A program made the translations under genes and the position numbers. A stretch of 64,000 nucleotides of DNA, taken from the NCBI GenBank assembly GCA_038874435.1, contig JAVZCK010000001.1, positions 154,255-218,254 of the forward strand. The letters run 5' to 3'. The DNA comes from Thermoplasmata archaeon. GTDB lineage: Archaea; Thermoplasmatota; Thermoplasmata; Lutacidiplasmatales; SKW197. Under the pieces are notes generated by a model. The model searched no databases. It saw only the letters and a program-made list of their open reading frames with translations, and was not told the origin of the DNA. Positions 1 to 64,000 of the stretch are shown here, one piece after another. Numbering within the stretch: the first letter of the stretch is position 1; every line of letters starts with the position of its first letter.

Positions 1-936
1 TACAGGCATCTGCCATTGCGACTTTATGAACTAACTCGTTATTCTTTTAGAGTAGAGCAGAGGGGTGAGCTTGCTGGCTTGAGGCGATTAAGGGCGTTCA
101 CAATGCCTGACTGCCACTCCTTCTGTGCGGACATTGAGATGGCAAAGAGGGAGTTGCTGGACAGGTTTAATCTTTCAAGAGAGATTCTCTCAGGCATCGG
201 TTTTTCAATTCCAGAAGACCTGGAACTTGCGTTGCGTGTAACTAAGGACTTTTATGAACAGCATGGTGAAGTTGTGCGGGAGCTCGTGCGAAGATGGGGA
301 AAGCCAGCACTGCTTGAAATGTGGGATGAGCGGTTCTTCTACTTTGTTTTCAAATACGAATGGAATTTTGTGGATGCACTGGACAAGGCATCAGCACTGA
401 ATACAGACCAGATTGATGTGGAAAATGCAGAAAGGTATGGAATAACTTTTACAGGAGAAGATGGAAAAGAGCATTATCCACTCATTCTTCACCAGTCCCC
501 ATCTGGAGCAATTGAGAGGGTAATTTATGCAATGCTGGAAAAGGAATTTATGAAGCAGGAGAAAGGTAAGAAGCCAGAATTTCCACTTTGGCTTGCGCCG
601 ACCCAGGTGCGGTTAATACCGGTTTCAGACCAGTTTGTTGAGGACTGTATTAAGATTGCAAGAGAGCTGGGCTGCCGTGCAGATGTGGATGATAGAGATG
701 AGAGTGTCTCAAAGAGAATCCGTGAGGCAGAGCGAGAATGGGTAAACATAATTGCTGTCTATGGCGAGAAAGAAAAAGCAGGCGGGAAATTGAACTTGCG
801 GATGCGAAGCGGTGAAAGCGCTGAGATGACTCCTGAAGAGCTGAAGAAATATGTGAGAGAAAAAACTGCCGGCTATCCATTCATCGGCTTGCCTTTATCA
901 CTCCGCCTCAGCAGGCGTCCCATCTTCCGTGGCTGA
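1..936 (+). CDS. thrS: Threonyl-tRNA synthetase, C-terminal part (5'-truncated by window edge)
   Basis: Frame 1 is open from nt 1. Class II motif 2 '[14 protein letters not shown]' resembles ThrRS 'RVRGFTQDDAHIFC'. Motif 3 region '[12 protein letters not shown]' present. Class IIa anticodon-binding domain at the C-terminus ([11 protein letters not shown]...). Confidence 0.7.
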
Positions 937-1609
937 TATGCGAGTGCTCCATGTGAAAGACCTCGGATTGGTTCATCCAGAAGTGAGTGTTGCAAAGGAC
1001 AGGGAAATTCTGGAGCGGTGCATAGCCACCGGTGAGTGCATTCTCCATTTTTACAGGCGGGAACCACCAGCGGTTTCTGTGGGGCATGGCGAAAAGATTG
1101 AGGAAGCAGTTTATGTGGAGAGGTGCAAGGAGGATGGTGTAATTATCATTCAGCGTGAGAGCGCTGGCAGTGCAATTTACACAGATAGGAACACGCTGGA
1201 ATATGCCATTGCTCTTCCAGAGAAACTTGTGCCTTTTGACAGAAAACAGAGCTATGAGTTTCTGTGCAAACCGATTGTGGAGGCACTAAACACGCTTGGT
1301 TATCCTGTGGTGTTCAAGCCAATAAATGACATTCAGATGGAGGGAAAGAAGGTCTCCGGCAGCGCCCAGAAGAGAAGCAGGGGTGCGGTGCTCCAGCACG
1401 GGACAATTTTGCTTGTTGTGGACCATGAAAAAATGGATAGATACCTGAAGGTGACGCCCAAGCTGGCTGAAAAAGGGCTTGGAAAGCACAGTGAGAGAGT
1501 AAAAGGACTTTTTGAACATCATAAGGTTAATGAGAGCAGAATAGTAGATGAGATTGCGAGAAACTATGAGAGTTTGATAGAGGCAAAAATTGTATTACCC
1601 CATCAGTAG
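929..1609 (+). CDS. lplA: Lipoate-protein ligase A / octanoyltransferase family (BPL/LPL catalytic domain)
   Basis: 226 aa. '[23 protein letters not shown]' is the typical LplA/LipB lysine region. The glycine-cleavage T gene (gcvT) lies in the same window. Confidence 0.6.
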
Positions 1610-2800
1610 TAAGGGCTGGAGTGTAACCTCTATCAAGCATCTGTGAGCCACGAAAAATGCCGTGTTTTTTTCCCAGACATCGAGGCGAAGCATTCCTCCT
1701 TTTACAAGCACTTCCTTCGTGGTCTCGTTGAGGACAATTGCAGAGTCGGGTAGAATAAGTTCATGGCTTACTTCGTAACTGCGTTCCGTGTCGTTCATTT
1801 TAAATTCTACTGTCAGCGTGGTAAAGTAAAAAGGAGAGTAGTAAAGCGTGTAGTTGAGATGAATGGGGTCTGTAGCACGAGTCCCGGGTTTTCTCTGCAG
1901 TAAGCTCCAGCCGTGCAGGTCTTTCCAGTATTCGAAGGGGTCCACCTCGCTCCTGTCTCCCAGAGAGAGCAGATAAGCATGCACACTTGCATTTGCAGTT
2001 TTCTGGTACAATCTTGCTTCATCAAAGGAAATGGCTGTTTCCACCGCTTCCCTTACCAGTGCCTTCGTCACATTTGAAAAGTCGTACCCGAAAACCTCCT
2101 CAAAGGTTCTCTTCAAGAGGTAGAGCGTGATGTTTCCAACAAAGCCAAGGTAATCCTTGGTGCCATTTATGTCCTCCACCATTATTTTTTTCTGTTGATA
2201 TAGAAATGGCAATGTCACAGGAACCCACGAATCCAGATTTATGTCCTTAGTGAGCGAATAACCAGTTCTGTTGTCCACAATGGTTGTTGTGATTTTGCCG
2301 TTGATTCTGAAATAGACATCACCAGTGAAATTCAAAATCACACCGCTTTCGTTCATCATTTCATAATCGTATCTGAAAGCATTTAATTTCCATTGCAGGT
2401 TCTTGTGTGTGGCTGAGTAATCCGGGAAACGCATTGGCTGACCTCCAGCTGCAATACCAGTGAAAGTTCTCATGTAGTTCTTGCTCTCATTCTCCACAAA
2501 CTCAATCGGGTTTTCTTTGGTGTAAACGATTGCATTTGATTTGTTAACTGCGGAGAGCACAGCAGAGACACCCGCTTGCACAAGTAAGTCCTCATGGAGG
2601 AGAAGGAAAGCATTTAAACGGGAGTTCGCATGCTGCAGGTTGATGGCATCATTTCGCTGACTGGCAACCACAGCCATGTAAATGCCACTCACGATTGTGA
2701 GAAAGGCAACTATGACAGCAACAAGCGAAAATGGCACTCTTCCTTTTCTATTTAACTTCACAGTAGAGCATATGGCAGAGAGAAATATAGTTTTTTCCAT
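1595..2800 (-). CDS. Membrane-anchored extracellular glycoprotein, function unknown
   Basis: 401 aa with an N-terminal signal-anchor helix (VPFSLVAVIVAFLTIVSGIYMAVVA) and many N-x-S/T sequons. Divergent from the pilus operon and shares its TATA-containing intergenic region (2801-2860). Confidence 0.5.
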   Translation of the reverse strand: MEKTIFLSAICSTVKLNRKGRVPFSLVAVIVAFLTIVSGIYMAVVASQRNDAINLQHANSRLNAFLLLHEDLLVQAGVSAVLSAVNKSNAIVYTKENPIEFVENESKNYMRTFTGIAAGGQPMRFPDYSATHKNLQWKLNAFRYDYEMMNESGVILNFTGDVYFRINGKITTTIVDNRTGYSLTKDINLDSWVPVTLPFLYQQKKIMVEDINGTKDYLGFVGNITLYLLKRTFEEVFGYDFSNVTKALVREAVETAISFDEARLYQKTANASVHAYLLSLGDRSEVDPFEYWKDLHGWSLLQRKPGTRATDPIHLNYTLYYSPFYFTTLTVEFKMNDTERSYEVSHELILPDSAIVLNETTKEVLVKGGMLRLDVWEKNTAFFVAHRCLIEVTLQPLLLMG

Positions 2801-2807
2801 GAGAAGT

Positions 2808-2816
2808 TATATATAG
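2808..2816. promoter_or_regulatory. TATA-box-like element (ttatatata) in the divergent intergenic region
   Basis: AT-rich TATA motif ~45 nt upstream of the 2861 start. GGTGG RBS at 2846-2850. Confidence 0.35.
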
Positions 2817-2860
2817 GGTGTTCTCAATTAGGGGCTAAGATAACAGTTGCAGGTGGTGAG

Positions 2861-3817
2861 ATGAGAGGAATAACTCTTACAACCCAATACACACGAAGGA
2901 TGAAGGCAAGGAAAAGGTTAAGGATTTCCCAGGCAGGCGTGGCTTCCACCGTTGGCACAATCATGGCACTAATGGTATTCCTCGCTTTTCTGTCTATGTT
3001 CACAACGCAGTATGTCCCAATCTGGATGCAAGATAACGAAGTTCAGTACATGAATCAGGTTGAAAATGATATGTCTCGTTTAAAATCAAATATAGATATT
3101 TTAGTAGTAAATAATGTAGTAGATTTCACTCTCTATTCTCCAATCACGATGGTATCTGGCTATGTGCCTGTGTTTGCGGAGCCCACTCATGGCACTCTGA
3201 CCTTCCAGCCAAATCAGGGAATGATTAATGTCAGATACAACTACTCGTACAACACATCTACAACACCATATACTCCGATCCAATATTCCACGAATCTTAC
3301 TGGCGGATCAATTTCTCTTTATGCACCAAACCGTTACTATGTGGCTCAGACAATTGCTTACGAAAATGGTGCAATCATTGTGAGCCAGGGAGTGGATAAG
3401 CAGGTAATCACAGGTTCTCCACCCGTAACTGCTGAGAAGAAGGGAATCTACAAGAATTTTACAATTGCACTTTATTCACTACTTGGACAACCTGCATCTG
3501 GCTATGCAGAAGGAACAAAGGGTATTTACACATCTCTCGTTTATGTGGAACGCTTCAACCAGAGATTTTATGAGGATTGGAATATCACAGATAATGTGAC
3601 GATTGAATTCCAGACAAAGTATCCTTATGCATGGATGGAATATTACAACAAAACCTTCGCAAAGGCAAATTTCACTGCAGGCACTGATTATGCAATAACT
3701 GGCTTATCTGCCCTTTCTCAGGGTTATTACAAGTTTACCATCACAATTTATGGTTTAACCGATTTTACAATTGTCAAGGCCACAGTGCGAGCTTCAATTG
3801 AAGGTTCAGGGGGTTAA
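2861..3817 (+). CDS. Putative type IV pilin-like / archaellin-like glycoprotein (class III signal peptide-like N-terminus)
   Basis: N-terminus 'RRMKARKRLRISQAGVASTVGTIMALMVFLAFLSMF' has a basic stretch followed by a hydrophobic helix, as in archaeal prepilins. Sequon-rich. First gene of the ATPase / TadC-like operon. Confidence 0.45.
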   Translation: MRGITLTTQYTRRMKARKRLRISQAGVASTVGTIMALMVFLAFLSMFTTQYVPIWMQDNEVQYMNQVENDMSRLKSNIDILVVNNVVDFTLYSPITMVSGYVPVFAEPTHGTLTFQPNQGMINVRYNYSYNTSTTPYTPIQYSTNLTGGSISLYAPNRYYVAQTIAYENGAIIVSQGVDKQVITGSPPVTAEKKGIYKNFTIALYSLLGQPASGYAEGTKGIYTSLVYVERFNQRFYEDWNITDNVTIEFQTKYPYAWMEYYNKTFAKANFTAGTDYAITGLSALSQGYYKFTITIYGLTDFTIVKATVRASIEGSGG

Positions 3818-5445
3818 TGAAAATGGCTGAATCTACAAAGAAAAAGTTTGGGATAAAAATAAAGGTTCCAAGACGAGAAATTATTAAGAGTGCAACTGAG
3901 CTTGGCGGTGAGGGCGGCTCCATAACAGAAATTCCAAAAATTACAGATCCGAATATCCAGGAGCTTGCATTCGTCCCACAGAACCCCCCATACAGTTATT
4001 CACGTATCACCTACAACAACACCTCCAAGGAGTACCTTTATGAGGCAATCGAACCCAAGCTAACAATTAGGGAGAAGGAGGTCCTAGACCTTGTAAAAGA
4101 CACATTGATGCGAACTGTTGGCTACGACTGGGAAACCATGACTGCGAAGGATAAGGAGGAGTATCTGAAGGGCTGTGTCAACACCTATCTTCGAACAAGA
4201 ATGATTAATCTCTCACCAATTTCAGTTGAACGCATCATCTACTACATTATCCGTGATTTTGTTGGTTTTGGACCAATAGATGTGCTCATGCGAGATGAGA
4301 TGGTAGAGGATATCTCTTGTGATGGCGTGGGTATTCCAATTTACCTCTATCACCAGAAATTTGAGTCAATAAAGACAAACATTAAGTTTGAAACAGATGA
4401 GGAGTTGAACTCATTTATTGTGGCACTCGGACAGCGATGTGGCAAACAGATCTCAGTTTCAAATCCAATCCTAGATGGAACTACAACAGAGGGACACAGA
4501 GTACAGGCAACATATTCACGAGAGGTAACCACCAGGGGAGGCAGCTTCACGATTAGACGGTTCAAAGAAAAGCCGTTTACACCTGTTGACCTGATCACTA
4601 CTAAGACCGCATCTCCGGAAATGGTTGCTTATTTTTGGATTGCAGTAGAACATGGAGAATCAATAATTGTTTGTGGTGGCCCTGCAAGTGGTAAAACATC
4701 TACCCTGAACGCCATTACTCTGTTCATACCTCCCGCAGCAAAAATTATTACAATGGAAGACACAAGAGAGATAAAGCTACCACATGAGAACTGGATACCG
4801 GGTGCTACAAGAAGTGGCACTGGTGAAAGAGGTGCAGACGGGAAGGCAGCGGGCGAAATTGATATGTTTGATCTTGTGAGAGCTGCATTGAGACAAAGGC
4901 CCAACTACATCATTGTGGGTGAGGTGAGAGGCAAAGAAACCTATACAATGTTCCAGGCAATGGCTACCGGTCACACAACCTATTCTACGATGCATGCCGA
5001 CTCTGTGAAGTCAATGGTGAACAGATTAGAAAACCCACCAATTTCCACGCCGAGAATTCTTCTCTCAGCCCTTAACAATGTGATTATTCAGACCCATGCG
5101 AGAGTGGGAATGAGCATGGTAAGGCGAATCAAGCAAGTGATTGAGATTGTTGGCTTTGAACCAGAGACGAACGAGTTAATCACAAACACAGTGTATGAGT
5201 GGGACCAGCCCACGGACTCTTTCGTGTTTAAGGGTCACAGTTTCCTCTTTGACAAAATCATGGAAATGAAAAATCTCACACATGAGGAAATGATGGAAGA
5301 ATTCAACAGAAGAGTTGAAGTGGTGAATTACATGGTGCGCAAGAACATAACTGACTACAGGAAGCTTGCAAACATAATTGTGGCATATTTCAAGGACCCA
5401 AAAGATACAATTGAGAAGATAAGAGGTGATAAATTTGTCTCCTGA
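3817..5445 (+). CDS. Type IV pilus/archaellum-family secretion ATPase (FlaI/TadA/VirB11 superfamily), copy 1
   Basis: 542 aa. Walker A 'GGPASGKTSTLNA'. Conserved 'EDISCDG...FTIRRF' and 'IIVGEVRG' blocks. Start overlaps the upstream stop (taATGa). Confidence 0.8.
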   Translation: MKMAESTKKKFGIKIKVPRREIIKSATELGGEGGSITEIPKITDPNIQELAFVPQNPPYSYSRITYNNTSKEYLYEAIEPKLTIREKEVLDLVKDTLMRTVGYDWETMTAKDKEEYLKGCVNTYLRTRMINLSPISVERIIYYIIRDFVGFGPIDVLMRDEMVEDISCDGVGIPIYLYHQKFESIKTNIKFETDEELNSFIVALGQRCGKQISVSNPILDGTTTEGHRVQATYSREVTTRGGSFTIRRFKEKPFTPVDLITTKTASPEMVAYFWIAVEHGESIIVCGGPASGKTSTLNAITLFIPPAAKIITMEDTREIKLPHENWIPGATRSGTGERGADGKAAGEIDMFDLVRAALRQRPNYIIVGEVRGKETYTMFQAMATGHTTYSTMHADSVKSMVNRLENPPISTPRILLSALNNVIIQTHARVGMSMVRRIKQVIEIVGFEPETNELITNTVYEWDQPTDSFVFKGHSFLFDKIMEMKNLTHEEMMEEFNRRVEVVNYMVRKNITDYRKLANIIVAYFKDPKDTIEKIRGDKFVS

Positions 5446-6448
5446 GGTCACAAGCAGGTTTGATGCCCTTGACACTAAGAAATCATATCTGAAGACGCAG
5501 AAGGCAGGGGCCCAGCGTGAATTGCTTTCAAGCCATGTGGTTAAATTACCCAAGGGCGTGCTGCCTCAGTATGCACAACTGACTCCTCTTCAGCAAACTG
5601 CATGGAAGATGTTTGGACCAAAAGCAGAAGTGAAGGCAAGGATGAATCAGAAACTAGAGGACGACATGCTTAAAGCCCACATGAGAATTAGACCAGAGGA
5701 ATACATTGCATATGCCTGGTTTATCACAATGATTGCAGGAATTGCGCTCTCCGTAACTGGTGTGGTATTGGGAGTAATTTTAGCATTGATTGGCAATCTC
5801 ATAGCAGGGGTTCTTATTGCAGTTGTCCTCCCAGTGGTTGGAACAATTCTCACTTATTTCATAATGCTGTCTCTCCCTTCATCAAGAGCCAAGGCAAGGG
5901 CAAGGGACATAGATAAAAAAATCTCGCCTGCAATGAGCTTCGTTTCTGCAATGGCATCTGCAGATGTGAACATTGATGTAATTTTTAAGGAGTTAGCCAG
6001 GCAACCAATCTACGGTGAAATAAAGGAGGAGGCGGGTTGGATAACTAGGGACACTGAGTTGTTGGGGGTAGACATTCTTACTGCAATTAAGAAAGGGGCG
6101 ACCAGAACGCCATCTGCCAAATTCCAGGATTTCTTGCAAGGTGTGGTGACAACAACAACTTCAGGTGGTCAGTTGAAACCCTATTTCCTCACGAAGGCAG
6201 AGCAGTACGAGAAAGAGGCAAAATTGGAGATGTCCAAGCGCCTTGAAACTCTTGGTATGCTTGCCGAGACCTTTGTGACAGTTGTGGTTGCATTTCCGCT
6301 TTTCCTTGTGGTGATCATGGCAATTATGGCCCTTGTTGGTGGGCAGGGGAGGTTCATACTTAACATTCTGTACGCAATAGTGTTTCTGATGATTCCGATG
6401 TCTCAGTTTGGCTTCATCTTTGTGATATGGAACATGAGTCAGGAGTGA
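5426..6448 (+). CDS. TadB/TadC-like (T2SSF-domain) polytopic membrane protein, single-domain half 1
   Basis: 340 aa with multiple TM helices and one GspF/T2SSF-like domain. Overlaps the neighbouring genes. Confidence 0.7.
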   Translation: MINLSPEVTSRFDALDTKKSYLKTQKAGAQRELLSSHVVKLPKGVLPQYAQLTPLQQTAWKMFGPKAEVKARMNQKLEDDMLKAHMRIRPEEYIAYAWFITMIAGIALSVTGVVLGVILALIGNLIAGVLIAVVLPVVGTILTYFIMLSLPSSRAKARARDIDKKISPAMSFVSAMASADVNIDVIFKELARQPIYGEIKEEAGWITRDTELLGVDILTAIKKGATRTPSAKFQDFLQGVVTTTTSGGQLKPYFLTKAEQYEKEAKLEMSKRLETLGMLAETFVTVVVAFPLFLVVIMAIMALVGGQGRFILNILYAIVFLMIPMSQFGFIFVIWNMSQE

Positions 6449-7434
6449 TGAAAATGGCAGAGAATATTTTTGGAGGCAAGGAAGAGAAAATTCCTACAGC
6501 GAAGAAGATCCTGATAATCTCAGGGTGCATCGCTGCAGTTTTCTTTATTATAGGAGTTTTGAATGTGATTCCTGTGGATAAGAACAATCCTGATAAGACA
6601 ATAATTATGACACCATTTAAACAGTACGACTATAATTTTGATGGCCAGATGGAACCAGAAAATGCACTTAATAGGGCACTGGACTTCTTTGTACTCGGCA
6701 TTGCAATTTTGATTGGTCCTTATGGGTTCTATAAGAGTATGGAGTTAAGTAGAGTTCGTGCAATTGAAGAACGACTTCCTGAGTTTCTGAGAGATGTGGC
6801 CGAGGCAGGAAGGTTCGGTATGACGCTTGCGGAAGCAATTGTGGTTGCCTCCACTGGAAGATATGGAAAGCTTACACCTGAAATAAGAAAAATGGCAGCA
6901 CAGATTGAATGGGGTGTGCCTGCTGCAGAAGCATTGCGTCTCTTCTCCCAGCGTGTGAATACCCCAGCAGTACGAAGATGTGTAGCGATAATTACAAAGG
7001 CAAACGACGCAGGAGGTAATGTTGCAGATGTGCTTTCAATGGTTGCCCATGACACGAAAGAGGTTCAACTCATGGAGGCCCAGAAGCGAATTTCAATGAC
7101 CACGTACCTTACTGTTATCTACATAGCGTTCTTTGTGTTCATCGTCACAATAATGATTCTGAATGCTACATTCTTGCCTCAGATGGCGAAGGCAGGTAAG
7201 AGTGTAGAGGAAGGGGCACAGCAGCTCGGCGGTGGCGGTGGTGCTAGTGCCACAAAAATAGAATACAAACTCATCCCAGAGATTATGTTTGTGATGTTTG
7301 TTTCTGTGATAATCCATGCAATAGGCGATGGAATTCTCGCAGGTGTCATAATCACTGGTAAGATTGCAACTGGACTCCAACATAGTTTCATAATGGTAGT
7401 TATCGGTTGGCTTCTGATGAGGTTTATGGTGTGA
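6427..7434 (+). CDS. TadB/TadC-like (T2SSF-domain) membrane protein, half 2
   Basis: 335 aa with an N-terminal TM helix, a cytoplasmic T2SSF-like domain (LPEFLRDVAEAGRFGMTLAEAI...) and C-terminal TM helices. Confidence 0.7.
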   Translation: MEHESGVMKMAENIFGGKEEKIPTAKKILIISGCIAAVFFIIGVLNVIPVDKNNPDKTIIMTPFKQYDYNFDGQMEPENALNRALDFFVLGIAILIGPYGFYKSMELSRVRAIEERLPEFLRDVAEAGRFGMTLAEAIVVASTGRYGKLTPEIRKMAAQIEWGVPAAEALRLFSQRVNTPAVRRCVAIITKANDAGGNVADVLSMVAHDTKEVQLMEAQKRISMTTYLTVIYIAFFVFIVTIMILNATFLPQMAKAGKSVEEGAQQLGGGGGASATKIEYKLIPEIMFVMFVSVIIHAIGDGILAGVIITGKIATGLQHSFIMVVIGWLLMRFMV

Positions 7435-7443
7435 GGTGATGAA

Positions 7444-9135
7444 ATGGCTACAACTGAAAAAGAAACGAAATCCCTTCCAATAGGGCTTCGAATTGCAGGC
7501 ATTTTCTTAAAATCTAAACCAAGGAAAATCATGATGCCAAAGACCGTCCAGTCCTCTCTTACAGGACGTGGCATTGAGGGAGTAACAGTAATTCCTCCGA
7601 TTGCTGAGAAACACATAAATGAAATAGAGGTACAGCCTATACAGCCTGGCTATTCATATGTTAGAATAAAATATGATACAATTTCTAATGAATATCTATA
7701 TGAAGTCATTGAACCTGTACTCACTACAGATGAAGAATTTATTCTTGATTTTCTGAAGGGGAAGCTCATTGATGCATTTGAGATGATTGAGTTGGAGGAC
7801 CCAAAAGAGAGAGAAAAATATCTCAGAGAGCTGGCGATAAAGGTTCTCAGAGAAAATGAGATTCACCTCAACCCAGTTAGCAAAGAGAAGATTTTGTATT
7901 ATGTCGTTCGTGATTTTCTTGGTTATGGGCTCATAGGAGTTCCTATGATCGACCCACAGGTGGAGGATATTTCCTGCGATGGTGTGAAAATCCCAATATA
8001 CATTTTCCACAGAAAGTATGGGTCCATTAAATCCAATCTGCGATTCCAGTCGCACAAGGAATTGGATGGTTTCGTTGTCTGGCTCGTGCAGCGATGCGGA
8101 AAGCACATTTCAGTCGCGAGCCCGATGGTAGATGCTACAGTGCCAGATGGTTCAAGATTGCAGGCAACATTGGGTGAGCATGTCACAAAGAGGGGTTCTT
8201 CTTTCACAATTAGGCGTTTCAGGGAGAATCCATTTACTCCGGTGGACTTGCTCAAGTTCAAAACAATGTCAACTGAGATGATGGCATATATCTGGATTGC
8301 GATAGAGTCAGGGCAGTCCATGATGGTTTGTGGTGGCACTGCAAGTGGAAAGACCACAACGCTCAACGCTGTCTTGTTGTTTATCCCACCGCAAATGAAA
8401 ATAGTGAGCATTGAGGACACGAGAGAACTCAACCTCCCCCATGAAAACTGGATTCCCTCGCTTACAAGGTCTGGCTTTGGTGGCAAAAACCTGATTACAG
8501 GAAAAGCAGCAGGTGAAATTGACATGTTCGATCTACTCACTGCTGCCCTTCGTCAAAGACCGCAATACCTGATGGTTGGTGAGGTAAGAGGTGCAGAGGC
8601 CTACATTGTGTTCCAGGCGATGGCTACGGGTAAGACATGCTATACCACATTCCATGCAGAATCAGTGGCTGCAATGGTGCACCGTATGGAAAACCCACCA
8701 ATCAACTTACCAAGGGCTCTTGTTGCTGCCCTTAACATTGTGCTGTTGCAAGGACAAGTTAAAGTTGGAACAAAGATGACCAGACGTGTCAAAAACCTTA
8801 CAGAAATCGTGGGTATCGACCCAGAAACTAACGAATTAATTACGAACTCGGTTTATTCATGGAATCCTGCAGATGACACCTTCAGTTACAGTGGTCACAG
8901 TTATGTTTATGAAAAGGTGGCTGCGTCTAAGAACTGGAGCATGAAGGAAATGGAAAGAGAAGTAAAGAGAAGATGTGACATTCTTGAATACATGAAGCTT
9001 ATAGAATCCCAACGGCCCAAAGACAATCCGTTCACCTACAAGGATGTGGCAAGATTGGTTTCATGGTATTATAAGGAGCCAGATGCTGTGATGGAAACAG
9101 TGCGTCAGGCCCTTGCTACCCAACAGCAAAAATAA
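7444..9135 (+). CDS. Type IV pilus/archaellum-family secretion ATPase, copy 2 (paralogue of 3817..5445)
   Basis: 563 aa. Walker A 'GGTASGKTTTLNA'. Collinear and highly similar to copy 1 across the whole length. Confidence 0.8.
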   Translation: MATTEKETKSLPIGLRIAGIFLKSKPRKIMMPKTVQSSLTGRGIEGVTVIPPIAEKHINEIEVQPIQPGYSYVRIKYDTISNEYLYEVIEPVLTTDEEFILDFLKGKLIDAFEMIELEDPKEREKYLRELAIKVLRENEIHLNPVSKEKILYYVVRDFLGYGLIGVPMIDPQVEDISCDGVKIPIYIFHRKYGSIKSNLRFQSHKELDGFVVWLVQRCGKHISVASPMVDATVPDGSRLQATLGEHVTKRGSSFTIRRFRENPFTPVDLLKFKTMSTEMMAYIWIAIESGQSMMVCGGTASGKTTTLNAVLLFIPPQMKIVSIEDTRELNLPHENWIPSLTRSGFGGKNLITGKAAGEIDMFDLLTAALRQRPQYLMVGEVRGAEAYIVFQAMATGKTCYTTFHAESVAAMVHRMENPPINLPRALVAALNIVLLQGQVKVGTKMTRRVKNLTEIVGIDPETNELITNSVYSWNPADDTFSYSGHSYVYEKVAASKNWSMKEMEREVKRRCDILEYMKLIESQRPKDNPFTYKDVARLVSWYYKEPDAVMETVRQALATQQQK

Positions 9136-9987
9136 ATGTCTTACATCACGGCTTTTGATCCGTGGCAAAACAAGGCATGTACCTGTCCTCCCAAATATTC
9201 TTTTAATCCCTACACGGGCTGTGCCCATGCTTGCGTTTATTGCTACATTACCAGTTACATTCCTGATGCCTTCCATTTGAGAAAGAAAAGAGATGTACTG
9301 AGAACAGTGGCAAGAGAGTGCGGAAAACTGGAGCAAAACAGGTACATCAGCATGAGCAACAGCTCAGACCCGTATCCTCCAGTTGAAAAGGATGAGGGAA
9401 TAACGAGAAATGTGCTAAAAATTTTCAGGGAACATGGATTTCAGGTGTTGATAATCACAAAATCAGATATCGTGACAAGGGATGTAGATATTCTCGAAAC
9501 TATGAATGCGGTAGTTTCCATCACAATCACAACAATTGATGATGAAATTGCTAAACTGCTGGAGCCAAAAGCACCTCTGCCATCAAGGAGAATTAAAGCG
9601 CTTGAGAAGTTAAGCGAGAAAGTGCCATGTGTAGTTAGGATAGACCCTTTAATTCCAGGTATTAACGAAAATTTTGAGGAAGTGGTTGAAGTAGTTGCTC
9701 CATATGCCAAACATTGTGTGTTTTCCACATTTAAAGTGCGGAAGGATGCGCTTGCAAGAATTGTATCTGTATTTCCAGAAGTGAAGGAAAAACTACAGAA
9801 TCTTTATTTCAAAAACCCTGTGATTGTTGGCAATTCATACTATCTCCCAGAAGGGATTAGAGCACAGGTGCTTCAGAGAGCAAAGGAGGTCTGTAAAAGG
9901 CACAACCTTGCGTTTTCTTCCTGTAGAGAAATGCTGCCGCAGTTGAATGATGCTGGGTGTGACGGAAGCGGCTGGTTGCAGAGATGA
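9136..9987 (+). CDS. Radical SAM protein, SplB / DNA-repair-photolyase-like family (COG1533-like)
   Basis: 'YTGCAHACVYCY' gives the CxxxCxxC radical SAM cluster motif. 283 aa. Confidence 0.6.
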   Translation: MSYITAFDPWQNKACTCPPKYSFNPYTGCAHACVYCYITSYIPDAFHLRKKRDVLRTVARECGKLEQNRYISMSNSSDPYPPVEKDEGITRNVLKIFREHGFQVLIITKSDIVTRDVDILETMNAVVSITITTIDDEIAKLLEPKAPLPSRRIKALEKLSEKVPCVVRIDPLIPGINENFEEVVEVVAPYAKHCVFSTFKVRKDALARIVSVFPEVKEKLQNLYFKNPVIVGNSYYLPEGIRAQVLQRAKEVCKRHNLAFSSCREMLPQLNDAGCDGSGWLQR

Positions 9988-9989
9988 CA

Positions 9990-10577
9990 CTACTCGATTA
10001 TCTCTGCATTCCTTGTAAGATATGCCAAATCTTGCTGCGAAAACATTTCTTTCATTACCGGTAGAATAAGAATTGAATTTGTGCGGAGAAGCTGGTCATA
10101 GAGGGTTTCTATCATCCGCATCACCGCAGGAAACTTGTTGTTAAGAATGAGAGTATCTAGGCAGTCTATAAGAACCACACAACCTGGCTTTTTTTCGATC
10201 ATTTCTGCAAGGTATCTTGATAGAATCCCAATGCTTGTAGGCGGGAGATTGTTTTTACCTGCTACACTTGTAAGCCAGATAAAAATTTCTGTTTGAACTC
10301 CATACTCTTCCATTATGCGCTCAGCACTGTTCCTTGATACGCAGATTGCAGTTTTGCCAGCATTCAGAAGGTCCTTGAGCAGCATGTAGCTTACTTTTGG
10401 CTTTGTCTCAAATACCACATACATCCTACCTTGCTTCAATTCTTTCCCATCTGTCTTCTTAGCAATTTTTTCTTTCAATTGTCTGAGAAAGTCCTCCTCG
10501 GACACATGTGTTCCACCCGTGATGTATTTTCTCTCTTCAGCCATCAGGTCACCCTTTGGTATGCTGCAAATCTGCAA
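9990..10577 (-). CDS. Stand-alone DUF835-like protein (RecA/KaiC-like fold without Walker A)
   Basis: 195 aa. Blocks 'ICVSRNS...IFIWLTS...GCVVLIDCLDTLILNNKF' align with residues ~285-420 of the giant protein ('LCVSTTF...VLWISES...GVLVLDCIETLILENGF'). Confidence 0.55.
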   Translation of the reverse strand: MQICSIPKGDLMAEERKYITGGTHVSEEDFLRQLKEKIAKKTDGKELKQGRMYVVFETKPKVSYMLLKDLLNAGKTAICVSRNSAERIMEEYGVQTEIFIWLTSVAGKNNLPPTSIGILSRYLAEMIEKKPGCVVLIDCLDTLILNNKFPAVMRMIETLYDQLLRTNSILILPVMKEMFSQQDLAYLTRNAEIIE

Positions 10578-10645
10578 ATTTTCACAATAATAATGATGTG
10601 TGATATATATTCATTTTGGAGGTTTGACTGCTGAGGCAATGATAA

Positions 10646-10657
10646 TTTATATATATT
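10646..10657. promoter_or_regulatory. TATA-like element (tttatatata) upstream of tRNA-His
   Basis: AT-rich TATA ~32 nt upstream of the tRNA 5' end. Confidence 0.35.
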
Positions 10658-10688
10658 CTGATAATCTCTCCATTCACACGCATGGGTT

Positions 10689-10784
10689 GGCCGGGATGGG
10701 GTAGCCTGGCTATCCTGTGGGACTGTGGTAGCCCCAAAGGGCTGCTGAAATCCTGAGACCCGAGTTCAAATCTCGGTCCCGGCC
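10689..10784 (+). tRNA. tRNA-His (GUG) with a 21-nt intron between positions 37/38 and a genome-encoded G-1
   Basis: Acceptor stem GCCGGGA/TCCCGGC with an extra G-1:C73 pair. T-arm CCGAG-TTCAAAT-CTCGG. After removing 10729..10749 (tagccccaaagggctgctgaa, contains an agccc/gggct hairpin) the anticodon loop is CUGUGGA, i.e. anticodon GUG with G37. The anticodon stem is TGGGA/TCCTG with two G-U wobble pairs and is somewhat weak. Confidence 0.7.
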
Positions 10785-10789
10785 CTAAA

Positions 10790-11797
10790 ATGAAGAAATT
10801 CCTAACAAAGAAGGTGATAAATGTGCTTGCAAAGGAAATAAAGAAAGAAAATCTCAGAAAGTTTTTTGAAGAGATTGCCAGTGAATACAAGATTATTGCT
10901 CCTGTGAAAAAAGGAGAGGACATCGTGTATACAGAAGTTGAGAACTTTGAGGATGTGGTATTGGATTACACTACGACAATCACACCTATCAAAAGATTTC
11001 TTCTGCCATACAAAGAGACCATGTTCACATTTGAAAAGGAGAAAATTCGCGAAAAATTGACAGAGGAGAAACTTGCACTATTTGCACTCCACATTTGTGA
11101 TATAAATGCAATCGCTCGTTTGGACAAGGTATTCTGGAACGACCCATATTATCGAGCAAGAAGGGAGAAGCTGCTAATCGTTGGAATTACCTGCAAGCCC
11201 GGTGAAAAATGCTTCTGCAAATCCGTAAACGCAAATGTGCTCCAGCCAATCTGCGATGTGTTTTTAAAAGCAAATGAGCACGGCTACCATGCTGTTTCGT
11301 ATACCGAAACTGGCAGAAAAATGCTCAATTCATTTCTGTTCATCCAGACACAGACAGAAATAAAGGAAATCAAAGCAGAGTATCAAGAGGCGAAACACAT
11401 TGACCTTCACAAGGTGTCTGAAAACATTCTCAAGAACTATGAAAATCCAGTGTGGGAAGAAACAGCGAAGAAATGCCTTGGATGCACAAATTGCACAGTC
11501 GTGTGTCCACTCTGTTATTGCTATGATGTTGTAGATAATACCTATGTGAAGCCAGAGGAAGGGGAGCGTGTAAGATGCTGGGATTCCTGCTTCCTGTTGA
11601 GTTTTGCGAGAGTGGCTGGGGGTCACAACTTCAGAAAGGACTTGAAAGCAAGGTATAGAAATGTATACACCCATAAGTTCAGAACTTTCATGGATGAGTT
11701 TGGAGTTCCTGCCTGCGTCGGCTGTGGACGATGTGTGACTTACTGCCCAGCATCAATTGACATGCGGGAAACACTTACAAAGATAGGAGGTGCATGA
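10790..11797 (+). CDS. hydB: Sulfhydrogenase/group 3b [NiFe]-hydrogenase beta subunit (Fe-S subunit, AsrA-like)
   Basis: 335 aa. Two ferredoxin-type motifs 'CLGCTNCTVVCP' and 'CVGCGRCVTYCP' plus extra Cys. The ATG lies 5 nt after the tRNA-His 3' end. First gene of a four-gene hydrogenase cluster. Confidence 0.6.
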   Translation: MKKFLTKKVINVLAKEIKKENLRKFFEEIASEYKIIAPVKKGEDIVYTEVENFEDVVLDYTTTITPIKRFLLPYKETMFTFEKEKIREKLTEEKLALFALHICDINAIARLDKVFWNDPYYRARREKLLIVGITCKPGEKCFCKSVNANVLQPICDVFLKANEHGYHAVSYTETGRKMLNSFLFIQTQTEIKEIKAEYQEAKHIDLHKVSENILKNYENPVWEETAKKCLGCTNCTVVCPLCYCYDVVDNTYVKPEEGERVRCWDSCFLLSFARVAGGHNFRKDLKARYRNVYTHKFRTFMDEFGVPACVGCGRCVTYCPASIDMRETLTKIGGA

Positions 11798-12621
11798 AAA
11801 TGGAGAACATTTACAAGCCCTGGGAGACAAAAATCCTGAAAATTGAGGAGATGACATGTGATACAAAGGTATTTCGGCTAGAGGCAAAGAATTTTAAGTA
11901 CATGCCAGGACAATTTGTAGAACTCACAATACCTGGTGTGGGTGAAGCCCCAATTTCAATTACATCTGGACCACATGAGAAGGGCTACATTGACCTCTGC
12001 GTAAGAAAGATAGGAAATGTAACTGATGCTTTGCACAGAAAGAATGTGGGCGATAAAGTGTGGATTCGCGGACCTTATGGTGTGGGCTTTCCATTTGAGA
12101 CGGTTAAAGGCAAAGACCTCTTGTATGTTGCCGGTGGTATAGGTATGGCCCCACTCAGAAGCAGCATAAATTATGTGCTTGCCCACAAGTCAGATTTCGG
12201 TAAGATTACTATTTTGTATGGGGCAAGAACACCTGGTGACCTGCTCTTCAAAAACGAGTTTGAGCGGTGGGGCAAGGAGGCAAATTTTCTGGTAAGTGTG
12301 GATACTGATAAAAATCCAGATGGCTCTCTCTGTGGTTGGACAGGGAATGTAGGTGTGGTCACAACGCTCTTTGACAAAATACCGTATCCAATAAAAGATG
12401 CAATTGGTATGGTCTGCGGTCCACCAGTGATGTACAAATTTGTGATAAAGAAGTGCAGAGAAATGGGAATGCCAGATAGCTCAATTTACATTTCACTTGA
12501 GAGAAACATGAAGTGCGGTGTGGGCAAGTGCCAACATTGTCAGATAAACAACAAGTATGTGTGTTTGGATGGACCAGTTTTCAATTATGAGGAAGTTAAA
12601 ACACTTCCGGAGGCAATCTGA
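11794..12621 (+). CDS. hydG: Sulfhydrogenase gamma subunit (FAD/NAD(P)-binding, AsrB/PyrK-like; [2Fe-2S] motif)
   Basis: 275 aa with a ferredoxin-NADP-reductase-like fold ('FRLE...MPGQFVEL', 'GGIGMAPL') and a C-terminal 'CGVGKCQHCQ'. Overlapping start and stop (atga). Confidence 0.6.
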   Translation: MKMENIYKPWETKILKIEEMTCDTKVFRLEAKNFKYMPGQFVELTIPGVGEAPISITSGPHEKGYIDLCVRKIGNVTDALHRKNVGDKVWIRGPYGVGFPFETVKGKDLLYVAGGIGMAPLRSSINYVLAHKSDFGKITILYGARTPGDLLFKNEFERWGKEANFLVSVDTDKNPDGSLCGWTGNVGVVTTLFDKIPYPIKDAIGMVCGPPVMYKFVIKKCREMGMPDSSIYISLERNMKCGVGKCQHCQINNKYVCLDGPVFNYEEVKTLPEAI

Positions 12622-12631
12622 GGTGGTCAAA

Positions 12632-13390
12632 ATGGCAAAACCAAAAGTGGCAATATTTGATTTAACTGATTGTGAGGGTTGCGAAGTGGAAATTGTAAAC
12701 TCGAAGTACATCGACAGGATTTTAGAGAGTTTTGAGTTTGTGCATTTCCGACTTGGACAGAAAACAAACAAATGGGAAAATTTTGATGTTGCGTTTATTG
12801 AGGGCTCTGTGATAACAAGCCATGAAGTTGAACTCGTGAAGAAAATCAGGGAACATAGCAAGTTTGTGGTTGCCCTAGGCTCCTGTGCATGTTTCGGTGG
12901 AATTGCAGCGCTCAACAATTTCACGGATGTGAACGAAGGTAAAAGGTATGTGTATGGCAAGGAAGGCGAAAAAATAGAAGTGATTGAAGTCAAGCCGCTT
13001 GGGGAAATAATCAAAGTGGATGCAATGATTCGTGGTTGTCCAATTGTCAGAGAGGACTTTGACAAAGTTGTGAGTGACTTGCTCGCAGGTAAGATTCCAA
13101 GAGAACACACAAGACCAGTTTGTATGGACTGCAAGAGCAAGGGCAATTCGTGTTTGCTACTTAAGGGCACACCCTGTGCTGGCCCTGTGACTTATGGTGG
13201 CTGCGGAGCACCCTGCCCATCCTCGAACATGCCTTGCGATGGTTGCAGAGGGCCTCTTGAAATGCCAGAAATGACTGCAGAGCTTGAACTCCTTAAGAAA
13301 ATTGCAAGTCAGGATGACATTATTAGGCTATTTAGAAAGTACACATCAGCTGCACAGGCTTTCAGGGCAGTTGGAGGTGGTAAACAATGA
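12632..13390 (+). CDS. hydD: [NiFe]-hydrogenase small subunit (delta)
   Basis: 'MAKPKVAIFDLTDCEGCEVEI' is the N-terminal proximal-cluster motif. Additional Cys clusters. AGGTGG RBS 8 nt upstream of the ATG at 12632, whereas the ORF track starts at 12557. Confidence 0.7.
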   Translation: MAKPKVAIFDLTDCEGCEVEIVNSKYIDRILESFEFVHFRLGQKTNKWENFDVAFIEGSVITSHEVELVKKIREHSKFVVALGSCACFGGIAALNNFTDVNEGKRYVYGKEGEKIEVIEVKPLGEIIKVDAMIRGCPIVREDFDKVVSDLLAGKIPREHTRPVCMDCKSKGNSCLLLKGTPCAGPVTYGGCGAPCPSSNMPCDGCRGPLEMPEMTAELELLKKIASQDDIIRLFRKYTSAAQAFRAVGGGKQ

Positions 13391-14637
13391 ATGTGGAGAT
13401 GAATTACATTACACAGATTGAGGGGCATGGAATTATTAATTTTGAGATTGTGGATGGGAAACCAAAGGTGAGAATGGAAGTGCATGAAGGTGCCAGGCTT
13501 TTCGAGAGTTTCTTGCGCAATAGAAGAGCAGATGAAGTGATTGCAATGTCCTCAAGAATCTGCGGGGTCTGTCCAGTCGTGCATAACTACGCTGCAGTGC
13601 AAGCAGTGGAGAATGCGATGGGAATTGAGGTGAGCGAACAGACAAAGTTGTTGAGACGATTGGGAAATGTGGGACAGATGCTCCAGAGCCATGCACTGCA
13701 TCTTTATGTGCTTGCATTACCTGAGTATCTGAATGCAGATGGTGTGGTGGATGTCTACATGCGAAATCCTGAGGCGGTTAAGAGAGCGCTGAAAATAAGA
13801 AATGTGGGAAACCTGATCGTTGAAGTTGTTTCTGGAAGAGCTGTCCATCCAGTTTCTTCAGTGCCTGGTGGTTTTGCGAAGCTTCCCACAAAGACAGAAT
13901 TGAAGAGAATTGTTAAAGAATTGAAGGGTGTTTTGGATGACTGCATTGAAACCTACAACCTTGCAGCAAGCATAAAATATCCAGAGCTTCAGAGGAAGAC
14001 GGAATACTCAGCAATTGACGATGGAGAGATGTATCCATCATATGGAGGAATGATTGTGTCCAGTGAAGGTGTGCGGGCACCTGCAAAGGACTACAGAAAG
14101 TACACGAATGAGGTCTTCAGGCCATACTCTCACACTAAATTCAGCACAAGAAATGGGCATGGCTTCTTCGTGGGTTCAATCGCAAGAGTAAACTTGTTTA
14201 GCGATAGGCTGGGCGAGAAAGCAAAGGAACTTGCAAAGAATGGGCCAGTAAAATTCCCAAGCTATAACCCATTCCATAACCTTGTGGCGCAAGGTGTTGA
14301 ACTTGTGCATTACACCGAGGAAGGCATTGAGATTGCATCCCAGCTTGCAAGAACACTGAAGGACGAGAAGCCAGTTAAGATTGTAAGATCTGGCACGGGT
14401 GTTGGCGTTGTTGAAGCACCAAGAGGTACTCTCTTCCATGAATATACTGTGGATGCGAACGGCATTGTGAAGGAGGCAAACATAATTACGCCCACTGCTC
14501 AGAATGTGCAGAATATCGAGGAGGACCTGACGGCACTGCTCACTGCAAACATAAACAAGCCAAGGGAGGAGCTTGTGCGTTTGACTGAAGCGTTGTTGCG
14601 TGCCTACGACCCCTGTTTCTCCTGCTCTACCCATTGA
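13387..14637 (+). CDS. hydA: [NiFe]-hydrogenase large subunit (alpha)
   Basis: 416 aa. N-terminal Ni-binding 'RICGVCPVVH' and C-terminal 'DPCFSCSTH'. Stop codon follows the final His directly. Confidence 0.85.
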   Translation: MNVEMNYITQIEGHGIINFEIVDGKPKVRMEVHEGARLFESFLRNRRADEVIAMSSRICGVCPVVHNYAAVQAVENAMGIEVSEQTKLLRRLGNVGQMLQSHALHLYVLALPEYLNADGVVDVYMRNPEAVKRALKIRNVGNLIVEVVSGRAVHPVSSVPGGFAKLPTKTELKRIVKELKGVLDDCIETYNLAASIKYPELQRKTEYSAIDDGEMYPSYGGMIVSSEGVRAPAKDYRKYTNEVFRPYSHTKFSTRNGHGFFVGSIARVNLFSDRLGEKAKELAKNGPVKFPSYNPFHNLVAQGVELVHYTEEGIEIASQLARTLKDEKPVKIVRSGTGVGVVEAPRGTLFHEYTVDANGIVKEANIITPTAQNVQNIEEDLTALLTANINKPREELVRLTEALLRAYDPCFSCSTH

Positions 14638-14646
14638 GGCAGAGAA

Positions 14647-14835
14647 ATGTGGGGTAATAGATTCGGGCTCTCAAGGATGTTCATCTGGCTTGGTCTAATC
14701 TGTGTATTCATGGGTTTAGCGTTGATATTTGCAGGGGCAGGAATACCTGGTTGTGTGATATGGGGCTGCCTGATAACCATTCTTGGCACGGTAATGGTGG
14801 TGATGTCAAGAAAAATGGCAAGGGCTGGGATGTAG
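14647..14835 (+). CDS. Small hypothetical membrane protein (2 predicted TM helices)
   Basis: 62 aa, hydrophobic, directly after the hydrogenase cluster. Weakly supported. Confidence 0.25.
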   Translation: MWGNRFGLSRMFIWLGLICVFMGLALIFAGAGIPGCVIWGCLITILGTVMVVMSRKMARAGM

Positions 14836-14892
14836 AGGCAGTTAAGTCCTACCGTTAGATTAATTAAATTGCATCCATTACCTCTCCCATGT

Positions 14893-14977
14893 GCTGGGGT
14901 TGCCAAGTCTGGTCAAAGGCGGCAGACTCAAGATCTGCTCCCATAGGGGTTCCCAGGTTCAAATCCTGGCCCCAGCA
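14893..14977 (+). tRNA. tRNA-Leu (CAA), class II with a long variable arm
   Basis: Acceptor GCTGGGG/CCCCAGC with discriminator A. Anticodon stem GCAGA/TCTGC with loop CTCAAGA. Variable arm TCCCATAGGGGTT. T-arm CCAGG-TTCAAAT-CCTGG. 85 nt. Confidence 0.85.
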
Positions 14978-14986
14978 TGAAAAAAG

Positions 14987-16171
14987 GTGAGAAAAATGGA
15001 ACCAAAGAAAACTCCGCTGTATGCGTGGCATGTGAAAAATGGTGCGAAGATGGTTGAATTTGCTGGGTTTATGATGCCAATCCAGTACAAGAGCATAATT
15101 CAGGAACATAAAGCAGTGCGGGAGAGCGTTGGAGTATTTGATGTCTCTCATATGGGCGATTTCATAATTTATGGCAGGGACGCTGGCAACTTTCTCAACA
15201 AGCTCTGCACTAACAATTTTGCCACTTGCGAGATTGGCAAATGCCGTTACACACATGTGCTAAATGAAGAGGGAAAAATCTTAGATGATATGATAGGGGC
15301 TAGGGTTGGTGATTTTACCTATCTCTTTGTGCCAAATGCGGCTACAATTGAGAAGATGTACAAATGGTTTACCCAGCACAAAAATGGAGATGTGGAAATA
15401 ATTAATGCCTCCGATGCTCTTGGATGCATTGCACTACAGGGGAAGAATGCCGCAAAGGTGCTGGCAAAACTTACAAGCTATCCGCTTGAAAAACTTAGTT
15501 TTTTCAAAGCTGATTTTATTGCTATGGATAAAGCAAAAGTGCACACAAAACAGGAGACGCCTGCATTCGGTTACAATCAGATTGTCGAGCTAGAGAAGGT
15601 ACATGGAGAGAAGATAAGGGCGTTTGCCCACGGAGAACTTTGTTTTGTTTCTAGGACTGGTTACACTGGAGAAGATGGATTTGAAATAATTGCCCATGCT
15701 GGGATAACAGAAGCGATCTGGGAGGCAATTTTTGATGCAGGAAGAGAATTTGGGATAATTCCAGTGGGGCTTGGTGCAAGGGATACACTGCGACTTGAAA
15801 AAGGTTTCTTGCTTTCTGGCACAGATTTTCATGATGATAGGACAACACTTGAGGCAAATGCGGAATTTGCTGTGAAATATGACCATGACTTCATTGGTAG
15901 AACAGTACTTGAGAAACAAAAGGCGAGTGGGAACTATGACCGTCTAGTCGGAATTTTGCTTTCAGAAGGGATTCCAAGACACGGTTTCGAGATTTATGTT
16001 GGCGGAAAAAAGGTAGGGACAGTTACTTCAGGGACCGTTTCACCGATGCTCAGCAAAGGTATTGCTCTGGGCTATTTGCCGAATGCACTTGCAAAAGAGG
16101 GCATGGAAGTGCAAATCAAGATAAGGGATAAGTTCTATTCAGGAAGGGTTGTGAAACTGCCGTTCGTGTAA
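14987..16171 (+). CDS. gcvT: Glycine cleavage system T protein (aminomethyltransferase)
   Basis: 394 aa. 'GVFDVSHMG' and 'TGYTGEDGFEI' are GcvT signatures. Confidence 0.85.
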   Translation: MRKMEPKKTPLYAWHVKNGAKMVEFAGFMMPIQYKSIIQEHKAVRESVGVFDVSHMGDFIIYGRDAGNFLNKLCTNNFATCEIGKCRYTHVLNEEGKILDDMIGARVGDFTYLFVPNAATIEKMYKWFTQHKNGDVEIINASDALGCIALQGKNAAKVLAKLTSYPLEKLSFFKADFIAMDKAKVHTKQETPAFGYNQIVELEKVHGEKIRAFAHGELCFVSRTGYTGEDGFEIIAHAGITEAIWEAIFDAGREFGIIPVGLGARDTLRLEKGFLLSGTDFHDDRTTLEANAEFAVKYDHDFIGRTVLEKQKASGNYDRLVGILLSEGIPRHGFEIYVGGKKVGTVTSGTVSPMLSKGIALGYLPNALAKEGMEVQIKIRDKFYSGRVVKLPFV

Positions 16172-16263
16172 GGAAGAAATTCAATTGGATGCCAAATCTT
16201 TATAAGCTATGAAGTCTTAGGACATATAGACACAAAATAATCCTGCATCTAACCCTTAGAGGG

Positions 16264-16271
16264 ATATATTT
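16264..16271. promoter_or_regulatory. TATA-like element (gatatatt) ~45 nt upstream of the ATG at 16313
   Basis: Placement suggests the transcript starts near 16295 and translation starts at 16313 (MDARK...), preceded by GGGGG. Confidence 0.3.
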
Positions 16272-16291
16272 GGCATCCCAATCTAAAGTGT

Positions 16292-19200
16292 ATGTATACT
16301 GGGGGCAAGAAAATGGACGCAAGAAAGATTGAGATAGAGGGCATAAATAAGCTAGTAGAAGAGGGAATACCTGCGGATTATATGCTGCTGTTGCAGACCG
16401 ATGAGGGGCTGGAAACAGACCTGCTTGTGAGACAGTATATAAAGGAAGCACTGACTAAAGGAGAGATTTGTATTGCGGTGTTATCCGAGAGTTCACCAGA
16501 TGACTTTAAAAAGTTGATGAGTGCAATAGGAATAAATGCTGAGACCCATGAAAAGAATGGCACGCTCTACATTGTGGACTGGTATTCCTTCAGAAATGAA
16601 AGAATAATAGGGGTAGAGGAGAAAGGTGCAATTTACAAATGCTCAAAGAGTTTAACAAATGTGGAAATTGCAATTTCAAAAATTCTGAAGAAAATTGAAG
16701 GCAAAAAATTCAGAGTTTATTCAGACATTCTTTCAAATGCTATAAAAGTTTTTGGCTTCGAAACCGCATTCAAGTTTTCGCAAGGGCTGACAGCGAGAAT
16801 CAAGAAATACAATGGCGGAGCTCTGTTCAAAATTTCCAAGACGATGCATGAGCAGAAGGTAATTTCCGCGTTTCACTCGCATTTCAACGGTGTACTGGAC
16901 ATTGAGCATCGAAGGGAAGAGGAGAGGGTGGTTGCAAGAATAGGAATAATTTCTTTAGATAATTTATTCTATGAAACCTCCTACAAGAAATTGGGTGTGA
17001 GCAAAACAAAGGGCATTATAATTATGGATGAGGAAGAGATGAAGGCAAAGCCAAAACCCGTTGTGAAGAAAGTTGTGAAAGAAGAGGTGGCAGAAGAGGA
17101 GACAGCAGAGGAGGAGGGTGGAGAGAAAATTGAAGAAATGAAAGGCTCAAGTGTTCTCATTTATGAGGAGGACCCCAAACACATCTACAAACTCTATCGC
17201 CAATTTCTTTCGGAAGGAATGCCAGGGCTCTGTGTTAGCACCACATTCCCAGCTAAACTCAAGAAACTCCATAAATTTGATTCAGAGGTGCTCTGGATTT
17301 CAGAATCCTCAGAGAAAGGTGCAGTGAAGCCAGGTAGAATGGAATTTGAGTTAATGCGTGAAGTGGGCAACTTCTTAAAAAACAACAAGGAAGGTGTGCT
17401 AGTTCTTGACTGTATTGAAACCCTCATCCTTGAAAATGGCTTTGATAAGGTTGTTAAGTTTCTGAAGAAGATTGGTGACATGGCCGCGGTGAACGGCAAC
17501 ACGGTTCTGGCTGTGATAAATGACAAGAGCATGGAGCAGGAGAAGCTGTATGTGCTTTCGAAAAGCTTTGATATGAAAATAACTCGTGAAGAACTGGAGA
17601 AGGAAGCAAAGAAGCCAAAGCCAGTTGAGGTAAAACCAGAAGTCGTGCCTGGGGCAAAGGAAGAGGTTGTGTCTGCAGAAGAGGAGAAACCAGTTGTTGC
17701 ACCTGCGGTGGAAAAAGAAGAGGTGAAGGTAGAAAAAGAGCCAGAGGCAGTGAAGGAAGAAAAGGCATTGGTTGGTAGAGAAGCATTTACAAATGGGTTG
17801 AAGAAGAGTGTGACTGCGAGAGAGGCCTACACCAATGGACTTGGAAAGCGGAAGCCAGGGTATGTAAACGGATTGAAGAAACCTGGCATGAGGCAAAGAC
17901 CAGCAAAAGTTAGCCGGGTAAAACAGGTTGTTGTGGGACTTGTGGTTGTGGTAATTGCCATCTCAGTTTTTGCATTCTGGCTTTTCACGATTCCTTCAGA
18001 AAAAATTAAGGTGGATGGAAACATAGATGATTGGCAGGGGCTTGCGGTTTATAAAGACAGTGAGGACTTTGCAAACCCAGACATAAAAATCACAGAATAC
18101 AGCATTTACTACAGCAATGAAAAATGCTATTTCTATGTGAAAGTTGCTGGCACTGCGTTTAATGGTGCAAACAGTGGCTATGATACCCTTGTTCTGTTTA
18201 TCGACAAGGACAGGAATCCAAACACTGGCTACAGGGTGGAGAACATAGGAGCAGATGCAAAGATAGAGATTAGCGGATTCAATGGCAACATTCATACTTC
18301 ATCAGTGGCAGTGTTTAAAGAAGGGAGTACATCTATAAAGCCAGAATTGAATTACAGTGCCTGGGAAAGTGTTGGCGGTGTGGTCGTGGAGAAAAGCGGG
18401 AACATTGTTGAAGGAAGTGCGAAGATTACAGGAATGACAGAGCCAATAGGCCTTGTTGCGATGCGACACTATGAGGGCAGTGTTTATGCAGAGAAACGGG
18501 GCATGGCGCTGGTAAGCAAAACTGAAGGAAGTTTAGTGGTTTACCAGAATTTTATTGGCAATGATGTGGTATATGCAGATGCTGATGTGCTCGAGCTAAG
18601 ATTGATTGCAAAGGGTAAGGATGTGCATGTGGAAAGCATAAGCGTGGCAAATGCGAATGTGAGTTTACCAAAGAAGGACATTGCAGTGAATGAAGAAGTG
18701 GTGGTGAGTTGCAAAGCAAAGAGCTTGACAAATGGTAAGGCATTTGAGTTTGGTGTACAGAGTGTGGACACGAATGTACCCTACAGAATTGTGGGCAACG
18801 GTGGCAAAGCATACTTTGGTTCCTTACCTTCAGGAATTGTGATTGATGGTGCGTTTGGTGATTGGCAGGGTGTGGAGAAGGGGAGTGATGTAAGTGGAGA
18901 TGCAAGCCAGAACATTGATTTGCGAGAGTATGCCAGTGCAATTGCAAGCAATGCATACTTCTACATGGCAGTGGATGGCACAATGCTTGCTGGCTGCGAA
19001 ATCCCTGTGCTTGGTGCCAGACCCCCAGTGCAGCCAGGACCACCAACGCCAGTGGTGATAAAAGAAAATCTGGGCACGGATGTGGCAAGGGTTTACATTG
19101 ATTTGATGAATTCTACAATCAACACCTTCAATCCAGCAATGATTTCTCATGGCTATCTGATTGAGTTACAAGGGAGAAATGGACAGGTAGTAAGTGCAAG

Positions 19201-22200
19201 GGCCTGGAAGTGGGAGAATGGTGTTAAGGCAGAGGAAATCCAGAATCCAAACATTGCTCATGGTTTGAGCGATGGTAAAATTGAGTTCAGTGTTGCAGGC
19301 AGTGCTCTTGCTGGCCTCAATAACGACACGAAATTCTACTTTGAGATGACAAACTGGCTTGGCGAAAAAGATGCAAGTGAGTTTGCTTACAGAGCAGGAA
19401 AAATCCAGCGTGAAAACACTATGGCAAATGGCGGGACAAGAGGCACACCACATTCACCGATACATATAATCGGTGATGTTGGGTTTCAAACAGAAGCACA
19501 GTTGAATGGGTGGCCTGGTGATGGAACCCAAGGAAATCCATACATTATAGATGGATATGAAATAGATGGAGGACAAGCACCAGCATTAGGTATGTATGGC
19601 ATCTGGATAGAGAACACGAATGTGTATTTTGTAATAAGAAACTGCACAGTTTACAATGCGACAAATTCTGGCAGTGCACCTTACGGTGCAGGAATTGCAC
19701 TAAACAATGTGAGGAATGGAACAATAGAAAACAACAAGTGCAATAACTCAATATATGGGATTTATCTATATGGGAATTCACGATTCAACATAATAACAAA
19801 TAACAATGCCTCTAGCAACAGCTATGGTGCACATTTGAACTACACAAACAACACCATTTTAACATTCAACACCATTACTAATAATGGAAACTATGGTCTT
19901 TACGTAGCTTCTTATTCCACAAACAACACCATAGCCTACAATAATGTCTCCAGCAACTCTAACTACGGCATTTACATCTACTCCTATTCCACAAACAACA
20001 CCATAGCCTACAATAATGTCTCCAGCAACTCTAACCATGGCATTTACATCTACTCCTATTCAATCAATAACACCATAACAAATAACAATGTATCCAACAA
20101 CTCCAAGGAGGGAATCCGTGTTGAGTCTGGGTGTTCCTACACAAAAATCAGCGGTAACAATGTATCTAGAAATATGGGACACGGAATTTTTGTCTATACG
20201 ATAACCTCATACTGCTCTATAGAGAGAAATACCGTTTTCAATAATAGCTGGACTGGAATATATGTTAATGGGAACGCTGGTGGCTACGGATATATCAATA
20301 TCTCTCGCAATGTTGTCTATTCCAATGGATATGGTGGTTATGACTATCACGGTATCTTTCTATACCAGTGTGTGGCTTGTAATGTGACTGAAAATAAAAT
20401 TTATGCAAATAATAACACCGGAATTTGCATATACTATAATTCTATGGGCCACAACATCACAAGAAATAATGTCTCAGATAATAAAGGAATAGGGATATAC
20501 TTACGTGGTTCACAAACAAATAACAATAAAATCATGTATAATTTATTTTATAACAACTCAGCGGAGGGCGTACTTATTTCAATTAATGCGTATAATAATG
20601 TAATCCACCATAATAGTTTCTGGAAAAACAATGGTTCTGCAACAAGAGGTGTAAATGGAAACCCACAGGCGCGAGATATACAAGATATATCTTTACAAAA
20701 TTACTGGTACGATGCTTCCACATACGAGGGAAATTACTGGAGCAATTGGGATGGAAGTGGATGGGGAACATCTAGTGCATACCCTGTAAATGGAACATGG
20801 AGATACGACATGTATCCAATCTCGATGCCAGTACTCTATCCACTCAACATAACAAGCAACGAGGACTTTGCATTCTATGCTATGCTTTACGGCTGGCCTG
20901 GAAATGGCACGAAACTAAATCCATACATTATTGATGGATACTACATAAACGGTAATGGGACTTTGAACTGCACATACATAGCAAATACAGATGTGTATTT
21001 TGTAATCCGGAACTGCTTGCTGAAGAACGCGAGTTTGAGCGATAGAATTGGTATTTATCTGACAGATGTAAAAAACGGAACTTTATTTAATAATACTATC
21101 AGCAATTGTTGGCGAGGAATCTATTTGTATGATGTCACAGACACGACTATAACTGAGAACAAAATTCCAGGCACATCTGGCAATGTGGGAGTTCGATTGG
21201 AAAATAGTTATGGAAATGTAATTCGGAGGACCCATATCTATGCTGTTTCATCATCAGGAGTTCTTCTATCCAACAGTAGTTTCAATTACCTGTCCGAGAA
21301 CAAAGTGAACAACACAAATTATGGGTTATCCTTATTCTCTTCCTCAAATAACAATATAATAACAAACAACAATCTATCTTATAATTTCTATGGGATTCAG
21401 GTCTCAGCCTCAAGCTATAACAACATCACCTATAACTGGATTTGCAACAGCACAAACTATGGAGTGTATATTGCATCTGGCTCATCAGGGAACTCTATTC
21501 ATCATAACAACTTTATCGGCAACAACGGTGCAGGCAAGGGTGTGAACGGCAACTGCCAGGCGTATGATGATGTTGGCGGGAACTACTGGAATAAAAGTAT
21601 CGGACAGGAAGGCAACTACTGGAGTAACTGGGATGGTACTGGTTGGGGCACTTCAAGTGCCTATCCGATAAACGGCGGTTCTGGTGGTGCGGATTGGTAT
21701 CCATTATCCAACAGAACATTTGCTCCGCTGCATATTGTTGGTAACGAGGAGTTTGTTTTCTATGCAAAACTCTATGGCTGGCCAGGTGCTGGAATTTCGG
21801 CAAATCCATACATCATAGATAGATACTATCTCAATGGTAATGCGACAGGCATTCCTTCATCTTACAACATCTGGATTGAGAACACGAATCTTTACTTTAG
21901 GATTTCTAACTCAACAATAAGAAACGCCACAGACAATATAGCGTCTCCGTACGGTGCTGGAATAGCGTTTATCTCCGTTACAAATGGAGTTGTGGATAAC
22001 AATACAGTTACAAACAATGTTGATGGTATTTACATTAAAATGTCAAATGGACTGAATATAAAAAATAACAATATTTCATTTAATTCGGAAACAGGAATAG
22101 ATATCTATGAGTGCAGTTACCTCACGATCACTGGCAATACAATGTACTATGACGGTATCCATTTAGATGGTGGGCAGGTTAGCCACTGGAATACCCACAT

Positions 22201-25200
22201 GATTCAAACAACTAACACAGTTAATGGAAAACCTATCAGGTATTACAGTAACCAAACTGGCAGTGCTGTAGATACTCTTGCAGGGCAGATAATCCTGGCA
22301 AACTGTATAGCGATGACAGTCAATGGTGTAGCAATTAATAATACCACCACTGCACTTCTCATCGGTTTTTCAAGGAATACGACAATCACAAACAATAACT
22401 TTTCGGATTGCAGATTCTGTGCAATTTTTATGCGAAATACAGAAAATGATACCATAAAATCAAATGTTCTTCTTAGAAATACCCATTATGGAGTATATTC
22501 AAATTCCGCCAACAATACGGAGATGGAATGGAATCTGGTCTCAGACAATGTGGATTACGGAATTTGTATCGTGTATTTCACATATGGAAGAATATCCAAT
22601 AATACTGTGCTCAGAAACAATTATGGAGGTATGGCACTCTTCTATGGTGGGAATAACACATTGCTGAATAACAACATTTCTCAGAATTACCTAGGCCTCA
22701 TTATAAGTAATAGCGGCTCAAACACAGTTACTTATAACACCTTCAGAACCAACATGAATTATGCAGTTCAAATTTATTCTGGATGTACTAACAATGTTCT
22801 GCATCACAACAATTTCTTCCAGAACAGAGGAGCGACTAAGGGAAATTCAGGTTTGAGTCAGGCCTATGATATCTCTGGGGCAAGCACATGGTATACTGGA
22901 TATCAGGGCAACTACTGGAGCAACTGGGATGGACATAACTGGAGCAGCTCAAATGCCTATCCTATTGATGGTGGAGTCGCTGCAGATTTCTTCCCATTGA
23001 AGCTGCCGACCAGGTTGCCAATAAGGATAAACAGCAATGCTGATTTTACACCTGCAAACGGGGTTAAAAGTGGAACTGGCTCACCCTGGGACCCCTACAT
23101 TATCTCCGACTGGGAGATTGACGGCACAGGCTATGGCTCCTGTATCTATATTGGGAACACAACCGCCTATTTCGTTATCAAGAACTGCTATCTCCACAAT
23201 GCAACAGGAAATGGTAATCTGTATTATGATAATGCCGCTGTTCAGCTGCGAAATGTGAAAAATGGAACTGTGAAAGAGAGCGTAATTTTAAACTCAACAA
23301 TCGGTGTTTACATTTGTCAAAATTCTGCTGGAATCACAGTACATAACAACACGATTTCTAATGGTGGTGATTTTGGTCAGGGTGTTTACATACAATCTTC
23401 AAGCAACAACACAATCACAAATAACACAATTTTTGACAATTACAACGGCATTTATATTGCATATTCTCCAAACAACACTATTGAAAACAACACAATTTAC
23501 AGTAATGGACAACATGGAATTTACATATATGATGCAGATAACAACACAATCCAACGAAACAATATTCATCATAACACCCAAGCTGGAATATACTCAAACT
23601 ATGGTGATAGCAATGTTATTCTCTTCAATGAAATCCATGAAAATAATGACGGTGTAAACTTAACCCACTCCACGTTCAACATTGTATCTGAGAACAATAT
23701 GTCAAACAACTTTGGATACGGGCTGTACATCTATGATTCAAACAATAATGTGATAAAGTATAACAAAATTCATAGTTGTGGCGAAGGAATCTTAATTGAT
23801 ACGTCGGATAGTATAACAATATTCCACAACAACATTTCCCAATCAGGCACTCATGGTCTCAGGTTTGCATATTCTTCAACTGGAACTATAGTTTTCTACA
23901 ACATTTTCTATGCCAACACAAATTTCGGCGTTTGTATTGCTGATGGAGCCACTGCCATCACAATTCATCACAACAGCTTCATAATGAACAACGGTGCAGG
24001 CAAGGGCGTTGTCGGTAATAATCAGGCATACGATGAGGTGGGCGGCAACTCTTGGTATGACGATACCGCGCAAGAAGGAAATTACTGGAGTAATTGGGAT
24101 GGCAAGGATTGGGGGACTTCAGACGCTTACTGGATTGGTGGTTATGAAACCTCTGACCACTATCCACTCTCCAAGCCAGTTCTTCCTCCACTTCACATCA
24201 ATGGAAATGCAGAGTTTGCCTATTACGCTGCGTTTTATGGTTGGGATGGCAATGGCACACCAAGTAATCCCTACAGAATAAGCAAGTACTACATAAATGG
24301 AGAGGGATTTGCATATTGCATATGGATAGAGAATACCACAGTGTATTTTAATGTTACAGATTGTGATTTACGAAACGCATCGCTAATTGATGACGACCCG
24401 CATGGCGCCGGGATTGCAATTTACAATGGTTCAAATGGTACAATTGGTTGGAATAATATAGCGAATAACTGGGTAGGTGTATTCCTCAACAATGCTTTGA
24501 ATTGCAGCATTGTTGAAAATAATTTGACGCACAACGGAATTGCAATTTTTGGTGATGCAGTTGAAGCATGGACTTCGCATGAAATTGATACTACCAACAT
24601 TGTGAACGGACAGCCAGTCTATTATTACAAGGATAGAGATTGGATTACAGTGCCGGAAGACGCAGGCCAGGTACTGATAGCGAATTGTACGAACATTATC
24701 GTGGCCAATATAACTACAGGAAATGCCACAATGGGTGTGGAGGCGGGTTTCAGCAGTGGGCTCAAGATAATGAACATGAGTTCATATTATAATCTGTTTG
24801 GAGCAATGATTGTGGGTTGTGATGACACCCAAATTACGAATTCTACTTTTGATACATCTTATGTATCCGGTGTTGAAATTCAATTCAGCACAAATGTTGT
24901 GATAGAGGAGAATGAGTTTAGTGCTACATTTCCTTTTGGCGACAAAGGAATCGGAGCATACCATTCTCTTGGTCTTCTAATAACAAGGAACGAAATTAAC
25001 AACATTCGTATAGGTATCCTATTTGAGACCTGTCCTCTCTCTCAGATAACTCAGAATGTGATAAATTATCGTGGAGAAAACTGGAATGATGCAGGCGTCA
25101 GAATATACAACTCCTCGTATGCATTTGTAGCTCAAAATCAGATAACCAGCATAATGGGAGATGGGTGCGGCATTTTCCTTGAGGCGACTGACAATGATAC

Positions 25201-27598
25201 TATTTCCAACAACGATATATCTGGTAACCCATCTGGATTTTCTGGTTCTGGGATCATTGTGGAATACTCGAAGAGCATTCGACTCTCAGAAAACATTGTT
25301 TACAATCATTTGCAGTATGCAATTTACATCACTGCATCCACCAGATGCGATGTGAGAGATAACAATATTTATAGTAGTTATTATGGTATCTTCGTTTATT
25401 CAGCGAATAGTAACAATGTTACATACAACGAGGTGATCGGGAACAATTATGGGATTCAGATCTCAAATGCCAATAACAACAATATCACATACAATAGCGT
25501 GACTTCCAATTCGGTCTATGGTATTGGTTTAGCATCTGCCTCTAGTAATAAGATTTTCCATAATGCGATTGCCCAGAACAATATCGGAATGTACATCTTT
25601 TCTTCCTCAACAAACAACAACATTACATACAATAATTTCAGTTGGAACATAGGTTATGGAATTAGTATTGTTCAAGGTTCATCTTCCAACATAATTCATT
25701 ACAACACCTTTATCGCAAACAACGGAGCTACTAGAGACGCTAATGGCAACCGCCAGGCAAAAGATGATGTGGGTGGAAATTCCTGGTACAATGGCACAAA
25801 CCAGAAAGGCAATTACTGGAGTAACTGGGATGGGGATGGCTGGGGCACAGCAAGTGCCTACCCGATTGATGGTATGGCGGGGGCAAGCGACTGGTATCCA
25901 CTCTCAGAACCGGCAATGCCAAAGCTTCCACGCCTTCATATTATAGGGAATGCAAACTTCAGTTACTTTGCGTCTATCTATGGATGGCTAGGGAATGGGG
26001 CAGCATGGGACCCCTACATAATTGACGGTTACGAAATAGACGGCGAAGGAGATTCTTACAGCATATGGATAGAGAACACGAATGTATATTTCATAATCCA
26101 GAACTGTAAAGTTTGGAATGCTACGAATATGAGTGCCAATCCGGGTGGCTCAGGAATGGCACTCTGGAATGTGTCAAATGGCACGATATACAACAACGCA
26201 GTGATACAGAATGCCAACGGCATTTATTTGAGCGTTTGCCACGGCAGTAACTTGATTGTAGGCAACAATGTACGAACAAACTCCGATGTAGGCATATCGG
26301 TTGATACCTGTGAGGATATTAGCATATATAGTAATGTTGTGGAATCAAACAATATAGGAATAAGTTTAGTATATTCATCATCCTGCACAATTTATGACAA
26401 TCATGTTACAGGAAATAATGGTAACGGAATTTATCTCTATGATACATCTACCTACAACTATGTTGGATATAACATAATAAACAGTAATAATAACCATGGA
26501 ATATATCTAAAAGAGGGCTGTGACTACAACATTATTGAGTATAATGATGTGGGCTCAAATTCTAATGGTATCTGTTTGGACCAGTCAAACTACAACACGA
26601 TTACAAACAATACAGTCGCAGGTAACGATGGTGGCATCTATTTGTCCTCCTCAAGCTACAACACAATAACAAACAATAATGTTATTAACAACAACCACGA
26701 TGGCATTCAGTTGGTTTCATCAAGCAATAATAACAACATAACAAACAACAATGCCTCTGAGAATCTTGCTCGTGGTATCTATTTAAATTCATCAAACTAT
26801 AACAAACTAACGGATAACACTGTCTCTGACAATTTGCAGTATGGCATCTTTTTGCAATCTTCAACTAACAACAACATAACAAACAACAATGCAGCAAATA
26901 ATAGTTATGGCATATATTTAGAGCAATCAAGTGCCAATATTCTCTCGGGCAACACTGTACATGGGAACGCATGGTATGGTATAATCATTCATGCTTCGAG
27001 CAATTACAATGTTGTTAAGAACAACAATGTTTCAAGTAACATAGGTTATGGGATTTCTCTATGGAATTTTTGCGGTTACAATAACATTTCTGAGAATTTT
27101 GTGGTCGGTAACAACGGTGTTGGAATTGGAATATACTATTCAAGCTATAATGACATCTACCTGAACAATGTTTCTGAGGGAAATGAGGATGGAATTCGTC
27201 TTTGGGCCTCCAGCAATAACAATAACATCACATACAACACACTTTACCACAACACAAATTATGGAATTAACATCACAGACAGCTCAACTGGGAACTACAT
27301 CTATCACAACTACTTCATCGGCAACAACGGTGCTGGTAAAGGTGTGTCAGGGAGCTGCCAGGCATACGACGAGGTTGGTGGAAACATATGGTATAACGGG
27401 ACCCTGCTGGAAGGCAATCAATGGAGTAACTGGGATGGTAACGGTTGGGGTACATCAAATGCCTATCCTATTGATGGTGGTGCCGGTGCAAGTGACTGGT
27501 ATCCACTTGGAGGGCCTGTGAACGAACTCTCTGTCCTACCAATTTTCGGCATTGTTATCCTAGGTATCTTGCTAATGAACTGTCGGAGAAGAAAGTGA
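16292..27598 (+). CDS. Giant (3768 aa) modular membrane protein. Cytoplasmic degenerate KaiC-like domain plus DUF835-like domain plus 'TNGL' motifs, one TM helix, then two 'DGxFxDWQG' domains and six right-handed parallel beta-helix (PbH1/NosD-like) supermodules, ending in a C-terminal TM anchor
   Basis: Single uninterrupted ORF. TM helix at ~17927-17996. C-terminal TM at 27535-27585 followed by RRRK. Six N-cap motifs 'NPYIIDGYxIxG...WIENTxVYFVIRNC' and six C-cap motifs 'HHNxFIxNNGAGKGVxGNxQAYDxVGGNxWY...EGNYWSNWDGxGWGTSxAYPIDGG..DWYPL'. True start may be 16313. Confidence 0.8.
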   Translation: MYTGGKKMDARKIEIEGINKLVEEGIPADYMLLLQTDEGLETDLLVRQYIKEALTKGEICIAVLSESSPDDFKKLMSAIGINAETHEKNGTLYIVDWYSFRNERIIGVEEKGAIYKCSKSLTNVEIAISKILKKIEGKKFRVYSDILSNAIKVFGFETAFKFSQGLTARIKKYNGGALFKISKTMHEQKVISAFHSHFNGVLDIEHRREEERVVARIGIISLDNLFYETSYKKLGVSKTKGIIIMDEEEMKAKPKPVVKKVVKEEVAEEETAEEEGGEKIEEMKGSSVLIYEEDPKHIYKLYRQFLSEGMPGLCVSTTFPAKLKKLHKFDSEVLWISESSEKGAVKPGRMEFELMREVGNFLKNNKEGVLVLDCIETLILENGFDKVVKFLKKIGDMAAVNGNTVLAVINDKSMEQEKLYVLSKSFDMKITREELEKEAKKPKPVEVKPEVVPGAKEEVVSAEEEKPVVAPAVEKEEVKVEKEPEAVKEEKALVGREAFTNGLKKSVTAREAYTNGLGKRKPGYVNGLKKPGMRQRPAKVSRVKQVVVGLVVVVIAISVFAFWLFTIPSEKIKVDGNIDDWQGLAVYKDSEDFANPDIKITEYSIYYSNEKCYFYVKVAGTAFNGANSGYDTLVLFIDKDRNPNTGYRVENIGADAKIEISGFNGNIHTSSVAVFKEGSTSIKPELNYSAWESVGGVVVEKSGNIVEGSAKITGMTEPIGLVAMRHYEGSVYAEKRGMALVSKTEGSLVVYQNFIGNDVVYADADVLELRLIAKGKDVHVESISVANANVSLPKKDIAVNEEVVVSCKAKSLTNGKAFEFGVQSVDTNVPYRIVGNGGKAYFGSLPSGIVIDGAFGDWQGVEKGSDVSGDASQNIDLREYASAIASNAYFYMAVDGTMLAGCEIPVLGARPPVQPGPPTPVVIKENLGTDVARVYIDLMNSTINTFNPAMISHGYLIELQGRNGQVVSARAWKWENGVKAEEIQNPNIAHGLSDGKIEFSVAGSALAGLNNDTKFYFEMTNWLGEKDASEFAYRAGKIQRENTMANGGTRGTPHSPIHIIGDVGFQTEAQLNGWPGDGTQGNPYIIDGYEIDGGQAPALGMYGIWIENTNVYFVIRNCTVYNATNSGSAPYGAGIALNNVRNGTIENNKCNNSIYGIYLYGNSRFNIITNNNASSNSYGAHLNYTNNTILTFNTITNNGNYGLYVASYSTNNTIAYNNVSSNSNYGIYIYSYSTNNTIAYNNVSSNSNHGIYIYSYSINNTITNNNVSNNSKEGIRVESGCSYTKISGNNVSRNMGHGIFVYTITSYCSIERNTVFNNSWTGIYVNGNAGGYGYINISRNVVYSNGYGGYDYHGIFLYQCVACNVTENKIYANNNTGICIYYNSMGHNITRNNVSDNKGIGIYLRGSQTNNNKIMYNLFYNNSAEGVLISINAYNNVIHHNSFWKNNGSATRGVNGNPQARDIQDISLQNYWYDASTYEGNYWSNWDGSGWGTSSAYPVNGTWRYDMYPISMPVLYPLNITSNEDFAFYAMLYGWPGNGTKLNPYIIDGYYINGNGTLNCTYIANTDVYFVIRNCLLKNASLSDRIGIYLTDVKNGTLFNNTISNCWRGIYLYDVTDTTITENKIPGTSGNVGVRLENSYGNVIRRTHIYAVSSSGVLLSNSSFNYLSENKVNNTNYGLSLFSSSNNNIITNNNLSYNFYGIQVSASSYNNITYNWICNSTNYGVYIASGSSGNSIHHNNFIGNNGAGKGVNGNCQAYDDVGGNYWNKSIGQEGNYWSNWDGTGWGTSSAYPINGGSGGADWYPLSNRTFAPLHIVGNEEFVFYAKLYGWPGAGISANPYIIDRYYLNGNATGIPSSYNIWIENTNLYFRISNSTIRNATDNIASPYGAGIAFISVTNGVVDNNTVTNNVDGIYIKMSNGLNIKNNNISFNSETGIDIYECSYLTITGNTMYYDGIHLDGGQVSHWNTHMIQTTNTVNGKPIRYYSNQTGSAVDTLAGQIILANCIAMTVNGVAINNTTTALLIGFSRNTTITNNNFSDCRFCAIFMRNTENDTIKSNVLLRNTHYGVYSNSANNTEMEWNLVSDNVDYGICIVYFTYGRISNNTVLRNNYGGMALFYGGNNTLLNNNISQNYLGLIISNSGSNTVTYNTFRTNMNYAVQIYSGCTNNVLHHNNFFQNRGATKGNSGLSQAYDISGASTWYTGYQGNYWSNWDGHNWSSSNAYPIDGGVAADFFPLKLPTRLPIRINSNADFTPANGVKSGTGSPWDPYIISDWEIDGTGYGSCIYIGNTTAYFVIKNCYLHNATGNGNLYYDNAAVQLRNVKNGTVKESVILNSTIGVYICQNSAGITVHNNTISNGGDFGQGVYIQSSSNNTITNNTIFDNYNGIYIAYSPNNTIENNTIYSNGQHGIYIYDADNNTIQRNNIHHNTQAGIYSNYGDSNVILFNEIHENNDGVNLTHSTFNIVSENNMSNNFGYGLYIYDSNNNVIKYNKIHSCGEGILIDTSDSITIFHNNISQSGTHGLRFAYSSTGTIVFYNIFYANTNFGVCIADGATAITIHHNSFIMNNGAGKGVVGNNQAYDEVGGNSWYDDTAQEGNYWSNWDGKDWGTSDAYWIGGYETSDHYPLSKPVLPPLHINGNAEFAYYAAFYGWDGNGTPSNPYRISKYYINGEGFAYCIWIENTTVYFNVTDCDLRNASLIDDDPHGAGIAIYNGSNGTIGWNNIANNWVGVFLNNALNCSIVENNLTHNGIAIFGDAVEAWTSHEIDTTNIVNGQPVYYYKDRDWITVPEDAGQVLIANCTNIIVANITTGNATMGVEAGFSSGLKIMNMSSYYNLFGAMIVGCDDTQITNSTFDTSYVSGVEIQFSTNVVIEENEFSATFPFGDKGIGAYHSLGLLITRNEINNIRIGILFETCPLSQITQNVINYRGENWNDAGVRIYNSSYAFVAQNQITSIMGDGCGIFLEATDNDTISNNDISGNPSGFSGSGIIVEYSKSIRLSENIVYNHLQYAIYITASTRCDVRDNNIYSSYYGIFVYSANSNNVTYNEVIGNNYGIQISNANNNNITYNSVTSNSVYGIGLASASSNKIFHNAIAQNNIGMYIFSSSTNNNITYNNFSWNIGYGISIVQGSSSNIIHYNTFIANNGATRDANGNRQAKDDVGGNSWYNGTNQKGNYWSNWDGDGWGTASAYPIDGMAGASDWYPLSEPAMPKLPRLHIIGNANFSYFASIYGWLGNGAAWDPYIIDGYEIDGEGDSYSIWIENTNVYFIIQNCKVWNATNMSANPGGSGMALWNVSNGTIYNNAVIQNANGIYLSVCHGSNLIVGNNVRTNSDVGISVDTCEDISIYSNVVESNNIGISLVYSSSCTIYDNHVTGNNGNGIYLYDTSTYNYVGYNIINSNNNHGIYLKEGCDYNIIEYNDVGSNSNGICLDQSNYNTITNNTVAGNDGGIYLSSSSYNTITNNNVINNNHDGIQLVSSSNNNNITNNNASENLARGIYLNSSNYNKLTDNTVSDNLQYGIFLQSSTNNNITNNNAANNSYGIYLEQSSANILSGNTVHGNAWYGIIIHASSNYNVVKNNNVSSNIGYGISLWNFCGYNNISENFVVGNNGVGIGIYYSSYNDIYLNNVSEGNEDGIRLWASSNNNNITYNTLYHNTNYGINITDSSTGNYIYHNYFIGNNGAGKGVSGSCQAYDEVGGNIWYNGTLLEGNQWSNWDGNGWGTSNAYPIDGGAGASDWYPLGGPVNELSVLPIFGIVILGILLMNCRRRK
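19913..20056 (+). repeat. Two nearly identical tandem 72-bp units (24-aa beta-helix rungs 'YSTNNTIAYNNVSSNSN[Y/H]GIYIYS') inside the giant gene
   Basis: Units 19913-19984 and 19985-20056 differ at ~2 positions (aactacggc vs aaccatggc). A diverged third unit follows. Confidence 0.85.
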
Positions 27599-27625
27599 TT
27601 TTTCTATTTCTCTCTATTTTTCGAC
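27596..27625 (+). terminator. T-rich tract downstream of the giant gene (archaeal-style terminator candidate)
   Basis: 'tgatttttctatttctctctatttttcg' lies immediately after the stop. Confidence 0.3.
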
Positions 27626-27690
27626 ATATGGTTGGTTTCATTAACAATCAGTTTCAAGTTAATCTTTTGTGGAAGGATAGATAAGATAAT

Positions 27691-27705
27691 AAAAAAATTT
27701 TATAT
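27691..27705 (+). promoter_or_regulatory. A-rich stretch plus TATA box (aaaaaaa tttatata) ~25 nt upstream of the 27730 ATG, implying a leaderless or near-leaderless transcript
   Basis: Canonical archaeal spacing between the TATA box and the start codon, with no SD. Confidence 0.5.
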
Positions 27706-27729
27706 ACCATCTCCTCTTCATTTGCGATT

Positions 27730-30700
27730 GTGGTAATGATGAAATTGGAGAGTAAAACTACGAAGAGTTTAGGGCTTAGAAATGGCAGAGACAACACCCG
27801 TGGTTTTACAAATGGGCTGACAAATGGTTTCACCAACGGGAATGGTTATAGGGCAGGAAGAAAATTGAAGAAAAGCAGAAGCCATGGCAAAGTTTTGGCT
27901 GTTTTTGTGCTTGCAATGCTTGTGGTTAGCGTTGTAGCGGTTCTCACATGGCAGAGCAGCAGTGCTGGTGCGATAAGGATAGATGGCAGTTTTGAGGACT
28001 GGCAGGGCGTTGAAAAGACGACGAAGAAAAGGGATTTTGGTGTGCCAGAGAACATAGACCTTGCTGAGTATGCAACTGCAGAAACGGGCAAGAATGTGGC
28101 ATTCTACGCAAAGGTGTATGGCAATTTGCTTGCTGGTGATGGTAGATATACAATTGAGGCACCCTCAGAGAACCCAGTGTATGTGGCAAATCAGAGGGAA
28201 ATGGCAATCCCAAATGCAAATGGCAGAGATGTAGCTTATGTGTTTGTTGACGCAGATAACAATCCTGCAACAGGTTTCAAACCATCGCAAAACTTCGCAG
28301 TGGGTGCGGAGAAATCGATAGAGATTGTGGGCAAGAATGGGAAGATAGAGGCAAGTAGGGTGCTGACATTTGCTGGTGTGGTGCAGCAGGAGTGGAATTG
28401 GCACATTGGAGAGAGTGTGGCTACAGCAACAAATGGCAAAGAAATGGAGACGATGGCAGGTAAGAATTTACTTGGTGTTGGTGAAAATTACGCAGTTTAC
28501 TTCTACATGATTGACTGGCAGAACATGGAATGCAAGCTGGAGAATGCGTTGCGGTGTGAAAATGCGAGGTTCACAATGTTTGGGCTGTATCTGTCTCCTC
28601 AAGCAGAAGTGCGGACCAGAGATGTGGGAATGGAAATAAGAGGCACACCACACGCAGTGATTCACATAAACGGGAATGCGGATTTTGCTACACAAGCAAC
28701 AAGTGAGGGCTGGCCTGGTGATGGAAGCCAGAGCAACCCATACATAATTGAAGGCTACGAGATAGACGCAAATGGCGGAAGTCATTGCATCTGGATAGAG
28801 AACACTAATGTATATTTTGTGATAAGAAACTGCAAGCTTTACAATGCGACAGATTCATCAGGTCTTTTCCCATATTCATCAGGAATTTGCCTAAGGGATG
28901 TACAATTTGGCAAACTAGAGGCTAACCATGTATATGGGACCTTCAGAGGGGTCTTTCTTGATTCTTCACACAATAACATCATAATCAATAACAATGCTTC
29001 CGGTAACACATATTATGGCATATATTTAACTTCCTCGACAAAGAATACTCTAACACTTAACAATGGCTCTTCCAATGGATATGAAGGCATTAGACTATCT
29101 TCATCGAGCAATGACAACCACCTTACAAACAACAATGTCTCTGGCAACTTCCAATATGGCATTCGTTTGATATCATCAAATAACAATAACATCACAAATA
29201 ATACCGTATCTACCAATGCCCAATACGGGATCAGGTTAGCATCTTCAAGTGACAACAAAATAACATACAATTGGATTTGCAACAATACAAACTATGGAGT
29301 CAACATCACGTCTGGTTCCACAGGCAACACAATCCACCACAACAATTTCATCGGTAACAACGGTGCAGGCAAAGGCGTTTCTGGCAATTGCCAGGCATAC
29401 GATGATTCTGGCGGCAACTTTTGGTATGACAGCGCAGCCCATGAGGGCAATTACTGGAGTAACTGGGACAGACGTAACTGGGGCACACCAAATGCCTATC
29501 CCATTGATGGAGGCGCTGGTGCGAGCGACTGGTATCCTATCAGGACGCATCTTCCAATACACATCAACGGTGACGCAGATTTCGCAAACCAGGCAGCAAA
29601 TGAGCACTGGCAGGGTAATGGAAGCCAGAGCAATCCCTACATTATTGAAGAATATGAGATAGACGGTGCGGGTGGACCATACTGTATATGGATAGAGAAC
29701 ACAACAGTTTATTTTACAATCAGAAATTGCACCGTGTTTAACGCTACATCTACCAGCAGTGCACCTCAGGGCACAGGAATTGCATTGAATAATGTTAAAA
29801 ATGGAACAGTGGAAAATAATATATGCTATAACTCAAGGTATGGCATTAACCTCTATGGAAATTCCCAGAACAACATAGTAACAAGCAACAATGTTAGTGG
29901 TAACCTCAACTATGGTATCCGTCTGTATTCGGCAAGCAATAATGAGATATCTAGTAATTATGGGTTTGGGGGTAGCCTTTGTACGGTCTATTTGTATACT
30001 TCCAGCAACAACAACATCACAAACAATGTTGCCAGTAGCAATACAAACTATGGCATCTACCTGTATGGCTCCGGCAACAACAACATAACCTATAACCACA
30101 TTTACGGCAATGCAAACTACGGACTTTATATTACATCTGCCTCCACTGCCAACAAAATCCATTACAATACATTTATTGGCAACAAGGGGGCAAGCAAGGG
30201 GATAAGTGATGGCAAATATCAGGCATACGATGGTGTTGGTGGGAATTTGTGGTATGACGACACCAAACAGAAAGGCAATTACTGGAGTAACTGGGACGGG
30301 AATGGCTGGGGCACCTCAGGTGCTTATTCCATTGACGGCATTGGTGGTGCAAGCGACTGGTATCCGCTTTCATTACTTCCGCTTTTACCTCTCCACATAA
30401 ACGGCAATTCCGAGTTTGTCGCGTTCGCCCAATTCTATGGATGGGCGGGTGATGGTAGTCAATCTAATCCATACATCATCGAGAATTACGAGATAGATGC
30501 GAATAACAGCAGATACTGCATTTGGATAGAAAACACGACAGTTTCCTTCTTGATCATAAATTGCGCTGTTTCCAATGCGACCGTTTCTGGCAGTGCACCA
30601 TATGGTGCAGGCATCGCCCTCAAAAATGTAACAAATGGAAGGATAGAAAACAACACATGTACTAATTCAAATTATGGAATTTACTTCTACAGTGGCTCAA

Positions 30701-31806
30701 ACAATAATGTCATAATTGGGAACAGGGCATTTGGCAGTACTAACGGCATTTACTTATATTTCTCAAGCAACAACACTATTGTAAACACAAATGCCTCTGG
30801 CAATTCATATTACGGCATCTATTTGTCTGCCTCTTCTAACAACACCATAACTAATAATTATGTTTCCGGCAACGATGACGCTGGCATTTACTTGGATTCT
30901 ACCTCAAGTTACAACAAAATAACTAGCAACATTCTCACAGGCAATACCATGGGCATAGGAGTATATTCGGGAAACTATAATACAATTTCAAACAACGATG
31001 TCTATGGCAACAATGGCTTCGGCATCTATTTGAGTGGTTCCACGGGAGATAATAACATTACAAATAACAGAGTTATCAATAACAGTTATTACGGGATAAT
31101 CCTAGAAGATGCACACAACAACAATATTCAGAACAATACAGTTGCTGGTAACCACATATATGGAATCTTCATGTATGGGTCAACCTTCAACAATATCTGT
31201 GATAACAATCTAAGTGGAAATTCAGGTCATGGCATCCATTTGTATTCTGGATCCAACTCTAATACAATTACAAACAACACAATCTCGGGTAATTCTTACA
31301 ATGGTGTTTGGCTGCTAGGAGCTGATGGAAACTACATATTCCTCAACAATATTTCAAACAACGGAGTATCTGGTATTTACTTGGGATACGCAAACAATAA
31401 CATTGTGACTTATAACTGGATTTGCAACAATGCAAATTATGGTGTGTACATTACTGATACTTCCACAGGCAACACAATCCATCACAACAACTTTATTGGA
31501 AATAGGCCACCAAGCAGGGAGATAAAACCAGGCACCAACTGTCAGGCATACGACGATGTAGGAGGCAACTTCTGGTGTGACAATACCGCGCAGGAGGGCA
31601 ACTACTGGAGTAACTGGGACGGCACGGGTACTGGAAGCGAACTTGCCTATCCAATAGATGGCGGTGCAGGCGCAAGCGACTGGTACCCACTTGGTGGACC
31701 TGTTAGTGAAAGTATCAGCATTCTCTTTGCGTTGCTAGTCAATGCAATGCTTGGCTTCGGAGTAATTTACCTACGAAAGAGAAAATTGGAAAACAAAAGT
31801 ATTTAA
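27730..31806 (+). CDS. Large (1358 aa) beta-helix surface protein, paralogous to the giant protein. Cytoplasmic 'TNGL' repeats, signal-anchor TM, 'IDGSFEDWQGV' domain, three beta-helix supermodules, C-terminal TM plus basic tail
   Basis: 'GFTNGLTNGFTNGNG' then TM 'VLAVFVLAMLVVSVVAVLTW'. Three N-cap ('SNPYIIE.YEIDA') and C-cap ('GNYWSNWDG') sets. C-terminus '...GPVSESISILFALLVNAMLGFGVIYLRKRK'. Confidence 0.8.
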   Translation: MVMMKLESKTTKSLGLRNGRDNTRGFTNGLTNGFTNGNGYRAGRKLKKSRSHGKVLAVFVLAMLVVSVVAVLTWQSSSAGAIRIDGSFEDWQGVEKTTKKRDFGVPENIDLAEYATAETGKNVAFYAKVYGNLLAGDGRYTIEAPSENPVYVANQREMAIPNANGRDVAYVFVDADNNPATGFKPSQNFAVGAEKSIEIVGKNGKIEASRVLTFAGVVQQEWNWHIGESVATATNGKEMETMAGKNLLGVGENYAVYFYMIDWQNMECKLENALRCENARFTMFGLYLSPQAEVRTRDVGMEIRGTPHAVIHINGNADFATQATSEGWPGDGSQSNPYIIEGYEIDANGGSHCIWIENTNVYFVIRNCKLYNATDSSGLFPYSSGICLRDVQFGKLEANHVYGTFRGVFLDSSHNNIIINNNASGNTYYGIYLTSSTKNTLTLNNGSSNGYEGIRLSSSSNDNHLTNNNVSGNFQYGIRLISSNNNNITNNTVSTNAQYGIRLASSSDNKITYNWICNNTNYGVNITSGSTGNTIHHNNFIGNNGAGKGVSGNCQAYDDSGGNFWYDSAAHEGNYWSNWDRRNWGTPNAYPIDGGAGASDWYPIRTHLPIHINGDADFANQAANEHWQGNGSQSNPYIIEEYEIDGAGGPYCIWIENTTVYFTIRNCTVFNATSTSSAPQGTGIALNNVKNGTVENNICYNSRYGINLYGNSQNNIVTSNNVSGNLNYGIRLYSASNNEISSNYGFGGSLCTVYLYTSSNNNITNNVASSNTNYGIYLYGSGNNNITYNHIYGNANYGLYITSASTANKIHYNTFIGNKGASKGISDGKYQAYDGVGGNLWYDDTKQKGNYWSNWDGNGWGTSGAYSIDGIGGASDWYPLSLLPLLPLHINGNSEFVAFAQFYGWAGDGSQSNPYIIENYEIDANNSRYCIWIENTTVSFLIINCAVSNATVSGSAPYGAGIALKNVTNGRIENNTCTNSNYGIYFYSGSNNNVIIGNRAFGSTNGIYLYFSSNNTIVNTNASGNSYYGIYLSASSNNTITNNYVSGNDDAGIYLDSTSSYNKITSNILTGNTMGIGVYSGNYNTISNNDVYGNNGFGIYLSGSTGDNNITNNRVINNSYYGIILEDAHNNNIQNNTVAGNHIYGIFMYGSTFNNICDNNLSGNSGHGIHLYSGSNSNTITNNTISGNSYNGVWLLGADGNYIFLNNISNNGVSGIYLGYANNNIVTYNWICNNANYGVYITDTSTGNTIHHNNFIGNRPPSREIKPGTNCQAYDDVGGNFWCDNTAQEGNYWSNWDGTGTGSELAYPIDGGAGASDWYPLGGPVSESISILFALLVNAMLGFGVIYLRKRKLENKSI

Positions 31807-31827
31807 TCCGAGAAAATAATTCAGTGC

Positions 31828-32265
31828 ATGATGGAGACACGCACACAGTTCATTGTACTGATAGTCCTACTGGTGGTTATCACTTGCGGGTTTGGGGGTT
31901 ACTTCCTTTACAAGGACTGGAGTACACCGAAAGAGGTGACCAAGCACTACAATGTGAGCAATGCAACACTCAATCCAAACTCTGATATAGTGCTTGAGTT
32001 TTATTCGAAAGCAGGTGGAAACATCACTGGAACCATAAATGCAAGTAAGGAAGTGGAGGCATTCATATTAGACACTTTTAACTATCTGGAATACAGAAAA
32101 AACAGGAATCTTTCAGCCATCGCTCTAGTGTTTCTCACAAATGGCACGAGGATAAACATAACATGGGATGTTCCCTCAGAAAATTTCTGGTATCTTCTCA
32201 TTTACAACAACAAAACTGAAAATGTGGTAGTTGAATATGATGTCTGGTGTAGATTTCTCAGTTAA
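31828..32265 (+). CDS. Small membrane-anchored hypothetical protein with a sequon-rich ectodomain
   Basis: 145 aa with N-terminal TM 'FIVLIVLLVVITCGFGGYFLY'. Lies 21 nt downstream of the 1358-aa gene and is probably co-transcribed. Confidence 0.4.
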   Translation: MMETRTQFIVLIVLLVVITCGFGGYFLYKDWSTPKEVTKHYNVSNATLNPNSDIVLEFYSKAGGNITGTINASKEVEAFILDTFNYLEYRKNRNLSAIALVFLTNGTRINITWDVPSENFWYLLIYNNKTENVVVEYDVWCRFLS

Positions 32266-33109
32266 GAAGGAAGAGATAAATTCCAATTCGGAGCGGATTC
32301 CAACCGCAGTTGCTGACTTTGATGCAATAATTGGAGGAGGAGTACCTAGGGGCAGCTTGGTCATTCTCAAGAGCGAAATGGGTGCTGGGCATATTGAGTT
32401 TGTTATAACCTCCATGGCAAAACTCATTCTTGCTAAAGAAGACAGGGAGTATTCTGATTTTTTTCTGAAAAAATCTAAAGGTTTCCTCCCTGAAAAATTT
32501 TTGTTTATAACAATTTCAAGGGCAAAGGAGGACATACTGAGAGAAGTCAAGGGCTCGTTTCCTCAGGATTATTATGAGGCAATTTCTAAATCTGTGATTT
32601 TCAAGGATTTTTCTGCTGAGTATTTCAGAGCCACGGTAGTGCCTCCCGCCTGGGCAGGCGAGGAAACAAGTATATTCAGGAAGGACAAGAGTTCAGGGAA
32701 CATCCTAGGCGAATTAATAGAATTTCTGGATGCTAATGCCTCGCAATCCCTGGTGGTTTTAGATGCGTTAACGGACCTAGTGATTACCAAGAAAATTGAG
32801 TTTTACGACCTTGTGACGCTGCTGAAAGGCCTCCAGAGAGTTGCAAAAAAGTGGCAGGGTGTGATTTACCTTTTGCTCACTGCCAACATTCTTGAGCCAC
32901 AGAAAGAGCTGCTTTTGATGGACAGTGTGGATGGTATAATTACATTTGAATGGAGCAAGAGCACCAAAACATCAAGGAGGCAGCGTTTCATGTATGTGGA
33001 AAAATTCATGCCATTGTTGCTTCATCTGGATAACGAGAGAATCACTAAATTTGCAATTGAGATTAATTCCCAGGAAGGACTGGTGGTATCAAGCTATGTG
33101 AGGGTGTGA
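32231..33109 (+). CDS. KaiC/RecA-like protein with Walker A replaced (pseudo-ATPase)
   Basis: 'DFDAIIGGGVPRGSLVILKSEMGAGHIEFV': the P-loop GxxGxGKT is absent. Start may be a few codons downstream. Confidence 0.55.
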   Translation: MNMMSGVDFSVKKEEINSNSERIPTAVADFDAIIGGGVPRGSLVILKSEMGAGHIEFVITSMAKLILAKEDREYSDFFLKKSKGFLPEKFLFITISRAKEDILREVKGSFPQDYYEAISKSVIFKDFSAEYFRATVVPPAWAGEETSIFRKDKSSGNILGELIEFLDANASQSLVVLDALTDLVITKKIEFYDLVTLLKGLQRVAKKWQGVIYLLLTANILEPQKELLLMDSVDGIITFEWSKSTKTSRRQRFMYVEKFMPLLLHLDNERITKFAIEINSQEGLVVSSYVRV

Positions 33110-33810
33110 ACATGGAAAGAGTTGAAACAGGTATAGCTGGACTTGATGAAATGTTGAATGGTGGAATTCCCAAAGGGCACATTGTGAGTGTACTAGGTGC
33201 GTTCGGAACAGGCAAAACCTGTTTTGCAACCCAGTTTATCAACCATGGTCTCCAGAAGGGTGAAAAAGCACTTTTCATCACGCTTGAGGAAGAAGAAGAA
33301 TCTATAATTGAAAATGCTCTCTCATTCGGTTTTGACCTTCGCCCTTACACACAAAATGGAAATCTCGCTATTTATAAGCTCTCTCCCTCAGATGCTAAAA
33401 ATTCAATTGAAAAGATAAAGACCGAACTACCGAAGGCTATAGAAAGTTCAAATGTCCAGAGATTGGTGATAGACTCAATCTCATTGCTTACTATGATGTT
33501 TGAAAACGAAGGTGAAAAACGAGAAACCTTGTTTGCTCTGTGCCAGAAGATAAAAACTGCAGGTGCCACAGCAATCTTCACAGCGGAAGCAAAGCCAGAA
33601 AATTCAAATGTTTCAAGAGATGGAATTGTGGAATATGTTTCAGATGGAGTGATTGTGCTTTATTATCTGGAAGACCCACAGCATGCCGGAGAGATAAAGA
33701 CCTTCCTAAAAGTGCTGAAAATGCGAAGAACTGCGCACTCAAGAAAGATTAAACCATACGAGCTGGGTAAGAATGGCATTACTGTGCTTGCAAAGGCAGA
33801 AGTGATATAA
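33106..33810 (+). CDS. KaiC-like RecA-superfamily ATPase (intact Walker A)
   Basis: 'GLDEMLNGGIPKGHIVSVLGAFGTGKTCFATQF' and 'ALFITLEE'. 234 aa. Start overlaps the upstream stop. Confidence 0.7.
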   Translation: MNMERVETGIAGLDEMLNGGIPKGHIVSVLGAFGTGKTCFATQFINHGLQKGEKALFITLEEEEESIIENALSFGFDLRPYTQNGNLAIYKLSPSDAKNSIEKIKTELPKAIESSNVQRLVIDSISLLTMMFENEGEKRETLFALCQKIKTAGATAIFTAEAKPENSNVSRDGIVEYVSDGVIVLYYLEDPQHAGEIKTFLKVLKMRRTAHSRKIKPYELGKNGITVLAKAEVI

Positions 33811-33820
33811 GAATTAGGTA

Positions 33821-34543
33821 TTACTTTATCACAATCTCAAATTTATTATCCCTGCCTATGATGAGTGGGAAATACTTTCTCTCGTGTTTGGTTTCTCTCA
33901 TCTTTATTACGCTCACATAGAGGTTTACATTCATGTCGCTCCTTCTCAAGTCCAGATGAATTATGCCATCAGCGAGAAAATCCTCAATTCCATAAAGTCC
34001 AAATTTCATTCTATCTGGTTCCATTTCTGAAATCAGGAATGCGGTCATGTTCAGGTCTCTCATCAATTCAAAGAAGTGGAAGAGGTCATCTCTTGGATTC
34101 TTCATGTTTGCAATGGCATAGAGTGCATTCAAGGAATCTAGAGCCACGACATTAAACCCCATCAAATCATGGAAATTCTTTATCTGGGCTTCAAGTGACT
34201 TTATCCAATCCATTTCGCCAAGCCCTGCATCTGCAATTTCTTTTCTGAGATACCCAAGATCGATAATTGTAAGGTTTTCCTCGACTTCCTTTATATTTCT
34301 GCCAATCTTCTGCATTCTTCGTTCAATCAGTGGTCTTTTCTCTTCAAGTGTTATATAAAGGCATTTGCCCTTGTTCTCTCTTGCCATGTGCCAGAGGATA
34401 TTAAATACAAAGGAAGATTTCATGCTCCCTGCACAGCCACAGATGAGCACTACATGTCCTTTCGGAATTCCCCCTTCTAGGCGTTCATCCAATCCCTGAA
34501 CATAAGTTCTGATTCTTTCCATTCCATCCATAGTTATCACCAT
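33821..34543 (-). CDS. KaiC-like RecA-superfamily protein (variant P-loop GCAGSMKSS)
   Basis: 'GLDERLEGGIPKGHVVLICGCAGSMKSSFV' and 'LYITLEE'. 240 aa. Confidence 0.65.
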   Translation of the reverse strand: MVITMDGMERIRTYVQGLDERLEGGIPKGHVVLICGCAGSMKSSFVFNILWHMARENKGKCLYITLEEKRPLIERRMQKIGRNIKEVEENLTIIDLGYLRKEIADAGLGEMDWIKSLEAQIKNFHDLMGFNVVALDSLNALYAIANMKNPRDDLFHFFELMRDLNMTAFLISEMEPDRMKFGLYGIEDFLADGIIHLDLRRSDMNVNLYVSVIKMRETKHERKYFPLIIGRDNKFEIVIK

Positions 34544-34807
34544 TTATCTTGTTTTTTTCCCTGCTTCAATTATCTGCAACATACCTTTGTACATCTGTTC
34601 CGCAAGTAATTGTCCAGCCATTTGCTCACAGAGCACCTTGAGAGCACCAGCAATTTTCAGATAGTCATCAATGGACATCTGATTAGAGGGTACCGTTATT
34701 CCGAGTTTCTTTTTCTGGAGTTCGATTGTAGGCCCCACCATTGTGCCGAACATCTTTACAAGGTAGGCCTCCAGTTCATGTTGTATTGCACCGTTGCTCA
34801 TGTGCAC
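34544..34807 (-). CDS. Small hypothetical protein, first gene of the minus-strand KaiC-like pair
   Basis: 87 aa. Abuts the KaiC-like gene with no gap. No recognisable motif. Confidence 0.35.
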   Translation of the reverse strand: MHMSNGAIQHELEAYLVKMFGTMVGPTIELQKKKLGITVPSNQMSIDDYLKIAGALKVLCEQMAGQLLAEQMYKGMLQIIEAGKKTR

Positions 34808-34910
34808 AGTTAAGCAAACATTAGATATAAAACTTATGTTTGTTGGCAGGTAGGAGAATACGGAAGGATTAAATCGATGAGATAGGATGCCGTAGGTCCG
34901 TTACCGCGAA

Positions 34911-34920
34911 CCTTTAAATA
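34911..34920 (+). promoter_or_regulatory. TATA-like element (ctttaaatat) upstream of rps15
   Basis: ~40 nt upstream of the ATG at 34961. GGAGG RBS at 34948-34952. Confidence 0.4.
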
Positions 34921-34960
34921 TATCTCCCAATATAGAGTTTAATACGCGGAGGAAATGACA

Positions 34961-35395
34961 ATGTCCAGAATACATTCAAGCAAAAAAGGCAAGCATTCAT
35001 CTAAACGTCCGTTGGTGAAAGAGAATCCGGAATGGGTCCCTCTAAGTAAGGAAGAGGTTGAACAGAAGGTAGTAGAACTGGCAAAAAATGGTGTAAGTAT
35101 GCCTTTGATAGGAATGGTATTAAGGGATCAGTATGGCGTCCCAAGTGTAAAACTTGCTACTGGCAAAACCGTTTCTCAGATTTTGAGAGAACATAATGTG
35201 TTCCCGAATATTCCTCCAGATCTTTCCTCTCTTATAGAAAAGGCAAACAATTTGAAGGTGCATCTTAAGAAGCACCCGAAGGACTACTCGAACAAGCGAG
35301 GTTTGACGCTGGTAGAGTCAAAGATAAGGCGTCTAGTGAAGTACTACATTAGGCAGGGAGTAATGCCTTCCAGTTGGTCATACTCCTCCGAATAA
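34961..35395 (+). CDS. rps15: 30S ribosomal protein S15 (uS15; S13e family)
   Basis: The 'SRIHSSKKGKHSSKRP...KLATGKTVSQILRE...GLTLVESKIRRLVKYY' pattern is typical. The ATG at 34961 has better RBS spacing than the one at 34955. Confidence 0.85.
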   Translation: MSRIHSSKKGKHSSKRPLVKENPEWVPLSKEEVEQKVVELAKNGVSMPLIGMVLRDQYGVPSVKLATGKTVSQILREHNVFPNIPPDLSSLIEKANNLKVHLKKHPKDYSNKRGLTLVESKIRRLVKYYIRQGVMPSSWSYSSE

Positions 35396-35396
35396 T

Positions 35397-36830
35397 ATGA
35401 AATCTTTTATTCCCTCCAACCTTTATGAGGCCTACAAATTAGCTACAAATCTATTAAGTAACTATCATGGTATTGTGAGAGTATATTCTCACTATGATGC
35501 AGACGGGATTGCATCTGCAGGAATCCTTGCAAAAACTCTCTACAGATTTGGAAAAAATTTTCAGGTCACCTGCAGAAAAAATCTAGACACGGAGTTTTTT
35601 GCGACCCTCCAGAAGGAAAAGAATAAACTTTTGATTGTTGCCGACATGGGTACAAATCAGGCGTTTCAGATAAAAGAACATGTGAATTATCTAATAATTT
35701 TAGACCATCATGAACCGTCTAAAGAAATTAAGGAATGGCATAGGTCACAGTCTGCAGAACCCGAGCGAGAGAAGGGAAAATTGTTAATTGATGAGAAGAG
35801 AAGTTTAGAAGCGAGGAATATTGTGCTATTGAATTCTCATTTGTATGGAATAGATGGAACGAAGGAAGCGTGCGCCTCTACAATGTGCTTCCTCTTCTCT
35901 ATATTTTGTAATCCTGGGAACTGGGACCTTCTACCTTTTGCAGTCGCGGGTTGTGAAGGTGACCGACAGAATAGCGGGGGTAAATTTTATGGCTTAAATC
36001 AGGTGATTGTTGAGAATGGAATTGCAAATGGAATAATTGATAAAAGGAAAACATTCTCATTTGATGGTGAGACAGTTTATGAAGCCCTTTCCACGACCAA
36101 TGACCCATTCTTCAAAATGTTTGTAGAGGACCCAAAGAAGATAGATACGGTGTTGGGATTGCTAGCCATACCCCCAAGCACAAAAATTAAGGAACTAACA
36201 CCAGAGCAAATCAAGAAGCTCAATTCCTATCTCACACTTTATTTTCTGAAGGAGAATGTGGATTTGACTGCTGTACTTACTTTGTGTCAGGACGATTATT
36301 TCATGAAAAATAATGTAAGAGCTAAAACACTTGCAAACTATCTAAATGCTTGTGGACGAACTGGAAAACAGGAGCTTGCTATCGGCCTGTTTTTCGAATT
36401 TGATAGGTATGCTGAATCCTGTGCTGCTGTCCGAAATGCGTACAGAGAGAAAGTACGAAAATATCTGTTGACGCTGTTAAAGGAAGGAACACAGAAAGGT
36501 GAGGCAATCCAGTACACATGGGTTGAGGAAGGAGAGTTTGCAGGTGCAATTGGTGGTCTTGCACTCACATTTTTCTTGGAGAAAACAAAGCCAGTTTTTG
36601 TATTATCTAGAAAGGGCAAAGTAGTTTCAATCTCTGCTAGAGCTCTAGACTCTATGGTAAAAGCGGGTCTTAATCTTGCCGAGTGCTGCAGAGTTGCTGC
36701 TGAAAAATGTGGGGGCAGAGGCGGAGGACACAATATTGCTGCAGGTGCAGAAGTGCCAGAGGGAAAGGAAGAAGAGTTTCTTAAACTGGCCGATGAAATC
36801 GTGAAGGAACAGTTGGGTAGTGTCTCCTAA
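35397..36830 (+). CDS. RecJ-like DHH-family phosphoesterase (archaeal RecJ/GAN-type)
   Basis: DHH motifs 'HYDADGIAS' and 'LIILDHHEP'. DHHA1 'GGGHNIAAGA'. 477 aa. Adjacent to rps15. Confidence 0.75.
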   Translation: MKSFIPSNLYEAYKLATNLLSNYHGIVRVYSHYDADGIASAGILAKTLYRFGKNFQVTCRKNLDTEFFATLQKEKNKLLIVADMGTNQAFQIKEHVNYLIILDHHEPSKEIKEWHRSQSAEPEREKGKLLIDEKRSLEARNIVLLNSHLYGIDGTKEACASTMCFLFSIFCNPGNWDLLPFAVAGCEGDRQNSGGKFYGLNQVIVENGIANGIIDKRKTFSFDGETVYEALSTTNDPFFKMFVEDPKKIDTVLGLLAIPPSTKIKELTPEQIKKLNSYLTLYFLKENVDLTAVLTLCQDDYFMKNNVRAKTLANYLNACGRTGKQELAIGLFFEFDRYAESCAAVRNAYREKVRKYLLTLLKEGTQKGEAIQYTWVEEGEFAGAIGGLALTFFLEKTKPVFVLSRKGKVVSISARALDSMVKAGLNLAECCRVAAEKCGGRGGGHNIAAGAEVPEGKEEEFLKLADEIVKEQLGSVS

Positions 36831-39288
36831 AAGTTTTTTCCCTTCTAGTGCGTAGAACGAACATAAAAAGAGTGAGCAAACTAAAAGCTGGGTATGGACA
36901 TTCTGAGATAGGTGTAAGCGAGATTTCTACATGCGTCTCTGCAAAATCGGAGATAGAGACGCTCTGGTTGTACCACTCATGGTTCTGGGCTGTTGCATTT
37001 ATTGAGTGTATCCCTGGCTTAAGTGAAATGTTAAACTTCCCATCGGAAACAGGAATTTCATTTCCATCAACATAAACCGTTGCACTTTCAGGAGAGATTG
37101 TGCCATTTAGCCAGCCACCATGCACCACGATTGAGAAATTGAAAACGAATGTCTGGTTGTCATTGTCGCTGGTGGTGAGGCTGCAGGTGTATATGCCAGG
37201 CTGTGTGAAATTAAGTCTCACATTTCCATAAAAGGTCTCGCTTGAGATGTTCCAGGTGTAATTCACTATGCATCCGTCATCAATGTCCTCAGCTAGCGAA
37301 GTATTCAGTACAAACTCCTCGCTCACATTTATTTCTATAGGTGAGGAAAAATGATAGAGATGGGGAAATTGTGATTTTATTCCTCCGATAAGCCAGCAGT
37401 TATTTCTGAATGCAGCGAAACCACCGCATAGTGCATGGTGCGCCTTCACATAACCTACATTATTTTCTATTCTGTCGGTAATTTCCACTGGTGCATTAAC
37501 GCCGTCCCAGACATACACCTGGGTTTCCACATAATTCTCAAGGCCAGTAACATTTCTCGTATGATTCCAGCCGACAATTAGAAAATATTGTCCGTTCCAC
37601 ACCACATCTGAAATATCCGTAGAATTTGCAAATAAACTCCCAAGCCGCTCAAAATTCTCGCCATCAAATTTAATTACCTGGCTTTCTGGTGGTGATGGAA
37701 TTCCATAGTTATCCCACGAGCTCTCTGCAGTTCCAAAAACCCAAAACTCTCCGTTCCAGGCAATTCTGTAGGTTCCAATGTCCCATACTGGTAAGTTTAG
37801 TTGGAGCGTCAAATCAGTCCAGTTCTCTCCACCATCCCAGACCACAATGTTCGCTGGCTTGTAAGAAGTTGCATTGTTGCTTGCATTTCCCACCATGATT
37901 AGCCAGTGTGTTCCATTCCATCCAATGCTCAAATGCTGCTCTCTCGTCCAGCCATTAGGCATACTCCATCCTAATTCCTCAAGCTTGGGTGTGAGATTTG
38001 TGAAACTTATGCCATCAAAAATGGCAAGGGAGTGTTCGGTATCTCCGATTAGCCAGTGTGTTCCATTCCACACCGCAGAGCAAATCGCACCCCATTTGAA
38101 CCGCCCAAAGGGTGAATTTGTCAGATTTATATTCGTAAAGTTCACTCCGTCGTAGGAAACAAGATATGGATACCCCTGTCCATCTCTGCAGGTGCCTCCA
38201 ATAAGCCAGTGTGTTCCATTCCACCCAACACCATAGACTTCGCCTGGAGTATATGGTGCTGTGGTATTCCTTACATCCTGGGTTATGTTAGTAACATTCG
38301 TCCCATTATACAGGTGAGGGTATGTGATAAGCACCCCGTTCTGGTCGGTCAGAGAGTAGAGCCATGTGGAATTGTTTGCGTAAACTGGATAGAGGAAGGT
38401 CTTATTTTCGTTTTCTCCAAGATGGAGGCCCAGCGTATCGCTCACATCTATAAAATAAGCGTTTTCCAGAAAGTAGGTTAAGTTACCTGGCTCCTCATTA
38501 ATTTGCATTCCCAAGTTTTTTAATCTGAGATTTACATTTTTCAGCGGGGCATCGTACTTTCCATCCCATCCAATCATGCAGAAAAGGACAGAATAATTCT
38601 CAACGGCTCTGAGCTTGGATTTTAAAACACCCACTTCCATTGCACTGGCACCAATCCCACAGTCAACCATGGTTGCAATTTTCCATAACCACTGGCTGTT
38701 ATCATTTCCCTGATATTCAAGAAGGTAACTTGAGGAAACTCTGTGATTTTTTCCTGTAATCTGAACCGCATAATCAGAACCGAAATTCTCAGAGAGAAAA
38801 TACCCTGTGCTGGCATTTGCATCCGTATCAATGAAGATGTAAGCTACATCCTCTCCCCTGCCCCTGGGTATTTTTGTTATCACTTCATCTGGAATTGTAG
38901 TTTCACAGCCTGAAAATGCGATTTCTTTTCCATCTCCAGCCATTATACAGTCGTAAGTTTTGAGGTAGAAAAAGAGAAAGTTCCCTTCTTCAGAGTAAGC
39001 GTACTCTTGCAGGTCTACATTTGGAGAAATAAAGGGATTGTACTCATCAGTTATTCTCGGAATGCCTTCCCAATCCTCAAATTTACCGTCAATTTTTATT
39101 ATCTTTGTGTCTGCAAGATTTTGAGGTTGCACCTGCCAGACTGCAAGGAAGAAAAAAAATACGAATAGCGTTGCCCACAACACGGTCAGAGGCTTGTCCT
39201 TCTGTACATGCTTTTTCCCACCAAACAACTCTCTTCCATTCGTTAATCCGTTGTAGCTTCTTAAGCTTTTTCTCATACTCCTACCCAC
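36781..39288 (-). CDS. Surface protein (835 aa). Cytoplasmic 'NGLTNG' motif, signal-anchor TM, 'IDGKFEDWEGI' domain, ~6 'WNGTHWLIGG'-type beta-propeller blades, Ig/PKD-like domain, C-terminal TM plus basic tail
   Basis: The N-terminal ~120 aa are collinear with the N-termini and extracellular starts of the two beta-helix giants. 3' end overlaps the recJ-like gene convergently by ~50 nt. Confidence 0.7.
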   Translation of the reverse strand: MGRSMRKSLRSYNGLTNGRELFGGKKHVQKDKPLTVLWATLFVFFFFLAVWQVQPQNLADTKIIKIDGKFEDWEGIPRITDEYNPFISPNVDLQEYAYSEEGNFLFFYLKTYDCIMAGDGKEIAFSGCETTIPDEVITKIPRGRGEDVAYIFIDTDANASTGYFLSENFGSDYAVQITGKNHRVSSSYLLEYQGNDNSQWLWKIATMVDCGIGASAMEVGVLKSKLRAVENYSVLFCMIGWDGKYDAPLKNVNLRLKNLGMQINEEPGNLTYFLENAYFIDVSDTLGLHLGENENKTFLYPVYANNSTWLYSLTDQNGVLITYPHLYNGTNVTNITQDVRNTTAPYTPGEVYGVGWNGTHWLIGGTCRDGQGYPYLVSYDGVNFTNINLTNSPFGRFKWGAICSAVWNGTHWLIGDTEHSLAIFDGISFTNLTPKLEELGWSMPNGWTREQHLSIGWNGTHWLIMVGNASNNATSYKPANIVVWDGGENWTDLTLQLNLPVWDIGTYRIAWNGEFWVFGTAESSWDNYGIPSPPESQVIKFDGENFERLGSLFANSTDISDVVWNGQYFLIVGWNHTRNVTGLENYVETQVYVWDGVNAPVEITDRIENNVGYVKAHHALCGGFAAFRNNCWLIGGIKSQFPHLYHFSSPIEINVSEEFVLNTSLAEDIDDGCIVNYTWNISSETFYGNVRLNFTQPGIYTCSLTTSDNDNQTFVFNFSIVVHGGWLNGTISPESATVYVDGNEIPVSDGKFNISLKPGIHSINATAQNHEWYNQSVSISDFAETHVEISLTPISECPYPAFSLLTLFMFVLRTRREKTFRRHYPTVPSRFHRPV

Positions 39289-40073
39289 ACATTTTCCAGA
39301 ATTTTTCGCACAGCGTTAACTGCAGAAAGCGCAGCAAGATAGCTCGTCTTTGGATTGTGCGGAAATGGCTTGTTTCTCGTCTCGAGCAACATCTCTCCAA
39401 AATCTCCTTTCACAATGATGCGATGGGTATTCATATTGATAGATGGGTCAACCACAATCCTTACCTTTGTTTTATCGAAGCCCATACCAGCTAATGAAAG
39501 CGTCGCAGCAACATTCACATTCTTCGGAAATTTTTTCACAGCTTCTCTTGCCATGCCCTCGTAAATCACAACCTCTCTTGTTATCTCCTCTTTCTTCAGT
39601 CCGTGCTCTGCTAAGATTGCCTCTTCAAAAGCAGAAGGAGGTTTTCTGGTTTCCAGCGTGATTTCATAGATGCCCGCACCCTTAACAGCAGAAACTGCAT
39701 CAATACCTGCAATAGCACCAGATGGGATGTAAACCCTCGCACTTTTCTCAGCTGCAAGCGCAAAAATTTTCTCACGCAATGCATCGTCAGCAAGTGCGCC
39801 AACACTTAAGATAAGTACATCTACACCATGCTCCAATACGACTGGTACATAGACCGCTACTGCTTGTTGAGAAGCACATTCTATGGCAAGATCCACATCG
39901 GAAAGCACTTTTGGGAAATCGCACCTAACCGCCTTTGGAAACTTTGCAGACAAGGCCTCAATGTATTCTGGTTTATTATCTACAAGGAAGATTTTTTCAA
40001 TTTTTTTTTCCTGTTGGAGAGCACGAGTGATTGCAGTTCCAATTGCACCGCATCCGATTATCAGCACCTTCAT
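39273..40073 (-). CDS. nadX: L-aspartate dehydrogenase
   Basis: 'MKVLIIGCGAIG', 'YIPSGAIAGIDA', 'ITLETRKPP' and 'NPKTS' are collinear with NadX (TM1643 family). 266 aa. Confidence 0.8.
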   Translation of the reverse strand: MKVLIIGCGAIGTAITRALQQEKKIEKIFLVDNKPEYIEALSAKFPKAVRCDFPKVLSDVDLAIECASQQAVAVYVPVVLEHGVDVLILSVGALADDALREKIFALAAEKSARVYIPSGAIAGIDAVSAVKGAGIYEITLETRKPPSAFEEAILAEHGLKKEEITREVVIYEGMAREAVKKFPKNVNVAATLSLAGMGFDKTKVRIVVDPSINMNTHRIIVKGDFGEMLLETRNKPFPHNPKTSYLAALSAVNAVRKILENVWVGV

Positions 40074-41245
40074 TTCTTCATCGCCTTCTTCAACTCCTCA
40101 ATCAGCAACGGAACAACCTTCTGGTAATCCCCAACAATTCCATAGTCCGCTACATTGAAGATTGGAGCTTCAGGGTCCTTGTTGATTGCAATAATTACTT
40201 TTGAGTCCTTCATTCCAACCAAGTGCTGGATTGTGCCGCTGATTCCGCAGGCAATGTAGAGTTTTGGTGCCACTGTAATACCACTCTGCCCCACCTGTGC
40301 TGACTTTGGCATCCATCCCAGGTCAACAGCTACTCTTGAAGCACCTACCGCACCGCCAAGCAACTCAGCCAGTTCTTCAAGTAACTTGAAACCCTCTTTC
40401 GAGCCAATTCCTCTGCCTCCAGAGACGATGATATCTGCCTCATCTATCTTCTTCATTCCCGGCGTTGCAGTTTTCACAATTTCTTTAATCACAGTCCTGA
40501 TTGTATGTTCCTTAATATCAACTGGAACTACAACCACCTCTGCCTTCCGCGGGTTCTCGGCCTTTTTGAACACATTCGGTCTCACAGTTGCCATCTGTGG
40601 CCTAGTGTTCGGGCAAAGAATGTCTGCCATCACATTGCCACCGAAGGCCGGGCGTGTCTGCAAAAGCAAGCCATCTTTTATGCTCAATCCTGTGCAGTCA
40701 GCGGTTAAGCCAAGCCCAAGTGCTGCTGCAACTCTCGGAGCCAAATCTCTACCGACTTTTGTTGCAGGGAAAAGCATGATGTTGGGTTTGTACTTTGAAA
40801 TCAGTCCAACAATTACAGGAGAATATGCATCTGTGGTATAGGGTTCTAGCATCTTGTGCTCTGCTACATAAACTACATCTGCACCATGTTTCTCAAGTAA
40901 TTCTACATTTGATTTTATATTGGCACCAAGCAGAACTGCACATACTCGCTGGTTCAAAGCATCAGCAAGTTCTCTCGCCTTTGTTGTAAGTTCCAGAGCA
41001 ACACTCTTTAATTTCTCGCCTTCACACTCAGCAAACACCCAGACATCACGGAAACTAGATAGGTCAGCACTTACGGCTTTCCTTTCAATTGTAATGGCCT
41101 TTACAGGACACACTTGCACACAAGCGCCGCAGAGCACACAAGCATCACCAATAACTGCCTTTTTTTCTACAATTGTTATTGCGCCAAACGGGCAGGTTTT
41201 AGCACAGATACCACAACCAATGCATTTTTCGCTGACTGTAATCAT
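40070..41245 (-). CDS. etfA: Electron transfer flavoprotein alpha subunit with an N-terminal 2x[4Fe-4S] ferredoxin domain (FixB-like)
   Basis: 'CIGCGICAKTCP' and 'CVLCGACVQVCP', followed by an EtfA FAD-binding domain. Confidence 0.8.
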   Translation of the reverse strand: MITVSEKCIGCGICAKTCPFGAITIVEKKAVIGDACVLCGACVQVCPVKAITIERKAVSADLSSFRDVWVFAECEGEKLKSVALELTTKARELADALNQRVCAVLLGANIKSNVELLEKHGADVVYVAEHKMLEPYTTDAYSPVIVGLISKYKPNIMLFPATKVGRDLAPRVAAALGLGLTADCTGLSIKDGLLLQTRPAFGGNVMADILCPNTRPQMATVRPNVFKKAENPRKAEVVVVPVDIKEHTIRTVIKEIVKTATPGMKKIDEADIIVSGGRGIGSKEGFKLLEELAELLGGAVGASRVAVDLGWMPKSAQVGQSGITVAPKLYIACGISGTIQHLVGMKDSKVIIAINKDPEAPIFNVADYGIVGDYQKVVPLLIEELKKAMKK

Positions 41246-42046
41246 TTATATCACCTTCTTCTCCATCAGAGCTTCAACTATTTTCTTTACACTCTCTTCC
41301 ACATTTTCGGTGTAGACCACGCCTTTACCACGAACTGGTGGTGAATACACTCTTGAAACCTGTGTTGGTGAGCCAGATAAACCGAACCTGTTTTTGTCTC
41401 CACCCAGTGTCTCAGCAGTCCAGGTTTCAAATGGCTTCTTGTTTGCCTTGAGAATTGCAGCCATCGAAGGGTTTGAAGGTTCAAAGGAGGAAGGTGTGGA
41501 GCATGTAATAAGCACAGGCAACTTCACTTCCACCACTTTATAGCCATCATCGGTCAAGCTTTTCACAGTGAGTTTGTTGTTTTCAAAACCTAGAATTGAA
41601 TCCACATAAGTTACCTGTGGAATACCCAGATGCTGTGCAACTTCTGGACCTACCTGAGCAGTGTCTCCATCAATTGCCTGCTGCCCGCAGAAGACAATGT
41701 CAAATTTTCCAAGTTTTTTCACAGCTTCTGCGAGTGTGAGAGAGGTTGCCCAAGTGTCTGCACCTGCAAACGCCCTATCGCTGAGCAGAATACCTTTATC
41801 GGCACCCAGAGCCAAGCATTTCATAATTGCGGATTTTGCCTGCGGTGGCCCCATTGAAATTACAGTCACATTTACAGGTGTTTTATCTCTGATTTTTTCC
41901 CGCAGGCGAAGGGCTTCTTCAAGTGCAAACTGGTCGAATGGATTCAGTATGCTCGGAACTCCGTCTCTTATTAAGGTGCCAGTTTTAGGGTCCACTTTAA
42001 CTTCCGTTGTATCAGGCACCTGTTTCACAAGAACTACGAATTCCAT
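41246..42046 (-). CDS. etfB: Electron transfer flavoprotein beta subunit (FixA-like)
   Basis: 'MEFVVLVKQVPDTTEVKVDPKTGTL' is the typical EtfB N-terminus. Confidence 0.8.
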   Translation of the reverse strand: MEFVVLVKQVPDTTEVKVDPKTGTLIRDGVPSILNPFDQFALEEALRLREKIRDKTPVNVTVISMGPPQAKSAIMKCLALGADKGILLSDRAFAGADTWATSLTLAEAVKKLGKFDIVFCGQQAIDGDTAQVGPEVAQHLGIPQVTYVDSILGFENNKLTVKSLTDDGYKVVEVKLPVLITCSTPSSFEPSNPSMAAILKANKKPFETWTAETLGGDKNRFGLSGSPTQVSRVYSPPVRGKGVVYTENVEESVKKIVEALMEKKVI

Positions 42047-42064
42047 AAAATCACCTGGCTTTTT

Positions 42065-43273
42065 CTATCTGTAGGGTATGAACTCCTTACCAAGCAATTC
42101 TCTGCCTACAATTATTCTCATGATTTCCTTTGAACCTTCAGCCCAGCCAAATGAACGCACGGCTCGCCAAGCACATTGGTCTGGACATTCCTTAGTGTAG
42201 CCAAAAGCACCCTGCCACTGCATCACATCGTCAATTGCCGCACATGCCCACTCCTGAGCAAACAGCTTAGCCATTGCAATTGCCTTTGCAGTTTCAAACC
42301 TCTTTGCCTTCCCTTTCTGTTCAAGGTCAAAGGTATGCATTGCCTTGTATGCCATGTCCTTCAGCATTGAGAGCTTTGTATAATGCTCTGCAAGTTTAAA
42401 CTGGATACCTTCGAATTTGCCGATGGGTGTGCCAAAGCACTTTCTTTGCTTGATGTAGTTCATGCCATTCTCCAATGACTTCAGGCCAGCAGATGCACAG
42501 ATCATCGAGATCAGGCCTCGGGCAAATTCATAACCCTCATGCACAATGTAGAATCCCTTATTTTCCTCGCCTATCAAATAGTGTTTTGGAATCTCTACAT
42601 TATCTATTGTAAAGCCGCCTGTAGAGATACCCTCTCTGCCAAGGTCATCTACATAGGTAGGTGTTATGCCCTTACTCTGCAGCGGGAGATAGAAGAGCGT
42701 CATTCCTCTTGTCCCAAGCTCTGGCGTCTGTTTCGCAATTGTAACATGGCCTCCTCCTCTTGTGTATGCCTCTCTTACGCCAGAAATATACATTTTCTCG
42801 CCATTTACAATGTAGCCCTTTTCTGTGGGTGTAATTCTCGTCCTTGTGGAACCAAGGTCTGAGCCCGCATCACTTTCTGTCGTAGCGATTCCTAGGAACC
42901 ACTCTCCTTTTGTCACCTTCGGAAAAACTTCACTCTTGCATTCATGGGTTCCGTACTTGTTCAGAACATGACCCCAGGAGGCCTGAATGAGATAGAATAC
43001 TGGTATCGATCCTGTTGGGTCCACCCTTGCAAGTTCCTCTGCGACTATTGCACAGGTAACCGCATCAAAACCAACACCACCATATTCTGGGGAGGCAGTA
43101 GGGGCAATTATTCCGAGTTCTGCCATGCCCTTCACAATGTCCAATGGAATTTCCCTGGTTTCCTCCATTTTGAGTGCAATAGGTGCAATCTTGCGCTCTG
43201 CAAACTCCCTGACACTCTGCCTTATCATTTCCTGTTCTTCAGTAAAGGTATAATCCATTTCCACCACCAACAA
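42065..43273 (-). CDS. Acyl-CoA dehydrogenase (butyryl-CoA dehydrogenase-like)
   Basis: 402 aa with the ACAD fold. 'TEEQEMIRQSVREFAE' N-terminus and C-terminal 'QWQGAFGYTKE...IYEGS'-like region. Confidence 0.85.
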   Translation of the reverse strand: MLVVEMDYTFTEEQEMIRQSVREFAERKIAPIALKMEETREIPLDIVKGMAELGIIAPTASPEYGGVGFDAVTCAIVAEELARVDPTGSIPVFYLIQASWGHVLNKYGTHECKSEVFPKVTKGEWFLGIATTESDAGSDLGSTRTRITPTEKGYIVNGEKMYISGVREAYTRGGGHVTIAKQTPELGTRGMTLFYLPLQSKGITPTYVDDLGREGISTGGFTIDNVEIPKHYLIGEENKGFYIVHEGYEFARGLISMICASAGLKSLENGMNYIKQRKCFGTPIGKFEGIQFKLAEHYTKLSMLKDMAYKAMHTFDLEQKGKAKRFETAKAIAMAKLFAQEWACAAIDDVMQWQGAFGYTKECPDQCAWRAVRSFGWAEGSKEIMRIIVGRELLGKEFIPYR

Positions 43274-43407
43274 GGGATAAGGTAAATGTGTATAAATAAT
43301 TAAGGGTGTTTTTTTATGTTACTATCAATGAGGGAACATTTTCTTGCGAGAAATGGCAATTGAAACTGCCAGAAGTCGCTTCCCAGAAGGGAAAATTAAA
43401 CAAAACA

Positions 43408-43418
43408 TATATATAGCA
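43408..43418 (+). promoter_or_regulatory. TATA-like element (acatatatata) upstream of the subtilase gene
   Basis: ~35 nt upstream of ATG 43452. GGAGG at 43441-43445. Confidence 0.4.
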
Positions 43419-43451
43419 CAGATGTATCTTCCTCCTAACAGGAGGCTTAAA

Positions 43452-46400
43452 ATGCTGAGAAAAGTAGGAAGTATATTGGTAGTGACTGCAATGATAGCAG
43501 CGGCACTTATAGTTTTGACACAACCAGTGAATGCAGCGTCGCAGACAAATGTGCCCGGATTGGCTGAGAAAGTACCTCCTAAGCTTCTAAATGGGCCGAA
43601 AGACGATAAGGTGAAGGTGTACATAGTCACCACGGACATAAACGAACTGGGTAACGCCCTTAGGAGTTTGGGAGTGGATACGAAGATTGGAAGTGTGCCT
43701 GCAAAGAAGAGATTGATGTTCCCAGTAGTGGAAGTTCCAAGGGCAATTTTGTCCGAGGTCTCCAAGCTGGGGAGTGTTATGCAGGTAATGGAATACAAGT
43801 ATCCGGAGATCGACAGACTCCCAGAGGAATATGTGAAGGCAGTTAATGACGATGTGATTACAAAAGCAAGCGGTGGTGTTGCACCTCAGATGTACTTTGC
43901 CACCCAGCATCACCATGCAGCAGATGCATGGGCAAGTGGATTTACTGGCAAAGGTGTCAACATTGCGATAGTAGACACGGGTGTGGACTTTGGCAACCCT
44001 GACCTTCAAGGCGTGCAGGCAAGGGTGACTGATACAACATCTCCATACTATGGATATCCAATTGTGTTTGACTCAAGCTCTCTGCTGATCTACCTTGCTT
44101 ATGATGGTTGGGCACCACTGGGCTATTCATGGTTTGCGGACACAAGCTATGAAAGTGATGCCACACCAGAGGGCTATGTTCCGTTTGACGGCAACTGGTA
44201 TTGTGTAGATGGCATTCCATCATACACAGGCAAGTATCACCTTGGCTATCATCCAGATGTAAATCTGCAATCCGCATACTTATCAGCCGGATATGAACAC
44301 ATGGTAGCTGTACTGGTAAGTGCGGAGAACAGAACTGGTGACCCATCTATATATGACACGGTCTATGTGGACCTTGACAACGACCTTGACTTCACAGATG
44401 AAAAGCCATGTTACATCTGGAGGTCTGCATCAGACCCAATGGATGCAGAAATATCATGGTCTGACAACTACAATGCAACCTCTGGTGAGTACGGAGACAC
44501 ATATGACAGCGGTGACGGGTTTGCAGACATATCTGGGGGTATGATTTATTTCATAGCAGATGGAAATAAGTACATTCCATACGAAGACCTCTATGCATCA
44601 TACTATGGAGTGTCCCCAATTCTGCCTGATAACGGCTGTCTCGTAGCATTCTCTTTGGACAATGATGGCCATGGTACTGGATGCTCAGGCACTGCAGCAG
44701 GACAAGGTAGAATCCCATTCGCAGGTGCTGATGGAAACCTGTACTACCTGGGTAAAGGCATGGCACCGGATGCAAAGATCATAAATGTGCCAATATTCAA
44801 TGTACTCTCAGATACCTACGATGCCTGGTTCTTCGCAGTTGAGGGATATGATGGCGACCCAACCACCCCAGAGGATGGTGCTCAGATTTGCTCAAACAGC
44901 TTTGGCTATTCCAGCAGTTACGATGATGGCTGGAATATGATAGACAGGTATCTCTATTTCATTGCTGCAATGTATGCAGGTGGAGTCACAACATTCACAA
45001 TCGCAAATGGCAACGGAGGACCAGGCTACGGCACAATCACCACACCAACAAATCCATATGTGGTGAATGTTGGTGCAGCAACGGAAATGGGTTACAGAAT
45101 TCCCTACGGTTATGAATCTGGCACTGGTGGTGCTAAGTACGGCGATATAATTCCATTCTCCGGCAGGGGCCCAACAGCAATGGGATATCACGGACCCGAC
45201 ATTGTAGCAGTAGGAGCCTATGGCTGGGCGGCAATTCCATTATGGCAGATTTTTGATGGTTCTGCTGCTGGAGACCTGTTCAGTGGAACAAGTCAGGCAT
45301 GTCCTGCTGCTGCAGGTGCATTGGCGCTTATTTATGACGCTACTAAACAGGCCACCGGCACCTTCCCGACAGCTACAGTCGCCAAACGTTATCTGACACT
45401 TGGTGCAGATGATATCCACTATGATGTTTTCTCTCAGGGCTCTGGCTACATCAACTGCAAGCGCTCAGTTGACATTGCGGCAAGAGTGGCTGGAATTTAC
45501 TCAACCCTGAGTTTCTGGCAGCCTGGCACAAGCACAGGTTTGCCTGGCGGCAGCAAACCAACGATGTTTGCAAAGATGATGTTCCCAGGAACCTCAGATT
45601 CAACAACATTTACTTTGTACAATGATTACCACTCGAATGTAATGGTACATTTGGATGCTAAGCAGATTGTGAAGATAGGCGAGGCAACCACAGACCTCAC
45701 AACAACTGAGACAGTGAACAGGTGGTGGCTGAAACTGAGCGACCTCATTACTAATAGCACCCTTAGAAACAGTACACAATTGCTTAAAGTGACTGCCTAC
45801 TACGATTATTCCGTATTTGATATGAAAAATGATTACACAGATGATGTGGTCTATAGAGTTGACATTCACGACTGGACTGATGCAAACGGAAATGGTGTGA
45901 TGGACAACAAGACCCTAAACCAAGAATTCAACAGATACACAGTAGAACTTGTAACAGGTAATGTCCAGGAGGCATGGATTCATGACCCAGTAGCAAGGAG
46001 CCACGACGATACAATCATAGAGGTAAGACCGTACAAATACAAGTATAGCACTCATGGCCCTGTCACAATCCACTTGCTGCTTGAATGTTATGCCCAGCAG
46101 GATTGGCCATTGATTACCTTCTCCCAGAATGACTTCATACTGGCTCCTTATGGACAGACTGGTTACAGCAGGAGTATCACCGCAAACATTGCAGTGCCTT
46201 CAGATTATGGTGTGGGCTGTTATGAAGGAGCAATTATAATCGACGATGGCACAAACACATCAGTTATACCGGTATCTCTGAATGTAGCAGGCAACTTCAC
46301 AAACGATGCTTTTGTGTTTGGAAGCAACACACTTGACACAATCTATGAGAACAGCAAGGTGAGAGGTAAGTACGACTGGGGCTGGAGAGCAGAAACCGGT

Positions 46401-49061
46401 GATTGGCGATTCTACTTCATATGGGTTAAAACTTCGTTGACTGACCTTACAAACCAGTACATGTTGCTTGACCTCAAGTGGCAGTATGCACCTACTGACA
46501 TTGATGCCTACATTCAGGGACCAAAGTCCGATGGGTTTTCGGCATCCTACCCAAGTGTGTTTGGTCCATACACACTAGGAACAATTGGAAGGAGCTCAAA
46601 CTCCTATGCGTCAGCAGGCAAGTACACATTTGACTCCTCAACTGATGGACCGAGAGACATTGTGTTTGCACCTTTAAGGCCCGGATTAAACCAGATTATT
46701 CTGCACAACACGCTGTTGAATGCTACGGACTATCCAGAATCCTTCACATGGGAACTGAGCAGGATGTACTATAAATCCTGGACAACTGACCTTTATGCAT
46801 ATGTCACAGACCATGTTTACACAACTGGCAAAGTGGGTGAGGTTGCAATCAACTCCTCAAAGGACTGGGATGGTATGTCTTCTAAGGTGGATAGCATGAC
46901 TACTACTGTTTACACAAACCAGATTGTTTATCAGGACAATCCAGATGATTACACCACTGCAAGCTGGGTTAAGCCAGTAAAGGTTCTTGGAGCAAGCATG
47001 TTGAAGATTGCAATCACAAGGGTAGGAAATCCAAGTGATGACCTTGACCTCTTCTTAGTCTACGATGCGAACAACAATGGGCAGTATGACAGTGGAGATG
47101 CACTGAAGGCTTACTCTGCCACTAGTGCTGCTCTGGAAGCGATAAACTACAAGAATCCTGCAGATGGCACTTACTTTGTGCTTGTGCATGGCTGGAGCGT
47201 ACCCGGTGGCAGTGATAACTTTGACATCAGCATTGGCATTGGCTCAAAGATGCCATTGTTCAGCTGTGTTGGTATGCCTACAGTTGTGAAGAACAACACG
47301 CTCTACACATTCGACATTATGGCGAATATTCCACCGCTTGGCGGAGTCTTCGGTGCAACTGTTGGCTTTGGTCCAGAGAACTCTGGTAAGACATTCTCAG
47401 TTGATGTGCAGGCAGAGATTGAGGATGGTGCCGCACCCGAGCTTCAGGTCTCTTCACCAGCTGACGGTTCGTATGTAACCACAGCTACACCTCTTATAAA
47501 GGCCAGATACACAGATGATGTGGTAACCTCAGCAATGAATGTAAACTCTGTGGTCATGAAGGTTGATGGAATAACTGTGACTTCGCAGGCGAAGATAGAC
47601 CCAGATGCAGGCGAAATTTCATTCACACCACTAACAGCACTACCCGAGGGCAAGCACACAGTGTATGTCTCTGCAAAAGACAGTTATGGCAATGGGGCGT
47701 CAATAACCTGGGCGTTCACAGTGGACACAGTGCCACCGACACTCGTGGTGACCGCACCCACAGGTGGTGAAATCACAAACAACCCAACGCTGAAAGTGAA
47801 GGGTTACACAGATGCCGTGGACTCTGACGTCACAATAAACGGAAATGCGGTACCACTGGCGGCAGATGGCTCGTTTGACTACCCAGTTGCTCTCTCTGAA
47901 GGCTCAAACACAATCACAGTGGAGGCAACTGATGTTGCTGGACACACAGTCCAGATAATGAAGAAAGTCACACTTGATACCAAGGCACCAACACTGACAG
48001 TAACTGCACCAGCACAGGATGCGATTGTCAGCACGAGCGTGATCACTGTGACTGGTACAACTGAAAAGAATGCAGTGGTTATGGTTAACGGTAACTATGC
48101 AACCGTGGATTCTTCTGGTAACTTCGCTGCCACAGTGACACTTGCAGAAGGACAAAATGCAATCCAGGTAACTTCAAGGGATGCTGCAGGCAACATCGCA
48201 AAGGCCACAGTCAATGTAGTTCTAGATACAATTGCGCCTGCAATTACTGTAACAACACCAGTTGAAGGTGCAATATTTGCATCTGGAACTGCTGAAGTTG
48301 CAGGTACAGTGGTTGATGCAAACCTGGCAACCCTGAAGGTGAATGGCAATGTGGTCACAGTCACAAACAATGCGTTCTCCACATCAGTCACGCTGGTAGA
48401 GGGCGCAAATGCAATCACACTTGAGGCAACTGACCTCGCAGGGAATGTGAAGACCGTGGTCGTGAATGTGGTGCTGGATACTCAAGCACCAACACTCTCA
48501 GTAACTGCATCTGCCACAGAGACAAAAGTGCCAGTAGTGACACTTAACGGTACGGTTTCTGACGCAGGCACAGGTGTGGCAAAGGTGACGGTGAATGGCA
48601 ACCTGGTGACTGTAGGAAGCGATGGCAAGTTCACAGCAAATGTTGGACTGCTTGAGGGCACAAATACAATCACAGTGATTGCCTACGATGTTGCAGGCAA
48701 CGCCAAGACCTCAACTCTCTCAGTGAAATACAACTATGTACCAGAGCTTGGTGATGTCAACAACAAGATTAACCAGACCAACCAGGATTTGAACAATGCA
48801 AAGGACCAGCTAAACAACAAGATTGACGACACGAAGAACAATCTCTCAGACAGCATAAACTCCACTGGCCTAAATGCAATGCTCCTTGCAGTGCTAGGCA
48901 TAATCCTCGCAGTAGTGGCCATTGTGCTCCAATTTGTGATGAAGCCAAAGCCACCTGCGACGGAGGCCCCGAAGGAGTGGAGTGCACCCACAGAGACACC
49001 ATCAGAGCCGGCGACTGAAACTACACCTTCAGAGCCAACAACTGAAGAACCAAAACCATAA
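43452..49061 (+). CDS. Membrane-anchored subtilisin-like serine protease (S8 family, pyrolysin-like), ~1870 aa. Signal peptide, protease domain with large inserts, at least 5 Ig-like repeats, coiled-coil, C-terminal TM plus Pro/Thr/Glu-rich tail
   Basis: Catalytic triad contexts 'IAIVDTGVD', 'HGTGCSGTAAG' and 'GTSQACPAAAGALAL'. Start reassigned to M at 43452 (signal peptide MLRKVGSILVVTAMIAAALIVLTQPVNA, RBS GGAGG). Confidence 0.85.
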   Translation: MLRKVGSILVVTAMIAAALIVLTQPVNAASQTNVPGLAEKVPPKLLNGPKDDKVKVYIVTTDINELGNALRSLGVDTKIGSVPAKKRLMFPVVEVPRAILSEVSKLGSVMQVMEYKYPEIDRLPEEYVKAVNDDVITKASGGVAPQMYFATQHHHAADAWASGFTGKGVNIAIVDTGVDFGNPDLQGVQARVTDTTSPYYGYPIVFDSSSLLIYLAYDGWAPLGYSWFADTSYESDATPEGYVPFDGNWYCVDGIPSYTGKYHLGYHPDVNLQSAYLSAGYEHMVAVLVSAENRTGDPSIYDTVYVDLDNDLDFTDEKPCYIWRSASDPMDAEISWSDNYNATSGEYGDTYDSGDGFADISGGMIYFIADGNKYIPYEDLYASYYGVSPILPDNGCLVAFSLDNDGHGTGCSGTAAGQGRIPFAGADGNLYYLGKGMAPDAKIINVPIFNVLSDTYDAWFFAVEGYDGDPTTPEDGAQICSNSFGYSSSYDDGWNMIDRYLYFIAAMYAGGVTTFTIANGNGGPGYGTITTPTNPYVVNVGAATEMGYRIPYGYESGTGGAKYGDIIPFSGRGPTAMGYHGPDIVAVGAYGWAAIPLWQIFDGSAAGDLFSGTSQACPAAAGALALIYDATKQATGTFPTATVAKRYLTLGADDIHYDVFSQGSGYINCKRSVDIAARVAGIYSTLSFWQPGTSTGLPGGSKPTMFAKMMFPGTSDSTTFTLYNDYHSNVMVHLDAKQIVKIGEATTDLTTTETVNRWWLKLSDLITNSTLRNSTQLLKVTAYYDYSVFDMKNDYTDDVVYRVDIHDWTDANGNGVMDNKTLNQEFNRYTVELVTGNVQEAWIHDPVARSHDDTIIEVRPYKYKYSTHGPVTIHLLLECYAQQDWPLITFSQNDFILAPYGQTGYSRSITANIAVPSDYGVGCYEGAIIIDDGTNTSVIPVSLNVAGNFTNDAFVFGSNTLDTIYENSKVRGKYDWGWRAETGDWRFYFIWVKTSLTDLTNQYMLLDLKWQYAPTDIDAYIQGPKSDGFSASYPSVFGPYTLGTIGRSSNSYASAGKYTFDSSTDGPRDIVFAPLRPGLNQIILHNTLLNATDYPESFTWELSRMYYKSWTTDLYAYVTDHVYTTGKVGEVAINSSKDWDGMSSKVDSMTTTVYTNQIVYQDNPDDYTTASWVKPVKVLGASMLKIAITRVGNPSDDLDLFLVYDANNNGQYDSGDALKAYSATSAALEAINYKNPADGTYFVLVHGWSVPGGSDNFDISIGIGSKMPLFSCVGMPTVVKNNTLYTFDIMANIPPLGGVFGATVGFGPENSGKTFSVDVQAEIEDGAAPELQVSSPADGSYVTTATPLIKARYTDDVVTSAMNVNSVVMKVDGITVTSQAKIDPDAGEISFTPLTALPEGKHTVYVSAKDSYGNGASITWAFTVDTVPPTLVVTAPTGGEITNNPTLKVKGYTDAVDSDVTINGNAVPLAADGSFDYPVALSEGSNTITVEATDVAGHTVQIMKKVTLDTKAPTLTVTAPAQDAIVSTSVITVTGTTEKNAVVMVNGNYATVDSSGNFAATVTLAEGQNAIQVTSRDAAGNIAKATVNVVLDTIAPAITVTTPVEGAIFASGTAEVAGTVVDANLATLKVNGNVVTVTNNAFSTSVTLVEGANAITLEATDLAGNVKTVVVNVVLDTQAPTLSVTASATETKVPVVTLNGTVSDAGTGVAKVTVNGNLVTVGSDGKFTANVGLLEGTNTITVIAYDVAGNAKTSTLSVKYNYVPELGDVNNKINQTNQDLNNAKDQLNNKIDDTKNNLSDSINSTGLNAMLLAVLGIILAVVAIVLQFVMKPKPPATEAPKEWSAPTETPSEPATETTPSEPTTEEPKP

Positions 49062-49063
49062 AA

Positions 49064-49090
49064 CCTTTTTTTCCAAATTTTTTATTTTTA
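49064..49090 (+). terminator. T-rich tract after the subtilase gene
   Basis: 'cttttttt ccaaatttttt atttttta'. Confidence 0.3.
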
Positions 49091-49128
49091 CAGATAACTT
49101 TTTTATTTCCTCTGTATATGGCTTATCC

Positions 49129-51729
49129 ATGCTCAAAGAATATTGCGCTGGTGAAATCGAGAAAAAATGGCAGGACTGGTGGGAATCTGAAGGGATATAC
49201 AGGTTCGATTTTGATTCAAACAAGCCCTACTATTCAATAGACAATCCTCCTAGATACGCATCTGGAGCGCTTCACATGGGACATGCTACTCACTATACAC
49301 ACATAGATTTTGTTGCAAGATACAAGCGATTGAGGGGTTTCAATGTGTTTTTTCCGCTCTGTTTTGATGTGAATGGAACTCCAATCGAAGTAAATGTTGA
49401 GAAGAAGCACGCGATTACAAAAAATAGTGTTACAAGACATGAATTTATAAAACTTTGCAGTGAGTTTGCAGAGAACAATATTGCAGAGATGACCAGGCAA
49501 TTCAAGATTCTAGGAGAGAGCATGGACCCCTCGATTTACTATCAAACTGATGCTCAGTATTATCGGCGACTCACACAAATTTCGTTTATACGGCTATTCA
49601 ACCAGAACTTGGTTTATAAAGGCACGGCACCTGTGAACTGGTGCCCCAGATGCGAAACAGCTCTTGCAGATGCAGAAGTTGAGTACAGGGAACGCAAAAC
49701 CCTGTTGAATTATATTAAATTCCATGACGAAACAGGGAAGTCGATAATAATCGCAACTACTCGTCCAGAGCTTCTCTGCACCTGTCAACTTGTGGCTGTA
49801 AATCCAGAAGATGAAAACAATTACTTTCTTGCAGGCAGGAATTTATACACTCCTCTCTACAATAAAAAAGTTCAGGTCGTGGCAGACGAGAAGGTTGACC
49901 CAAATTTTGGAACTGGAGTCGTGATGATTTGCACAATTGGTGATAAGGATGACCTGGAATGGGTGTACAAGTATGGATTGCCGCTGGAAATGGCAATTGA
50001 CAGGGAAGGCAGAATGACTGCGATTGCCGGCAAATACAAGGGTATGAAAATAGAGGAGGCAAGAAAGGCAATAATTCAAGACCTGAAAGAGCAGAACTTG
50101 CTTGTAAAACAAATTGAGATTACGCAGAATGTAGGCACATGCTGGCGCTGTCATACACCGATTGAATTTCTTTCCTTGCCACAGTGGTATTTGAAGATTC
50201 TTCCATTCAAGGAAATGGTGCTGAAAGCAACTGAGAAAATAGTATGGCATCCTGACTTCATGAAAATCAGGTTAATTGACTGGGTGAACTCACTTAACAG
50301 GGACTGGGTGGTGTCAAGACAAAGATATTTTGCTACACCTATTCCTGTCTGGGAATGCGTAAAATGCGGACATGCTGTGCCTGCTGAAGAGAAGCAGTGC
50401 TATGTTGACCCAACTGTTGACAAACCTCCTGTGGAAAAGTGTCCCAAATGTGGTGGCGAACTCAAGGGGTCAGAGGAGGTTTTTGACACCTGGATGGATT
50501 CGAGCATCTCACCCCTATACAATGCATTCTGGGAAAGAGATGAGGAAAAGTTCAAGAAATACTATCCAATGAGCATAAGAACGCAAGCCCATGATATAAT
50601 AAGAACCTGGGCATATTACACAATTCTTAGGTGCATGCAACTTACTGGGGATATTCCATGGAAGGAGATAATGGTGGATGGGCACATTCTAGCACCTGAT
50701 GGAACTCCGATGCATGCATCAGCTGGCAATGCCATAGACCCTCTTCCACTCCTTGAAAAATACGGTGCGGATGCATGGCGTTACTTTTGTGGTAAATGTG
50801 CAATCGGTGAGGACACACCCTTTCAGGAAAAGGAACTTGTCCATGGTTCAAGGTTTGTGAATAAATACTACAACATCAGTAGGTTTATTCAAAACGCATT
50901 GAAGGACTGGAATGGAGAAAGGGGAGAACTAGAAGTAGAGGATAAATGGATATTGTCAAAGTATACCAGATGTGTAAAAGAAGTGACGGAGCACATGGAC
51001 AATTTTGATTTTCCACATGCACTCCAGACGATTGAAGAATTTATGTGGCACCAATTTGCTGACCATTATCTGGAGATGGTCAAACACAGAACTCAAAGGC
51101 CAAACACTACATTTACGCTGTTTACAGTAGGACTTGGTCTCACTAAGATGCTCGCGGTGTTTGTACCTCATATTACCGAGGAGGTTTACCAGAATGTCTA
51201 CAGACGATTTGAACATGCAAAAAGTGTTCACATTTCATCCTGGCCTGAGCCGTTTGGAATAGACGAGGAAGCAGAGAGGACAGGGGAATTTGTGAAGGAG
51301 GTTATTGCGGCAGTACGGCGTTGGAAAGTTGAGAATATGGGAGGAATAGGGAAGGAAATAAAGAGGGTTGTGATCACAGGAGAAGAAGCACTCCAGGCTG
51401 AAAGATCAATTGAAACAATTGCAAAAACGGTGCGAGCTTTGGCTGTAGAGATAAAGAGAGATGCTCCAGTGGAAGAGCGCGTTAGTGATGTGTCTCTGAA
51501 CATGGCAAAGGCAGGTCCCTATTTCAAGGAAAAGATCGGAGCAGTTCAAAAAGTTATTAAAAATCTGACGGAAATTCCGCTAGCAGAGAGTGTGGAAATT
51601 ACACTTGACACAGGCGAACAGTTATCAGTTCCGACAGAGTTCCTTTTGTTCAGAAAGACATTTTCATTTGAGGGCAGGGCTGCCCACACACTCGCTTTGC
51701 GGAATTGTGTGATAATCATAGAGAGGTGA
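49129..51729 (+). CDS. valS: Class I aminoacyl-tRNA synthetase, ValRS-like (with CP1 editing domain), KMSKS replaced by 'PMHAS'
   Basis: 'PPRYASGALHMGHATHY...RYKRLRGFN' matches the ValRS N-terminal pattern. Editing motif 'ATTRPELL'. 'WCPRCETALADAEVEY'. Region after the KMSKS position 'GNAIDPLPLLEKYGADAWRYF' is ValRS-like. Start at M 49129 rather than the ORF-track 48982. Confidence 0.65.
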   Translation: MLKEYCAGEIEKKWQDWWESEGIYRFDFDSNKPYYSIDNPPRYASGALHMGHATHYTHIDFVARYKRLRGFNVFFPLCFDVNGTPIEVNVEKKHAITKNSVTRHEFIKLCSEFAENNIAEMTRQFKILGESMDPSIYYQTDAQYYRRLTQISFIRLFNQNLVYKGTAPVNWCPRCETALADAEVEYRERKTLLNYIKFHDETGKSIIIATTRPELLCTCQLVAVNPEDENNYFLAGRNLYTPLYNKKVQVVADEKVDPNFGTGVVMICTIGDKDDLEWVYKYGLPLEMAIDREGRMTAIAGKYKGMKIEEARKAIIQDLKEQNLLVKQIEITQNVGTCWRCHTPIEFLSLPQWYLKILPFKEMVLKATEKIVWHPDFMKIRLIDWVNSLNRDWVVSRQRYFATPIPVWECVKCGHAVPAEEKQCYVDPTVDKPPVEKCPKCGGELKGSEEVFDTWMDSSISPLYNAFWERDEEKFKKYYPMSIRTQAHDIIRTWAYYTILRCMQLTGDIPWKEIMVDGHILAPDGTPMHASAGNAIDPLPLLEKYGADAWRYFCGKCAIGEDTPFQEKELVHGSRFVNKYYNISRFIQNALKDWNGERGELEVEDKWILSKYTRCVKEVTEHMDNFDFPHALQTIEEFMWHQFADHYLEMVKHRTQRPNTTFTLFTVGLGLTKMLAVFVPHITEEVYQNVYRRFEHAKSVHISSWPEPFGIDEEAERTGEFVKEVIAAVRRWKVENMGGIGKEIKRVVITGEEALQAERSIETIAKTVRALAVEIKRDAPVEERVSDVSLNMAKAGPYFKEKIGAVQKVIKNLTEIPLAESVEITLDTGEQLSVPTEFLLFRKTFSFEGRAAHTLALRNCVIIIER

Positions 51730-51730
51730 G

Positions 51731-52195
51731 TTGTCCGTGTTGCCAATTGAAAAAGTCGTACATGATGTGCAACTCCAGAAACACTGGGCATACAGGTTTG
51801 TAGCATTTGTAATCGATGCCGTGCTGATTGCAATTCCATTTTTCATATTCGGACTTTTTGTAGGCGTCTTTCTGAAATTTTTCAATTTCTTTTGGTGGGC
51901 AGGATATGGTGTATGTCTCTGGCTTTATTCAGCGATAACAGAGCATGCAGGTGGGAGAACACTCGGTAAGGCAATGTTGGGTCTAAAAACAGAGGGTAAG
52001 AAAGGAAATTTGGATATGGCTACAGCTCTTATCAGAAATGTAAGCAAAATCTTCGTGCCGCTTCTCTTCCTTGACTGGCTCGGTGGTATGATAACTGATG
52101 GAGACCCGAGGCAGAGATATTTAGACCGTCTTCTCGAAGTTACTGTTAGAAGAACAGATGTGAATGAATCTCAGGGTACAAGCAAGGCCTCTTGA
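51731..52195 (+). CDS. RDD-family membrane protein
   Basis: 154 aa. TM helices flank an 'R..D..D'-type loop (RDD domain pattern). Confidence 0.55.
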   Translation: MSVLPIEKVVHDVQLQKHWAYRFVAFVIDAVLIAIPFFIFGLFVGVFLKFFNFFWWAGYGVCLWLYSAITEHAGGRTLGKAMLGLKTEGKKGNLDMATALIRNVSKIFVPLLFLDWLGGMITDGDPRQRYLDRLLEVTVRRTDVNESQGTSKAS

Positions 52196-52830
52196 ATTTT
52201 CATGATTTCAATTGAGGTGCTTCTGCTGCCGATGAGGGCTCCTCGGGAATTCGCTAATATACAGGCCCCAATGTAAGGTGTTCCTAGATTAGCTGTAGCT
52301 TCAAATATCTGGAGGTTGAAAAACTCTTTAAGCTGTTTCTTTTCTGTCTCCTTAATTTTTGGGTGCACGATAAGGGCTTTCTCTGTTGGAACTCCACACA
52401 TACCGACTGTTTTTATTCCTGCGATTGTTCCACGCATTGTTTCTATACCAAGCACATCTTGGAGCTGCTTTTCTGCCTTTTTTCCAATCTCAGGATTCAA
52501 TAATGCCTTTTTATCTGTGAGTAAAATGTTGTTTCCGCAAGCATTCAGCTTATCGTTAATCACACAAATGTTTTTCCACTTTCTCAGGAGTGTAATTTCT
52601 TCTTGAGTTGCAATAGAAGGCAAAATTACTCCTGCCTTATTCATTGCACACATAGAACCAACAACAGCGCTTTCTCCTATCGTGGATACTATGACATTAA
52701 TTCCAAGGTTTTCTTCAATCAGGCATCGCGTGTCTGCATAAGTATCTGGTAAGATGCCAATGTCCTCTGAGACCCTTGCGTAAACACCGATGAATGGATT
52801 ACCCCCAAAATCTAAAATCTGAAACTTCAA
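52171..52830 (-). CDS. eif6: Translation initiation factor 6 (aIF6)
   Basis: 219 aa. 'NPFIGVYARVSEDIGILP', five-fold pseudo-repeat typical of eIF6. Confidence 0.85.
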   Translation of the reverse strand: MKFQILDFGGNPFIGVYARVSEDIGILPDTYADTRCLIEENLGINVIVSTIGESAVVGSMCAMNKAGVILPSIATQEEITLLRKWKNICVINDKLNACGNNILLTDKKALLNPEIGKKAEKQLQDVLGIETMRGTIAGIKTVGMCGVPTEKALIVHPKIKETEKKQLKEFFNLQIFEATANLGTPYIGACILANSRGALIGSRSTSIEIMKIQEALLVP

Positions 52831-53177
52831 CTAGATTCCTCTTTCTTTGTTTCTGGCTTTTTCTCTTCCTTCTTTTCTTCTACTTCACCCTCTTCCTCTG
52901 TTTCCAAGTCAACTTCCACAAGACAGTCCTCAAATCGTATAGCTTTGACCTTGATTTTTGAGGGAATGTGTCTTGCCCCTCTCGCCCAGATTGCTTCGTT
53001 CAGCTTTGGGTCAACCCATACTTTATCGATGTTCACTTTCATGTGCCTTGAGACATACTTTTTAATCGTGCCAATGGCATGCCTCGCTCTTGCATAATCT
53101 GGTGGCATGTGTTTACTAGCGCTCAAAGGCACGATGTAAATTCTCTCTAAGTACTCACATTTTTCCTCTTCAGCCAT
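52827..53177 (-). CDS. rpl31e: 50S ribosomal protein L31e
   Basis: 'ERIYIVPLS..K..P.DYARARHAIGTIKKYVSRHMKV...VWVDPKLNEAIWARG' with an acidic C-terminal tail. Confidence 0.8.
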   Translation of the reverse strand: MAEEEKCEYLERIYIVPLSASKHMPPDYARARHAIGTIKKYVSRHMKVNIDKVWVDPKLNEAIWARGARHIPSKIKVKAIRFEDCLVEVDLETEEEGEVEEKKEEKKPETKKEESS

Positions 53178-53186
53178 AAAATCACC

Positions 53187-53342
53187 TCATAGATGAAGAT
53201 GGCCTCGTCTCCAGGTTCGCCTTTTTGGGTGTCTCAGAAATTTTCGAGCGGTTCGTTGCATCACCCAAGCAGGAACCCTTCTATTCTGCTTCGTTTTCGA
53301 TAGGAGGCGCAACTTTTTAGCAAGTGGTTTTGCGTGTGCCAT
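53187..53342 (-). CDS. rpl39e: 50S ribosomal protein L39e (51 aa). Not in the supplied ORF track
   Basis: Manual translation of the minus strand gives [51 protein letters not shown]. Confidence 0.7.
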
Positions 53343-53347
53343 TTCTA

Positions 53348-53680
53348 TCACTTCCTTACTATTTTTGTTTCTCTTCTTTCAGATTGTACTTTTGAAAGTA
53401 ATTCCTTTAACACCTCATCCGTTATCTGGCTTCTTAATCTACCACTTTGGGCTAGCAATATTAGCTGATTTTCAACCATTTCTGCAAGTTCTGGTTTTGC
53501 AAGTCGTACCCTTGCGAGCCGTTCTCTCGCCTCAGGTGTGAGAATCTGCCGGAGAACAGATTGCTTTAACTCCTGAATCTGCCGTTCTTTTTCACGTCGT
53601 TCAGCTTCCTGTTGTGCAGCCATCTGGAGCTGCATCATTTTCCTGCGGCGCAACTCTTCCAGTTCCTCATCACCCTCCAT
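53348..53680 (-). CDS. PDCD5/TFAR19-like dsDNA-binding protein
   Basis: 110 aa, Glu/Arg/Gln-rich helical protein with the conserved '[19 protein letters not shown]' region. Confidence 0.7.
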
Positions 53681-53692
53681 CTTTTCCTCACC

Positions 53693-54145
53693 CTACAGAT
53701 ATTTTTTGAGATTCTCGTTTTTTGCACTTAGTTCTACTAGGATTGTATGGCTAAGCCCATCAATGACTTTTCTACCATTAGGCGTCAGGACTCTACCGCG
53801 CTTTGTTCTCGCCACATATCCAGCATTTTCTAGCTGCTGCAAAATTTTTCTAAGAATGTTTCTGCTACCCTTCCGCGGATGGCCTGGTGCAGCACCCCGT
53901 CTCCTGAAACCCCCATATTCAGTGGCTAACTTTTCAACCCCGATGGGTCCTAAGATGTAAATCTTTCTCATAACTGACGCAACTCGTGTATACCACCAAT
54001 CGTCCTGAACAGGAGAGCGTTCCACATGCGTACCAGTTTTCACATACTTCGCCCATTCTGGGGGTGTGAAACTACCGTCTGCCTTAATCTTCTCAGTTAA
54101 TTTTTTTATAAGTTCCTCGGGAGGCACATCATATGCTGTAGTCAT
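53693..54145 (-). CDS. rps19e: 30S ribosomal protein S19e
   Basis: 'PEWAKYVKTGTHVERSP...DWWYTRVASVMRKIYILGPIGVEKL...YGG' is the S19e signature. Confidence 0.85.
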   Translation of the reverse strand: MTTAYDVPPEELIKKLTEKIKADGSFTPPEWAKYVKTGTHVERSPVQDDWWYTRVASVMRKIYILGPIGVEKLATEYGGFRRRGAAPGHPRKGSRNILRKILQQLENAGYVARTKRGRVLTPNGRKVIDGLSHTILVELSAKNENLKKYL

Positions 54146-54207
54146 TATAATTCCTCCGTATCATATCTGATATACACCATCTATATAAAGATAGCAGATG
54201 TCTGTAT

Positions 54208-55209
54208 TCACTTTCCCTCTCTCAAAAACCTTGCTGCTTCTTCTGGTGGCATTGGATTTATATAGAAACCAGTCCCTCTTTCAAACCCTGCTGGATTTGT
54301 GAGTCTTGGTGTAATTTCTAGATGCCAATGATAGAATCTATAGTCTTTGCCATCGCATGGAGCAGTGTGAATGTAAAAGTTGTATGGGGGGTTATCCAGG
54401 AGTTTGTGGTATCTGCTTAAAGTTTCTTGGAGAATCATTGCGAAGTATCTTCGTTCAGTATCATCCATGTCTTCAAAGTAGGGGTCATGACGTTTTGGTA
54501 GAATCCAGAGTTCAAAAGGAAATCTGGGTGCATAAGGAGACAGGGTGATGAAATACTCATTTTCGAGCACGATTCGCACTTTCTCTTCTAGCTCGGTAGA
54601 GACGATCTCGTCGTAGATGCAGATGCCACCAGTAAAACTGTAGTAGTTGTAGGCATCCCTTAATTCTTCCATGATGTGTTTCGGAATCATGGGTGTTGCT
54701 ATCAGTTGGGAGTGAGGATGCGACAATGAGGCACCCGAACCCCGCCCATGATTTTTGAAAATCAGCATGTACTTAAACCTAGTATCTCTCTTCAAATCAA
54801 GATACCTATCTTTGTAGGCATTTACAATTTCTTCCACCTGCTTTAGAGGCATTGTTGCAATTGTTGCATCATGTTCTGGACTTTCAATGATGACCTCATG
54901 GGCTCCTACTCCGTTCATCTTGTTAAAAACCTGGACAATTCTGTGATTCACATCTCCCTCAATTCTAAGCGCGGGAAACTTGTTGGGCACCACCCTGAGC
55001 CACCATTGAGGAGTGTTAGGTGCAGTGTTTCCAGGTCTGTAAGCTAAAATTTCTGGTGGTGTCATATGCTCTCTACCTGGGCAGAAAGGACAGGTCTCTT
55101 TTGAGGTAGGTACTTCTGGTTCCTTTTTAAAATCAGAGGGACGTTGAGCTCGCTCAGTTGAAATCACAACCCAGCAGTCAGTAATATAATCTTTCCTCAG
55201 TTCGGGCAT
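54208..55209 (-). CDS. Galactose-1-phosphate uridylyltransferase family (HIT-superfamily GalT / ADP-glucose phosphorylase-like)
   Basis: Zn-ribbon 'CPFCPGRE' and HIT motif 'SHPHSQLIA'. 333 aa. Confidence 0.6.
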   Translation of the reverse strand: MPELRKDYITDCWVVISTERAQRPSDFKKEPEVPTSKETCPFCPGREHMTPPEILAYRPGNTAPNTPQWWLRVVPNKFPALRIEGDVNHRIVQVFNKMNGVGAHEVIIESPEHDATIATMPLKQVEEIVNAYKDRYLDLKRDTRFKYMLIFKNHGRGSGASLSHPHSQLIATPMIPKHIMEELRDAYNYYSFTGGICIYDEIVSTELEEKVRIVLENEYFITLSPYAPRFPFELWILPKRHDPYFEDMDDTERRYFAMILQETLSRYHKLLDNPPYNFYIHTAPCDGKDYRFYHWHLEITPRLTNPAGFERGTGFYINPMPPEEAARFLREGK

Positions 55210-55315
55210 TGTGTAATGCTAATTCAAATCTATTATATAAAGGCATTTGTTGAGGTGGTCTCACTTCTTCTAATTAGAAAATTGGTGAAGTATCACAAAT
55301 TTTTCCTTATAAAAA

Positions 55316-56338
55316 TCACGAAGATACCCGAATCACAAGCCCAAAAACTGAGGAAGTAGGGGAGTATGTATGTACTTCGTGGTATTCCACACTACTTTCC
55401 ATACCCTCCCCTCTCACATTTCTCTTTATCTCTTCCGCTTTTTTCTCTATTTCAGTTCTTTCGCATATTGTATAAAGAAAGATTTTCCCATTTTTTTTCA
55501 GTTTCTTTATGGCATCCAGTAAGAATTTTTCAGCACTGTGGGGTAGGTTCATAATGATGTAGTCAGCATCTGGCAGTTTCTGAATTTCAGCAACAGCGTC
55601 ACCGCAGGCCGGAAACACATTTTTTATATGATTACGTGCAATATTCTTAAGAAGCAAGGTGTATGCATCTGGGTTTTTGTCTATCGCATAAACACTTGCC
55701 TCTGGATGTTTCTTGGCAATTGTAATTGAAAAAGGACCAATGCCGGCAAACATATCGATTACGACGGATGGTGAAACAATTTCGGAGCATACAAACTGAC
55801 GTTCATTTGCCAATCTAGGAGAGAAGTAAACTTTTGCAAGGTCAACTTCAAAAACTAATCCATATTCTTTATGTAATGTGATAGTTTTTTTCTCACCTGC
55901 AACAAATCTAACCTTTCTAACTCTAAAATCCCCTTCTACACCCTCGTCTGCGAGCACTGTTTTAATTGATGGATGGGCTTTTATCAGAGCATTTCCGATC
56001 TCTTTCTCATATGGCTTGATAATTTCCACCAGTTTAATTATTGCAATATCTCCTACGATGTCAAAGCTTGAAGGGAGCTTTGCCTTAATTTCTGGGGGCA
56101 GTGAAAGAAGCTCAGAGTAATGTTTAGGTCTTTCGAAACTTCTCTCAAGCTCCATTTCAACAATATCTATATGTCTCTCTGCTAAAATGGTAAATCTATC
56201 TACTATCTCTTTTAAAGGAATATATACAAAATTCTCGTCTCTCTCGATTCTGTATTTGTTCTCAAATAACCCGATTTTTTTAATTTCTTGGAGAGCTTTG
56301 TCAGCATTTTGCCTTTCAACCTTTGCACATTTCACCAT
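55316..56338 (-). CDS. trm5: tRNA (guanine37-N1)-methyltransferase Trm5 (class I SAM MTase)
   Basis: 'VIDMFAGIGPFSITIAKK' SAM motif with the Trm5b/TYW2 architecture. 340 aa. Confidence 0.7.
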   Translation of the reverse strand: MVKCAKVERQNADKALQEIKKIGLFENKYRIERDENFVYIPLKEIVDRFTILAERHIDIVEMELERSFERPKHYSELLSLPPEIKAKLPSSFDIVGDIAIIKLVEIIKPYEKEIGNALIKAHPSIKTVLADEGVEGDFRVRKVRFVAGEKKTITLHKEYGLVFEVDLAKVYFSPRLANERQFVCSEIVSPSVVIDMFAGIGPFSITIAKKHPEASVYAIDKNPDAYTLLLKNIARNHIKNVFPACGDAVAEIQKLPDADYIIMNLPHSAEKFLLDAIKKLKKNGKIFLYTICERTEIEKKAEEIKRNVRGEGMESSVEYHEVHTYSPTSSVFGLVIRVSS

Positions 56339-56341
56339 TTT

Positions 56342-57220
56342 TTACACATCCACAACGATTTTCTCTTTTTTCAGATACGCCCTTGCCATTCTGGGTGTAT
56401 TGTATGCAAATCCAACGGTACCATCGCTCCTGAGAAGGATTATGCCAGCAAATGATCCTGTTTTCATCTCAAGGAATTTTATTACTTCTTTACAGGCGAT
56501 ATCTGGAGAAATGCCATTTTCAACAGTTTCGCACGCTCTAAATGTGATAAGACATCGTAATATTGCTTCACCATAACCAGTTGCTGAAGCACCTGCAATG
56601 GAATTTGCGAAGGCACCAGCGCCGGGGATCGGCGAATCACCGACTCTACCTGGTAGTTTGTGAGGAGTTCCTCCTGTGGAAGTTCCTGCAACTATCGTAC
56701 CATCTTTGTCAAGAGCTACAGCACCCACAGTACCATGATGAAAGAATGCACTTGGGTGAAGATTTTTCGTTTTCAAATCTTCAAATCTCTTTCTCTCCCG
56801 CTCTACCACAAAGTAAGAGTTATCCACAATCTCAAGTCCGTGTTTCCTAGCGTACTCATCTGCTCCATTTCCAGCAAGGATTGACACCTCATTTTCTCGC
56901 ATCAGTATTCTAGCGAGCTTTATCGGATTCTTTACTGTCTTTACGCCCATACAGGATCCGAAGCACATTCTATTGCCATCATACATTATGGCGTCGAGTT
57001 CAACCTCACCAGTTTTGTTGAGAAACGAACCTTTTCCTGCATCGAACACAGGATCATCTTCCAACCAGGCAATTGCAGCTTCTACTGCCTCTTCAGAAGT
57101 GCCACCATTCTTTAACAAGTCAAGTCCTATTTCCAGTGCTTTTTTTACGCCTTTGATGTGTGGTTCTACAAGCTCATCAGGGATATCCCATGCACCACCG
57201 TGTACAATCATGCTGTACAT
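56342..57220 (-). CDS. Isoaspartyl peptidase / L-asparaginase (Ntn-hydrolase, plant-type)
   Basis: 'HHGTVGAVALDKDGTIVAGTSTGG' contains the nucleophile Thr. Confidence 0.8.
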   Translation of the reverse strand: MYSMIVHGGAWDIPDELVEPHIKGVKKALEIGLDLLKNGGTSEEAVEAAIAWLEDDPVFDAGKGSFLNKTGEVELDAIMYDGNRMCFGSCMGVKTVKNPIKLARILMRENEVSILAGNGADEYARKHGLEIVDNSYFVVERERKRFEDLKTKNLHPSAFFHHGTVGAVALDKDGTIVAGTSTGGTPHKLPGRVGDSPIPGAGAFANSIAGASATGYGEAILRCLITFRACETVENGISPDIACKEVIKFLEMKTGSFAGIILLRSDGTVGFAYNTPRMARAYLKKEKIVVDV

Positions 57221-57268
57221 TCTGCCACCAAACGGGGCAAAAAGAAGGGAGATAAAAAGATTTATTTT

Positions 57269-58213
57269 TCAGTCATCTCGTACTCCATCCTCCGTTACAG
57301 AAAACACTGCCTCTGCCTCTGGGAGATTTGGAGAATCAATCAATCGCGCGATTCGTTTGTTGCCCTTACTTTTTCGCAAGTAAATTCTAAAGGTAGATGT
57401 GTGGGCCACAATGTTGCCTCCGATTGGTTTAGTCGGGTCCCCAAAGAATACGTCAGGTCTAGCTGAAACCTGGTTTGTGACAAGAATCACTGCGTTGTGG
57501 ATGTCACCAAATCTCAGTAGTTCATGCATGTGCTTGTTCAATTGCTGTTGTCGTTCAGCAAGTGCACCCCTGCCAATGTATTCTGCCCTGAAGTGAGCGG
57601 TAAGAGAATCCACAATGAGAAGACGGACGTTGTGTTCCTTTGCAATTTCATTCACTTTCTCCATCAACAGCATCTGATGATTGGAGTTGTATGCTCTTGC
57701 CACATGAATTTTTTTCAGGGCTTGAGTTGGATCCAGGTCAAGTGCACTTGCCATCTGGATAATCCGTTCAGGCCGGAATGTGTTTTCTGTATCGATAATT
57801 ATCGCCTCACCGTTTAGCCCTCCCACATCTTCAGAAAGCTGGACATTCACGGCACACTGATGTGCAATTTGGGTTTTACCAGAGCCAAACTCACCAAATA
57901 GTTCTGTTATTGCCTGGGTTTCAAAACCCCCACCCATTATCGCATCTAGTTGTTTGGATCCTGTGGTGAGATGTCCTACCTTTTTTCTCTTCTCGAGAAT
58001 CACATCTCCCGTCTCAAATCCACCAATCTCGGCCATCTTCCTAGCCGCCACAATTATCTTCTGGGCTTGTGCCTGCCCAAGTTCGCAGAGTTCTGCAAGG
58101 GTCTGAGGAGAGGAAACAGCGATGGACATTATGTCTGTAAATCCTGCCTCCCTCAATTTCTCAGCTGTAGCTTCGCCGACTCCAGGTATTTTTTCGATTT
58201 CGTCTTCTGCCAT
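57269..58213 (-). CDS. radA: DNA repair and recombination protein RadA
   Basis: N-terminal HhH domain and Walker A 'GEFGSGKTQ'. 314 aa. Confidence 0.9.
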
Positions 58214-58327
58214 TTTTTCACCGTGATTAAGGATGCAATGCGAGAATATAAACCTTTACAGGAGGGGTGAGTGAAAGTGCTACTTACTAAAATGAGAGCC
58301 AGTTCATAAATGAGCAGCTGAAAATGG

Positions 58328-61018
58328 TTATCTTTCCTTTAAGAATTTTTTGCTGGCCTCTATTGCACTCTTCAAATCCTTAGTGCGCAGGGCATCTAGC
58401 AAGTTTCTTGTGAGCGCCACTTTCTGATATCTCAAATTCTGTGGATGATAGTATCTTCCTCCTGTAAGAAGTGCAATTTCTCTTGCTAGATTTGAACCAC
58501 GTTCGGATATGTCCACGACAAGCACTTTGTAGCCAGAGTTCCATATCAACCTGCAGATTGAAAGAAGCTCTCTGCGAATGTTGCCGCCTGGTGTTATAGG
58601 CACATTTGCATTGCCAGTTGTGAGGAGAATGAGTATAGGCACGACGCCTACTCGGTCCCCTACCTTTGCATGGAGCACATTTAAGCCCGTCATCAATCCA
58701 GAGCCCAGTGGGGTAAGTCCCCCGAACTCAACATTTTTCATGTAACTGCCCACATATTCCACATCGGTGGTAAAGTTACACTGAACAGTTGCATGGTTAC
58801 CTGAGTAGGTCACAAGGGCGACCTGATCTCTCCTCTCATACGCATCCTTAAGCATGGAAATTACAAGGGAGGAAACGATTTTACCACGGATTTCTGGCTC
58901 TTCGTAACCACTAGTATCCACCACAAAGCAGAGATACACCGGTGTCCTAGTCTTCCTAATCTTTTCCTGGAAATCTTCTTTTTTGATTTCCACCACAAAT
59001 TTTGAGTTTCCTCTGCGCCCCTTTGCAGCAGCCACTCTAATTGTTGGCAGCAATGCAATATCTTGTGGATTTTCTCCTGCTTGTTTGTAGCCCACAACTC
59101 TCCCTCTACCTGCTGTCGCAGTGATTTCGGCAGCTTTGCTTCCTCTTCTCAACCTTGCACCCAATCTTGCACCTGTTCTGCTGAGTTCATCAAGGAGTTT
59201 CCTTATCACTGGATCTCGCTCACCAATTCTCAAACTTTTGATTTCCTCGGCGGCCCTGTGGATTGGTGACGCCCTTCGCATTGTAATTGCATCCATGAAT
59301 CTGTGAATGTCGGTCTCCACGTAATTGTTATCACATATAATATATACGGAAAGGATTTTTTCTTTCAGTTTTTCAAGATTTTCGCGCCTTAATCTTCCGG
59401 CTATAGTGATCACATCTTCGTCTCTCAGATCTTCCACTGTTTCTCTTGGAATCCGGAGACAAAGCAGATACTCGTTCTCTACGATTCTGTAGTTGTAGGT
59501 GCGACCCAACTGCCGCCTGTATTTGTCAATCGGGTCTTCTTCCTCAAGCCCTAGCTCCTCTTCCAGCGTTCTTGTAGGTTTTTTCTTCTTCCTTGCTCCA
59601 ATCTCGATTCTTCTTCCTTCAATTGTAAGGAGATATTCTGTATAATCTGGCTCCTCCCATTTCACATGGATAGCTTTTATTTTAGTGCCATCTGCAGTAT
59701 TGTAAATATCCAGAACGGCATCAGCGAGATTTGCAATCTTTGCATCAAATGACTTGGGGGCATTACGATTGTTAAGAACTACAAAAAGCACATCCCTTTC
59801 ATATGCTAGATTTTTTAAATTTTCCAGAAATTTTGTAAATTCTTCGCTTTCTGGATTAACTGTGTTACTTGAGAGTTCAATTAAAAACACCTTTAATGGG
59901 GAATACTGGAGGTTTTCAACTGCCTTTTTTATTCCCATCTCCAAGGATAGCAGGGTGCTTGAGACGGTTATGAGCCGTCCATCCTGGCTTATTGTTTCTA
60001 CTGTTTTATGCCTTCCCGTATACCAGTCTACGATGACACTCTTCTTTATATGTTCGGCCTCAAACTGCAGAGAAGAGAGGTCCATATACTCCTCAACAGA
60101 AATTGTAGAAACCACAACACCCATTGCACCAAATCTTGTCAGAAAGCTCGAGGCGATGGCGTTTCCTAAGGCCACACCTTCTCCGATTTTGTCAACCTTA
60201 ATTGAAATTATTCCTTGTCTTGGCACGGACCCAGTTTCGATGATGCGTTCAATGCCTGTAACATCAATTTTGACCTTGCTTGCAAGGCAACCCCTGAACA
60301 ATTTTTCCTTTGCCTTGATGTGCTCAGCGGTTTTTTCGTATTGATGCAGAATTCGCTGGGTTACATCAAAAAATTTCTTTAAACCAACATTGCCTTCTTT
60401 CTCCTCATAATAATTCAGAATTTCATTGAGGATAATGTTGAAAGTTTTCCAGTAATCCCCTGTAAGTTTTTTTTCGAATCTAATTTTTCCAACTTCAACC
60501 AGAATACCCGAAATATTTTCATCCACAATCTGCAGATCTTTTATTTTTCCATACAGTGGCTCATCAGGAGGAATGGGTAGTAGCAGTTCTGAGCAAAGCA
60601 ATTCAAAGAGGTGCATCGCGAAAAAATCCTCCCCAGCGGCCTCCAACACCTCTCGTGCCTCTTTTTCTTCATATGGTTTGATGATGGATGTAACATCATT
60701 TGCTAGCATACTAAGGACTATCTCAGTTTTTTCGCTGTAAGTTAGAATGTAGTTTTTCATTCGTTTTGCGATTTCCTGCTCTGTCTCAGATATAAGAACA
60801 TAAGTTTTTCTTAGAAACTCAAAAATAACATCAATTTCACCAGTACCTGCGATGGTTACAGTGTAAGAGGGTGTGACCTGGATTACCTTGAACCTGGGGA
60901 ATTTGATTGAAAAGTTTTTCATTAGAGATGTAATTTCTATATAGGAGTAACTTGTCCTCAACATTTTGAGAATTTCATTTGCCATTTGCAGTAATACCTT
61001 GTTTTTGTCTCCAAGCAC
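58328..61018 (-). CDS. Large hypothetical protein (896 aa) with a C-terminal von Willebrand factor A domain (ChlD/CobT-like tail)
   Basis: 'LCFVVDTSGY...ALVTYSG' gives the vWA MIDAS DxSxS motif. An acidic linker precedes it. No P-loop found in the N-terminal 600 aa. Confidence 0.5.
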   Translation of the reverse strand: MLGDKNKVLLQMANEILKMLRTSYSYIEITSLMKNFSIKFPRFKVIQVTPSYTVTIAGTGEIDVIFEFLRKTYVLISETEQEIAKRMKNYILTYSEKTEIVLSMLANDVTSIIKPYEEKEAREVLEAAGEDFFAMHLFELLCSELLLPIPPDEPLYGKIKDLQIVDENISGILVEVGKIRFEKKLTGDYWKTFNIILNEILNYYEEKEGNVGLKKFFDVTQRILHQYEKTAEHIKAKEKLFRGCLASKVKIDVTGIERIIETGSVPRQGIISIKVDKIGEGVALGNAIASSFLTRFGAMGVVVSTISVEEYMDLSSLQFEAEHIKKSVIVDWYTGRHKTVETISQDGRLITVSSTLLSLEMGIKKAVENLQYSPLKVFLIELSSNTVNPESEEFTKFLENLKNLAYERDVLFVVLNNRNAPKSFDAKIANLADAVLDIYNTADGTKIKAIHVKWEEPDYTEYLLTIEGRRIEIGARKKKKPTRTLEEELGLEEEDPIDKYRRQLGRTYNYRIVENEYLLCLRIPRETVEDLRDEDVITIAGRLRRENLEKLKEKILSVYIICDNNYVETDIHRFMDAITMRRASPIHRAAEEIKSLRIGERDPVIRKLLDELSRTGARLGARLRRGSKAAEITATAGRGRVVGYKQAGENPQDIALLPTIRVAAAKGRRGNSKFVVEIKKEDFQEKIRKTRTPVYLCFVVDTSGYEEPEIRGKIVSSLVISMLKDAYERRDQVALVTYSGNHATVQCNFTTDVEYVGSYMKNVEFGGLTPLGSGLMTGLNVLHAKVGDRVGVVPILILLTTGNANVPITPGGNIRRELLSICRLIWNSGYKVLVVDISERGSNLAREIALLTGGRYYHPQNLRYQKVALTRNLLDALRTKDLKSAIEASKKFLKER

Positions 61019-61138
61019 AATCAGGTTATGGGCTTTTTGGTATTTATTTTTATCTCACTTTTTAATTCTCGGTTTTTCTGTTGTGGGATTAGGAAACAAG
61101 GTGATGCTTTTAAATAATCGGTTTGTTTTTTCTTTTTC

Positions 61139-61972
61139 ATGAATGTTGCGGATGTGAAGGTGTGTGTGCTTAGAATTGAAGGCACGAATTGTGAGCTGGA
61201 GATGGCAGAATGCTTCAAACGTCTCGGTGCCCAGGCGGAGATAGTCCATCTGAAGCAGTTGACTGGGGATTGCTCTCCTGAGAAAAAGAGAGCATTAAGC
61301 GAGTATCAAATTCTTATGTTGCCTGGTGGATTTTCTTCTGGGGATTATGTTAGGGCTGGGGCAATTTTCGCTGCTAGAATGAAAAATGCATTGATGAAGG
61401 ATTTAGTGGATTTTGTAGAAAAAGGATATGCAGTAGGGGGCATATGCAATGGTTTTCAGGTTCTTGTTGAATTAGGTCTTCTGCCAGGGATAGACAAAAT
61501 CTATTCTGAGGTTCCAGAAATCGCATTAGGAATCAACGATTCTGCAAGATTTGAGTGTAGGCCCACCTATGTAAAATGCGAAAATGCGGGCAAGTGCGTT
61601 TTTACAAAGAACATAAGGAAAGGTAGAAATCTTCTAATCCCATCTGCGCACGCGGAAGGCAAGTTGATACTGCCAGAGGGTAAAGGTGAGGAAATGCTTC
61701 AACAGATGATAGAGAAGGATCAGATTGTATTTAGGTATGTAGATTATATGGGAAACTACACGGGCTATCCCTGGAACCCAAATGGCTCAATCTATAACAT
61801 TGCAGGACTGTGTAACAGTATAGGCAATGTGTTTGGCATGATGCCACATCCAGAACGGGTATTTTATAGAATTCAGCATCCGGACTGGACCCAAAACGAC
61901 ATTGGAGAAAATGTTGGGGATGGAAGAGCCGTGTTTGAGAGTGTTCTAAGCTATATCACCAAGAAATTTTAG
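61139..61972 (+). CDS. purQ: Phosphoribosylformylglycinamidine synthase subunit PurQ (glutaminase)
   Basis: 'LMLPGGFSSGDY' and 'GGICNGFQVL' are class I GATase motifs. 277 aa. Confidence 0.85.
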   Translation: MNVADVKVCVLRIEGTNCELEMAECFKRLGAQAEIVHLKQLTGDCSPEKKRALSEYQILMLPGGFSSGDYVRAGAIFAARMKNALMKDLVDFVEKGYAVGGICNGFQVLVELGLLPGIDKIYSEVPEIALGINDSARFECRPTYVKCENAGKCVFTKNIRKGRNLLIPSAHAEGKLILPEGKGEEMLQQMIEKDQIVFRYVDYMGNYTGYPWNPNGSIYNIAGLCNSIGNVFGMMPHPERVFYRIQHPDWTQNDIGENVGDGRAVFESVLSYITKKF

Positions 61973-62752
61973 TTTTCTCCTTGGCAACACTGCTGCTTTT
62001 CTGAGCAGTGTGTAAAATCCATTTTCATCGAATATCCACACGCCTTTTGTACGCTCGAAGTCCTTTACCAATCCAAACCAGTAAACTGCAACCCCAGAAC
62101 CGAAAAGTTTCACATATTCGCAGAACTGTTTTTTTGTATTATGTCTGACTTCAACAACATCCCCGAAGTTTGCCTTTGATTCTATCCAGTTAATCTGGAA
62201 GTTGCCAACACGTAGGGGCGTGAGCAACAGGGCATCAGGAGTCTTCCGCACTTTTCCCACAAGGTCCTTTTCAGTTCTGTAATCTATGTTTCGTTCGTCC
62301 AGTGCCATGTAAAGTTTCTCCTCGCCAACCTTTCCTCTTTTCTTTTGAATTTCCATGCCATTTGGTGAATACACAATGTCAGCTTCAGCTGCCTCTTCAA
62401 TCTCTTTCTTTATCCTAGGGTCTTCTATTTTTGCAGCATCCCTCACCCAACCCCAGAATTGTCGCCTTGTGGTCCCGTTTGCAGTGAAAAGCATAAAACC
62501 AAGGAGCAAGGGTGGAAAATCTCCGTATTTTCTTCCAAGTTCGCATAAACTTCTACCCGCATCCCATTCTTTCTTGATTACTGGCAGTTGCTTCTTGATG
62601 ATGTAGTATCTGTGTTTTACATCTCTAGAAACCTTCTGGGTGTATATCACCAGCACAAGTTCTTCGTTCAATCCCAATCTTCTTGCAACAGTAGGAATCT
62701 CTTCAAAACTTCCTATCTGTCTTGCTATGTTTATATAATCTTTCTGATACAT
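61946..62752 (-). CDS. Hypothetical protein, possible PD-(D/E)xK nuclease of the TPD-motif (CDIN1/C15orf41-like) family
   Basis: 'TPDALLLTPL...INWIESK' gives a TPD...ExK arrangement. 268 aa. Weak. Confidence 0.3.
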   Translation of the reverse strand: MYQKDYINIARQIGSFEEIPTVARRLGLNEELVLVIYTQKVSRDVKHRYYIIKKQLPVIKKEWDAGRSLCELGRKYGDFPPLLLGFMLFTANGTTRRQFWGWVRDAAKIEDPRIKKEIEEAAEADIVYSPNGMEIQKKRGKVGEEKLYMALDERNIDYRTEKDLVGKVRKTPDALLLTPLRVGNFQINWIESKANFGDVVEVRHNTKKQFCEYVKLFGSGVAVYWFGLVKDFERTKGVWIFDENGFYTLLRKAAVLPRRKLKFLGDIA

Positions 62753-62755
62753 TTC

Positions 62756-63736
62756 TTAATCAAACTCCTTTGTAAATCTTCGTTCTTCCACAACTCTTGA
62801 AATAATCTTATCTGAACCACACTGTGGACATGTGTCCAGAAGTTCTGCAGAAATGAAGGTACCACATTTTCCGCCTATGCACATAACTTCGTAAAGAATT
62901 TCCACATTTTCATCCGAGAAATTCTGGTATATATTTACGCACTGTGTACCAGTAATAAAGGTCGTAGCATCTCTGAACATCAATGTGTTCAGCTTTGTGT
63001 TTTCTTCTAATCGCTGGAGTATTTTTCCTGTTTTGTCAAAAAATAAGATTGAGTTGTTGAAGAAGCCAACAGCGATCCGATTCTCTGCGGTCTCGGAAGT
63101 GATAGCCGGCGAAGGTTCTTGCTGTACCCAGTACATGGTCCCATCATCTCTGAACATGAACACCCTCCCAGTTGCAGTGGTGTAAACATAAAATTGTTTA
63201 CCAATGCAAATACTCTTTATTATGTCGTTGCAGTTGAAATTCCAGAGTAGGTTTCCATTTGCATCAAACACGAGGGCTTCTCCTTTGTAAGTCCCAGTGT
63301 AAATTCGGCCCTCACTTACCTTCACGCATTCAACTGTGCCCTCAAATTTTTTATCCCAGAGTGGATTGCCTTCATTATCAAAGACCGCCATAGTGCCGCT
63401 GTTTGTAGTGTAAACCACAAAGTTTTTTCCAGCACTTATCCCAAATGGAAAGGAATCTACTTGCTTTTTCCATAGGACTTTCATGTCCTTGCTTACACAG
63501 TAGATATTCTTATCCCAAGAAGTGAGAAAAATTCTATCGTCAGAGGTTGCAATCCCTCTTATTTGTCCATTGGTCTTAAGAACATCAACTTCATTCCACT
63601 CTGAGTTAAATTTTTTCAATTCGCCGTTCTTAAGTCCGAGGAAATAGAACCCCCAGGCACTACCAAGAGAAATGACCTCATTCCCTGTTTTAACTCTCTT
63701 CACGAGCACGAACCTTGTCTTCTCAATACCCATCAT
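62756..63736 (-). CDS. PQQ/WD-like beta-propeller repeat protein with a C-terminal zinc ribbon
   Basis: Repeats such as 'GNPLWDKKFEG', 'GNLLWNFNCND' and 'GTMYWVQQEP', plus C-terminal 'CGKCGT...CPQCGS'. Confidence 0.55.
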   Translation of the reverse strand: MMGIEKTRFVLVKRVKTGNEVISLGSAWGFYFLGLKNGELKKFNSEWNEVDVLKTNGQIRGIATSDDRIFLTSWDKNIYCVSKDMKVLWKKQVDSFPFGISAGKNFVVYTTNSGTMAVFDNEGNPLWDKKFEGTVECVKVSEGRIYTGTYKGEALVFDANGNLLWNFNCNDIIKSICIGKQFYVYTTATGRVFMFRDDGTMYWVQQEPSPAITSETAENRIAVGFFNNSILFFDKTGKILQRLEENTKLNTLMFRDATTFITGTQCVNIYQNFSDENVEILYEVMCIGGKCGTFISAELLDTCPQCGSDKIISRVVEERRFTKEFD

Positions 63737-63963
63737 TCTTCCTCACCCCTCATAAATTTCTTTATTCTGTTAACCGTCTTTTCTCTTGTTTCCGACTTGC
63801 TACCAATTTGAAGATGGACTGAGATTGCATCTGTACCACCAATCACAAATTTTTTCTCAGCGTAAAGCATCTGTTTATCAATCTTCAGATGGATAGTCCC
63901 TTCCTCAATGTAAATCTCTGGATTTTTAAGCACTTCTTCAAAAACTCCATCTCGTTTAAGCAT
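63733..63963 (-). CDS. Small hypothetical protein. May extend beyond the window on its 5' side
   Basis: 76-aa ORF whose stop overlaps the downstream start (atga). No recognisable motif. Confidence 0.3.
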   Translation of the reverse strand: MLKRDGVFEEVLKNPEIYIEEGTIHLKIDKQMLYAEKKFVIGGTDAISVHLQIGSKSETREKTVNRIKKFMRGEEE

Positions 63964-64000
63964 CTCTTCGATGCCTATAAAATCGTTTACACTTCTTGTT

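What the first reader, a model, noticed from the sequence alone, without database searches (positions are those of the whole stretch)
19440..27530. Nine copies of a capped beta-helix supermodule (6 in the giant gene, 3 in 27730..31806) with high nucleotide-level similarity
Each module starts with 'HI.GN.EF...GW.G.G...NPYII.GYEIDG...WIENTNVYFVIRNC..NAT'. It then runs through 15-40 Asn-rich ~22-24-aa rungs (e.g. 'NNTITNNNVSxNxxYGIYL'). It ends with 'HHNNFIGNNGAGKGVxGNCQAYDDVGGNxWY...EGNYWSNWDGxGWGTSxAYPIDGGAGASDWYPL'. Cap-encoding DNA is about 80% identical between modules, for example 21503-21590, 27303-27390, 29338-29428 and 31484-31570. This suggests module duplication or gene conversion and possibly recombinational size or antigenic variation of the surface proteins.
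Basis: seen in the sequence. Interest (0 to 1): 0.6.

Follow-up and report, generated by a model that had tools for sequence, protein, structure and literature searches.

The report
Tandem capped beta-helix archaeal surface proteins
Two neighbouring genes of an uncultured hot-spring archaeon (class Thermoplasmata) encode membrane-anchored surface proteins made of six and three old, diverged copies of a known sugar-binding-type beta-helix domain; this is an ordinary adhesin-like architecture, not an active variation system.

Summary
The nine modules are real: six in gene A (16292-27598, 3768 aa) and three in gene B (27730-31806, 1358 aa). AlphaFold2 folds module B1 as a right-handed parallel beta-helix with an N-terminal helix cap (pLDDT 96). 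By sequence it is a NosD-type/CASH domain, including the C-cap.

Two details were overstated. Modules hold about 6-19 core rungs, not 15-40. Cap DNA is 52-75% identical, reaching 77-78% only in one 88-nt stretch for three modules.

That DNA similarity is almost entirely explained by protein conservation plus codon bias (expected 61% and 57%, observed 65% and 58%). Synonymous sites are saturated in all 36 pairs. The nine modules scatter across a 102-module family tree. Seven other assemblies of this species, most of them partial, show no indel.

Ongoing gene conversion or size variation is therefore not supported. Between related lineages, change is slower:
- One extra 72-nt rung in A1.
- One mosaic N-cap block.
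- One to three rung differences in two orthologous modules.
- Presence or absence of the whole of gene B.

The closest described analogue is the adhesin-like proteins of Methanobacteriales. This is a new member of a known kind.

The parts
16292..27598 (+). Gene A, 3768 aa (NCBI calls 3761 aa from Met8). Order of parts: cytoplasmic inactivated KaiC-like domain (iKaiC) + DUF835, TM helix, pre-module ectodomain, six beta-helix modules, C-terminal TM helix with basic tail.
   Evidence: ORF. Pfam NosD 690 bits, Beta_helix 652 bits, DUF835, KaiC. Identical protein P0249/MEM3395846.1 on a 219-kb contig.
16328..17569 (+). Cytoplasmic KaiC-like domain (aa 13-248, no Walker A motif) and DUF835 (aa 294-426).
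   Evidence: Pfam PF06745 and PF05763. No G....GK[ST] motif. DUF835 is classed as inactivated KaiC in PMC5847659.
17927..17992 (+). First hydrophobic (TM) segment of A, aa 546-567.
   Evidence: Kyte-Doolittle scan; it is one of only two hydrophobic segments in the protein.
18029..19459 (+). Pre-module ectodomain of A (aa 580-1056). It has two related halves, each opening with a DG..DW.G motif, and matches no family.
   Evidence: No Pfam or PDB sequence match. Conserved at 70-95% in the ortholog P0255. Many relatives elsewhere.
19460..20821 (+). Module A1 (454 aa).
   Evidence: Cap HMMs N 106 bits, C 105 bits; motifs.
19913..20103 (+). The only DNA-level tandem repeat in either gene: a 72-nt (24-aa, one rung) unit, 2.7 copies, 89% matches. 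It includes one rung that the ortholog L015 lacks.
   Evidence: TRF. 51-nt exact repeat. 72-nt gap in L015.
20843..21706 (+). Module A2 (288 aa).
21728..22999 (+). Module A3 (424 aa). It carries a non-rung insert containing 'NTVNGKPIRYY'.
23021..24169 (+). Module A4 (383 aa).
24191..25903 (+). Module A5 (571 aa). It carries the same type of insert as A3.
25934..27508 (+). Module A6 (525 aa).
   Evidence: Orthologous to module 6 of P0255, which has 3 more rungs.
27524..27580 (+). C-terminal hydrophobic segment of A. It is preceded by GGPVNE and followed by the tail CRRRK.
   Evidence: No known CTERM sorting model matches.
27730..31806 (+). Gene B, 1358 aa as an ORF (NCBI calls 1355/1356 aa from the Met at 27739/27736). 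Order of parts: short cytoplasmic tail with TNG repeats, TM helix, one pre-module domain, three modules, C-terminal TM helix.
   Evidence: (P0121, 100% identity).
27892..27954 (+). First hydrophobic segment of B (aa 55-75).
27961..28659 (+). Pre-module ectodomain of B (aa 78-310), related to that of A.
   Evidence: Many homologs place their first N-cap at aa ~302-333.
28660..29541 (+). Module B1 (294 aa). This is the module whose structure was predicted.
   Evidence: AF2 pLDDT 96.4, pTM 0.93, beta-helix. Foldseek.
29557..30369 (+). Module B2 (271 aa).
   Evidence: Two-module model.
30391..31692 (+). Module B3 (434 aa).
31708..31776 (+). C-terminal hydrophobic segment of B, followed by the tail RKRKLENKSI.

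Best explanation
Genes A and B encode giant, probably N-glycosylated, membrane-anchored cell-surface proteins of an uncultured Thermoplasmata archaeon.

Shown:
- The ectodomains are strings of independently folding NosD-type (CASH/PbH1) right-handed parallel beta-helix domains, six in A and three in B.
- Each module has an N-terminal helix cap and a conserved aromatic-rich C-terminal cap, and modules are joined by 5-10-residue Pro-rich linkers.

Shown by sequence statistics:
- The modules are ancient paralogs that belong to a large family in this lineage, with one to four modules per protein.
- They are kept distinct and position-specific, not homogenised.
- The caps look alike at DNA level because they are under strong purifying selection (dN/dS ~0.1) and the genes share one codon bias. 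The rung cores evolve faster (dN/dS ~0.6).

Inferred:
- The caps are conserved because they terminate and protect the open ends of each helix and form the module junctions.
- The proteins act as adhesin-like, glycan-binding or envelope-forming rods, tethered at both ends.
- In A the array is coupled to a cytoplasmic inactivated KaiC-like (iKaiC)/DUF835 signalling-type domain.

Architectural change is slow: rung gain or loss by 72-nt tandem duplication, rare segment replacement, and gain or loss of whole genes.
For: Fold and family:
- Pfam NosD and Beta_helix, and NCBIfam para_beta_helix.
- AF2 of B1: pLDDT 96.4, pTM 0.93, three-stranded coils with an N-terminal helix.
- Foldseek hits to AlgE4/AlgE6/AlgG epimerases, phage tailspikes, DFA-IIIase and NosD.
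- The profile matches NosD 7o0y at E=2.9e-28, and the alignment runs through the C-cap 'GNYWSDY' motif.

Independent units:
- The two-module model has pLDDT 92 but pTM only 0.65.
- The same capped unit occurs once in many 350-500-aa proteins and 1-4 times per protein in others.

Surface location:
- Each protein has exactly two hydrophobic segments, and these flank the ectodomain.
- N-x-S/T sequons occur at 3-5 per 100 aa in the modules, against 0.4 in cytosolic proteins of the window.

Ancient and not homogenised:
- Codon and synonymous-site tests.
- Tree and nearest neighbours.
- Positional orthology with P0255.
- Caps are 75-90% identical and cores 40-70% in the ortholog.
- dN/dS is 0.11 for caps and 0.64 for the A1 core.

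Stability within the species: zero gaps in the seven other assemblies.

Slow architectural change.

Described analogue: Methanobacteriales adhesin-like proteins have up to seven beta-helix repeats, N-terminal helix caps and TM helices at both ends (PMC11532034). NosD-like proteins that lack the copper motif have been proposed as adhesion proteins (PMC13452462).
Against: - No experiment or expression data exists; the function is inferred from fold and topology only.
- Beta-helix folds also house lyases, epimerases and hydrolases, and catalytic residues were not examined.
- The sequon excess partly reflects the Asn/Ser/Thr-rich rung composition.
- TM segments were called by hydropathy only.
- MAG consensus sequences from short reads could hide copy-number variants, since several assemblies break inside gene A.
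- The two-module pTM is only an indirect measure of flexibility; no PAE was available.
Confidence: 0.72

Rival explanations
1. One reading: the similar cap DNA drives ongoing gene conversion or unequal recombination among the nine modules, producing size or antigenic variation of the surface proteins within populations.
For: - Cap-to-cap blastn HSPs exist.
- A few C-cap pairs show a small excess identity, z=3-4.5.
- One recent 72-nt rung duplication is polymorphic between close lineages.
- There is an internal mosaic block at the A1 N-cap.
- SNPs cluster at 24757-25031 and 27828-28365 in other assemblies.
- Gene B is an indel between lineages, with the junction at the gene's 3' end.
Against: - Synonymous sites are saturated in all 36 pairs.
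- The longest exact match between modules is 29 nt.
- Modules do not cluster by genome.
- Positional orthology holds across species.
- There are no gaps in the seven other conspecific assemblies.
- No donor was found for the mosaic block.
- One SNP cluster lies at a contig start and may be a strain chimera.
Confidence: 0.1
2. The modules are catalytic, so each protein is a multi-enzyme array of polysaccharide lyases, epimerases or hydrolases that processes extracellular glycans for nutrition or envelope remodelling.
For: - The closest structural matches are alginate C5-epimerases, tailspike depolymerases, DFA-IIIase and GH110.
- NCBIfam gives a weak AlgG hit.
- A large secreted subtilase nearby suggests extracellular polymer degradation.
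Against: - Matches are at 9-21% identity and reflect the shared fold.
- Residues conserved across 57 modules are Asn, Gly, Ile and aromatic residues of the ladder and caps, with no conserved core acid/base set.
- Core rungs evolve fast.
- No CAZy-type family was hit.
Confidence: 0.13
3. The modules are genuine NosD proteins, that is, copper/sulfur-delivery factors for nitrous-oxide reductase.
For: PF05048 and TIGR04247 hits. Best PDB sequence match is NosD 7o0y.
Against: - B1 and B2 contain no methionine at all, so the His-Met-Met copper site described for NosD (PMC13452462) cannot exist there.
- None of the 22 window proteins scanned with Pfam is NosZ, NosF, NosY or NosL.
- The architecture is multi-domain and membrane-anchored.
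- Gene B scores below the TIGR04247 cut-off (195 against 300).
Confidence: 0.01
4. The repeats are an assembly artefact, a collapsed or chimeric repeat in a metagenome-assembled genome.
For: Several short-read assemblies break inside gene A.
Against: - Independent assemblies from other samples reproduce 10 kb at 100% identity and 7 kb at 99.8%, without gaps.
- The full-length protein is also recorded at 3153 and 1691 aa from other contigs, collinear with gene A.
- The cross-species ortholog has the same six-module order.
- Module divergence of 25-48% at DNA level is too high to confuse an assembler.
Confidence: 0.01

Closest known systems
Adhesin-like proteins (ALPs) of Methanobacteriales (Methanobrevibacter smithii, Methanosphaera stadtmanae), PMC11532034
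   Same: - Large archaeal surface proteins built from tandem right-handed beta-helix domains, up to seven per protein.
- An N-terminal alpha-helix cap on each helix.
- TM helices at the N-terminus, or at both termini.
- Basic residues next to the TM helices.
- A presumed adhesion or glycan-binding role.
   Different: - A different archaeal class.
- No archaeal Big domains follow the helices.
- The modules are of the NosD subtype, with a strongly conserved C-cap (QAYD...GNYWSNWDG...AYPIDG...DWYPL).
- Gene A adds a cytoplasmic iKaiC + DUF835 domain.
- Sequence homology to ALPs was not tested here.
NosD (PF05048 / TIGR04247; Pseudomonas stutzeri NosDFY complex, PDB 7o0y, 7osf)
   Same: The best sequence-profile match is E=2.9e-28 over ~280 residues, covering both the rungs and the C-terminal 'GNYWSDY' cap motif. 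The beta-helix fold is the same.
   Different: - No His-Met-Met copper site.
- No nosZ/F/Y/L genes nearby.
- Nine tandem copies in TM-anchored giant proteins rather than one periplasmic domain docked on NosY.
CASH/PbH1 carbohydrate-binding and sugar-hydrolase beta-helix domains (alginate C5-epimerases AlgG and AlgE4/6, phage tailspikes)
   Same: Three-sided right-handed parallel beta-helix with an Asn ladder. These are the top Foldseek hits, at probability 1.0.
   Different: Only 9-21% identity. The known catalytic motifs were not looked for, and no conserved polar set was seen in the core. The window modules also have their own cap sequences.
NosD-like proteins of ANME archaea, other sediment microbes and their viruses (PMC13452462)
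   Same: NosD homologs that have lost the copper motif and the NosY-binding parts, for which a cell-surface adhesion role has been proposed.
   Different: Those are mostly single-domain proteins, and some are virus-encoded. Here there are chromosomal tandem arrays with membrane anchors.
Repeat-number-variable or cassette-converting surface antigens of bacteria (for example Alp/Rib-family repeats, pilE/pilS, vlsE; named from general knowledge)
   Same: Surface proteins with internal repeats. One rung-sized tandem duplication is polymorphic between lineages.
   Different: Those systems rely on near-identical DNA repeats or silent cassettes and vary within populations. Here the repeats are 52-77% identical, synonymous sites are saturated, and copy number is invariant in the available assemblies.

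Membership tests
Right-handed parallel beta-helix repeat (Pfam Beta_helix PF13229; NCBIfam TIGR03804 para_beta_helix; CASH/PbH1) | HMM match above the curated cut-off | tested here: met
   PF13229 scores 652 bits (A) and 300 bits (B) against a cut-off of 25.9. TIGR03804 scores 395 and 246 bits against 19.45.
Right-handed parallel beta-helix repeat (Pfam Beta_helix PF13229; NCBIfam TIGR03804 para_beta_helix; CASH/PbH1) | Three-stranded right-handed coils of ~22-24 residues stacked into a helix | tested here: met
   The AF2 model of B1 (pLDDT 96.4) shows about 9 coils of three strands each. Foldseek gives probability 1.0 to solved beta-helix proteins.
Right-handed parallel beta-helix repeat (Pfam Beta_helix PF13229; NCBIfam TIGR03804 para_beta_helix; CASH/PbH1) | N-terminal amphipathic helix cap | tested here: met
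   Helix at residues 12-22 of the model in B1, and residues 311-321 in B2.
NosD domain family (Pfam PF05048) | HMM match above the gathering score, including the C-terminal GNYW motif region | tested here: met
   PF05048 scores 690 and 346 bits against a cut-off of 23.6. The alignment to 7o0y covers the GNYWSDY motif.
Functional NosD (nitrous-oxide reductase maturation; TIGR04247) | Conserved His-Met-Met transient copper site | tested here: not met
   B1 and B2 have 0 Met; A2 has 1; A4, A6 and B3 have 2 each. The module consensus has Leu/Glu where NosD has the stacked Met residues (alignment). The motif is as described in PMC13452462.
Functional NosD (nitrous-oxide reductase maturation; TIGR04247) | Genomic association with nosZ, nosF, nosY and nosL | tested here: not met
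   The 22 window proteins scanned with Pfam (genes A and B plus 20 others) include hydrogenase, GcvT, KaiC-like, subtilase and type IV pilus-like proteins, and none is a Nos protein. The rest of the genome was not seen.
Functional NosD (nitrous-oxide reductase maturation; TIGR04247) | Whole-protein score above the NCBIfam cut-off for a single-domain protein | tested here: not met
   B scores 195.5 against a cut-off of 300. A reaches 409 only by summing 12 stretches.
Repeat-mediated phase or antigenic variation locus | Near-identical DNA repeats that can serve as recombination substrates | tested here: not met
   Between-module identity is 52-77% and the longest exact match is 29 nt. The only near-identical repeat is the 72-nt rung array inside A1.
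Repeat-mediated phase or antigenic variation locus | Copy-number or sequence-cassette polymorphism among strains of one species | tested here: not met
   Seven other assemblies at 98.3-100% aa identity, most of them partial, show no gaps. This is limited to short-read MAG consensus sequences.
Repeat-mediated phase or antigenic variation locus | Concerted evolution: paralogous repeats more alike than orthologous ones | tested here: not met
   Orthologous modules 2-6 are 49-68% identical against 27-45% for paralogous pairs. The nine modules are dispersed in the tree.
Archaeal adhesin-like proteins (ALP-type architecture) | Tandem beta-helix domains in a large protein with TM anchor(s) | tested here: met
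   compared with the description in PMC11532034.
Archaeal adhesin-like proteins (ALP-type architecture) | Sequence homology to Methanobacteriales ALPs, or presence of archaeal Big domains | not tested
   No ALP sequence was compared. Pfam found no Big-type domain in A or B.
Archaeal adhesin-like proteins (ALP-type architecture) | Adhesion demonstrated | not testable with these tools
   Requires experiments.
Archaeosortase-type C-terminal sorting signals (PGF-CTERM and relatives) | Match to a curated CTERM sorting-domain model | tested here: not met
   The only hit is a sub-threshold Loki-CTERM match (17.2 against 19.9 bits) for B; there is none for A. The tripartite shape of motif, TM helix and basic tail is nevertheless present.

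The most novel reading that the evidence does not exclude
Gene A is a giant outside-in receptor. Its 2,700-residue array of six beta-helix modules senses or binds an extracellular glycan or a partner cell. It transmits this through a single TM helix to its cytoplasmic inactivated KaiC-like (iKaiC)/DUF835 domains. These in turn engage the KaiC-like ATPases encoded just downstream (33106-34543), whose synteny with the giant gene is conserved in another species (L017). That would be a concrete example of the proposed KaiC-centred signalling hubs of archaea, wired to an adhesin. The conserved caps would then serve as rigid junctions and, over evolutionary time, as breakpoints for shuffling module cores.
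Probability: 0.15. Interest if true: 0.55.

Novelty: new member of a known kind. Interest (0 to 1): 0.3.

Why it matters
- It documents, for a little-studied hot-spring Thermoplasmata lineage, the same design principle seen in gut methanogen adhesin-like proteins: long surface rods assembled from capped beta-helix domains.
- It gives a clean worked case where conspicuous DNA-level repeat similarity is explained by purifying selection on folding caps plus codon bias, not by recombination.
- It offers a practical caution for annotation. These proteins are labelled 'NosD domain-containing' but lack the NosD copper site and nos gene context.
- The fusion of the array to iKaiC/DUF835 domains, and the conserved linkage to KaiC-like ATPase genes, is a testable lead on archaeal signalling.

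Tried and rejected
- A homolog search with the full 3768-aa protein timed out. I used the N-terminal 1056 aa against the representative library instead.
- A search for a donor of the mosaic blocks of L015 in all held sequences found nothing above 79% identity. Conversion from a paralog could therefore not be shown.
- The collapse of identity in L015 after window position 20994 lies at the contig end. I do not count it as evidence, because it may be a chimera.
- I tested whether the SKW197 gene is an A6/B3 fusion produced by a deletion. Its module 6 is A6-like along its whole length. Only the last ~25 nt of the CDS and the downstream DNA match B's end. The direction of the event, insertion of B or its deletion, remains open.
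- L008 carries a module-less relative that is 79% identical to A's pre-module domain. It is not syntenic, so I did not use it as an ortholog.
- C-terminal tails were compared with NCBIfam sorting-signal models, with no valid hit.
- Canonical NosD function and assembly artefact were both considered and rejected (see the rival explanations).
Full report
**What is there**

The region holds two same-strand ORFs: gene A (16292-27598, 3768 aa) and gene B (27730-31806, 1358 aa). Motif searches and cap HMMs built from the modules find six N-cap/C-cap pairs in A and three in B, and none in any other ORF of the window.

| Module | Coordinates | Length (aa) |
|---|---|---|
| A1 | 19460-20821 | 454 |
| A2 | 20843-21706 | 288 |
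| A3 | 21728-22999 | 424 |
| A4 | 23021-24169 | 383 |
| A5 | 24191-25903 | 571 |
| A6 | 25934-27508 | 525 |
| B1 | 28660-29541 | 294 |
| B2 | 29557-30369 | 271 |
| B3 | 30391-31692 | 434 |

Modules are separated by Pro-rich linkers of 5-10 residues. The rung count is not. With caps of about 66 and 72 aa and rungs of about 23 aa, modules hold roughly 6-19 core rungs, and the modelled B1 has about nine coils.

**Organism and reliability**

Neighbouring genes point to an archaeon:
- a four-subunit sulfhydrogenase-like cluster;
- GcvT;
- KaiC-like ATPases;
- type IV pilus-like ATPases.

Identical proteins are recorded as 'MAG: Thermoplasmata archaeon', with gene A and gene B on a 219-kb contig. 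Independent assemblies reproduce 10,068 nt of the region at 100% identity and 7,138 nt at 99.8%, both without gaps. The repeat architecture is therefore not an assembly artefact, although several short-read assemblies do break inside gene A.

**What the module is**

- Pfam assigns NosD (PF05048) and Beta_helix (PF13229) throughout both ectodomains. NCBIfam assigns the parallel beta-helix repeat.
- AlphaFold2 of B1, using a 57-sequence alignment, gives pLDDT 96.4 and pTM 0.93. The model has an N-terminal helix (residues 12-22) followed by three-stranded coils.
- Foldseek places it among alginate C5-epimerases, phage tailspikes, DFA-IIIase and NosD.
- A profile of the modules hits NosD (7o0y) at E=2.9e-28. 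The alignment runs through the C-cap, where NosD has the related 'GNYWSDY' motif.

So the 'supermodule' is the NosD-type CASH domain, caps included. It is not a functional NosD:
- B1 and B2 contain no methionine, which excludes the His-Met-Met copper site described for NosD.
- No Nos protein is among the 22 window proteins scanned with Pfam.

The same capped unit occurs once in many 350-500-aa Thermoplasmata proteins and one to four times per protein in others. A three-module paralog, P0124, sits at another locus of the same genomes. A two-module model keeps high local confidence (pLDDT 92), but its pTM falls to 0.65. This is consistent with independently folding units whose relative orientation is not fixed.

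**Topology**

Each protein has only two hydrophobic segments, one before the ectodomain and one at the extreme C-terminus followed by a basic tail. N-x-S/T sequons are eight to ten times denser in the modules than in cytosolic proteins of the window. That fits a glycosylated surface protein, although the Asn/Ser/Thr-rich rungs inflate the figure.

Gene A additionally has a 540-aa cytoplasmic part:
- a KaiC-like domain without a Walker A motif, plus DUF835;
- both are classed in the literature as inactivated KaiC (iKaiC) signalling domains (PMC5847659).

**Is the DNA similarity special?**

Self-blastn gives 45 off-diagonal HSPs, nearly all cap to cap. They are 64-77% identical over more than 150 nt, and up to 82-87% only over 39-86 nt.

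Three tests show that this similarity is what protein conservation predicts.

1. Codon redraw. Redrawing synonymous codons from the genes' own usage gives expected identities of 61% (C-cap) and 57% (N-cap), against 65% and 58% observed.
2. Codon matching. Where residues are identical, the same codon is used in 49% of cases against 40% expected (C-cap), and 44% against 39% (N-cap).
3. Synonymous divergence. Nei-Gojobori pS is 0.68-0.95 in all 36 pairs, which is saturation.

The longest exact match between different modules is 29 nt, inside the invariant GNYWSNWD motif. A faint excess in a few C-cap pairs (z 3-4.5) is all that remains of shared ancestry.

**No concerted evolution**

For eight of the nine modules, the nearest cap relative lies in another protein. 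In an NJ tree of 102 modules the nine span the whole tree. A2, A3 and A5 group with internal modules of other proteins, which suggests position-specific subtypes.

The ortholog in strain SKW197 (P0255, locus L017) is 81% identical in the pre-module domain and also has six modules. Modules 2-6 are 49-68% identical to their positional counterparts, against 27-45% to any other module. Module 1 has diverged to 36%. Along that ortholog, caps are 75-90% identical and cores 40-70%. Against a closer ortholog fragment (L015), dN/dS is 0.11 for caps, 0.14 for the pre-module domain and 0.64 for the A1 core. The caps are the constrained part and the rung faces are the fast part.

**Variation that does exist**

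- Within the species, seven other assemblies (98.3-100% aa identity, most covering only part of a gene) align with no gap at all. Their SNPs are clustered at 24757-25031 in the A5 core and at 27828-28365 in B's N-terminal domain. The second cluster lies at a contig start, so it may be a strain chimera.
- The only tandem DNA repeat in either gene is a 72-nt, one-rung unit in A1 (19913-20103, 2.7 copies, 89% matches). L015 lacks exactly one of these rungs.
- L015 also shows an internal ~300-nt block at the A1 N-cap with saturated synonymous divergence (pS 0.87). The flanks have dS 0.17-0.52, which is a recombination mosaic. No donor was found.
- P0255 differs from A by one rung in module 2 and by three separate rungs in module 6.
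- In SKW197 the six-module gene is followed directly by the ORFs that in the window follow gene B. Gene B (4.2 kb, three modules) is therefore an insertion or deletion between lineages. The last ~25 nt and downstream DNA of the SKW197 gene match B's end, not A's.

Recombination has thus reshaped these genes, but rarely and over species-level time. It has not acted as a standing variation mechanism.

**Verdict**

The structural prediction and the 'duplication' idea are right. 'Gene conversion / size or antigenic variation' is not supported for the present genome or population, and survives only as slow architectural evolution.

The most likely function, by inference, is an adhesin-like, glycan-binding or envelope rod. 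The closest described analogue is the Methanobacteriales adhesin-like proteins, which have up to seven beta-helix repeats, helix caps and anchors at both termini (PMC11532034). This is a new member of a known kind and of modest interest. The iKaiC/DUF835 fusion and its conserved linkage to KaiC-like ATPase genes is the most promising side lead.

Noticed in passing
window 16292-17992 and 32231-34543; L017 10274-12966: Gene A starts with a cytoplasmic KaiC-like domain lacking Walker A, plus DUF835 (both 'iKaiC' signalling domains). Downstream lie a weak KaiC-like ORF, a KaiC-like ATPase with Walker A (GAFGTGKT, 33106-33810) and a third KaiC-like gene on the minus strand. This gene order after the giant gene is conserved in strain SKW197.
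   Followed up: partly
window 18029-19459 and 27961-28659: A pre-module ectodomain, two related halves in A and one copy in B, each opening with a 'DG..DW.G' motif. It has no Pfam or PDB sequence match. The 1056-aa N-terminal query containing it (iKaiC + DUF835 + TM + this domain) matched 1049 representative proteins at E<1e-10, some of them over this domain only. It also occurs in proteins without beta-helix modules (L005-L008).
   Followed up: partly
window 27599-31827 versus L017 10250-10273: The whole of gene B plus its upstream spacer is absent from the syntenic locus of Thermoplasmata archaeon SKW197. The 3' end of the SKW197 gene (…KNKSI*) and its downstream DNA match B's end (…ENKSI*) rather than A's (…CRRRK*).
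   Followed up: yes
window 27828-28365 (L016) and 24757-25031 (L011): In otherwise near-identical assemblies, almost all SNPs fall in two short blocks: 81 of 83 in L016 and 14 of 14 in L011. These are either imported divergent alleles or strain chimeras. The L016 block is at a contig start. A similar block at a contig end occurs in a hydrogenase gene (11260-11386, L002).
   Followed up: partly
window 27509-27598 and 31693-31806; C-terminus of P0255: A conserved 'G-x-P-V-x-E' motif, then a hydrophobic helix, then a basic tail, at the extreme C-terminus of A, B and many homologs. It has the shape of an archaeosortase-type sorting signal but matches no curated CTERM model (best: Loki-CTERM at 17.2 bits, below the 19.9-bit cut-off).
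   Followed up: partly
window 17780-17900 (A aa ~497-535) and 27775-27860 (B aa ~16-45): Short repeated 'TNGL / FTNG / YVNGL' motifs with basic residues lie on the cytoplasmic side, just before the first TM helix of both proteins.
   Followed up: no
window modules A3 (~22150-22320) and A5 (~24520-24700): These two modules share a ~50-aa non-rung insert ('W.(S/T)H.I.TTN.VNG.P..YY…AGQ.ILANC'). It also appears in modules of other Thermoplasmata proteins, which suggests a distinct module subtype.
   Followed up: no
window 10690-10785: ARAGORN calls a 96-nt tRNA-Pro(TGG), long enough to contain an intron. Rfam's tRNA model did not report it at the gathering threshold.
   Followed up: no
window 43344-49061, 36781-39288 (-), 58328-61018 (-): Other large, probably extracellular proteins are encoded nearby: a 1905-aa subtilase with Glucodextran_B and Big_13 domains, an 835-aa protein with weak PKD hits, and an 896-aa VWA-domain protein.
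   Followed up: no
L001, L002, L003, L004 (contig ends at window ~16591, 17863, 16567, 18392); L012-L014: Four independent short-read assemblies terminate inside the 5' part of gene A. Three assemblies start a contig 260-390 nt upstream of the paralog P0124. Either assemblers struggle around these genes or strain variants branch there.
   Followed up: no

What the first reader, a model, noticed from the sequence alone, without database searches (positions are those of the whole stretch)
31828..34807. KaiC-like gene cluster with a P-loop-less member immediately downstream of the giant surface-protein genes
Three RecA/KaiC-like genes lie in tandem: one with the Walker A destroyed (SEMGAGHIEF), one canonical (GAFGTGKT) and one variant (GCAGSMKSS). 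They are joined by a small membrane protein and an 87-aa protein of unknown function. The giant protein's own N-terminus is a fourth KaiC-like pseudo-ATPase domain. No kaiA or kaiB is present. This looks like a signalling or assembly ATPase set functionally tied to the surface proteins rather than a clock.
Basis: partly seen in the sequence, partly recalled or inferred. Interest (0 to 1): 0.55.

Follow-up and report, generated by a model that had tools for sequence, protein, structure and literature searches.

The report
Two unrelated KaiC-like gene modules
The cluster is real, but it is two separate archaeal KaiC-like ATPase modules that sit side by side only in very close relatives; the pair with the P-loop-less member is a housekeeping-type pair found across the phylum and is not tied to the giant surface proteins, so this is a fairly ordinary example of a known kind.

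Summary
All five genes and the quoted motifs are present in this Thermoplasmata MAG window. They are not one tandem array.

**Module 1: A-B-C on the + strand.**
- A is a 145-aa membrane protein, B a 289-292-aa KaiC-fold pseudo-ATPase and C a 234-aa canonical KaiC (TIGR03880 family).
- B directly precedes C in every one of 80 Thermoplasmatota species loci with enough DNA.
- No B ortholog has the Walker A lysine (0 of 55). Every C ortholog has GxxGxGKT and the EE pair (58 of 58).
- The usual neighbours are housekeeping genes: LonB, NMN adenylyltransferase and CinA.
- Beta-helix genes lie upstream only in the window and in one 92%-identical relative. They are absent in the 90%, 80% and 77% relatives.

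**Module 2: E-D on the - strand, convergent with module 1.**
- E is a three-helix protein with no known fold match.
- D belongs to a large KaiC subfamily with a conserved GxxG[ST]MK[ST] P-loop.
- D genes lie within 1.5 kb of a DUF835 (inactivated KaiC) gene in 15 of 87 loci, against 1 of 80 control loci.
- The giant surface protein has a cytoplasmic inactivated-KaiC plus DUF835 head, so a link between E-D and the giant is possible but weak.

No KaiA, KaiB or ArlH is present. Verdict: new members of the known archaeal KaiC-like signalling kind.

The parts
31828..32265 (+). Gene A: 145-aa single-pass membrane protein with an N-x-S/T-rich extracytoplasmic domain. It overlaps the start of B by about 26 nt. 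It is found only in the closest clade.
   Evidence: ORF and sequence. No Pfam, NCBIfam or PADLOC hit. A homolog directly upstream of B in L001-L003 and L172-L176.
32231..33109 (+). Gene B: KaiC-fold pseudo-ATPase (iKaiC). The likely start is the ATG at 32240 (289 aa). Walker A Lys-Thr and the catalytic Glu pair are lost; the Walker B-like Asp is kept.
   Evidence: SSO2452, E 8.8e-10; fold; 0 of 55 orthologs have G.GK[ST].
33106..33810 (+). Gene C: canonical single-domain KaiC-like ATPase (GAFGTGKT, TLEEEE, Walker B). It is the invariant downstream partner of B.
   Evidence: PF06745 214.7 bits. TIGR03880 KaiC_arch_3 254.1 bits against a cut-off of 249.45. PDB KaiC E 3e-66. B->C adjacency in 80 loci. 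58 of 58 orthologs have Walker A and EE.
33821..34543 (-). Gene D: KaiC-like ATPase with the family-wide P-loop variant GxxG[ST]MK[ST] (here GCAGSMKS). The catalytic Glu and Walker B Asp are kept.
   Evidence: PF06745 154.7 bits. Alignment A2. Motif conserved across about 80 metagenome loci.
34544..34807 (-). Gene E: small (85-87 aa) three-helix protein, first gene of the E->D operon. The likely start is the ATG at 34801. A TATA-like TTTTATATC lies about 25 nt upstream.
   Evidence: One search gives a family of about 80-aa proteins at 33-45% identity. Searches show E->D pairing elsewhere; pLDDT 91.5; no PDB fold match; upstream sequence.
16328..17035 (+). Cytoplasmic KaiC-like pseudo-ATPase domain (aa 13-248) at the N-terminus of the 3768-aa giant protein. 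It is a separate 265-aa gene in relatives.
   Evidence: PF06745 35.1 bits, with weak DUF7090/DUF7504 hits. No GxxGxGKT in the sequence. P0128 is 80% identical and stand-alone in L081-83.
17171..17569 (+). DUF835 (inactivated KaiC) domain, aa 294-426 of the giant protein.
   Evidence: PF05763 86.5 bits. Own HMM E 5e-54. DUF835 is called iKaiC in PMC5847659.
17786..17992 (+). Three [FY][TV]NGL motifs followed by the single TM helix that separates the cytoplasmic head from the extracellular NosD/beta-helix repeats.
27730..31806 (+). 1358-aa TNGL/beta-helix surface protein directly upstream of gene A (21-nt gap). Adjacency is not conserved beyond the 92% relative.
9990..10577 (-). Stand-alone DUF835 protein, an alternative candidate partner for E-D.
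   Evidence: PF05763 98.6 bits..

Best explanation
The region holds two independent KaiC-like modules that came to lie next to each other recently.

Module 1 is the A-B-C operon.
- Its core, B-C, is an ancient, phylum-wide pair in Thermoplasmatota: a KaiC-fold pseudo-ATPase (B, no Walker A Lys, no catalytic Glu) translationally coupled to a canonical KaiC-like ATPase (C).
- Inferred mechanism: B and C assemble into one mixed KaiC-type ring, or two stacked rings like the CI/CII halves of cyanobacterial KaiC. C supplies ATP hydrolysis or autophosphorylation, and B acts as a non-catalytic regulatory or scaffold subunit.
- This would be a general cellular regulator, not a surface-protein factor. 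A is a lineage-specific membrane-anchored add-on.

Module 2 is the E->D operon.
- D is a KaiC-like ATPase of a large subfamily with a Met in the P-loop (GxxGxMKS). E is a small three-helix adaptor.
- This subfamily is repeatedly encoded next to DUF835 (inactivated-KaiC) proteins, many of them membrane proteins.
- Inferred mechanism: D docks onto DUF835 domains, with E as adaptor, and relays a signal.
- In this window the DUF835 carriers are the giant beta-helix protein (cytoplasmic iKaiC + DUF835 head) and a stand-alone DUF835 gene. Any link to the surface proteins would therefore run through E-D, not through the P-loop-less gene.

Shown: gene structure, family membership, motif conservation and synteny statistics. 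Inferred: every protein-protein interaction and the direction of signalling.
For: B-C pair:
- B is immediately followed by C in all 80 species-level loci with enough DNA.
- 0 of 55 B orthologs have G.GK[ST], while the glycine frame G[DE]xG[AG]G and 53 other columns are invariant. B is therefore under selection and is not a pseudogene.
- 58 of 58 C orthologs have GxxGxGKT plus EE.
- The B stop and C start overlap or lie 2 nt apart.
- The B model has a KaiC/RecA fold.
- The conserved context is Hel308(-), LonB, NMNAT, CinA, B, C.
- Relatives at 77-90% identity have no beta-helix gene next to A-B-C.

E-D module:
- E->D pairing recurs at 31-45% E identity in L087, L088, L089, L093, L099, L105, L142 and L156.
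- The Met-P-loop is conserved in about 80 loci.
- A DUF835 gene lies within 1.5 kb of D in 15 of 87 loci, against 1 of 80 B-C loci. Fisher p = 3e-4 before removing duplicate loci.
- E-D-DUF835 forms overlapping operons in L142, L156 and L094.

Giant protein: it carries KaiC-like and DUF835 domains ahead of its TM helix.

Independence of the modules: E-D at 81-94% identity sits in a different context (FtsZ, pyrD) in L084-86, and A-B-C relatives lack D-E (L003/L175).
Against: - No interaction data exist, and no complex prediction could be run.
- The DUF835-coding part of the giant gene is about 16 kb, five genes, away from D. In other genomes the D-DUF835 pairs are directly adjacent.
- E is present in only about 12 of 87 D-family loci.
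- The control set (B-C loci) is taxonomically narrower than the D-family metagenome set, and some D loci are duplicates of one another. The enrichment p-value is therefore optimistic.
- A-B-C lies only 21 nt downstream of a beta-helix gene here and in L001, so co-transcription in this organism cannot be excluded.
Confidence: 0.6

Rival explanations
1. One reading: all five genes plus the giant protein's KaiC-like head form one signalling or assembly ATPase set dedicated to the giant TNGL/beta-helix surface proteins.
For: - Physical proximity: giant gene, 1358-aa beta-helix gene, then A-B-C on one strand, with gaps of 131 and 21 nt. The same layout occurs in L001.
- The giant protein has iKaiC and DUF835 domains.
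- E->D is followed by a beta-helix gene in L084-86.
Against: - B-C is conserved phylum-wide without beta-helix neighbours.
- Relatives at 90%, 80% and 77% identity have an ABC transporter, pyrBI or other genes upstream of A-B-C.
- D-E is absent next to A-B-C in L003/L175.
- Beta-helix genes neighbour D in only two independent contexts among 87 loci.
- Beta-helix genes are abundant in this lineage, so chance adjacency is likely.
Confidence: 0.1
2. B-C is a pair of RadA paralogs (aRadC/Rad55-like) that acts as a recombination or DNA-repair mediator. It would be analogous to Rad55-Rad57 or the RAD51-paralog complexes, in which some subunits have degenerate ATP sites.
For: - The best PDB match of the B profile and of the B model is SSO2452. 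SSO2452 is described as a RadA paralog with antirecombinase activity (McRobbie 2009, cited in PMC10003305).
- RAD51-paralog complexes are among the top fold hits.
- A Hel308-type helicase gene is a conserved, though not adjacent, neighbour.
Against: - C is far closer to KaiC (E 3e-66) than to RadA/RecA (about 1e-6 to 1e-9) and passes the KaiC_arch_3 cut-off.
- The immediate conserved neighbours are LonB, NMNAT and CinA, not repair genes.
- Hel308 is divergently oriented and several genes away.
- A bona fide RadA is elsewhere in the window (57269-58213).
Confidence: 0.15
3. Pure coincidence: neither module has anything to do with the surface proteins. E-D works with other DUF835 proteins, such as the stand-alone one at 9990-10577 or ones elsewhere in the genome, or with none.
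For: - D lies 6.2 kb from the end of the giant gene and about 16 kb from the part that encodes DUF835. Real D-DUF835 pairs are under 300 nt apart.
- The beta-helix protein next to E-D in L084 has no DUF835 or TNGL head.
- Contexts are rearranged between close relatives.
Against: E-D lies near beta-helix genes in two different genomic contexts (window/L001 and L084-86), and a D paralog does so in L164.
Confidence: 0.35

Closest known systems
Archaeal KaiC-like ATPases and inactivated KaiC (iKaiC) domains proposed as signal-transduction hubs (Makarova, Galperin & Koonin 2017, mBio; cited in PMC5847659 and PMC10983859)
   Same: - Single-domain KaiC homologs present as several paralogs.
- Mixed with P-loop-less homologs, including DUF835.
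- Linked to membrane proteins.
- No KaiA or KaiB.
   Different: Three specific arrangements could not be checked against that paper, which the library does not hold. None is covered by a curated Pfam or NCBIfam model that says more than 'KaiC':
- the phylum-wide B->C pair;
- the E adaptor family;
- the Met-P-loop subfamily.
Cyanobacterial KaiC (tandem CI + CII domains, KaiABC oscillator)
   Same: Same fold and motifs in C: PDB KaiC E 1e-53 to 3e-66. A B+C pair could mimic a two-domain KaiC.
   Different: The proteins are single-domain and encoded by two genes. One partner is catalytically dead. There is no KaiA or KaiB. C scores 116.5 bits against the circ_KaiC cut-off of 546.
ArlH/FlaH, the KaiC-like component of the archaellum motor
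   Same: A single-domain KaiC-like protein that works by binding another ATPase and autophosphorylating (bioRxiv 10.1101/2021.03.19.436134, abstract).
   Different: ArlH model scores are 61.6 (C), 36.8 (D) and 21.7 (B) bits against a cut-off of 215. No archaellum genes were seen next to the cluster.
SSO2452/aRadC RadA paralogs and eukaryotic RAD51-paralog heteromers
   Same: Best structural neighbour of B. The principle of pairing an active with a degenerate RecA-like subunit is the same.
   Different: No DNA-repair context. C is KaiC-type rather than RadA-type. SSO2452 keeps GTGKT, whereas B has lost the Lys-Thr (alignment).
DUF835 (PF05763) membrane proteins, e.g. 7TM-DUF835 and REC-DUF835 response regulators (PMC5847659)
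   Same: The giant protein carries DUF835 on the cytoplasmic side of a TM helix. D-family genes neighbour 7TM-DUF835 genes (L089, L094, L145).
   Different: Here DUF835 is preceded by a second iKaiC domain and followed by about 3200 aa of extracellular NosD/beta-helix repeats. In relatives the first iKaiC domain is a separate gene.

Membership tests
KaiC family, Pfam PF06745 (RecA-like fold, KaiC-type N-terminal motif) | Score at or above the Pfam gathering cut-off of 26.6 bits | tested here: met
   C 214.7 bits, D 154.7 bits, giant N-terminus 35.1 bits. B itself scores 20.4 bits (below the cut-off), but its orthologs score 32.8-39 bits, and the B model matches KaiC, SSO2452 and PH0186 at E about 1e-12.
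KaiC_arch_3 (NCBIfam TIGR03880, AF_0351 family) | Whole-protein score at or above the curated cut-off of 249.45 bits | tested here: met
   C scores 254.1 bits. D (98.3) and B do not reach it.
Circadian KaiC (KaiABC oscillator) | Two tandem KaiC domains of about 500 aa, and the circ_KaiC/PRK09302 cut-offs | tested here: not met
   The proteins are 234-292 aa with a single domain. C scores 168.9 bits against a cut-off of 408 and 116.5 against 546.
Circadian KaiC (KaiABC oscillator) | kaiB (and kaiA) present with kaiC | tested here: not met
   phmmer of KaiA and KaiB against all six-frame ORFs of the window gave no hit at E <= 10. Only this 64-kb window was searched.
ArlH/FlaH (archaellum) | NCBIfam ArlH equivalog cut-off of 215 bits | tested here: not met
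   C 61.6, D 36.8 and B 21.7 bits.
ArlH/FlaH (archaellum) | Encoded in an arl operon next to arlI and arlJ | tested here: not met
   The genes flanking the cluster are beta-helix proteins, ribosomal protein S15 and a DHH/RecJ-like protein. The rest of the window was not fully scanned.
Inactivated KaiC (iKaiC, in the sense of Makarova 2017 and Galperin 2018) | KaiC/RecA fold with loss of the Walker A Lys-Ser/Thr and the catalytic Glu | tested here: met
   B: 0 of 55 orthologs have G.GK[ST], and 'TFSR' replaces 'T(L/F)EE'. Giant N-terminus: 'LQTDEGLET' at the P-loop position. DUF835 in the giant: 86.5 bits.
Inactivated KaiC (iKaiC) | No ATP binding or hydrolysis | not testable with these tools
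   B keeps the glycine frame GxxGxG and the Walker B-like Asp, so residual nucleotide binding cannot be excluded from sequence alone.
RadA paralog aRadC (SSO2452-like) | Sequence or structure closest to SSO2452 | tested here: inconclusive
   SSO2452 is the top hit for B, but only marginally ahead of KaiC. For C and D, KaiC is far ahead.
RadA paralog aRadC (SSO2452-like) | ssDNA binding, or modulation of RadA recombination | not testable with these tools
   Needs biochemistry.

The most novel reading that the evidence does not exclude
The giant beta-helix protein is a receptor-like transmembrane signalling protein. Its cytoplasmic iKaiC + DUF835 head would recruit the soluble Met-P-loop KaiC (D) through the three-helix adaptor E. 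This would give archaea a KaiC-based outside-in (or inside-out) signalling route from a cell-surface adhesin, functionally analogous to receptor kinases. The E-D-DUF835 triad would be the portable core of that route.
Probability: 0.15. Interest if true: 0.65.

Novelty: new member of a known kind. Interest (0 to 1): 0.35.

Why it matters
The result matters in four ways.
- It removes a tempting but wrong inference, that the P-loop-less KaiC serves the giant surface proteins.
- It shows that this gene is half of a strictly conserved pseudo-ATPase/ATPase pair across Thermoplasmatota. That pair is a clean, testable case of how archaea use dead KaiC subunits.
- It defines a recurrent E-D-DUF835 gene triad and a KaiC subfamily with an unusual Gly-to-Met P-loop.
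- The giant protein's architecture (two dead KaiC-type domains inside the cell, about 3200 aa of beta-helix outside) offers a concrete candidate for how the proposed archaeal KaiC signalling network connects to the cell surface.

None of this overturns current ideas. It adds specific members and testable pairs to the KaiC-hub hypothesis.

Tried and rejected
- The key paper (Makarova 2017, PMC5717392 / 10.1128/mBio.01959-17) is not in the library. Comparison with it rests on how other papers cite it and on my own memory.
- The homolog search with the giant's N-terminal 470 aa returned only 4 proteins, because the K/E-rich linkers swamped the word filter. The spread of the iKaiC-DUF835-beta-helix architecture could not be mapped.
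- The E-family alignment was too variable for a metagenome pattern scan. The D-family alignment was used instead.
- The afdb50 fold library was unavailable. The PDB fold search for E gave nothing significant (best E 0.44), so E is not a DEATH-like or other recognisable domain.
- PADLOC gave no defence-system match apart from a trivial P-loop hit for C, so an anti-phage role was rejected.
- The sigma-70 promoter and terminator scan gave no more hits than shuffled sequence and is not suited to archaea. Promoters were judged only by eye (TATA-like boxes).
- Gene A was compared with the unrelated small TM protein that occupies the same position in Methanomassiliicoccus. There was no similarity, so 'a conserved membrane partner of B-C' is not supported.
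- ArlH and circadian-clock membership were rejected on curated cut-offs.
Full report
**What is in the sequence**

The window comes from a Thermoplasmata archaeon MAG. The B protein is 100% identical to an NCBI entry of that name. The ORFs at the reported coordinates are as follows.

| Gene | Coordinates | Strand | Size and features |
|---|---|---|---|
| A | 31828-32265 | + | 145 aa; one TM helix; many N-x-S/T sequons |
| B | 32231-33109 | + | Orthologs start at the ATG at 32240, giving 289 aa; 'SEMGAGHIEF' |
| C | 33106-33810 | + | 234 aa; 'GAFGTGKT', 'TLEEEE' |
| D | 33821-34543 | - | 240 aa; 'GCAGSMKS', 'TLEE' |
| E | 34544-34807 | - | 87 aa |

- A overlaps B by about 26 nt.
- B and C overlap or are 2 nt apart.
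- E ends where D begins.
- The stop codons of C and D are 10 nt apart and convergent.

So there are two operons, A-B-C and E->D, not one tandem array. Downstream lie ribosomal protein S15 and a DHH/RecJ-like gene.

**Classifying the five genes**

| Gene | Pfam KaiC PF06745 (cut-off 26.6 bits) | Best NCBIfam result | Other |
|---|---|---|---|
| C | 214.7 bits | Passes TIGR03880 KaiC_arch_3: 254.1 vs 249.45 | - |
| D | 154.7 bits | No curated model passed | - |
| B | 20.4 bits, N-terminus only | None | Orthologs pass the Pfam cut-off |
| A | No hit | No hit | No PADLOC hit |
| E | No hit | No hit | No PADLOC hit |

- All three KaiC-like proteins are far below the ArlH cut-off (61.6, 36.8 and 21.7 bits against 215). 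They are also far below the circadian KaiC cut-offs.
- A profile of the B family matches SSO2452 over its full length (E 8.8e-10).
- An AlphaFold model of B (pLDDT 78, pTM 0.80) matches SSO2452, KaiC and PH0186 at E about 1e-12 to 1e-13 with TM about 0.78 on the target.
- No KaiA or KaiB homolog is in the window.

**The giant protein**

ORF 16292-27598 (3768 aa) has this layout:
- a KaiC domain at aa 13-248 (35.1 bits) with no P-loop;
- a DUF835 domain at aa 294-426 (86.5 bits);
- three [FY][TV]NGL motifs;
- one TM helix;
- about 16 NosD/beta-helix repeats.

DUF835 is regarded as an inactivated KaiC domain (PMC5847659). In relatives the first domain is a separate 265-aa gene that overlaps a DUF835 gene (L081-83). 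A stand-alone DUF835 gene lies at 9990-10577(-).

**Module 1: B-C is an ancient pair**

- B has over 130 homologs of about 280 aa in Thermoplasmatota at 42-54% identity.
- In the alignment, none has the Walker A Lys-Thr. The consensus is G[DE]xG[AG]Gxx-E-F, and the catalytic EE is replaced by (T/S)F(S/T)R. Another 53 columns are invariant.
- Counted over the species set, 0 of 55 B orthologs have G.GK[ST].
- A scan of one genome per GTDB species returned 80 loci. In every locus with enough DNA, C follows B directly.
- All 58 such C orthologs keep GxxGxGKT and EE.
- The conserved surroundings are Hel308(-), LonB protease, NMN adenylyltransferase, CinA/PncC, B, C.

**Synteny test for the surface-protein link**

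Beta-helix genes upstream of A-B-C occur only in the window and in L001, the 92% relative.

| Locus | B identity | What flanks A-B-C |
|---|---|---|
| L001 | 92% | Beta-helix gene upstream |
| L002 | 90% | ABC-transporter genes upstream |
| L175/L176 | 80% | pyrB and pyrI upstream |
| L172-174 | 77% | Flippase and PDDEXK nuclease genes downstream; little upstream DNA on these contigs |

None of the more distant loci has a beta-helix neighbour. A is conserved only in this small clade. A different, unrelated small TM protein sits at the same position in eight Methanomassiliicoccus loci.

**Module 2: E-D**

- E has only close relatives in the word-indexed search. A full HMMER scan found a family of about 80-aa proteins at 33-45% identity.
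- The E model is a confident three-helix bundle (pLDDT 91.5) with no significant PDB match.
- Wherever DNA is available, these E relatives are followed by a KaiC gene (L087, L088, L089).
- A metagenome scan with a D alignment gave 80 loci at 40-93% identity. Nearly all have the P-loop GxxG[ST][ML]K[ST], so the Gly-to-Met change is a family trait.
- E is present in about 12 of these loci.
- With a DUF835 HMM built here, 15 of 87 D loci have a DUF835 gene within 1.5 kb, mostly under 300 nt away. The control is 1 of 80 B-C loci. Fisher p = 3e-4, and some loci are duplicates.
- L142, L156 and L094 carry overlapping E-D-DUF835 operons. L089 has DUF835, 7TM-DUF835, E, D.

**Are the two modules linked to each other or to the giant protein?**

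- E-D at 81% (E) and 94% (D) identity lies in a different context (FtsZ, pyrD genes). There it is followed by a 1217-aa beta-helix/fn3 surface protein with the same repeat module but no DUF835 or TNGL head (L084-86).
- A-B-C relatives lack D-E nearby. The two modules are therefore independent.
- Beta-helix genes neighbour D only in that context and in L164, out of 87 loci.
- The only reasoned bridge to the surface proteins is the D-DUF835 association together with the DUF835 head of the giant protein. That is an inference, weakened by the 16-kb distance.

**Mechanism (inferred)**

- B-C most likely forms a mixed or stacked KaiC-type ring with one catalytic and one dead subunit, serving a general regulatory role.
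- E-D most likely docks onto DUF835 domains of membrane proteins.
- This fits the proposal that archaeal KaiC-like ATPases and their inactivated homologs are signalling hubs (Makarova et al. 2017, as cited in PMC5847659 and PMC10983859). It also fits the behaviour of ArlH and CirA.
- A DNA-repair role for B-C, by analogy with SSO2452 (PMC10003305), remains a minority alternative.

**Verdict**

The clock is correctly excluded. The proposed tie to the surface proteins fails for the P-loop-less gene and its partners, and it survives only as a weak possibility for E-D. These are new members of a known kind, with three modestly new details:
- a phylum-wide iKaiC/KaiC pair;
- an E-D-DUF835 triad;
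- a Met-P-loop subfamily.

Noticed in passing
window 9990-10577 (-): A stand-alone 195-aa DUF835 (inactivated KaiC) protein, PF05763 98.6 bits. It is a second possible partner for the E-D module.
   Followed up: partly
window 16292-17600 (+); L081 10001-12251, L082, L083: The KaiC-like head and the DUF835 part of the giant protein are one ORF here. In 80%-identical relatives they are two genes overlapping by 8 nt (265 aa and at least 487 aa). The junction lies in a K/E-rich low-complexity linker, so this is either a real fusion or a frameshift difference.
   Followed up: partly
window 17786-17870, 27805-27830 (+), about 39230-39250 (-): [FY/L][TV]NG[LR] motifs sit on the cytoplasmic side just before the TM helix of three surface proteins (giant, 1358 aa, 835 aa). 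All three share a post-TM segment I[KR][IV]DGxF[ED]DW[QE]G. The L084 beta-helix protein lacks the motif.
   Followed up: no
window 33821-34543 (-); L087-L171: The Walker A of the whole D subfamily reads GxxG[ST][ML]K[ST]. The glycine before the lysine is replaced by Met (sometimes Leu) in about 80 loci at 40-93% identity, while the catalytic Glu and Walker B Asp are kept. The consequence for ATP binding is unexplained.
   Followed up: partly
P0132, P0143: A 1605-aa protein contains 17 repeats that match residues 46-85 of E, and a 169-aa protein has two E-like copies. The E helical hairpin is therefore also used as a repeat unit.
   Followed up: no
window 39273-43273 (-) versus L175 10321-13882 (+): The block of acyl-CoA dehydrogenase, ETF-beta, Fer4-ETF-alpha and aspartate dehydrogenase lies downstream of A-B-C in both genomes but is inverted. 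E-D, S15, RecJ-like and the 835-aa gene lie in between only in the window. The rearrangement is recent.
   Followed up: no
L172 6374-11426: In a 77% relative, three DUF835 genes and an AAA_16/TPR (STAND-type) gene lie 5-9 kb downstream of A-B-C.
   Followed up: no
L014, L018, L020, L022, L025, L032 and others (cluster 29): In eight Methanomassiliicoccus loci a different small single-TM protein of about 175 aa lies directly upstream of B. It has no sequence similarity to gene A.
   Followed up: partly
L088 3339-5270, L093: In two loci the E->D pair is followed on the same strand by an XPD-type helicase gene (DEAD_2/Helicase_C_2).
   Followed up: no
window 57269-58213 (-); 43344-49061 (+): A bona fide RadA (Rad51 family, 308 bits) and a 1905-aa secreted subtilase with Big_13 and glucodextranase-B repeats are also in the window.
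   Followed up: no
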